Shown in pieces: positions 1 to 18,846 of a stretch of DNA of 18,846 nt. The notes beneath the pieces were generated by a model. That model was given only the letters and a program-made list of their open reading frames with translations. It was not told the origin of the DNA and made no database searches. Each line of letters opens with the position of its first letter. Positions within the stretch are counted from its first letter, which is position 1. The translations under genes and the position numbers were made by a program. Origin of the DNA: an uncultured archaeon (GTDB lineage: Archaea; Asgardarchaeota; Heimdallarchaeia; Heimdallarchaeales; Heimdallarchaeaceae); contig CAZJUB010000050.1 in NCBI GenBank assembly GCA_964549075.1, positions 1-18,846 of the forward strand, written 5' to 3'.

Positions 1-1011
1 ATCTCATATGCTGACCAAGGAGATAAAGAAGGGATTGAATCTGCTTTATTAGCAACTGAAGATTTTGTTAAGGATGAATCTGAATTTATGTTACTTTTTG
101 GAGATATTGTCTCTGAGAAAGGTTTGGTTTTGAGAGTTCTCAATGCTTTTGAAAATACTCAATCAGATATGGCTATGACTCTCACTCTTAGAGGTGACAC
201 TGGAGATTTTGGTATAGTTGAGATAGATTCTATGGGTCTTGTTAAAAAAGCCGGAATCAAAAAAGCTGATTTATCTTCTCATAGCAATTATGTTGACGCT
301 GGTTGTTTCATTCTTACTCCAAAAATCTTAGAAGAGATTAAAACTCAACCATCTATTGGTCAAGCTATTAACAATCGCATCCAAAAAGGTGACAAAGTTA
401 CAGCTGCAATCTGGGAGAAAGAGTGGTTTGATATCGGAAAACCATGGAATATAATAGAAGCAAATAAGCTGTTGTTATCAAAAATCAAGGAATCTAGAAT
501 AGCTAAAGATGTTGAAATTGGAGCTAATGTAATAATAAAAAATGCTGTTATCATTGAGAAGGGGACTGAAATCGGTTCAGGGACAGTTCTTAATGGACCA
601 CTATACATTGGCCCCAAAACCTATATTGGAAATAACACTTTAATTCGCGATCATTGTTCTATCGGAAAGGAATCAATAATTGGCTTTTCAAGTGAAATTA
701 AGAACTCAGTATTATTTGATGATGTGAAAACCTTTGGTCTTTGTTATGTTGGTGATAGTGTTATAGGAGAAAATACGCACTTATCTTCAGGTGTAATTAC
801 GGTAAATACAGAGATACCCAAACGAGAAATAACCATGAATGTTAATGGAAAAACACACAATACAGGTTTTATGAAACTTGGAGCAATTATTGGAGACAAC
901 TGCGAAATTGGTGTTAATACTCTTATCTTTCCTGGAAAGAGAATTGCTTCTAATAGTATAGTTTTACCTGGTACATCTATAACAGAGGATATGTTAGGAG
1001 ATAATTCTTAA
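1..1011 (+). CDS. Bifunctional sugar-1-phosphate nucleotidyltransferase/acetyltransferase (archaeal GlmU-like), 5'-truncated by the window edge
   Basis: Frame is open from base 1 (ISYADQGDKEGIESALL...FMLLFGD). NTP-transferase motifs LLFGD and WFDIGKPW are followed by hexapeptide repeats (IGSGTVLNGPLYIGPKTYIGNNTLIR, YVGDSVIGEN, KLGAIIGDNCEIGVN) typical of archaeal GlmU. Confidence 0.85.
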   Translation: MSYADQGDKEGIESALLATEDFVKDESEFMLLFGDIVSEKGLVLRVLNAFENTQSDMAMTLTLRGDTGDFGIVEIDSMGLVKKAGIKKADLSSHSNYVDAGCFILTPKILEEIKTQPSIGQAINNRIQKGDKVTAAIWEKEWFDIGKPWNIIEANKLLLSKIKESRIAKDVEIGANVIIKNAVIIEKGTEIGSGTVLNGPLYIGPKTYIGNNTLIRDHCSIGKESIIGFSSEIKNSVLFDDVKTFGLCYVGDSVIGENTHLSSGVITVNTEIPKREITMNVNGKTHNTGFMKLGAIIGDNCEIGVNTLIFPGKRIASNSIVLPGTSITEDMLGDNS

Positions 1012-1013
1012 TA

Positions 1014-1042
1014 AAATAAATAATAAAAGAAAAAGAAAATAA
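1014..1042 (-). terminator. T-rich tract downstream of the UPF0147 gene (probable archaeal intrinsic terminator)
   Basis: The + strand A-rich run aaaataaataataaaagaaaaagaaaata reads as oligo-T on the - strand, between convergent genes. Confidence 0.35.
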
Positions 1043-1064
1043 GAGACAGAGTGTTTCTTAGTTC

Positions 1065-1343
1065 CTAGTAATCAGCATAATCAGTTATCTCAAGAAGTGT
1101 AATGATTTGTAATAACATTGTTCTTGCATGAGCTGGACAATTTGGGTCTTGAGATATTTCATCTAGGATTTCTATTGCATTGTTTGCTTTAACTGCTATA
1201 CTTAATTCAGGATCTGGATCTCTTATGATTTCAAGTGAAGTTGTAGCTGCTCTTCTTATATTTCTTGGAACAGTTGTATCCTCACTTATTCTTTCTAATA
1301 GCTGAACAGCTTCATCTACTTGTTCTAGGGTTTCATCGCTCAC
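1065..1343 (-). CDS. UPF0147 family small archaeal protein
   Basis: Signature DTTVPRNIRRAA...LDEISQDPNCPAHART. The GTG at 1343 follows an SD-like GGGGTG; the ORF-track GTG at 1352 is an alternative start. Confidence 0.9.
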   Translation of the reverse strand: MSDETLEQVDEAVQLLERISEDTTVPRNIRRAATTSLEIIRDPDPELSIAVKANNAIEILDEISQDPNCPAHARTMLLQIITLLEITDYADY

Positions 1344-1392
1344 TTTTAACACCCCTTCAAAATCTTATGTCCAGTATTCTGTCATACTCTCG

Positions 1393-1410
1393 CTTTTTTA
1401 ATCATTTCGG
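1393..1410 (-). promoter_or_regulatory. BRE-TATA promoter for the UPF0147 gene
   Basis: The - strand reads CCGAAATGATTAAAAAAG, a purine-rich BRE followed by a TATA-like box. Confidence 0.5.
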
Positions 1411-1463
1411 TGTTAAATAGAAAATAAGATAAGAAAAGAACAAATATCATCCTAATTATTTAA

Positions 1464-2423
1464 TCAATGATTTTTTAACCAGCGTACATATTTACTTATT
1501 CCTTCGCTTATTGATGTAGAGAGATTCCAACCAAGTTCTTTGAGTTTTTTAATGTCTACAGAGGTAAAAGTGACGTCTCCTTTCCATCCTCTTTTACCAC
1601 CAGTGAATGAATAATTAACATTTGAAAGACCAAGTATTCTAACTAGTTCTTCTGCAACTTTCAATACTGAGGTTGTCTCATCTGAACTGACATTATAAAC
1701 TTCAAATCCTTTTTGCATTTTTTTGTGAATTAATGCAAAAGCTTCAACCGTGTCATCAATATAGAGGTAACTTTTAGCTTGAGTTCCATCACCAAGAATT
1801 TCCAGCTCTTTAGGATTTTTCTTAAGTTTGTGATAGAAATCATAAATTACGCCATGAGTAGATCGAGGTCCATAGATATTACCTAATCTCAAAGAGGTAA
1901 TATTAAAGCCATAAAGTGAAGAATAACTTGAGCAATACATTTCCGCTGCCGCTTTAGCTGCTCCATAGTTACTTATAGGTTTTAGAGGATAATGTTCAGG
2001 TGTAGGGTGAACATCAGGTTCTCCATAGACTGTACCAACCGAACTAGCAAAAATAAGATTGTTAATATCCCTTTTTCTCATAAATTCTAGTATATTAAAA
2101 GTGCCAATTACGTTAGTTTCAAAATCAATTCTAGGGTTATTGACACTGAATTTCACATCAGGTTGAGCTGCAAGATGGAAAATACCATCATAATTACTAT
2201 CTAAAGACAACAAATTTTCATAATTTTGAACGCTTATTTTGTGAAAATCTGCTTTTTTCTTTTCTATATACGTCTCGAGGTAACTTAAATCGCTTTTCGC
2301 TGATAAATCATCAACAACTGTTACGAAAAAACCATTTTTTATAAGCAGATCCACTATATGAGAACCGATAAAACCACACCCTCCAGTAACCAAGATGTTT
2401 TTAGAAATGGGAATTACCTCCAA
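1464..2423 (-). CDS. NAD-dependent epimerase/dehydratase (UDP-glucose 4-epimerase-like extended SDR)
   Basis: GGCGFIG Rossmann motif, HLAA, YGAAK catalytic YxxxK, GNIYGP. Start is uncertain (TTG 2423 or ATT 2408). Confidence 0.9.
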   Translation of the reverse strand: MEVIPISKNILVTGGCGFIGSHIVDLLIKNGFFVTVVDDLSAKSDLSYLETYIEKKKADFHKISVQNYENLLSLDSNYDGIFHLAAQPDVKFSVNNPRIDFETNVIGTFNILEFMRKRDINNLIFASSVGTVYGEPDVHPTPEHYPLKPISNYGAAKAAAEMYCSSYSSLYGFNITSLRLGNIYGPRSTHGVIYDFYHKLKKNPKELEILGDGTQAKSYLYIDDTVEAFALIHKKMQKGFEVYNVSSDETTSVLKVAEELVRILGLSNVNYSFTGGKRGWKGDVTFTSVDIKKLKELGWNLSTSISEGISKYVRWLKNH

Positions 2424-2430
2424 TTTTAAT

Positions 2431-3696
2431 CTAATCAAGTGCTTTCGAGAAATTTTCCAATTCTGTTAAGAAAATCTCGACTTCATCCATAGTATTATAG
2501 ATATAAAGCGAAGCTCTTGTTACACCTTCTCCCTTACCAGGATTCAAACCAATTTGATACTGGAATGGATGAACGCACATATTTCCAGATCTCATCAGTA
2601 TTTTGTGATTTGGTATCATATCATTGAAATATTCAGTTACATCATTATGGTTCATCACATCTGATTTTGGTCTAAATGATACAAGTGCTGCTCTTTGTTT
2701 ATAGTCTAGTGGTCCCAATACTTCAAATTTCTCTAACTCTAGAATCCCTTCTAATAATCGTTTCGAAAACGATTGCTCTCTATTATGTATATTCTCCATA
2801 CCTATTTTCTGCAGATAATCTACAGCTGCTCCTGCGCCTAACATACCCCCATAGTTCTGCAATCCTGCTTCGAACTTATGAGGTGGTGGAAGGTATTTTG
2901 GAGTAATTTTTCCATTTTCATAGATGACATCTTCAATTACATCTCCACCTACGAGAAACATATCTAGTTGTTCTAATAATTCATATTTTCCATAAAGCGC
3001 ACCTATACCAGTGGGGCCGCACGCTTTATGAATACTTAGAGCACTGAAATCCACATCTAATTTCTTAACGTCGAGTTTATTATGTGGAGCAAATTGAGCT
3101 TCATCAGAAACCACCCAAGCACCATGTTCATGAGAAATTTTTACAACGTCTTCTAAAGGTGCAACAGTTCCAGTTAGGTTAGATGCATGCACAAAAGAGA
3201 CAATTTTAGTTTTATCGTCTATCTTTTCTTCAAAATCTGCAGAATTGAATGTGCCATTGGGATGTGCATCTACAATTCTTAATTCACATCCAACTTCTTG
3301 ACACTTTTTAAAAAATGGAAGCATTCCACTATGATGTTCTAGTGATGTAGTGACAATGTTTTCATCTTTCTTTATTGGTAGAGTCGCTGCAATGATATTC
3401 AATGCTTCAGTTGCATTTCTTGTCCAAACAATCTCATTATGACTCCTTGCATTAATAAAACGTGTAATCTTCATACGAGCCTCTTCTGTAAGCTGACTTG
3501 TTTCCAAACCTAAACTGTGTGTTGACCTTCCAGCTCCACCACAAGCTCCTAGATGTCTGTAATAATATTCCATAGCTTCCCAAACTTGAACTGGTTTGAG
3601 AGACATGCAAGCAGAATCAAAATATATCAAATTCTTTCCTTCATAAAGTTCGCTTAAAACAGGAAAATCTCTTCTTATACGAGCCCAAACTACCAT
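2431..3696 (-). CDS. sufS: Cysteine desulfurase, SufS-like (class V PLP aminotransferase)
   Basis: IRRDFPVL, YFDSA, TRNATEALN, LEHHS, SIHK (PLP Lys) ACGPTGIGALYGK, FEAG, RSGNMC (persulfide Cys), RASLYIYNT. ATG 3696 is chosen because the longer ORF overlaps the upstream gene. Confidence 0.88.
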   Translation of the reverse strand: MVVWARIRRDFPVLSELYEGKNLIYFDSACMSLKPVQVWEAMEYYYRHLGACGGAGRSTHSLGLETSQLTEEARMKITRFINARSHNEIVWTRNATEALNIIAATLPIKKDENIVTTSLEHHSGMLPFFKKCQEVGCELRIVDAHPNGTFNSADFEEKIDDKTKIVSFVHASNLTGTVAPLEDVVKISHEHGAWVVSDEAQFAPHNKLDVKKLDVDFSALSIHKACGPTGIGALYGKYELLEQLDMFLVGGDVIEDVIYENGKITPKYLPPPHKFEAGLQNYGGMLGAGAAVDYLQKIGMENIHNREQSFSKRLLEGILELEKFEVLGPLDYKQRAALVSFRPKSDVMNHNDVTEYFNDMIPNHKILMRSGNMCVHPFQYQIGLNPGKGEGVTRASLYIYNTMDEVEIFLTELENFSKALD

Positions 3697-3706
3697 TTTA
3701 TCATCA

Positions 3707-3943
3707 CTACTCTGAAGCTTCAAGTAATTTCCAAGCAAATCCTTCAGAAGTCCATTTTCTCTCCACAATACCTTCTTCAACAAGCTGTTTTCCAGCTAAA
3801 ATAACATCTCCTCCCGAAGAACATCCTGCACACAGATCAGGGAATAAATCTCTCATAGCCATGATTTCTTTTGTTGTAGCAGGATTTTTTTCTTTTAGTA
3901 TTGCAATCACACACTTAATGTTTCTTTCTTTGAATTTGCCCAT
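3707..3943 (-). CDS. Small winged-helix-like protein with a CxxC motif (hypothetical)
   Basis: 78 aa. Helix-strand-helix-helix-hairpin pattern (VIAILKEKNPATTKEI...GDVILAGKQLVEEGIVERKWTSEGFAWKL). TATA box 5' of the ATG. Stop lies 10 nt before the sufS ATG. Confidence 0.75.
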   Translation of the reverse strand: MGKFKERNIKCVIAILKEKNPATTKEIMAMRDLFPDLCAGCSSGGDVILAGKQLVEEGIVERKWTSEGFAWKLLEASE

Positions 3944-3965
3944 ACTATCATAAGACCAGTTTTGA

Positions 3966-3972
3966 TTATAAA
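3966..3972 (-). promoter_or_regulatory. TATA box for a leaderless wHTH-sufS-epimerase transcript
   Basis: TTTATAA on the - strand ends about 23 nt upstream of ATG 3943. Confidence 0.55.
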
Positions 3973-4013
3973 TTTAAATCATTCTACTAATGTAAAATGA
4001 AGAAATGGAGGAT

Positions 4014-4937
4014 TCAGAAAAATTCAGAAAGTGATTGTTGTCCTTTTATTTTTAAAGGAGTAGATGAGAAAGACATCAAATGACCAATAATCTTAGATAG
4101 ATTACTAACATAGAGACTATTGTTAGATTTTGTAACTAGAAGTTTTCCTTTAGTACCAACAATTTCCCCTGTTATCTGAAAACTTTTCTCAACCTCATTC
4201 AAAATAGGATTACTTTGTAGGGAAGGAATCTCACCGTAGTATGAGGCTAGTTTGTGCTCTTTATTTAATAAATCTGAATCAGCTGTCCCATAACCACTTT
4301 TTGAAATATATGAATTTACATCTTCTACTACAGTTCTAAAATCAGGTATAGACTTTGAAAGATCAAAATTAAGTTGTCTAGCTTTAGTTGTTTTGCGGAT
4401 CATTTGAGAAATCTGAAGATCTGAAGATATAGCTTTTTCCAAACTTCTTGCTACAAAACCATTTTTAGCTCTTATAACTTCAACAGCTAAATCAGCTCCT
4501 TGATTTATCCATCGTTTTAATGGATTGAAAGAAACACCGACTTTTACATTATTTGCTATAAGTGCAATATAGACAGAACAAGGATTATTTCTACAATATT
4601 CATAAGCTTGTGGATTTTGAGTACAATTACCAAAAGGTTTACTAGCATCACAGAATAAGAAGCATTTCTCGAAATCTTTCTGTTCACAGCTATAACATCT
4701 ATTATATTGATTTTCTACGCTCTTATCACATAAATAGTATTTTTGTTTATTTATTGAATGACCTATACATTTTTTCTCTTCATATATTTTTAGATGGAAT
4801 TCATCACCTGGTGTAAGAAACTTCTTGAAAGTTTGATTAGGTGCTGTATCCAAGTCTCTAAAGATAAGATATGCATAGGGAGGGGTTGCTGGATCCCATT
4901 TTGTAGCAATCAAATGTTTGTTCAACAACATCTCCAC
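4014..4937 (-). CDS. DUF2797 family Cys-rich protein with a C-terminal PIP box
   Basis: Cys cluster (KCIG...C...RCYSC...C...C...YC), VYIA...KVGVS...RWINQGA, ITGEIVGTKGKLL. Ends in QQSLSEFF. Confidence 0.8.
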   Translation of the reverse strand: MEMLLNKHLIATKWDPATPPYAYLIFRDLDTAPNQTFKKFLTPGDEFHLKIYEEKKCIGHSINKQKYYLCDKSVENQYNRCYSCEQKDFEKCFLFCDASKPFGNCTQNPQAYEYCRNNPCSVYIALIANNVKVGVSFNPLKRWINQGADLAVEVIRAKNGFVARSLEKAISSDLQISQMIRKTTKARQLNFDLSKSIPDFRTVVEDVNSYISKSGYGTADSDLLNKEHKLASYYGEIPSLQSNPILNEVEKSFQITGEIVGTKGKLLVTKSNNSLYVSNLSKIIGHLMSFSSTPLKIKGQQSLSEFF

Positions 4938-4939
4938 TT

Positions 4940-6379
4940 TTATTTGTCTGACAAGATAAGAATCTGTTCTACTCCTTCAGATAACTGCTTTTTACAATTT
5001 TCGAATATTGAATAGATTTTTTCTTTCAATTGAGAGGATATAATGCCACGTTCTAAAAGTTGTTTTATAACACCATCGTCCATTTCTTTAATTTCATTGT
5101 CTTTTTTAATTAGCTCAAGACCTAAATCTATGTATCTCAACTTTCCACCATCACAAAGATCGATAGGAGTCACAATTTTAACAATTTGCCCTAGTAACAT
5201 ATCACCTCTTGAAATTTTAACATGAATTGACCAACTTCCTTCTTTTACAATAGTTGAAGATGTATCTCCTTGTTTTATATCCACATCCAGATTGTGATGT
5301 GCCCCTCTAGAAGATCTAAAACTTCTCTTTATATACAAAACATCTGCATTCCAACTCAGTTGACCTAGTATTCTTTCTTGAGGAGGTGAAGTCAAATTAT
5401 ACTCTTGAAGATAGATAATAGAATTTTCACTGAAATCTTTTTCCAAAATTAATTCCTTTAAAATACTAGCCAGTTTGTTCCCATCAAAATCAGAAGCTAT
5501 TCTTTCCGCAAATTGAGTTGTCAATTTTAATTCTGGAGAATAAGACATAAACCAGTGATACATAGGAATACTGGGAACAATCTCATTACGAACGGAAGTA
5601 ATTTCTTCTTTGGCAGCTTTAACAAATAAGACATGAGCAACTGTTTGTCCAGGTTGCAAAATACCAGGACCATAAGAAGATCCGGATATAAGTAAATCAA
5701 GTTCCTCCGCTCTTTGGACCAACTGATCTATATCTGCTTGAATAGCTTCTCTAGATGCTTTTGTTGCACTTGTTCTCATAATTAAACCATGGTCCCTAGG
5801 TCGCAAATCTTTTCCTAATGCAAATAATTTATCTCTATCAATTTTTGGTAATTTTCTAGAGACTCTAACAAAATTAGCATCGCGTTCAAGAATAACTGAT
5901 TGACCTGGAAAATGAACAACCGTTGAACAAACTGGTAATTGGTCTTCAAATATATTGAGTTGTTTAATTTGTACTACAACTTTCTGACCTTTATGGAAAT
6001 TTGAACCAAATAAAATAGCGTTAACATTTTCTCCTATGTCAATTACAGACAAGTTTTTTTCATTATTAATATGAACAACTTTTCCATTATATACAGCATG
6101 AAGTTGGACAGGATGTTGAAGGATAATAGAATCAGGTAGTTTCTTATGTAGAAGGGCAGTTAATGCAGAAACATATTCTTCTTCTCCTTCAATAGATATG
6201 CCATAACCACCAAGTATGTCTTGAATTTCAAGATCATAAGGATCTATTTTATCTTGTACTTTAAACACTTCAATCTGTTCAGGGAGGGCTTGAACAAGAG
6301 TGTAATTCAAGTTTTCAAAAATCAATTTAATGAGAGCAATATCATAAATGCTCCTTACACGAAAGGTTGGAGAAACCAT
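4940..6379 (-). CDS. fau-1: FAU-1-like RNA-binding protein / probable ribonuclease (S1 + RNase E/G-like + DUF402-like domains)
   Basis: N-terminal VRSIYDIAL (cf. FAU-1 IRGIYSTAL), S1-like VYNGKV...VIDIG...KGQKVVVQI, VRVSRKL, GLIMRTSA, and C-terminal TPIDL...RYIDL. SD AGGTGA at 6386-6391. Confidence 0.8.
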   Translation of the reverse strand: MVSPTFRVRSIYDIALIKLIFENLNYTLVQALPEQIEVFKVQDKIDPYDLEIQDILGGYGISIEGEEEYVSALTALLHKKLPDSIILQHPVQLHAVYNGKVVHINNEKNLSVIDIGENVNAILFGSNFHKGQKVVVQIKQLNIFEDQLPVCSTVVHFPGQSVILERDANFVRVSRKLPKIDRDKLFALGKDLRPRDHGLIMRTSATKASREAIQADIDQLVQRAEELDLLISGSSYGPGILQPGQTVAHVLFVKAAKEEITSVRNEIVPSIPMYHWFMSYSPELKLTTQFAERIASDFDGNKLASILKELILEKDFSENSIIYLQEYNLTSPPQERILGQLSWNADVLYIKRSFRSSRGAHHNLDVDIKQGDTSSTIVKEGSWSIHVKISRGDMLLGQIVKIVTPIDLCDGGKLRYIDLGLELIKKDNEIKEMDDGVIKQLLERGIISSQLKEKIYSIFENCKKQLSEGVEQILILSDK

Positions 6380-6498
6380 TACAAATCACCTATAGGCAGA
6401 AAATAGTTGAAGCGAATAAAAACTTAATGAAACAAAAGTTTCTAACAACACCATAAGATGAATTTAATTTGCTAGTATTAAAAATGAAAAAGATTAAG

Positions 6499-6581
6499 TG
6501 GAGCCAGGACGGGGATTTGAACCCCGGAGGCATTTGCCAGAGGTTTTCGAGACCACCGCCGTACCGCTTGGCTATCCTGGC
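6499..6581 (-). tRNA. tRNA-Ser(CGA), long variable arm, encoded CCA
   Basis: The - strand folds as GCCAGGA TA GCCAAGCGGTACGGC G GTGGT CT-CGA-AA ACCTC TGGCAAATGCCT C CGGGG TTCAAAT CCCCG TCCTGGC T CCA. Confidence 0.92.
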
Positions 6582-6653
6582 AGAAATCCATGAAACACAA
6601 TGATGGTTGGGTATAATTAATGCTGGAATAAAAAAATCTTTGTGTGATTTATC

Positions 6654-7247
6654 TTATTTTTCTATTCTTATAAATTGCCTACTTCCGCAACTTTTACAAC
6701 CTTTAGACGAACAATTTGAACAATAATAGAGTCCGCATTTAGCACACTTAGATGTTGCTTTATTACCGCAGCTAGAACAGCTTTTAACAATAACTCTTCC
6801 TTTAACTTTTATTCCAAGATATGCAATCCCCACTACACCACCAAGAACTGCGATAACTATTATGATTGTTCTAAAAACTCGCCAAACAGGGCTTGTATTA
6901 GGGGTAGAATCTCTAACAACTTTATACACTGTTACATTGAAGTATTCAATTAAATCTGAATCTACAGTCCAAGAGACAAGAGGTTTTACTTCTCCTACTT
7001 TCATACCTAAAACAGCATCGACAAAATGCACATTTACTGCATTCGAATTAACCTCGCATTGAAATGGACCAGATTCAGTGTATTCTACCTGGAATTCACC
7101 ATTTCTGTAACTCACAAAGCCTGTATTAATAACATCATCATATTCGACTCCCGCATATTTATCATAGGCACTTACTGAAAGTAAGGTATTGAATAGAAGA
7201 ATAGAGACCAAACCTATAAGGATAATAGAAGAACGAATATGCTTCAT
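6654..7247 (-). CDS. Single-pass membrane protein: signal peptide, degenerate FKBP-like domain, TM helix, C8 zinc finger
   Basis: Hydrophobic N-terminus ending VSA; FVDAVLGMKVGEVK FKBP helix motif; TM IIIVIAVLGGVVGIAYLGI; CSSC-x7-CAKC-x4-CSNC-x4-CKSC. Confidence 0.8.
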   Translation of the reverse strand: MKHIRSSIILIGLVSILLFNTLLSVSAYDKYAGVEYDDVINTGFVSYRNGEFQVEYTESGPFQCEVNSNAVNVHFVDAVLGMKVGEVKPLVSWTVDSDLIEYFNVTVYKVVRDSTPNTSPVWRVFRTIIIVIAVLGGVVGIAYLGIKVKGRVIVKSCSSCGNKATSKCAKCGLYYCSNCSSKGCKSCGSRQFIRIEK

Positions 7248-7269
7248 TGAATGAGGTGAGATATAGAAA

Positions 7270-7284
7270 CTTAAAAAAATTTCG
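7270..7284 (-). promoter_or_regulatory. BRE-TATA promoter for the 6654-7247 gene (leaderless)
   Basis: The - strand reads CGAAATTTTTTTAAG, ending about 23 nt before ATG 7247. Confidence 0.5.
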
Positions 7285-7295
7285 AAGTATACGAT

Positions 7296-7940
7296 TTATT
7301 TATACCTAATCAATGATCTGCCTTTACAATTTGGACATCCATTAGAAAAACATTTATTACAGAAACTTTTACCGCAACTCTTGCATTTACCAACAGCAAG
7401 AGATTTACAATTTGAACATCGTTTACCAAAAATCTTAGGTGAGTACCTATATACTAAATAAGAAGCACCAATAACAGCACCTAAACCAAGAACCACTCCT
7501 AAAATGATTAACAAAGTTCTTCCTAAATCCCCACCAGAACTAGGGTAAACATCAGTATAGGGATAATGATTGATTGCGTAAATTTTTAGATTTTGATAAA
7601 CCAAAGTTTCCCCAGCATACACCCCATATGTAGGATCAGAAGGAAGGAAACCTTTTTCTGGAGGGATTACTACATTGTTTTTTGTTTGTCCATTTTTCAT
7701 TCCTAATAGTACATCAAACAAACCAGGAGGATTAACAATTTCTGGTGCAAAATTAATTGAAATTGCATTGTCTTCTGTTATTGTTTCAATTAATAACGAA
7801 TTAACATAGAGCTGATAACCATAATCAACAAAATCTCCTTGTTCTAACACATATTTATCAGCATAACATGGAGCATAATTAGTAAAAGGTGCGACTATAA
7901 TAGGCAAAAACAATATTAGTAACAAAGCATAGCGCTTCAT
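7296..7940 (-). CDS. Single-pass membrane protein: signal peptide, FKBP-type PPIase-like domain, TM helix, C8 zinc finger (paralogue of the neighbouring gene)
   Basis: MKRYALLLILFLP signal; EQGDFVDYGY...PGLFDVLLGMKNGQTKNNVVIPPEKGF...YAGETLVY matches the archaeal FKBP/SlyD core; TM LLIILGVVLGLGAVIGASYLVY; CSNC-x7-CKSC-x4-CNKC-x4-CPNC. ATG 7940 is preferred over TTG 7955. Confidence 0.85.
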   Translation of the reverse strand: MKRYALLLILFLPIIVAPFTNYAPCYADKYVLEQGDFVDYGYQLYVNSLLIETITEDNAISINFAPEIVNPPGLFDVLLGMKNGQTKNNVVIPPEKGFLPSDPTYGVYAGETLVYQNLKIYAINHYPYTDVYPSSGGDLGRTLLIILGVVLGLGAVIGASYLVYRYSPKIFGKRCSNCKSLAVGKCKSCGKSFCNKCFSNGCPNCKGRSLIRYK

Positions 7941-8077
7941 CAAACCTAAAGGCAACCAACAAAATAAAAAGCTATCGAATTGTTATTCAGTAAATAAAAG
8001 TAGAAAGATAGCCTATAAACCCGGGATCAATTATAAAATTAAAATTTCTGTATATTAAATTTGAAGAAAAATAAGAT

Positions 8078-8186
8078 TGGCGAGGCAGCCGGGATTTGAA
8101 CCCGGGTCGAAGGAGTGACAGTCCCCCATCATGGGTCAGAAAAGGTACACAACCTTTCTCTTTAGGCCGAGCTAAACTACTGCCCC
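8078..8186 (-). tRNA. tRNA-Asp(GTC) with a 31-nt non-canonical intron at position 21/22 (intron 8132-8162), encoded CCA
   Basis: The - strand reads GGGGCAG TA GTTT AGCTCGGCCTA [AAGAGAAAGGTTGTGTACCTTTTCTGACCCA] TGAT G GGGGA CT-GTC-AC TCCTT CGAC CCGGG TTCAAAT CCCGG CTGCCTC G CCA. Anticodon at 8117-8119; G73. Confidence 0.9.
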
Positions 8187-8222
8187 GTCTTTTTAGCTTC
8201 GTTTCTTTTCTCCTTCTTTTTG

Positions 8223-8231
8223 TTTTTTAAA
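8223..8231 (-). promoter_or_regulatory. TATA-like box upstream of tRNA-Asp
   Basis: TTTAAAAAA on the - strand, about 40 nt 5' of the mature tRNA start. Confidence 0.4.
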
Positions 8232-8364
8232 TATGTCGATTAATTCTAAAAAGGTTGAATTAAATCAAATTACGCTTTTCATGAATGCATCCTAATATAC
8301 ACTTACTAGTATCTGTTACTTTATTAGGAGATTCAAAAAATGTTGGTGGTTTAGAAACACAATA

Positions 8365-8934
8365 CTATTCTAAACCAACTTCTACACGTTTTTTCTCAAC
8401 AGCCCTCATTAGCTCTTTTGAGAATGTTACAAAAGCTTCTTCTACTTTTTCTCCTGTTTTCGCAGAAGTAATGAAAAATGATTCTTTTGGTAAATCTAAT
8501 TCCTCAATTATCTCGTCAATACTCTCTTGTGACACAGCAACTTGCTCTTTGAGATCTGCTTTGTTTCCAATTAGGAAATAAATCACATCTTCCTCTACAC
8601 TTTCCAATCCTTTTTTCCAAGCTTTAACAGAATTAAGTGTGTTATTTCTTGTTAAATCAAAGACCAAGAAACAACCTCTGGCTCCTCTGTAAAATTTTTC
8701 TCTGACAGAAGCAAATCTCTCTTGACCGCCAATATCACTTATTAGAAAAAGAACTTCATCCTTTCCTACGAATAATTGCTTGCTCAGAATGTCAACACCA
8801 ATAGTCATTAAATAAGATGCTTGAAATCGATTATGAACAAATCTAGTAATTAAGGAACTCTTACCTACGCCAGGATCACCTAGTAAAACTATTTTGAAGA
8901 TGTACTTCTTACCATGTCCTTCTTCTTCTGCCAT
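8365..8934 (-). CDS. Rab-like small GTPase (Ras superfamily; eukaryotic signature protein)
   Basis: FKIVLLGDPGVGKS (G1), YLMTIGVD (G2), DIGGQERF (G3), FYRGA, LVFDLT, GNKAD (G4), TSAKTG (G5). Confidence 0.95.
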   Translation of the reverse strand: MAEEEGHGKKYIFKIVLLGDPGVGKSSLITRFVHNRFQASYLMTIGVDILSKQLFVGKDEVLFLISDIGGQERFASVREKFYRGARGCFLVFDLTRNNTLNSVKAWKKGLESVEEDVIYFLIGNKADLKEQVAVSQESIDEIIEELDLPKESFFITSAKTGEKVEEAFVTFSKELMRAVEKKRVEVGLE

Positions 8935-9003
8935 AATTTTCCCCTTAACTTTTTCAGTTACTTCCTTAATATTAATGTTGTGCTTGTCTTTTGCATTATT
9001 TTC

Positions 9004-9408
9004 TCAAATATTAAATTTCTTCACAATATCCTTTGCTAAGCTCTCATCAAGTTCTGATTGTTCTGGTATTACAATAACACCATCATTTGGAAATCTCGGA
9101 ACAAGATGGAAATGAATGTGTCCTATAACTTGTCCAGCGTCCTTACCATTATTCTGGAAAATACTTATGCCTGTTGCTCCTGTTGCTTCTTTCAGCTTAT
9201 TTGTAATTATTGGAAGTTTATTCAGAAAATTCATTTCTTTATCAGGAACATCCATAATCTGTTCATAATGTTTTTTTGGAATTACTAAACTGTGACCCTT
9301 TGATATGGGGAATAAGTCTAGAAAAACTTTTACTTCTTCATCCTCATAAAGTGTATAACTAGGTATTTCTTCACGTATAATTTTGCAGAAAAGACAATCA
9401 TCAACCAT
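9004..9408 (-). CDS. HIT family nucleotide hydrolase (Hint-like)
   Basis: DCLFCKII, FLDLFPISKGHSLVIPKKH, NNGKDAGQVIGHIHFHLVPR. Start placed at ATG 9408 (MVDDCLFC). Confidence 0.93.
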   Translation of the reverse strand: MVDDCLFCKIIREEIPSYTLYEDEEVKVFLDLFPISKGHSLVIPKKHYEQIMDVPDKEMNFLNKLPIITNKLKEATGATGISIFQNNGKDAGQVIGHIHFHLVPRFPNDGVIVIPEQSELDESLAKDIVKKFNI

Positions 9409-9490
9409 TATTAATTCACTCTGTTCTTTTTCTAATGGTTTACATTTCATCTTTTTCAGTTTTTTGAATATAGAAAAATTTTGCATTAAA

Positions 9491-10558
9491 TTAATTTTCA
9501 ACAACCTTAATCTTTAAACCATCATCTTGTTGGAGAATGTAAGCTAAACCACCATTATCATTAATAGCTTCAGCGACCACATCTTCAGTTCCAGGGGAAT
9601 AAGCTAGGAAAGAACCACCATTACCGCTTCCAAGTAATTTACAGCCTATAGCTCCAGCATTCTGAGCATGATCAATGAGATTTTGCATTCTTTGTGTTAC
9701 ATTCTCAAAATACGTTTTTTGAAATTCATGATGTCTATTAATGAGGGAAGCTATTTTTTCTGGTGATGGATTTGTATTCTTCAATAATTGATATCCCTCC
9801 CTAACAACATCTCTAATTCCTAAAATTCCTAGTAATCTCTGTAAATTTAAATCCTTATTTTTCTCATATTCGAAAAAGACATCTTCAAATGAACCTAATT
9901 CTAAACTGAAATTTTCATCTCTCTCCAGCATCAACTGTATACCTTGATAAATTTCTTTTTTTCTCTTTATCAAAGTTTGAATTGTTTCTTTCTTTGTTAG
10001 AGTATCACCAATAACAATACCGTTGAGTTTAGGTTCTAATTTCTCTAAATTATAGGGCTCATGACATTCTAAATAAACTAGGTTGCCAATTACACTTGCA
10101 TAATGGTCCATCATTCCACCAGGTTCTCCCAGATTAACAACTTCTGCTACATAAGCATTCCATGCAAGTTCTTTTTCTAAAGAATTATACTGTGAAGCTT
10201 TATCAAAAAAACCTATTAAAGCTGCACAAAAAGCTGATGATGAAGATAATCCCTTACCAATTGGTAGATTAGACTTAACTGACATATTTGCGCCAAAATC
10301 CTTGGGAAAAAATTCTTGATAAATATTAAAGGCAGATCTCACGTAATCTCTTCGTTTTAAATTACGTTGTTTTTTATTGGTAAATACAATCTTTTTCTTT
10401 AAGTCTTCTAAATTTACTGAAATTTTACCACTTGTGTTTGTTCTTCCTTGAATTTCTATTCTTTGATTTATTGCCAGAGTTATTACTTCTAAACCCATAT
10501 AGTCCACATCTTCTCCAAAAAGGCACACTCTTCCAGGTGATGAAGTGACTATTTTCAT
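9491..10558 (-). CDS. GHMP kinase, galactokinase/sugar-kinase-like
   Basis: PGRVCLFGEDVDY (GalK-type N-terminal motif), PIGKGLSSSSA ATP loop, GMMDH, GAIGCKLLGSGNGG. Confidence 0.88.
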   Translation of the reverse strand: MKIVTSSPGRVCLFGEDVDYMGLEVITLAINQRIEIQGRTNTSGKISVNLEDLKKKIVFTNKKQRNLKRRDYVRSAFNIYQEFFPKDFGANMSVKSNLPIGKGLSSSSAFCAALIGFFDKASQYNSLEKELAWNAYVAEVVNLGEPGGMMDHYASVIGNLVYLECHEPYNLEKLEPKLNGIVIGDTLTKKETIQTLIKRKKEIYQGIQLMLERDENFSLELGSFEDVFFEYEKNKDLNLQRLLGILGIRDVVREGYQLLKNTNPSPEKIASLINRHHEFQKTYFENVTQRMQNLIDHAQNAGAIGCKLLGSGNGGSFLAYSPGTEDVVAEAINDNGGLAYILQQDDGLKIKVVEN

Positions 10559-10570
10559 AATAATCTATTC

Positions 10571-11893
10571 TCATTTCTCTTGATATTTCTTTGCTTCAAT
10601 TTTTAATGTATTAAAATCCAAAGTTTTGTATTTCTCATTATGATATAGGATTTTACCATCAACCATTGTCATATTTACATCTTTTCCGGAAGAAGAATAG
10701 ACTATGTGAGATATCGGATCATATAGTGGTAGAGCATTTACTTGGTCAACGTCTACCATAATTAAATCGGCTCTTTTTCCTTTTTCTATAGAACCTATTT
10801 CCTTATCCCAATTTAATGCCCTAGCACCATCAATAGTAGCCATTTGAAGGGTTCGAAAAGCTGGAAGTGCTTTTTCATTCAGAAGTTTGACTTTTTGAAG
10901 AAAAGTGGCTAATCTCATATCTCTAAACATATCAAAATTATTATTACAAGGAGGACCATCTGTACCTATTCCTACAATTACACCTAATTCGTGATATTTC
11001 ATAACATCGCAAATTCCTGAAGCTAATTTACAATTACTACTTGGATTATGTGTTATTCTAGTATTGGTTTTCTGTATTAATTCATATTCTACCTCATCAA
11101 GCCATATACCATGTGCTAGGATAGTTTCTGGTCCTAATGCATTTAGTTTATTTAAAGATTTGATATATGTATCCTTGTACATTTTTTCCACTTCAGCACA
11201 TTCAAATTGTGATTCAGAGGCATGTGTATGCAGCATTAGATCTTGATTTTCCTGCTTGGTTTCAACAATTAACTTCATTAATTTAGGAGAACATGAAAGA
11301 AGGAACCGTGCGTTTAAAGAATATTTTATTCTACCACCTTGGGTCTGATGATACTTATCTATTTGTTTTCTTGCAGTTTCAATCACAGTTTCTGTATCTT
11401 CTTTAATGATATCTGGAAAATCATTATCAGTATCCATCAACATTTTTCCAATTCTCGTTCTTATTCCGCTTTCAATGGCTGCTTTGATTGCTAACTCAGA
11501 ATCATGCGTTGTTAACATATCGTTAGTTGTCGTGGTTCCTGTCCTTATCATCTCTGCAAAACCTAGAAGTGAGGAGTAATAAACTTCCTCCGGAGTATAA
11601 TTTGCTTCACCAGGCAAAACAACCTGCCTTAACCACTCTAAAAGAGCATAATCATCTGCTTTTCCTCTTAAAAATGCTTGAACACTATGACTATGAGTAT
11701 TAATTAATCCTGGTAAGAGAATTTTATTCTCTCCATCAATAATTTGTTTCGCAGAATAATCTTTGTTGATTCTTTTTCTAGTACCAAAATCAACAATTAT
11801 TCCTTCAGAAACATATAATGCAGCATCTTTTATGATTGAATTTTGTTCATCACATGTAACCAGCATGTCAGCTTCTAAAATCGTGTCCTTCAA
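10571..11893 (-). CDS. Amidohydrolase-superfamily nucleoside deaminase (MTA/SAH or 5'-deoxyadenosine deaminase-like)
   Basis: LPGLINTHSH, HTHASES, LAHGIW, HNPSSNCKLASG, GTDGPPCNN, GSIEKGKRAD. TTG start. Confidence 0.9.
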   Translation of the reverse strand: MKDTILEADMLVTCDEQNSIIKDAALYVSEGIIVDFGTRKRINKDYSAKQIIDGENKILLPGLINTHSHSVQAFLRGKADDYALLEWLRQVVLPGEANYTPEEVYYSSLLGFAEMIRTGTTTTNDMLTTHDSELAIKAAIESGIRTRIGKMLMDTDNDFPDIIKEDTETVIETARKQIDKYHQTQGGRIKYSLNARFLLSCSPKLMKLIVETKQENQDLMLHTHASESQFECAEVEKMYKDTYIKSLNKLNALGPETILAHGIWLDEVEYELIQKTNTRITHNPSSNCKLASGICDVMKYHELGVIVGIGTDGPPCNNNFDMFRDMRLATFLQKVKLLNEKALPAFRTLQMATIDGARALNWDKEIGSIEKGKRADLIMVDVDQVNALPLYDPISHIVYSSSGKDVNMTMVDGKILYHNEKYKTLDFNTLKIEAKKYQEK

Positions 11894-11967
11894 CTTAACC
11901 AGTTTTTTTATTGTAAATAACTTAATAAATCCTATTCTTTTTTGTATTTTTGTCCAAGAGGGATTCC

Positions 11968-12627
11968 ATGATTGAGGATCAACTTGCTGAACTAACAGAA
12001 AAAATGCTCATCTGCGAAGCTTGCCATCTTAAAGATAGCAGAACTAAAGTTGTTCCTGGGATTTATGGACCTGTCAATGGATTGTGCTTTATTGGCGAAG
12101 CTCCAGGATATTATGAAGATCAGCAAGGAGTACCGTTTGTTGGACGTTCAGGAAAGTTACTAGATGAAATGCTAGCTGGTATAGGAATGAAAAGAGGAGA
12201 TGATAAAAGCATACTAAAAATAGTCAAATGTCGACCAACAACATAAGATGGAAATAATAGAACTCCCACAGAATCTGAACTTCGCTTTTGTGGCGAGAGG
12301 TGGCTATATAAACAGCTTAAACTCTTATCACCCAAACTCATTGTTACGATAGGTGGAATCCCATTACGATTTTTTATACCAGGTGCGTCTGTCACTAGAA
12401 ATATTAAGAAATCTTATGATACAAATCTTGGAATTAAGTTGTACGTAACCTATCATCCTGCCTATATTTTGCGGAATTATAATTTACTTGAAGAATATAA
12501 AGAGCACTTTGTTGATATAAAGAATCTATACGTAAATTTATTGAATAAACAAGGTTTAGATCATCCAAAAACTAAAATAATTGGATCTCAAAGTGAACAG
12601 AAATCTTTAACTGATTACTTTAAGTAA
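11968..12627 (+). pseudogene. udg: Family-4 uracil-DNA glycosylase interrupted by one in-frame TAA at 12244-12246 (pseudogene, sequencing error or recoding)
   Basis: CEACHL, FIGEAPG..ED..GVPFVGRSG, VKCRP, then T*DGNNRTPTESELRFC...PKLIVTIG...TYHPAYILR, all in one frame to TAA 12627. The two ORF-track pieces (11950-12246 and 12439-12627) share this frame. Confidence 0.85.
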
Positions 12628-12651
12628 CACATTGTTTGTTTGAAAGAATAG

Positions 12652-12658
12652 TTTATAA
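12652..12658 (+). promoter_or_regulatory. TATA box for a leaderless phosphohexomutase transcript
   Basis: GAAAGAATAG-TTTATAA ends 23 nt upstream of ATG 12682. Confidence 0.55.
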
Positions 12659-12681
12659 TTAAAGTTGAAACCTGTTGATTA

Positions 12682-14073
12682 ATGATAAAGAACTCAAAGC
12701 TTTTTGGTACAGCTGGAATAAGAGGAGCTTTCGGTTCCAAAGTTACAGCTGAATTAGTTTTTCAAGTCAGTCAAGCAGTTACAGAATTGTATCCTTCTGA
12801 AAGCATATTAGTAGGACACGATGCAAGAACTTCATCAGAAGCTTTGGGGCAATGTGCATCTGCTGCCATTTCTCTTGCAGGTGGGAAAGTATACAAAATC
12901 GGTCTTTGTACTTTTCCGGTAATTGCAAATCAAACTCTCAACAAAAAGCATTCTGTGGCAATATATATTACTGCATCTCATAACCCTCCAACAGATAACG
13001 GAATAAAGGTTTTCAGAGAAGGTCGAGAAGCTATAATGGATGAACAAGATGAAATAGAAGAGTTCATTAGACAAAGACAAGAGGCAAAATTAGGTTTCAT
13101 TTATGAAAAATGGGATAAGATTCAACAACAGCTAGAAATAACAAATGCTACTGAACAATACTTCAAGAGAATTACAAAAGAGATAACTATTGAGGGGGGG
13201 GGTAGGAGGATTATACTTGATTGCGCAAATGGTCCTATGTCAGAACTTGCTCCTTTATTACTAACACATTACGGTTTTCAGACCACTACCATCAATTCGA
13301 ATATAGATGGATTCTTTCCTGGAAGACTAGCTGAACCTAGCCCAGAAAATCTTGGGGTTCTAATAGATCTTTGTAAGAAAGAAAAGACATTAGGTATAGC
13401 TTTTGATGGTGATGGAGATAGATTAGCTGTAATAAATGAAGAGGGAGAATTTGTGGAATTATCTCGAGTCAATGCTTTTCTTGGATTACAGGCTATAGCA
13501 GAACAAGGACCAGGTAAAATAGTAGTTAGTATTGATTCATCTACAACAATTGACAGAACTGTAGAGAAAGAAGGAGCTGTTGTTGTTAGAACAAAACTGG
13601 GAGAATTGCATACAGAATGTTCAAAACTTTTGAAGAATGGAGAAAAGATCATTTTTGCTGCTGAACCATGGAAACCTATTTTTCCAAAATGGGGTTTCTG
13701 GATTGATGGATTATATGGTCTTCTAAAAATTTTGAAAGTGATAACAAGCCGTAAAACAACCGTATCTGAAGCTATGAAAAGCATTCCACTTCATATTGCT
13801 AAGAGAAAAGCTTACTATATTGATGCCAATAAAGTTGAAGAAATATTTGAAAAATGTAAATTGAAACTCAAAAAAGCGCTAGAAAACGAGAGCAAAAAAG
13901 AACTTACTATCGATGGTTTAAGATATGATCTTGAAGATAGCACATGGGTTCTAATACGTAAATCAGGAACAGAACCTAAAATTCGCATTTACTATGAAGC
14001 TCCAAACAACACCCGGTTTGAGTGGTTGGAAAACATTGTTAAAGAGTTAGAAAAAATAATCCATGAAGAGTGA
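12682..14073 (+). CDS. Alpha-D-phosphohexomutase (phosphoglucosamine mutase / PMM-PGM family)
   Basis: LFGTAGIRG, GHDART, ITASHNP (phospho-Ser), FDGDGDR (metal loop), IRKSGTEPKIRIY. Confidence 0.93.
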   Translation: MIKNSKLFGTAGIRGAFGSKVTAELVFQVSQAVTELYPSESILVGHDARTSSEALGQCASAAISLAGGKVYKIGLCTFPVIANQTLNKKHSVAIYITASHNPPTDNGIKVFREGREAIMDEQDEIEEFIRQRQEAKLGFIYEKWDKIQQQLEITNATEQYFKRITKEITIEGGGRRIILDCANGPMSELAPLLLTHYGFQTTTINSNIDGFFPGRLAEPSPENLGVLIDLCKKEKTLGIAFDGDGDRLAVINEEGEFVELSRVNAFLGLQAIAEQGPGKIVVSIDSSTTIDRTVEKEGAVVVRTKLGELHTECSKLLKNGEKIIFAAEPWKPIFPKWGFWIDGLYGLLKILKVITSRKTTVSEAMKSIPLHIAKRKAYYIDANKVEEIFEKCKLKLKKALENESKKELTIDGLRYDLEDSTWVLIRKSGTEPKIRIYYEAPNNTRFEWLENIVKELEKIIHEE

Positions 14074-14455
14074 TTTGATGGTTTCTGAAGTAATTAAAGA
14101 AGAACTTAGATTAACAAATGAAAGATTAAGACTAACTATTGTAATTCTCCTGTTTTGGGTAATATTAACGACTTTAGACATCACCTCAACAATAAATTTA
14201 GGAGAAGAAGGAACTGAATTCGTAATCTATGCTATTATGGCAACTGGAGCAATATTACTAATTTTATGTTCATTGGCTATACAAGCGCAACCTTTGATTA
14301 GTAGGATGCTAAAAAATAGAAAAAACATTGATGAATTCTGGGAAACTGAAGAAAAATTAAATCCAGATATTGAAAAGAGAAGAAAAGCCAGTGAAGCAAC
14401 TATGATTATTGGAATATTAGTTATGTTTATAGCTTTACTTTTTGTTGCTGTCTAA
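14063..14455 (+). CDS. Hypothetical membrane protein (about 3 TM helices)
   Basis: 130 aa with three hydrophobic segments. The start overlaps the mutase stop, suggesting translational coupling. Confidence 0.7.
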   Translation: MKSDLMVSEVIKEELRLTNERLRLTIVILLFWVILTTLDITSTINLGEEGTEFVIYAIMATGAILLILCSLAIQAQPLISRMLKNRKNIDEFWETEEKLNPDIEKRRKASEATMIIGILVMFIALLFVAV

Positions 14456-15430
14456 ATCTTTCTCAAACTCTTTTAATGATTGAGGAATGTCTTCTTCCAC
14501 AGATATTTTGGAAAATTCAAATGCAATTAAACCCATTAATTTCTCTCTTTGTGCCTCATCAGTTTCCATATAGATGAATCTACCATTTGGTAACTCTTTA
14601 GCGATTTTAGGATAATTTACTTGTTCATGTACTTTGTCGACAGTACCATTAGTTACAAAAACAGTTTTTTCAATCCCTGATAAGTTACCAAATAATTCAA
14701 AATCCTTTACAGCTATAGCTGTTTTTTTCCATTTACCCACATCAGCGTGTTTTATGAAATATTCTGCTCTCTCTCTTTGAACTTTTTCTTTCATTCCTCT
14801 TAACTGCATCCATTGAAAAAAGGGTTTCATTAACCTAACTAGAAAAGTGGGAAGTACTGGAGCAACATATTTCAGGATCCATTTTGGGAACCAAAGAGTA
14901 TGCATAGGATCATGCACTATAATTGTAGGTGCTTCTAGGCTATTTTCTATCAAACCTTGGAAAATTATAGCACTACCCCAACATGTGCCATGAAGAATAA
15001 AGTCCATATTTTTAAGTTTGAAATAGTTAATTACATCTTGAATATCCTTTGCTTTTTGATGCATATTCATTTTAGCATTCTTATTTAGTTTGCTACTGTT
15101 TTTCTCTCTTGTTTCTATATAATACAATTCAGTCTTGTTGTGCAAAGATTTGTAATAATCATGAAAATGTTCCTTAAAACCCCCCCATCCTGGAACAAAA
15201 ACTATGGGTCTTTTCGACAGTATATTTTTTGGTTTAATGTGATATACTCTTATTTCACCGTCATCAACAGGTACATCAAATGATTTACTAAAACCATTCT
15301 CCCAAAAGAAGGGTGCATTTTCTTGATTTGTTTGGTCCATCATCTGTTGTACTTTTTGTTTCTGTTTCTCATCAATTTCAAGTTCTGGGAAATAAAACTT
15401 AGATGGAACATGGAGCTTTGTTTGAGTCAT
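14435..15430 (-). CDS. Alpha/beta-fold hydrolase with a Cys nucleophile elbow
   Basis: PIVFVPGWGG oxyanion region, FILHGTCWG elbow, VFVTNGTVDKVH acid-residue strand. Confidence 0.8.
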   Translation of the reverse strand: MTQTKLHVPSKFYFPELEIDEKQKQKVQQMMDQTNQENAPFFWENGFSKSFDVPVDDGEIRVYHIKPKNILSKRPIVFVPGWGGFKEHFHDYYKSLHNKTELYYIETREKNSSKLNKNAKMNMHQKAKDIQDVINYFKLKNMDFILHGTCWGSAIIFQGLIENSLEAPTIIVHDPMHTLWFPKWILKYVAPVLPTFLVRLMKPFFQWMQLRGMKEKVQRERAEYFIKHADVGKWKKTAIAVKDFELFGNLSGIEKTVFVTNGTVDKVHEQVNYPKIAKELPNGRFIYMETDEAQREKLMGLIAFEFSKISVEEDIPQSLKEFEKDLDSNKK

Positions 15431-15723
15431 CCTATTTTTCTCAAAATCGTCTCATTCTTAAAATTTCTGTTATCACAAAGATATACTGTTATTTTTGTTT
15501 GATTAAAGAATCAAAAAGTGAATAAAACATGACCTTCCAATAAGTTCTAGTCATTTTTCCAGTCGAAAAAGAGGGGTTTTGAAAGAACCAGAGGTCACTG
15601 AAAGTATTTAGCACCTTATTAGAAGGTTGAACGAAAAACTAATTGAATGTATCAATAGAGAAAACATCAGAATACTATGAATTTACCGGGTTTAAATATT
15701 GATCTACTTATTATAATACAAAG

Positions 15724-15882
15724 ATGGATACACAAGCAAGAAGTACGATATTACACTCACACCATCCTACTCCTAACAAGACAATGAGAAGCTATCAAGT
15801 TGTACTCAAGTGTATCTCTCAAATTCAACGAGAAGAGATTAACCAACGATTACGAAGATTAGAAGAAAGACAAAGAATCTAG
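15724..15882 (+). CDS. Putative 52-aa small protein with a charged coiled-coil-like C-terminus
   Basis: ATG 15724 to TAG 15882 encodes MDTQARSTILHSHHPTPNKTMRSYQVVLKCISQIQREEINQRLRRLEERQRI. TTTAAATA at 15691-15698 lies upstream. The ORF is below the track's length cutoff. Confidence 0.5.
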   Translation: MDTQARSTILHSHHPTPNKTMRSYQVVLKCISQIQREEINQRLRRLEERQRI

Positions 15883-15929
15883 ATGTTGAGAGCATAGCTT
15901 TATTTACTTTTTTACTTTGATTTATTAAG

Positions 15930-16691
15930 ATGAATAAAGCTGATTTTTGGGAATACGCTATTTTCTTTGATGATGGAGGAGTAATGAACGACAATAGACT
16001 TCGCGGGATGCAATGGCAAAAGATGTTAGGAGAATATTTTTCTCCTAAGTACGGAGGAGAGCCACATAAGTGGGCAGAGGCAAATGTCAGTATGATTGAA
16101 GATTTCACATTAGAACATGGTGAATTACTAGAAAGTGCAGAAGAAGTGGAGTATGATGCATTTTATGATGACTTCATCAATCGCTGGATTACTGGAATGT
16201 TTGAGTATGTTGGAGTGGATATTCCTCCTAAAAGCCAGAGAAGGAAAATTTATTTTGATGTTATTGATCAGATAACACCAGATGTTAAAGCATCTTTTCC
16301 TGGTGTAATAAATACAGTTAAAGCACTTCATAAGATGGGATTCAGGTTATATACTGCATCAGCACAGCATTCATCTGAGCTAAAAGGTTATCTTCGTGGA
16401 ATGCGAGTAAAGGAATATTTTACAAATTTTTATGGTCCTGATCTAATAAATATACACAAAACTAGTGAAATGTTCTATGAAAGAATGTTTAATGATATTG
16501 GAATGAATCCTAGAAGAGCTATAATTATAGATGATAATCCTAAATTTTTAGAATATGCTAAAAAACTTGAAGCTAATACTATACAGTCCTGTTTAACAGG
16601 TGAACACAAACCAACTTCTGATTATTGTATTGAACAAATGATTGATTTGCCTGAAGTTATACAAAAACTACTGAAAAAAAGTAAAAAATAG
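15930..16691 (+). CDS. HAD-superfamily hydrolase
   Basis: Motif I IFFDDGGVM, FPGV...LHKMGFRLYTAS (motif II), HKT (motif III), IIIDDN (motif IV). Confidence 0.88.
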   Translation: MNKADFWEYAIFFDDGGVMNDNRLRGMQWQKMLGEYFSPKYGGEPHKWAEANVSMIEDFTLEHGELLESAEEVEYDAFYDDFINRWITGMFEYVGVDIPPKSQRRKIYFDVIDQITPDVKASFPGVINTVKALHKMGFRLYTASAQHSSELKGYLRGMRVKEYFTNFYGPDLINIHKTSEMFYERMFNDIGMNPRRAIIIDDNPKFLEYAKKLEANTIQSCLTGEHKPTSDYCIEQMIDLPEVIQKLLKKSKK

Positions 16692-16700
16692 AAAGGGATT

Positions 16701-18149
16701 TTACTTTTTATCGTAAATACCCTTGTATGGCGCTCTTTCACCTTGTAAATATCTTTTGAATGGATCTTTTATGAATAAGGCAAAGATGATACCAATTGAA
16801 AAGAGTACTAGCAAACTTTCAAGAGCGAATCTCATAGGTGTGGGTTGAGCGTAGAAGTCGGTTAAGAAAATCACTCCAGCAAACATAATTGGTGATACAA
16901 TTGCACTTACTCTTCCAGCAATTTTTTGGAAACCACCATATTGTGCAAGCCTTGAAGGGGGAGCAAGAACCATTATAAACTGCCTTCCTACAATCCAAAT
17001 TCCACCAAAGCCTACTCCAATAAATATCGCACCAAACCAAATTAGCCAAGATGGAAAGAATTTCCATCCACTTAATACAAATATTCCTATAGCAATGAAC
17101 CAAGATATAGCTACAGCCAAAAGCAGATTCTTTGGTCCCCATTTATTTAAAAGTCTACCAACAATTATACCAAAAATTATTGAGAAAATTATTCCTCCAA
17201 GAATGATATAATTTACAAATGGTGCAAGTGCGTCACCACCCATTGTTGTAACAACAGGTACCATGTATAGTATAGTAGTATTTGCTGCATCCGTAATAAA
17301 GAACCAAGCTAAAAAGAATAGCCAAGAATTTCTATCAGCAAATATTGCCTTCAATGAGGATTTGAAATCAGAAAGAGATGCGCTTACATATTCTCCAGTA
17401 GTCATCTTTTTTTCAGGAGGATTTTCTACTTCCTTATGGAAGAGATAAGGAATACTAATTAATACTATAACTACTGCTGAAATTACAAATAGCCATCTTA
17501 ATCCACCATAATTTATATTGTGAATATCTAATTCAACAGAATTAAACTCCCAAATTTCATGAGGTTGCTTTTGCAAATCATGTGGACCAAATACACCATT
17601 AAGACCAATAATGATACTTATTGCTATTGCAATAACTGAACCAAATGCTGCTATTGCACCACCTATTGCTTGCATGATACCTCGTTTTTCAGTTTCTGCA
17701 ATAAATGGAATCTGTGCATCATAAAACATTCTTCCTGCTTGATAGCAGAAATTTGCAATGACGAATAATGCGCTTGCCCACCAGAAGTTCACCCAAACAG
17801 TTACTAGTGCCGTAGCTGTAACCATTATTCCCGCCGAGATAAGGACTGCAGGTTTTCGTTTTCCAACCCTATCAGAAATAGCACCAAGAATTGGTCCCAT
17901 TATAGCTATCAAAAGATTTGAACCCGCCATAAAAGCTGACATTACGATAAAGACTGTAGAAAGTTTCCACCCTAGACTGTATCCAGTTAGCAAAGCAAAT
18001 GGAGTATATGCTAAACTTATAACTGATTGAGAGAAGAAGGTATCAGCCATATCATAACTGTACCATAACCATGCGTTTTTGTTACTGGTATGCTTAGATT
18101 CGAGTTCAGTTTCTTTCAAATCTTTGTCACTTAAAACTACATCTGACAT
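16701..18149 (-). CDS. MFS transporter, UMF1/ATG22-like family
   Basis: WYSYDMADTFF N-terminal signature, motif A GAISDRVGKRK, FYDAQIP, about 12 TM helices. SD AGGTGA precedes ATG 18149. Confidence 0.88.
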   Translation of the reverse strand: MSDVVLSDKDLKETELESKHTSNKNAWLWYSYDMADTFFSQSVISLAYTPFALLTGYSLGWKLSTVFIVMSAFMAGSNLLIAIMGPILGAISDRVGKRKPAVLISAGIMVTATALVTVWVNFWWASALFVIANFCYQAGRMFYDAQIPFIAETEKRGIMQAIGGAIAAFGSVIAIAISIIIGLNGVFGPHDLQKQPHEIWEFNSVELDIHNINYGGLRWLFVISAVVIVLISIPYLFHKEVENPPEKKMTTGEYVSASLSDFKSSLKAIFADRNSWLFFLAWFFITDAANTTILYMVPVVTTMGGDALAPFVNYIILGGIIFSIIFGIIVGRLLNKWGPKNLLLAVAISWFIAIGIFVLSGWKFFPSWLIWFGAIFIGVGFGGIWIVGRQFIMVLAPPSRLAQYGGFQKIAGRVSAIVSPIMFAGVIFLTDFYAQPTPMRFALESLLVLFSIGIIFALFIKDPFKRYLQGERAPYKGIYDKK

Positions 18150-18307
18150 TTTTTCACCTTGCAATATCATACTAGAATTTTGTCTTCTACTGAACTGGTA
18201 TAATTTAAAGTTTCACTCAAAATTAACTAAAAATATGCTATCTAGGAGTTACCACCTTGTTGAAAGGGTGTTCTAAAGAGAAAATAACCTTGTTGTTTAG
18301 GTCACTT

Positions 18308-18787
18308 TCAAGCAATAAGACCTTCATGCAAGGTTCGTTTATTTCTAACAAATTTGAGAATAATCAAAACTATAAATCCTATCAGAAGTGAAATCAGAGA
18401 TAGAACCAAAATATAGTAGAAATTAGCTTGACTGTGGTTTAATATTGAAGATTGAGTATAGAGTATGAAGTAAACGCACATTCCTATTATACCTGTACCC
18501 AATGCTGAAGATAGGAAAACCAATGAATTTAAGTTGCTTTTCTGACTTTGTTGAGCGACATAATATACAACTAAAGTACAAGTTAATGGTATAGGAACTT
18601 GTATTAACCAGATGGCGTTTGGTGTTTGCTCAAAGAAATTTTCTACAACACTAAAAGCTTCTTCCATACCTGCTAATAAAAGGAACACAACTGCTATAGA
18701 AAATATCAATACTAAAGCTGCTGAAATAAGTGGAGAAGGTCTAAGTCTAGATTTAGGTTTCAAATCTTGGATTTTTTCTATACTCAA
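18308..18787 (-). CDS. Hypothetical membrane protein (about 4 TM helices)
   Basis: 159-aa ORF with four long hydrophobic segments and a basic C-terminal tail. Confidence 0.7.
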   Translation of the reverse strand: MSIEKIQDLKPKSRLRPSPLISAALVLIFSIAVVFLLLAGMEEAFSVVENFFEQTPNAIWLIQVPIPLTCTLVVYYVAQQSQKSNLNSLVFLSSALGTGIIGMCVYFILYTQSSILNHSQANFYYILVLSLISLLIGFIVLIILKFVRNKRTLHEGLIA

Positions 18788-18846
18788 TAATTTCTCACAT
18801 GTTTTGAGTAACTATTACTTTTAAAATAATATTTATTTGATTTATT

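Follow-up and report, generated by a model that had tools for sequence, protein, structure and literature searches.

The window analysed here, a stretch of 18,846 nucleotides (GCA_964549075.1, contig CAZJUB010000050.1, positions 1-18,846), belongs to an uncultured Asgard archaeon of the family Heimdallarchaeaceae and contains two adjacent genes whose products join an FKBP-like ectodomain, a membrane helix and a C-terminal finger with eight cysteines (C8 finger). The question raised by this locus is what such a tail does behind an ectodomain of a folding-catalyst family, and whether it is the output of a receptor, as the initial annotation proposed, or a module of another kind. The two genes are as follows.

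6654..7247, minus strand: gene P0001, 197 aa; shortened FKBP-like ectodomain, helix and C8 finger (list of open reading frames, translation)
7296..7940, minus strand: gene P0002, 214 aa; complete FKBP domain, membrane anchor and C8 finger tail (list of open reading frames, translation)

The open reading frame of P0002 runs from 7296 to 7955; it contains an ATG in frame at 7940 and an alternative start TTG at 7955. In alignment A1, most of the 19 homologues start with M-K/R-R where P0002 has the ATG, and the start at 7940 is therefore the better one. P0001 and P0002 are paralogous (BLASTP, 29% identity over 188 columns, E 2e-19), and together with the motif scan this bears out the description of two neighbouring paralogues of common architecture. 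Homologues were found for both proteins, namely, 19 for P0002 (46-95% identity) and 10 for P0001; by a manual count, the two genes are adjacent in approximately 26 of the family's 31 genomes. Tandem pairs or triples of genes with this tail are present in relatives, and three such genes, P0001, P0002 and a thioredoxin paralogue, are present in this genome. Open reading frames of 50-66 aa on the opposite strand at 6862-7178 have no support. A snoRNA-like Rfam match at 7628-7726 (30 bits, gathering score 47) lies within the coding region and was judged to be due to chance. Coverage by contigs of two RNA libraries is confined to positions 7588-7857, in the FKBP region of P0002, with 95-100% identity; these contigs are a weak hint at transcription of P0002 or of a close relative, and DNA carry-over may explain them. 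Transcript ends and co-transcription are not readable from these contigs, and the uncovered parts carry no meaning.

Each protein contains two hydrophobic segments, of which the N-terminal one (residues 1-25 of P0002 and 4-28 of P0001) corresponds to a predicted signal peptide and the second one (residues 137-165 and 120-150, respectively) contains the membrane helix.

7860..7940, minus strand: P0002 signal peptide, residues 1-27; MKR, hydrophobic core and C-Y-A|DKY, cleavage predicted from the sequence pattern
7167..7247, minus strand: P0001 signal peptide, residues 1-27; V-S-A|YDKY, cleavage predicted from the sequence pattern
7449..7517, minus strand: P0002 transmembrane helix, residues ~142-164; GVVLG at 148 and GAVIG at 154 (hydropathy and GxxxG scan)
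6810..6878, minus strand: P0001 transmembrane helix, residues ~124-146; GGVVG at 136 (hydropathy and GxxxG scan)

Small residues at positions -3 and -1 of P0002 (C/A/T and A) are conserved in alignment A1, and residues A27, Y28 and D29 of P0001 show no variation or at least 90% conservation in alignment A5. Cleavage would thus occur at CYA|DKY and VSA|YDKY, and the motif DKY, noted earlier at the mature N-terminus, indeed follows the predicted site in both proteins. A lipobox at Cys 25 of P0002 was considered and rejected: relatives have Ala, Thr or Ser in place of this residue (A1) and its context is unfit, for which reasons cleavage by signal peptidase I is preferred. The P0002 model contains a helix over residues 138-171. 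The GxxxG motifs described for both membrane helices (GVVLG, GAVIG and GGVVG) were found again and are conserved within each clade: in the P0002 clade, G152 is invariant, L151 is conserved to at least 90% (A4) and G148 likewise (A1), while in the P0001 clade, G140 does not vary and G136 is conserved to at least 90% (A5). Among 136 finger-bearing proteins of the family, the net charge of the tail is +10 at the median (range from +5 to +14), against a median of -9 for the ectodomain, and all eight finger cysteines lie on the basic side of the helix. The charge distribution agrees with the type-I topology assumed from the start, with the finger inside the cell. Accordingly, a layout of signal peptide, FKBP-like ectodomain, one transmembrane helix and C8 finger, with the N-terminus outside and the C-terminus inside, is regarded as highly probable for P0001 and P0002. 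Prediction of a heterodimer of mature P0002 (residues 27-214, A4) and P0001 (residues 27-197, A5) gave no answer (score 0.00 against a mark of 0.32), and this result is uninformative either way.

The ectodomains were compared with known folds and families at the level of single proteins and of the family.

7569..7850, minus strand: P0002 ectodomain of FKBP fold, residues ~31-124 (AF2 model, Foldseek, family profile)
6912..7151, minus strand: P0001 shortened FKBP-like ectodomain, residues ~33-112 (sub-threshold Pfam FKBP_C match, gaps in the alignment with P0002)

The AF2 model of P0002 has a mean pLDDT of 80, with values of 93-97 over residues 31-120. Its best Foldseek matches are SlyD delta-IF 4odq (E 1.5e-4, TM 0.71) and FKBP13; TM scores to the targets SlyD delta-IF, FKBP13 and FKBP2 are 0.71-0.77, with rmsd of 1.8-2.5. 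In total, 21 matches at E <= 0.001 were obtained, all of them FKBPs among the matches listed, including the ER-lumenal FKBP13 and the transmembrane FKBP11. Searches with single proteins against the Pfam family FKBP_C (PF00254) gave scores below the cut-off of 21.1 bits, namely, 16.4 bits for P0001 (residues 43-88) and 13.0 bits for P0002. At the family level, FKBP_C matches 27 of 40 members at E <= 0.01 (best 8.7e-21), and a profile of the 40 members finds 58 solved sequences of FKBPs at E <= 0.001 (best 7.4e-20). Homology to FKBPs is thereby established for the family and the FKBP fold for P0002. The earlier view of an FKBP-like ectodomain devoid of the insert-in-flap holds, given the resemblance of the P0002 model to 4odq and the family-profile E-value of 7e-20.

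The flap deletion suspected in the gene at 6654-7247 also stands, at the level of the alignment: P0001 has no equivalent of the stretch ~99-110 of P0002, and the motif PPxxG[FY], located N-terminally to the missing stretch, is lost across the P0001 clade, which has invariant residues of its own, including W93 and Y102 (A5). Pocket and catalytic positions of FKBP12, which we take to be Y26, F36, D37, F46, V55, I56, W59, Y82 and F99, correspond in P0002 to Y42, I51, E52, I60, V69, N70, L74, F98 and Y115 (MAFFT and FKBP2 alignments, with the FKBP12 numbering presumed). Approximately two of the nine canonical residues are kept, and the others are mostly hydrophobic; for instance, Ile-Glu stands in place of Phe-Asp, Leu in place of Trp and Phe in place of Tyr. 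In P0001, Q53 and V54 replace the canonical Phe-Asp pair, and the equivalent of Y82 is absent. More distant members of the family retain F-D and G-Y. Judging by its sequence, P0002 may possess prolyl isomerase activity, which is uncertain because only about 2/9 of the canonical pocket residues are unchanged.

The tails of both proteins end with the finger and a C-terminal strand.

7299..7418, minus strand: P0002 finger and C-terminal strand, residues 175-214; C8 motif, invariant Cys
6657..6779, minus strand: P0001 finger and C-terminal strand, residues 157-197; C8 motif, invariant Cys

The motif C-x2-C-x7-C-x2-C-x4-C-x2-C-x4-C-x2-C occupies residues 175-205 of P0002 and 157-187 of P0001, and the motif scan found the same cysteine spacing in both fingers, as had been stated. 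All eight cysteines fall within 31 residues and are invariant in 21 of 21 sequences (A1). The exact spacing is present in 112 of the 136 finger-bearing proteins of the family; the sixth cysteine is replaced by Ser, His or Asp in 20 of these 136 proteins, with His (three) or Asp (two) in five of them. The net charge of the tail is +12 in P0002, counted from eight residues before the first cysteine, and +10 in P0001.

The closest sequence matches of the finger are the B-box of ZFYVE19 (2d8v, E 0.0045) and the B1-box of PML (2mvw, E 0.071). Both proteins remain below the Pfam cut-offs for B-boxes: for ANCHR-like_BBOX (PF22586, cut-off 27 bits) the scores are 19.6 bits for P0002 and 12.4 bits for P0001, and for zf-B_box (PF00643, cut-off 24.1 bits) they are 11.0 and 12.2 bits, respectively. 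At E <= 0.01, ANCHR-like_BBOX matches 5 of 40 members and zf-B_box 2 of 40. The B-box of type 1 has the ligand spacing C-x2-C-x7-10-C-x2-C-x4-5-C-x2-C/H-x3-6-H-x2-8-H; the spacing in the finger (x2, x7, x2, x4, x2, x4, x2) falls within it, with Cys instead of His as the last two ligands. When folded alone, the finger was modelled with a pLDDT of 85 and contains two short strands only and no helix of four or more residues, while the model of the whole P0002 protein has a short helix at 195-198 in the finger. Structural comparisons of the finger model gave 3lrq (E 0.042, best) and the RING of BIRC7 (E 0.10) by Foldseek, with none at E <= 0.001, and the RING of BIRC7 (Z 4.3, best) by VIA, with none at Z >= 5; the neighbours, all with weak scores, are RING, U-box, B-box1, B-box2 and ZZ domains. 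The models and the weak sequence matches point to a candidate two-zinc domain of RING/B-box-like type, in which the eight cysteines would bind two zinc ions in a cross-brace topology; in this candidate form the small intracellular zinc finger that had been proposed is retained.

The finger was also compared with other zinc-finger families. No RING family of Pfam matched P0001 or P0002 at E <= 10, nor any of 40 members at E <= 0.01. In RING domains of the C3HC4 and C3H2C3 patterns, the first loop consists of nine or more residues; in the finger it has seven residues, and a His ligand is absent. FYVE domains carry a basic His-rich phosphoinositide-binding motif as their signature, which is absent from the finger, where the sequence before the third cysteine pair reads VGKCKSCG and TSKCAKCG; the Pfam FYVE family gave no match at E <= 10 for P0001 and P0002, and in the search with the finger FYVE chains appeared only at E 0.2-7. 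NCBIfam contained nothing above cut-off for P0001, P0002 or the finger alone. A look-alike of the finger region (residues 165-214) in the ESM Atlas, with a best score of 0.76 and a cluster with Opy2 on 14% of its members, was discarded as too low.

The same tail was found on a protein of another class. Contig C25 of the same genome (positions 12457-13248) encodes a 263-aa protein composed of a Redoxin/Thioredoxin domain, a helix and a matching C8 finger. It exceeds the Pfam cut-offs for Redoxin (65.3 bits against 26.6) and Thioredoxin (32.5 against 23.5) and carries the CxxC motif as WCSPC. Its best NCBIfam match is ResA with 92.6 bits; the equivalog cut-offs of ResA, TlpA and DsbE are not reached. 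A gene for a thioredoxin-DsbD_TM fusion is located 2.3 kb from this gene. The tail of P0001 is 55.6% identical to that of the thioredoxin paralogue over 72 residues. A search with the finger profile among proteins of 87-2000 aa yielded 98 finger-bearing proteins, namely, 86 of the FKBP type, 11 of the thioredoxin type and one N-terminally cut fragment of the FKBP type. In the tree of helix plus finger, all 12 thioredoxin tails are placed with tails of the P0001 type (branch support 99/93), which indicates an exchange of ectodomains on one tail lineage.

Matches covering both the FKBP part and the finger were found only in Heimdallarchaeia; the distribution scan based on alignment A4, which used two narrow peptide patterns, detects close relatives only. 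The combination of FKBP domain, helix and C8 finger has no Pfam or NCBIfam model and was not found described in the literature searched, in agreement with the initial annotation, which did not recognise it from any described family. The findings named there as contrary to the proposal did not appear either: an FKBP fold was modelled for P0002, the charge distribution places the finger inside the cell, and no described family with this architecture was found in Pfam, NCBIfam or the literature searched. Within the genus, the gene order is HIT, Ras-like GTPase, P0002, P0001 and RNase E/G-like; of 11 loci, 10 contain the Ras gene and 8 the RNase E/G-like gene. The latter gene keeps its adjacent position in two further genera of the family, and around the single-copy relatives of other families the neighbours are different. 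The Ras gene was dropped as a functional clue, since neighbours change in other families. Among the neighbouring genes (Ras-like GTPase, HIT protein and RNase E/G-like protein), no link to the translocon was seen. Four genes of the family UQ_con (E2-like) above the Pfam cut-off were found in this genome.

The presence of helix and finger on a TlpA/ResA-like thioredoxin as well, with nothing else found, argues for a docking tag rather than the output of a sensor, and the occurrence of only two classes of folding catalysts as ectodomains among the 98 proteins fits a tag for such catalysts better than a family of sensors. We lean towards this reading of the tail as a docking or assembly tag, which is somewhat favoured over a signalling output. 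P0001 and P0002 would then be type-I membrane-tethered proteins of the FKBP family acting on exported proteins at the cell surface. P0002, with its complete FKBP domain, would be, as far as its sequence allows, a likely prolyl isomerase or chaperone, and P0001, in which the flap and the equivalent of the catalytic Asp are lost, would more likely serve as a binding partner or chaperone subunit without catalytic activity. The common, non-catalytic tail would place surface folding catalysts at a site set from the cytoplasmic side. Of the candidate partners, the ribosome-bound Sec translocon is taken as the likeliest, at which folding helpers would meet emerging chains, in parallel with human FKBP11, whose basic C-terminal helix binds the ribosome; as a claim by itself, a role of the ribosome or translocon as the partner of the tail is possible and rather doubtful. 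The full proposal, that in Heimdallarchaeia a common basic B-box-like finger docks a thioredoxin and two FKBPs, one active and one degenerate, to the ribosome-bound Sec translocon, is a shade more tentative again.

The reading put forward initially was a dimeric type-I receptor, in which the FKBP-like ectodomain senses proline-containing or unfolded peptides outside the cell and signals through the finger, taken here as a RING/B-box-like E3 ligase or adaptor. The cross-brace fingers among the neighbours of the finger model, including RING and U-box E3 domains with weak scores, and the four E2-like genes are consistent with it, and the conserved GxxxG motifs of both helices and the conserved tandem pair fit a dimer. 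However, the tail is shared with a thioredoxin-type oxidoreductase and only foldase ectodomains were found among the 98 proteins, RING families of Pfam gave no match, the x7 first loop and the missing His are unlike the C3HC4 pattern, and none of the structural scores reached E <= 0.001 (Foldseek) or Z >= 5 (VIA). RING domains typically have a central E2-binding helix, whereas the finger alone was modelled with no helix of four or more residues and only the whole-protein model contains the short one at 195-198. The receptor with an E3-like finger consequently no longer leads, in view of the shared thioredoxin tail and the missing RING match, and is considered improbable.

The tail may instead be a module for self-association or for the membrane surface, without a ribosome or translocon partner. 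In one version, B-box-like fingers and GxxxG helices would cluster both FKBPs and the thioredoxin into a foldase assembly at the surface; in the other, the basic finger would bind anionic lipid head groups and hold the proteins in a membrane domain. The PML B1-box neighbour (profile E 0.071), with the entry 6imq titled as multimers (Foldseek rmsd 0.9 over 28 columns), the three tail-bearing genes of this genome, the tandem pairs and triples of relatives, the GxxxG motifs conserved in both clades and the net charge of +5 to +14 beside the membrane are consistent with such a module; the lipid version is weakened by the lack of FYVE-type lipid-binding signatures (no Pfam FYVE match at E <= 10, basic His-rich motif not present). 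It is unlikely as an alternative, and it overlaps with the docking tag, since one tag could both cluster and dock. Eight invariant cysteines within 31 residues, the occurrence of the tail on a thiol-disulfide oxidoreductase and the DsbD_TM gene nearby would also suit a zinc- or redox-sensitive switch, which reports the thiol or zinc status of the cytoplasm and tunes the outward-facing foldases. Nothing specific favours switching, and the sixth cysteine gives way to Ser, His or Asp in 20 of 136 proteins, as in ordinary structural B-box sites; this switch appears very improbable.

Comparison with known systems supplies parallels for the parts of these proteins. PA-TM-RING ligases, such as RNF13 and RNF43, consist of an ectodomain, a single helix and a cytosolic RING. 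The analogy drawn with them at the outset is retained for the layout of ectodomain, one helix and small cross-brace-like cytosolic finger and fails for the domains themselves, since no RING family matches, the loop lengths and the missing His are unlike C3HC4, and the archaeal ectodomains belong to a family of folding catalysts rather than to PA domains. The finger resembles B-box1 and ANCHR-like B-boxes in the spacing of its first six ligands (x2-x7-x2-x4-x2) and in the His and Asp variants at ligand 6; it differs in the last two ligands, which are Cys after only four residues, and in its position next to a membrane helix of an archaeal protein, whereas known B-boxes occur in the context of eukaryotic RBCC/TRIM proteins. 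Similar to the cytoplasmic SlyD-like FKBPs of archaea, MjFKBP26 (3prb/3pr9) and MtFKBP17 (1ix5), P0001 and P0002 have the homologous core (3prb, E 0.0098; 1ix5, E 1.1e-10), but they have no insert-in-flap and are exported, anchored in the membrane and equipped with a zinc-finger tail. In bacteria, the lipoprotein PrsA, FkpA and Mip are prolyl isomerases of the surface or periplasm, either soluble or attached through a lipid or an N-terminal helix, and they have no cytoplasmic domain. The feature in common is a domain of a prolyl isomerase family on the outside of the cytoplasmic membrane, where it would assist the folding of exported proteins, and BpMIP (8p3c) is among the Foldseek matches.

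TlpA, ResA and DsbE are membrane-anchored extracytoplasmic thioredoxins of bacteria, and TMX proteins are those of eukaryotes. The thioredoxin paralogue on contig C25 resembles the former in its Redoxin/Thioredoxin domain, WCSPC motif and nearby DsbD_TM gene, and the latter in being a membrane thioredoxin of type I whose tail is cytosolic; it differs in its C-terminal helix anchor and Cys8 finger. A Cys8 tail on membrane-anchored thioredoxins was not found described in the literature searched.

A further parallel in layout comes from eukaryotes. Human FKBP11 (FKBP19) is described as a transmembrane FKBP that belongs to the secretory translocon of the ER in its ribosome-bound state (PDB 9n9j), in which its positively charged C-terminal helix adjoins uL22 and helix H24 of the 28S rRNA (PMC12804085). 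FKBP11 and the archaeal pair have a signal peptide, a non-cytosolic FKBP domain, a single transmembrane helix and a short basic cytosolic tail; FKBP11 matches the P0002 model by Foldseek (E 2.4e-4) and the family profile (E 3e-5, query residues 35-165 to chain residues 57-182, covering the FKBP domain and helix). The tail of FKBP11 is a basic helix, whereas that of the archaeal proteins is a Cys8 finger, and the parallel is therefore one of layout only. Nor is a special kinship with FKBP11 shown, since its match is weaker than those of FKBP2 (2.8e-9) and of plant or archaeal FKBPs.

Folding helpers tethered to the membrane on the exit side of the secretion channel occur in bacteria (PrsA, TlpA) and in the eukaryotic ER (FKBP11, TMX proteins), and we know of no cytoplasmic zinc finger in any of these proteins. 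Here, one conserved tail is common to two unrelated classes of folding catalysts. With an E3 activity, this tail would be a new type of archaeal ligase, bound to the membrane. If the tail instead docks to the ribosome or translocon, as in the tentative form of the preferred reading, a B-box/RING-like finger would gain a function outside ubiquitin biology, with a eukaryote-style cross-brace finger serving as a ribosome or translocon adaptor. Heimdallarchaeia would then possess a station for co-translocational folding, either a forerunner or a prokaryotic counterpart of the ER arrangement with FKBP11 and TMX-type foldases. Heimdallarchaeia are usually placed as the archaeal class closest to eukaryotes, and docking of this kind would mean that part of ER-style co-translocational folding predates eukaryotes.

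P0001 and P0002, two neighbouring proteins with an FKBP-like ectodomain, a membrane helix and a cysteine-rich tail, are encoded by ORFs separated by 48 bases, both on the minus strand. Since most homologues begin with M-K/R-R at the corresponding position, the start of P0002 was set at the ATG at 7940. The locus contains the following features:

4940-6379, minus strand, RNase E/G-like protein of 479 aa (40.5 bits), downstream of the pair
6499-6581, minus strand, tRNA-Ser(CGA) (ARAGORN; Rfam tRNA, 52.3 bits), directly downstream of P0001
6654-7247, minus strand, P0001, 197 aa
7296-7955, minus strand, ORF of P0002; the in-frame ATG at 7940 gives 214 aa
8078-8186, minus strand, tRNA-like element, tRNA-Asp(GTC) (ARAGORN intron mode; 30-base intron, encoded CCA end)
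8365-8934, minus strand, Ras-family small GTPase (Pfam Ras, 148 bits), upstream of the pair

The pair is thus bracketed by two same-strand tRNA genes. The tRNA-Asp element, located between the gene of the Ras-like GTPase and P0002, was missed by default ARAGORN and by Rfam at E <= 0.01; in one relative, P0093, the over-long ORF may run across the same element. The Ras GTPase gene adjoins the pair in 10 of 11 same-genus loci, and adjacency of the RNase E/G-like gene extends to two further genera of the family, while neither is adjacent to the relatives in other families. In three genomes of another family, f5 (loci L017, L018 and L022), a single-copy relative lies beside a conserved block of genes encoding myo-inositol-1-phosphate synthase, UbiA prenyltransferase, a BpsA_C/AdoMet_dc fusion and a cytidylyltransferase-family protein, with a profilin-like ORF of 122 aa close by (21.2 bits, below the cut-off of 25); because all three genomes belong to one genus, the block is not independent evidence.

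P0001 and P0002 are paralogues (E 2e-19) and share 29% identity across 188 columns. A motif script recovered all sequence elements listed in the initial annotation: a hydrophobic segment at the N-terminus of both proteins; one later hydrophobic segment in each (P0002 137-165, P0001 120-150), with the GxxxG motifs GVVLG and GAVIG in P0002 and GGVVG in P0001; and the finger C-x2-C-x7-C-x2-C-x4-C-x2-C-x4-C-x2-C (P0002 175-205, P0001 157-187).

Taken singly, both proteins score below the Pfam FKBP_C cut-off of 21.1 bits (P0002 13.0, P0001 16.4). In an alignment of 40 full-length relatives, hand-picked for diversity out of 79 proteins, 27 members match FKBP_C at E <= 0.01 (best 8.7e-21). The profile of this alignment matches 58 solved sequences at E <= 0.001, including wheat FKBP73 (7.4e-20), MtFKBP17 (1.1e-10), human FKBP2 (2.8e-9), FKBP11 (3e-5) and trigger-factor PPIase domains. 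The AlphaFold2 model of P0002 (21 sequences) has a pLDDT of 93-97 over residues 31-120, and Foldseek returned 21 matches at E <= 0.001, FKBPs throughout among the matches listed, headed by SlyD without its insert (4odq, TM to target 0.71, rmsd 1.8) and FKBP13 (4nnr, 0.76). Accordingly, model, structural matches and family profile agree with the initial proposal of an FKBP-like domain without insert-in-flap: the P0002 ectodomain is predicted to be a compact FKBP12/13-like domain, unlike the known archaeal cytoplasmic FKBPs, in which the insert is present.

The pocket was mapped by FKBP12 residue numbering. In the profile and family alignments, Tyr26 and Val55 are unchanged in P0002, whereas Phe36-Asp37 is replaced by Ile51-Glu52, Trp59 by Leu74, Tyr82 by Phe98 and Phe99 by Tyr115. 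Within the P0002 clade, conservation of Glu52 is at least 90%, and the canonical Phe-Asp and Gly-Tyr are retained in more distant family members. Isomerase activity of P0002 is plausible. In P0001, the flap deletion suspected earlier is confirmed at the level of sequence alignments: the stretch aligning to approximately residues 99-110 of P0002 is missing, and the PPxxG[FY] motif ahead of it is gone. The Phe-Asp position is Gln53-Val54, and the P0001 clade has invariant residues of its own, e.g., W93 and Y102. P0001 is therefore probably a conserved but non-catalytic FKBP derivative.

All eight cysteines and one glycine are invariant across 19 finger segments from the window and relatives' loci, taken from the matches listed with duplicates and near-identical rows omitted. 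Against solved structures, the finger profile matched the ZFYVE19/ANCHR B-box (2d8v, E 0.0045) and PML B-box 1 (E 0.071), the rest being above 0.2; in Pfam, where the cut-offs are 27 and 24.1 bits, ANCHR-like_BBOX reached 19.6 and zf-B_box 11-12 bits, respectively. The isolated finger was modelled with a pLDDT of 85. No Foldseek match was obtained with this model at E <= 0.001, the best rows (E 0.04-0.3) being U-box, RING, B-box 1 and ZZ domains. With VIA-align, no Z >= 5 was reached among 48,161 chains; the best values (4.0-4.3) belong to RING, ZZ and B-box domains and a small archaeal ribosomal zinc protein. From these sequence and structural neighbours, all sub-threshold, the finger is best described as B-box-like, below every membership threshold, and its modelled fold is probably a cross-brace.

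The exact C8 spacing is present in 112 of 136 finger-bearing proteins. Ligand 6 is substituted in five (His in three, Asp in two), resembling B-boxes, where His or Asp is likewise seen at this position. Another 15 carry Ser at ligand 6, and in these the first knuckle is C-x-H-C and the first loop is longer, a combination that would fit ligands 1, 2 and 6 in one zinc site; these variants probably form a single clade and so count as one event at most. Contig C63 of the same genome contains a 98-aa ORF without obvious ectodomain (L056 877-1173, minus strand), with C-x2-C-x7-C-x2-C-x4-C-x2-C followed by a distant C-x2-C (finger profile E 2.4e-4; zf-B_box 22.4 bits, just under the cut-off of 24.1). 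It may encode a soluble protein related to the finger of the tails.

A search of the same genome with P0002 revealed a third tail-bearing gene, located on a different contig:

C25:12457-13248, third paralogue, 263 aa: signal-like N-terminus, Redoxin/Thioredoxin domain, helix and the same finger

Its Redoxin/Thioredoxin domain (65.3 bits) contains WCSPC, and the top NCBIfam match is ResA. A gene for a fusion of a thioredoxin-like domain with DsbD_TM is located 2.3 kb away, which fits an outward-facing thiol-redox pathway. The fusion protein (430 aa; L027 1477-2769, minus strand, within G000:C25:14071-17772) has a CcdA-like DsbD_TM membrane domain; two small proteins with a signal peptide and a helix, of no known family, are encoded between the two genes.

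A finger-profile search of 5.8 billion proteins (length 87-2000 aa, E <= 0.001) gave 98 matches, classified with an HMM from the FKBP columns of the family alignment and the WC.PC motif: 86 ectodomains were FKBP-type, 11 thioredoxin-type and one an N-terminally cut FKBP-type fragment, with no other class among the 98. For a helix-plus-finger tree (80 columns), no more than 16 random members were drawn from each regular-expression group and P0001 was added, giving 76 of the 136 proteins. All 12 thioredoxin tails grouped with P0001-type tails (support 99/93), away from P0002-type tails, and the tail of the third paralogue is 55.6% identical to that of P0001 over 72 residues, compared with 34% for P0002. 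These relationships point to an ectodomain swap on one tail lineage; the tail behaves as a module that is portable among folding catalysts. In three-copy genomes, the middle copy (L013 2226-2810, plus strand; L014 848-1444, minus strand) resembles P0001 in its ectodomain (identity about 36-40%, versus 32% to P0002) but P0002 in its finger, and its relatives form their own tail clade (support 100/99), which suggests recombination between paralogues.

The finger pattern was matched in 136 of 145 proteins surveyed for charge. With the tail taken to start eight residues ahead of the first Cys and to run through the C-terminus, and the ectodomain crudely delimited, the median net charge is +10 for tails (range +5 to +14) and -9 for ectodomains (n = 136), P0002 having +12 and -9 and P0001 +10 and -8. 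An N-out, C-in orientation, in line with the cytoplasmic finger of the initial annotation, is favoured by the signal-like N-terminal segments, by the position of all eight cysteines on the basic side, and by the thioredoxin paralogue. Putative signal-peptide cleavage sites were assigned in both proteins, and P0001 contains NVT and NTS sequons.

Among the 98 matches, the ectodomains borne by the tail belong to just two kinds of folding catalyst, FKBPs and thioredoxins, whereas varied ligand-binding ectodomains would be expected in a family of sensors; the favoured reading is therefore that the tail would be a docking or assembly tag for surface foldases, not a sensor output. By the same argument, the reading of the initial annotation, a receptor that signals through an E3-ligase-like finger, is unlikely; in its favour are the E3 domains among the finger's structural neighbours and four E2-like genes in the genome. 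A clustering or lipid-binding module, an idea overlapping with a docking tag, is doubtful. The diverged pocket residues of P0002 are a point against the docking tag, and no functional link for it was found in the gene neighbourhood of the window locus, same-genus loci, or other genera and families.

As a docking tag, the tail would hold foldases of the cell surface at a site determined from the cytoplasmic side. The best parallel among characterised proteins is human FKBP11. In this transmembrane FKBP, according to passages of PMC12804085, a C-terminal helix with positive charge adjoins uL22 and 28S rRNA H24 at the secretory translocon bound to the ribosome, where FKBP11 has an adaptor role. 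There the element is a basic helix, whereas here it is a +10 finger beside the membrane, which by analogy could dock, in the same adaptor role, at the archaeal SecYE-beta-ribosome junction.

An exhaustive search of 1.84 billion representative clusters gave just 50 at E <= 0.001. In the phylum survey, where counts are lower bounds (7 candidates scored per genome, all but six matches listed), some match was found in at least 85 of 400 genomes. Among the matches listed for these 400 genomes, both FKBP part and finger were spanned in the window's class only, other classes matching one part alone. Spanning matches occur in at least 30 of 30 genomes of the window's own family (f1), 1 of 1 of f2, 12 of 12 of f4, 12 of 22 of f5 and 1 of 2 of f6; among the matches listed, there were none in f3 (3 genomes) and f7 (12 genomes). 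The two types are adjacent in about 26 of 31 genomes of the window's family (hand count), three are found in a row in genomes G020, G021 and G039, and other families have a single copy. With two narrow patterns that reach close relatives only, 25 of 68 pattern-matched stretches in species-representative genomes were confirmed (21 Heimdallarchaeota, one Thorarchaeota, one "Promethearchaeati", two further archaea; none from bacteria).

The initial view that the combination belongs to no described family stands: full-text literature searches on Asgard or archaeal FKBPs, membrane-anchored prolyl isomerases and B-box fingers gave no account of this architecture, and neither Pfam nor NCBIfam has a model for it. 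The pair is rated as a new form of an already known kind, membrane-tethered extracytoplasmic foldases. Among archaea, Heimdallarchaeia are usually placed nearest to eukaryotes, and the interest of the pair lies in the presence, in such organisms, of a eukaryote-like finger and a parallel to FKBP11 and TMX.
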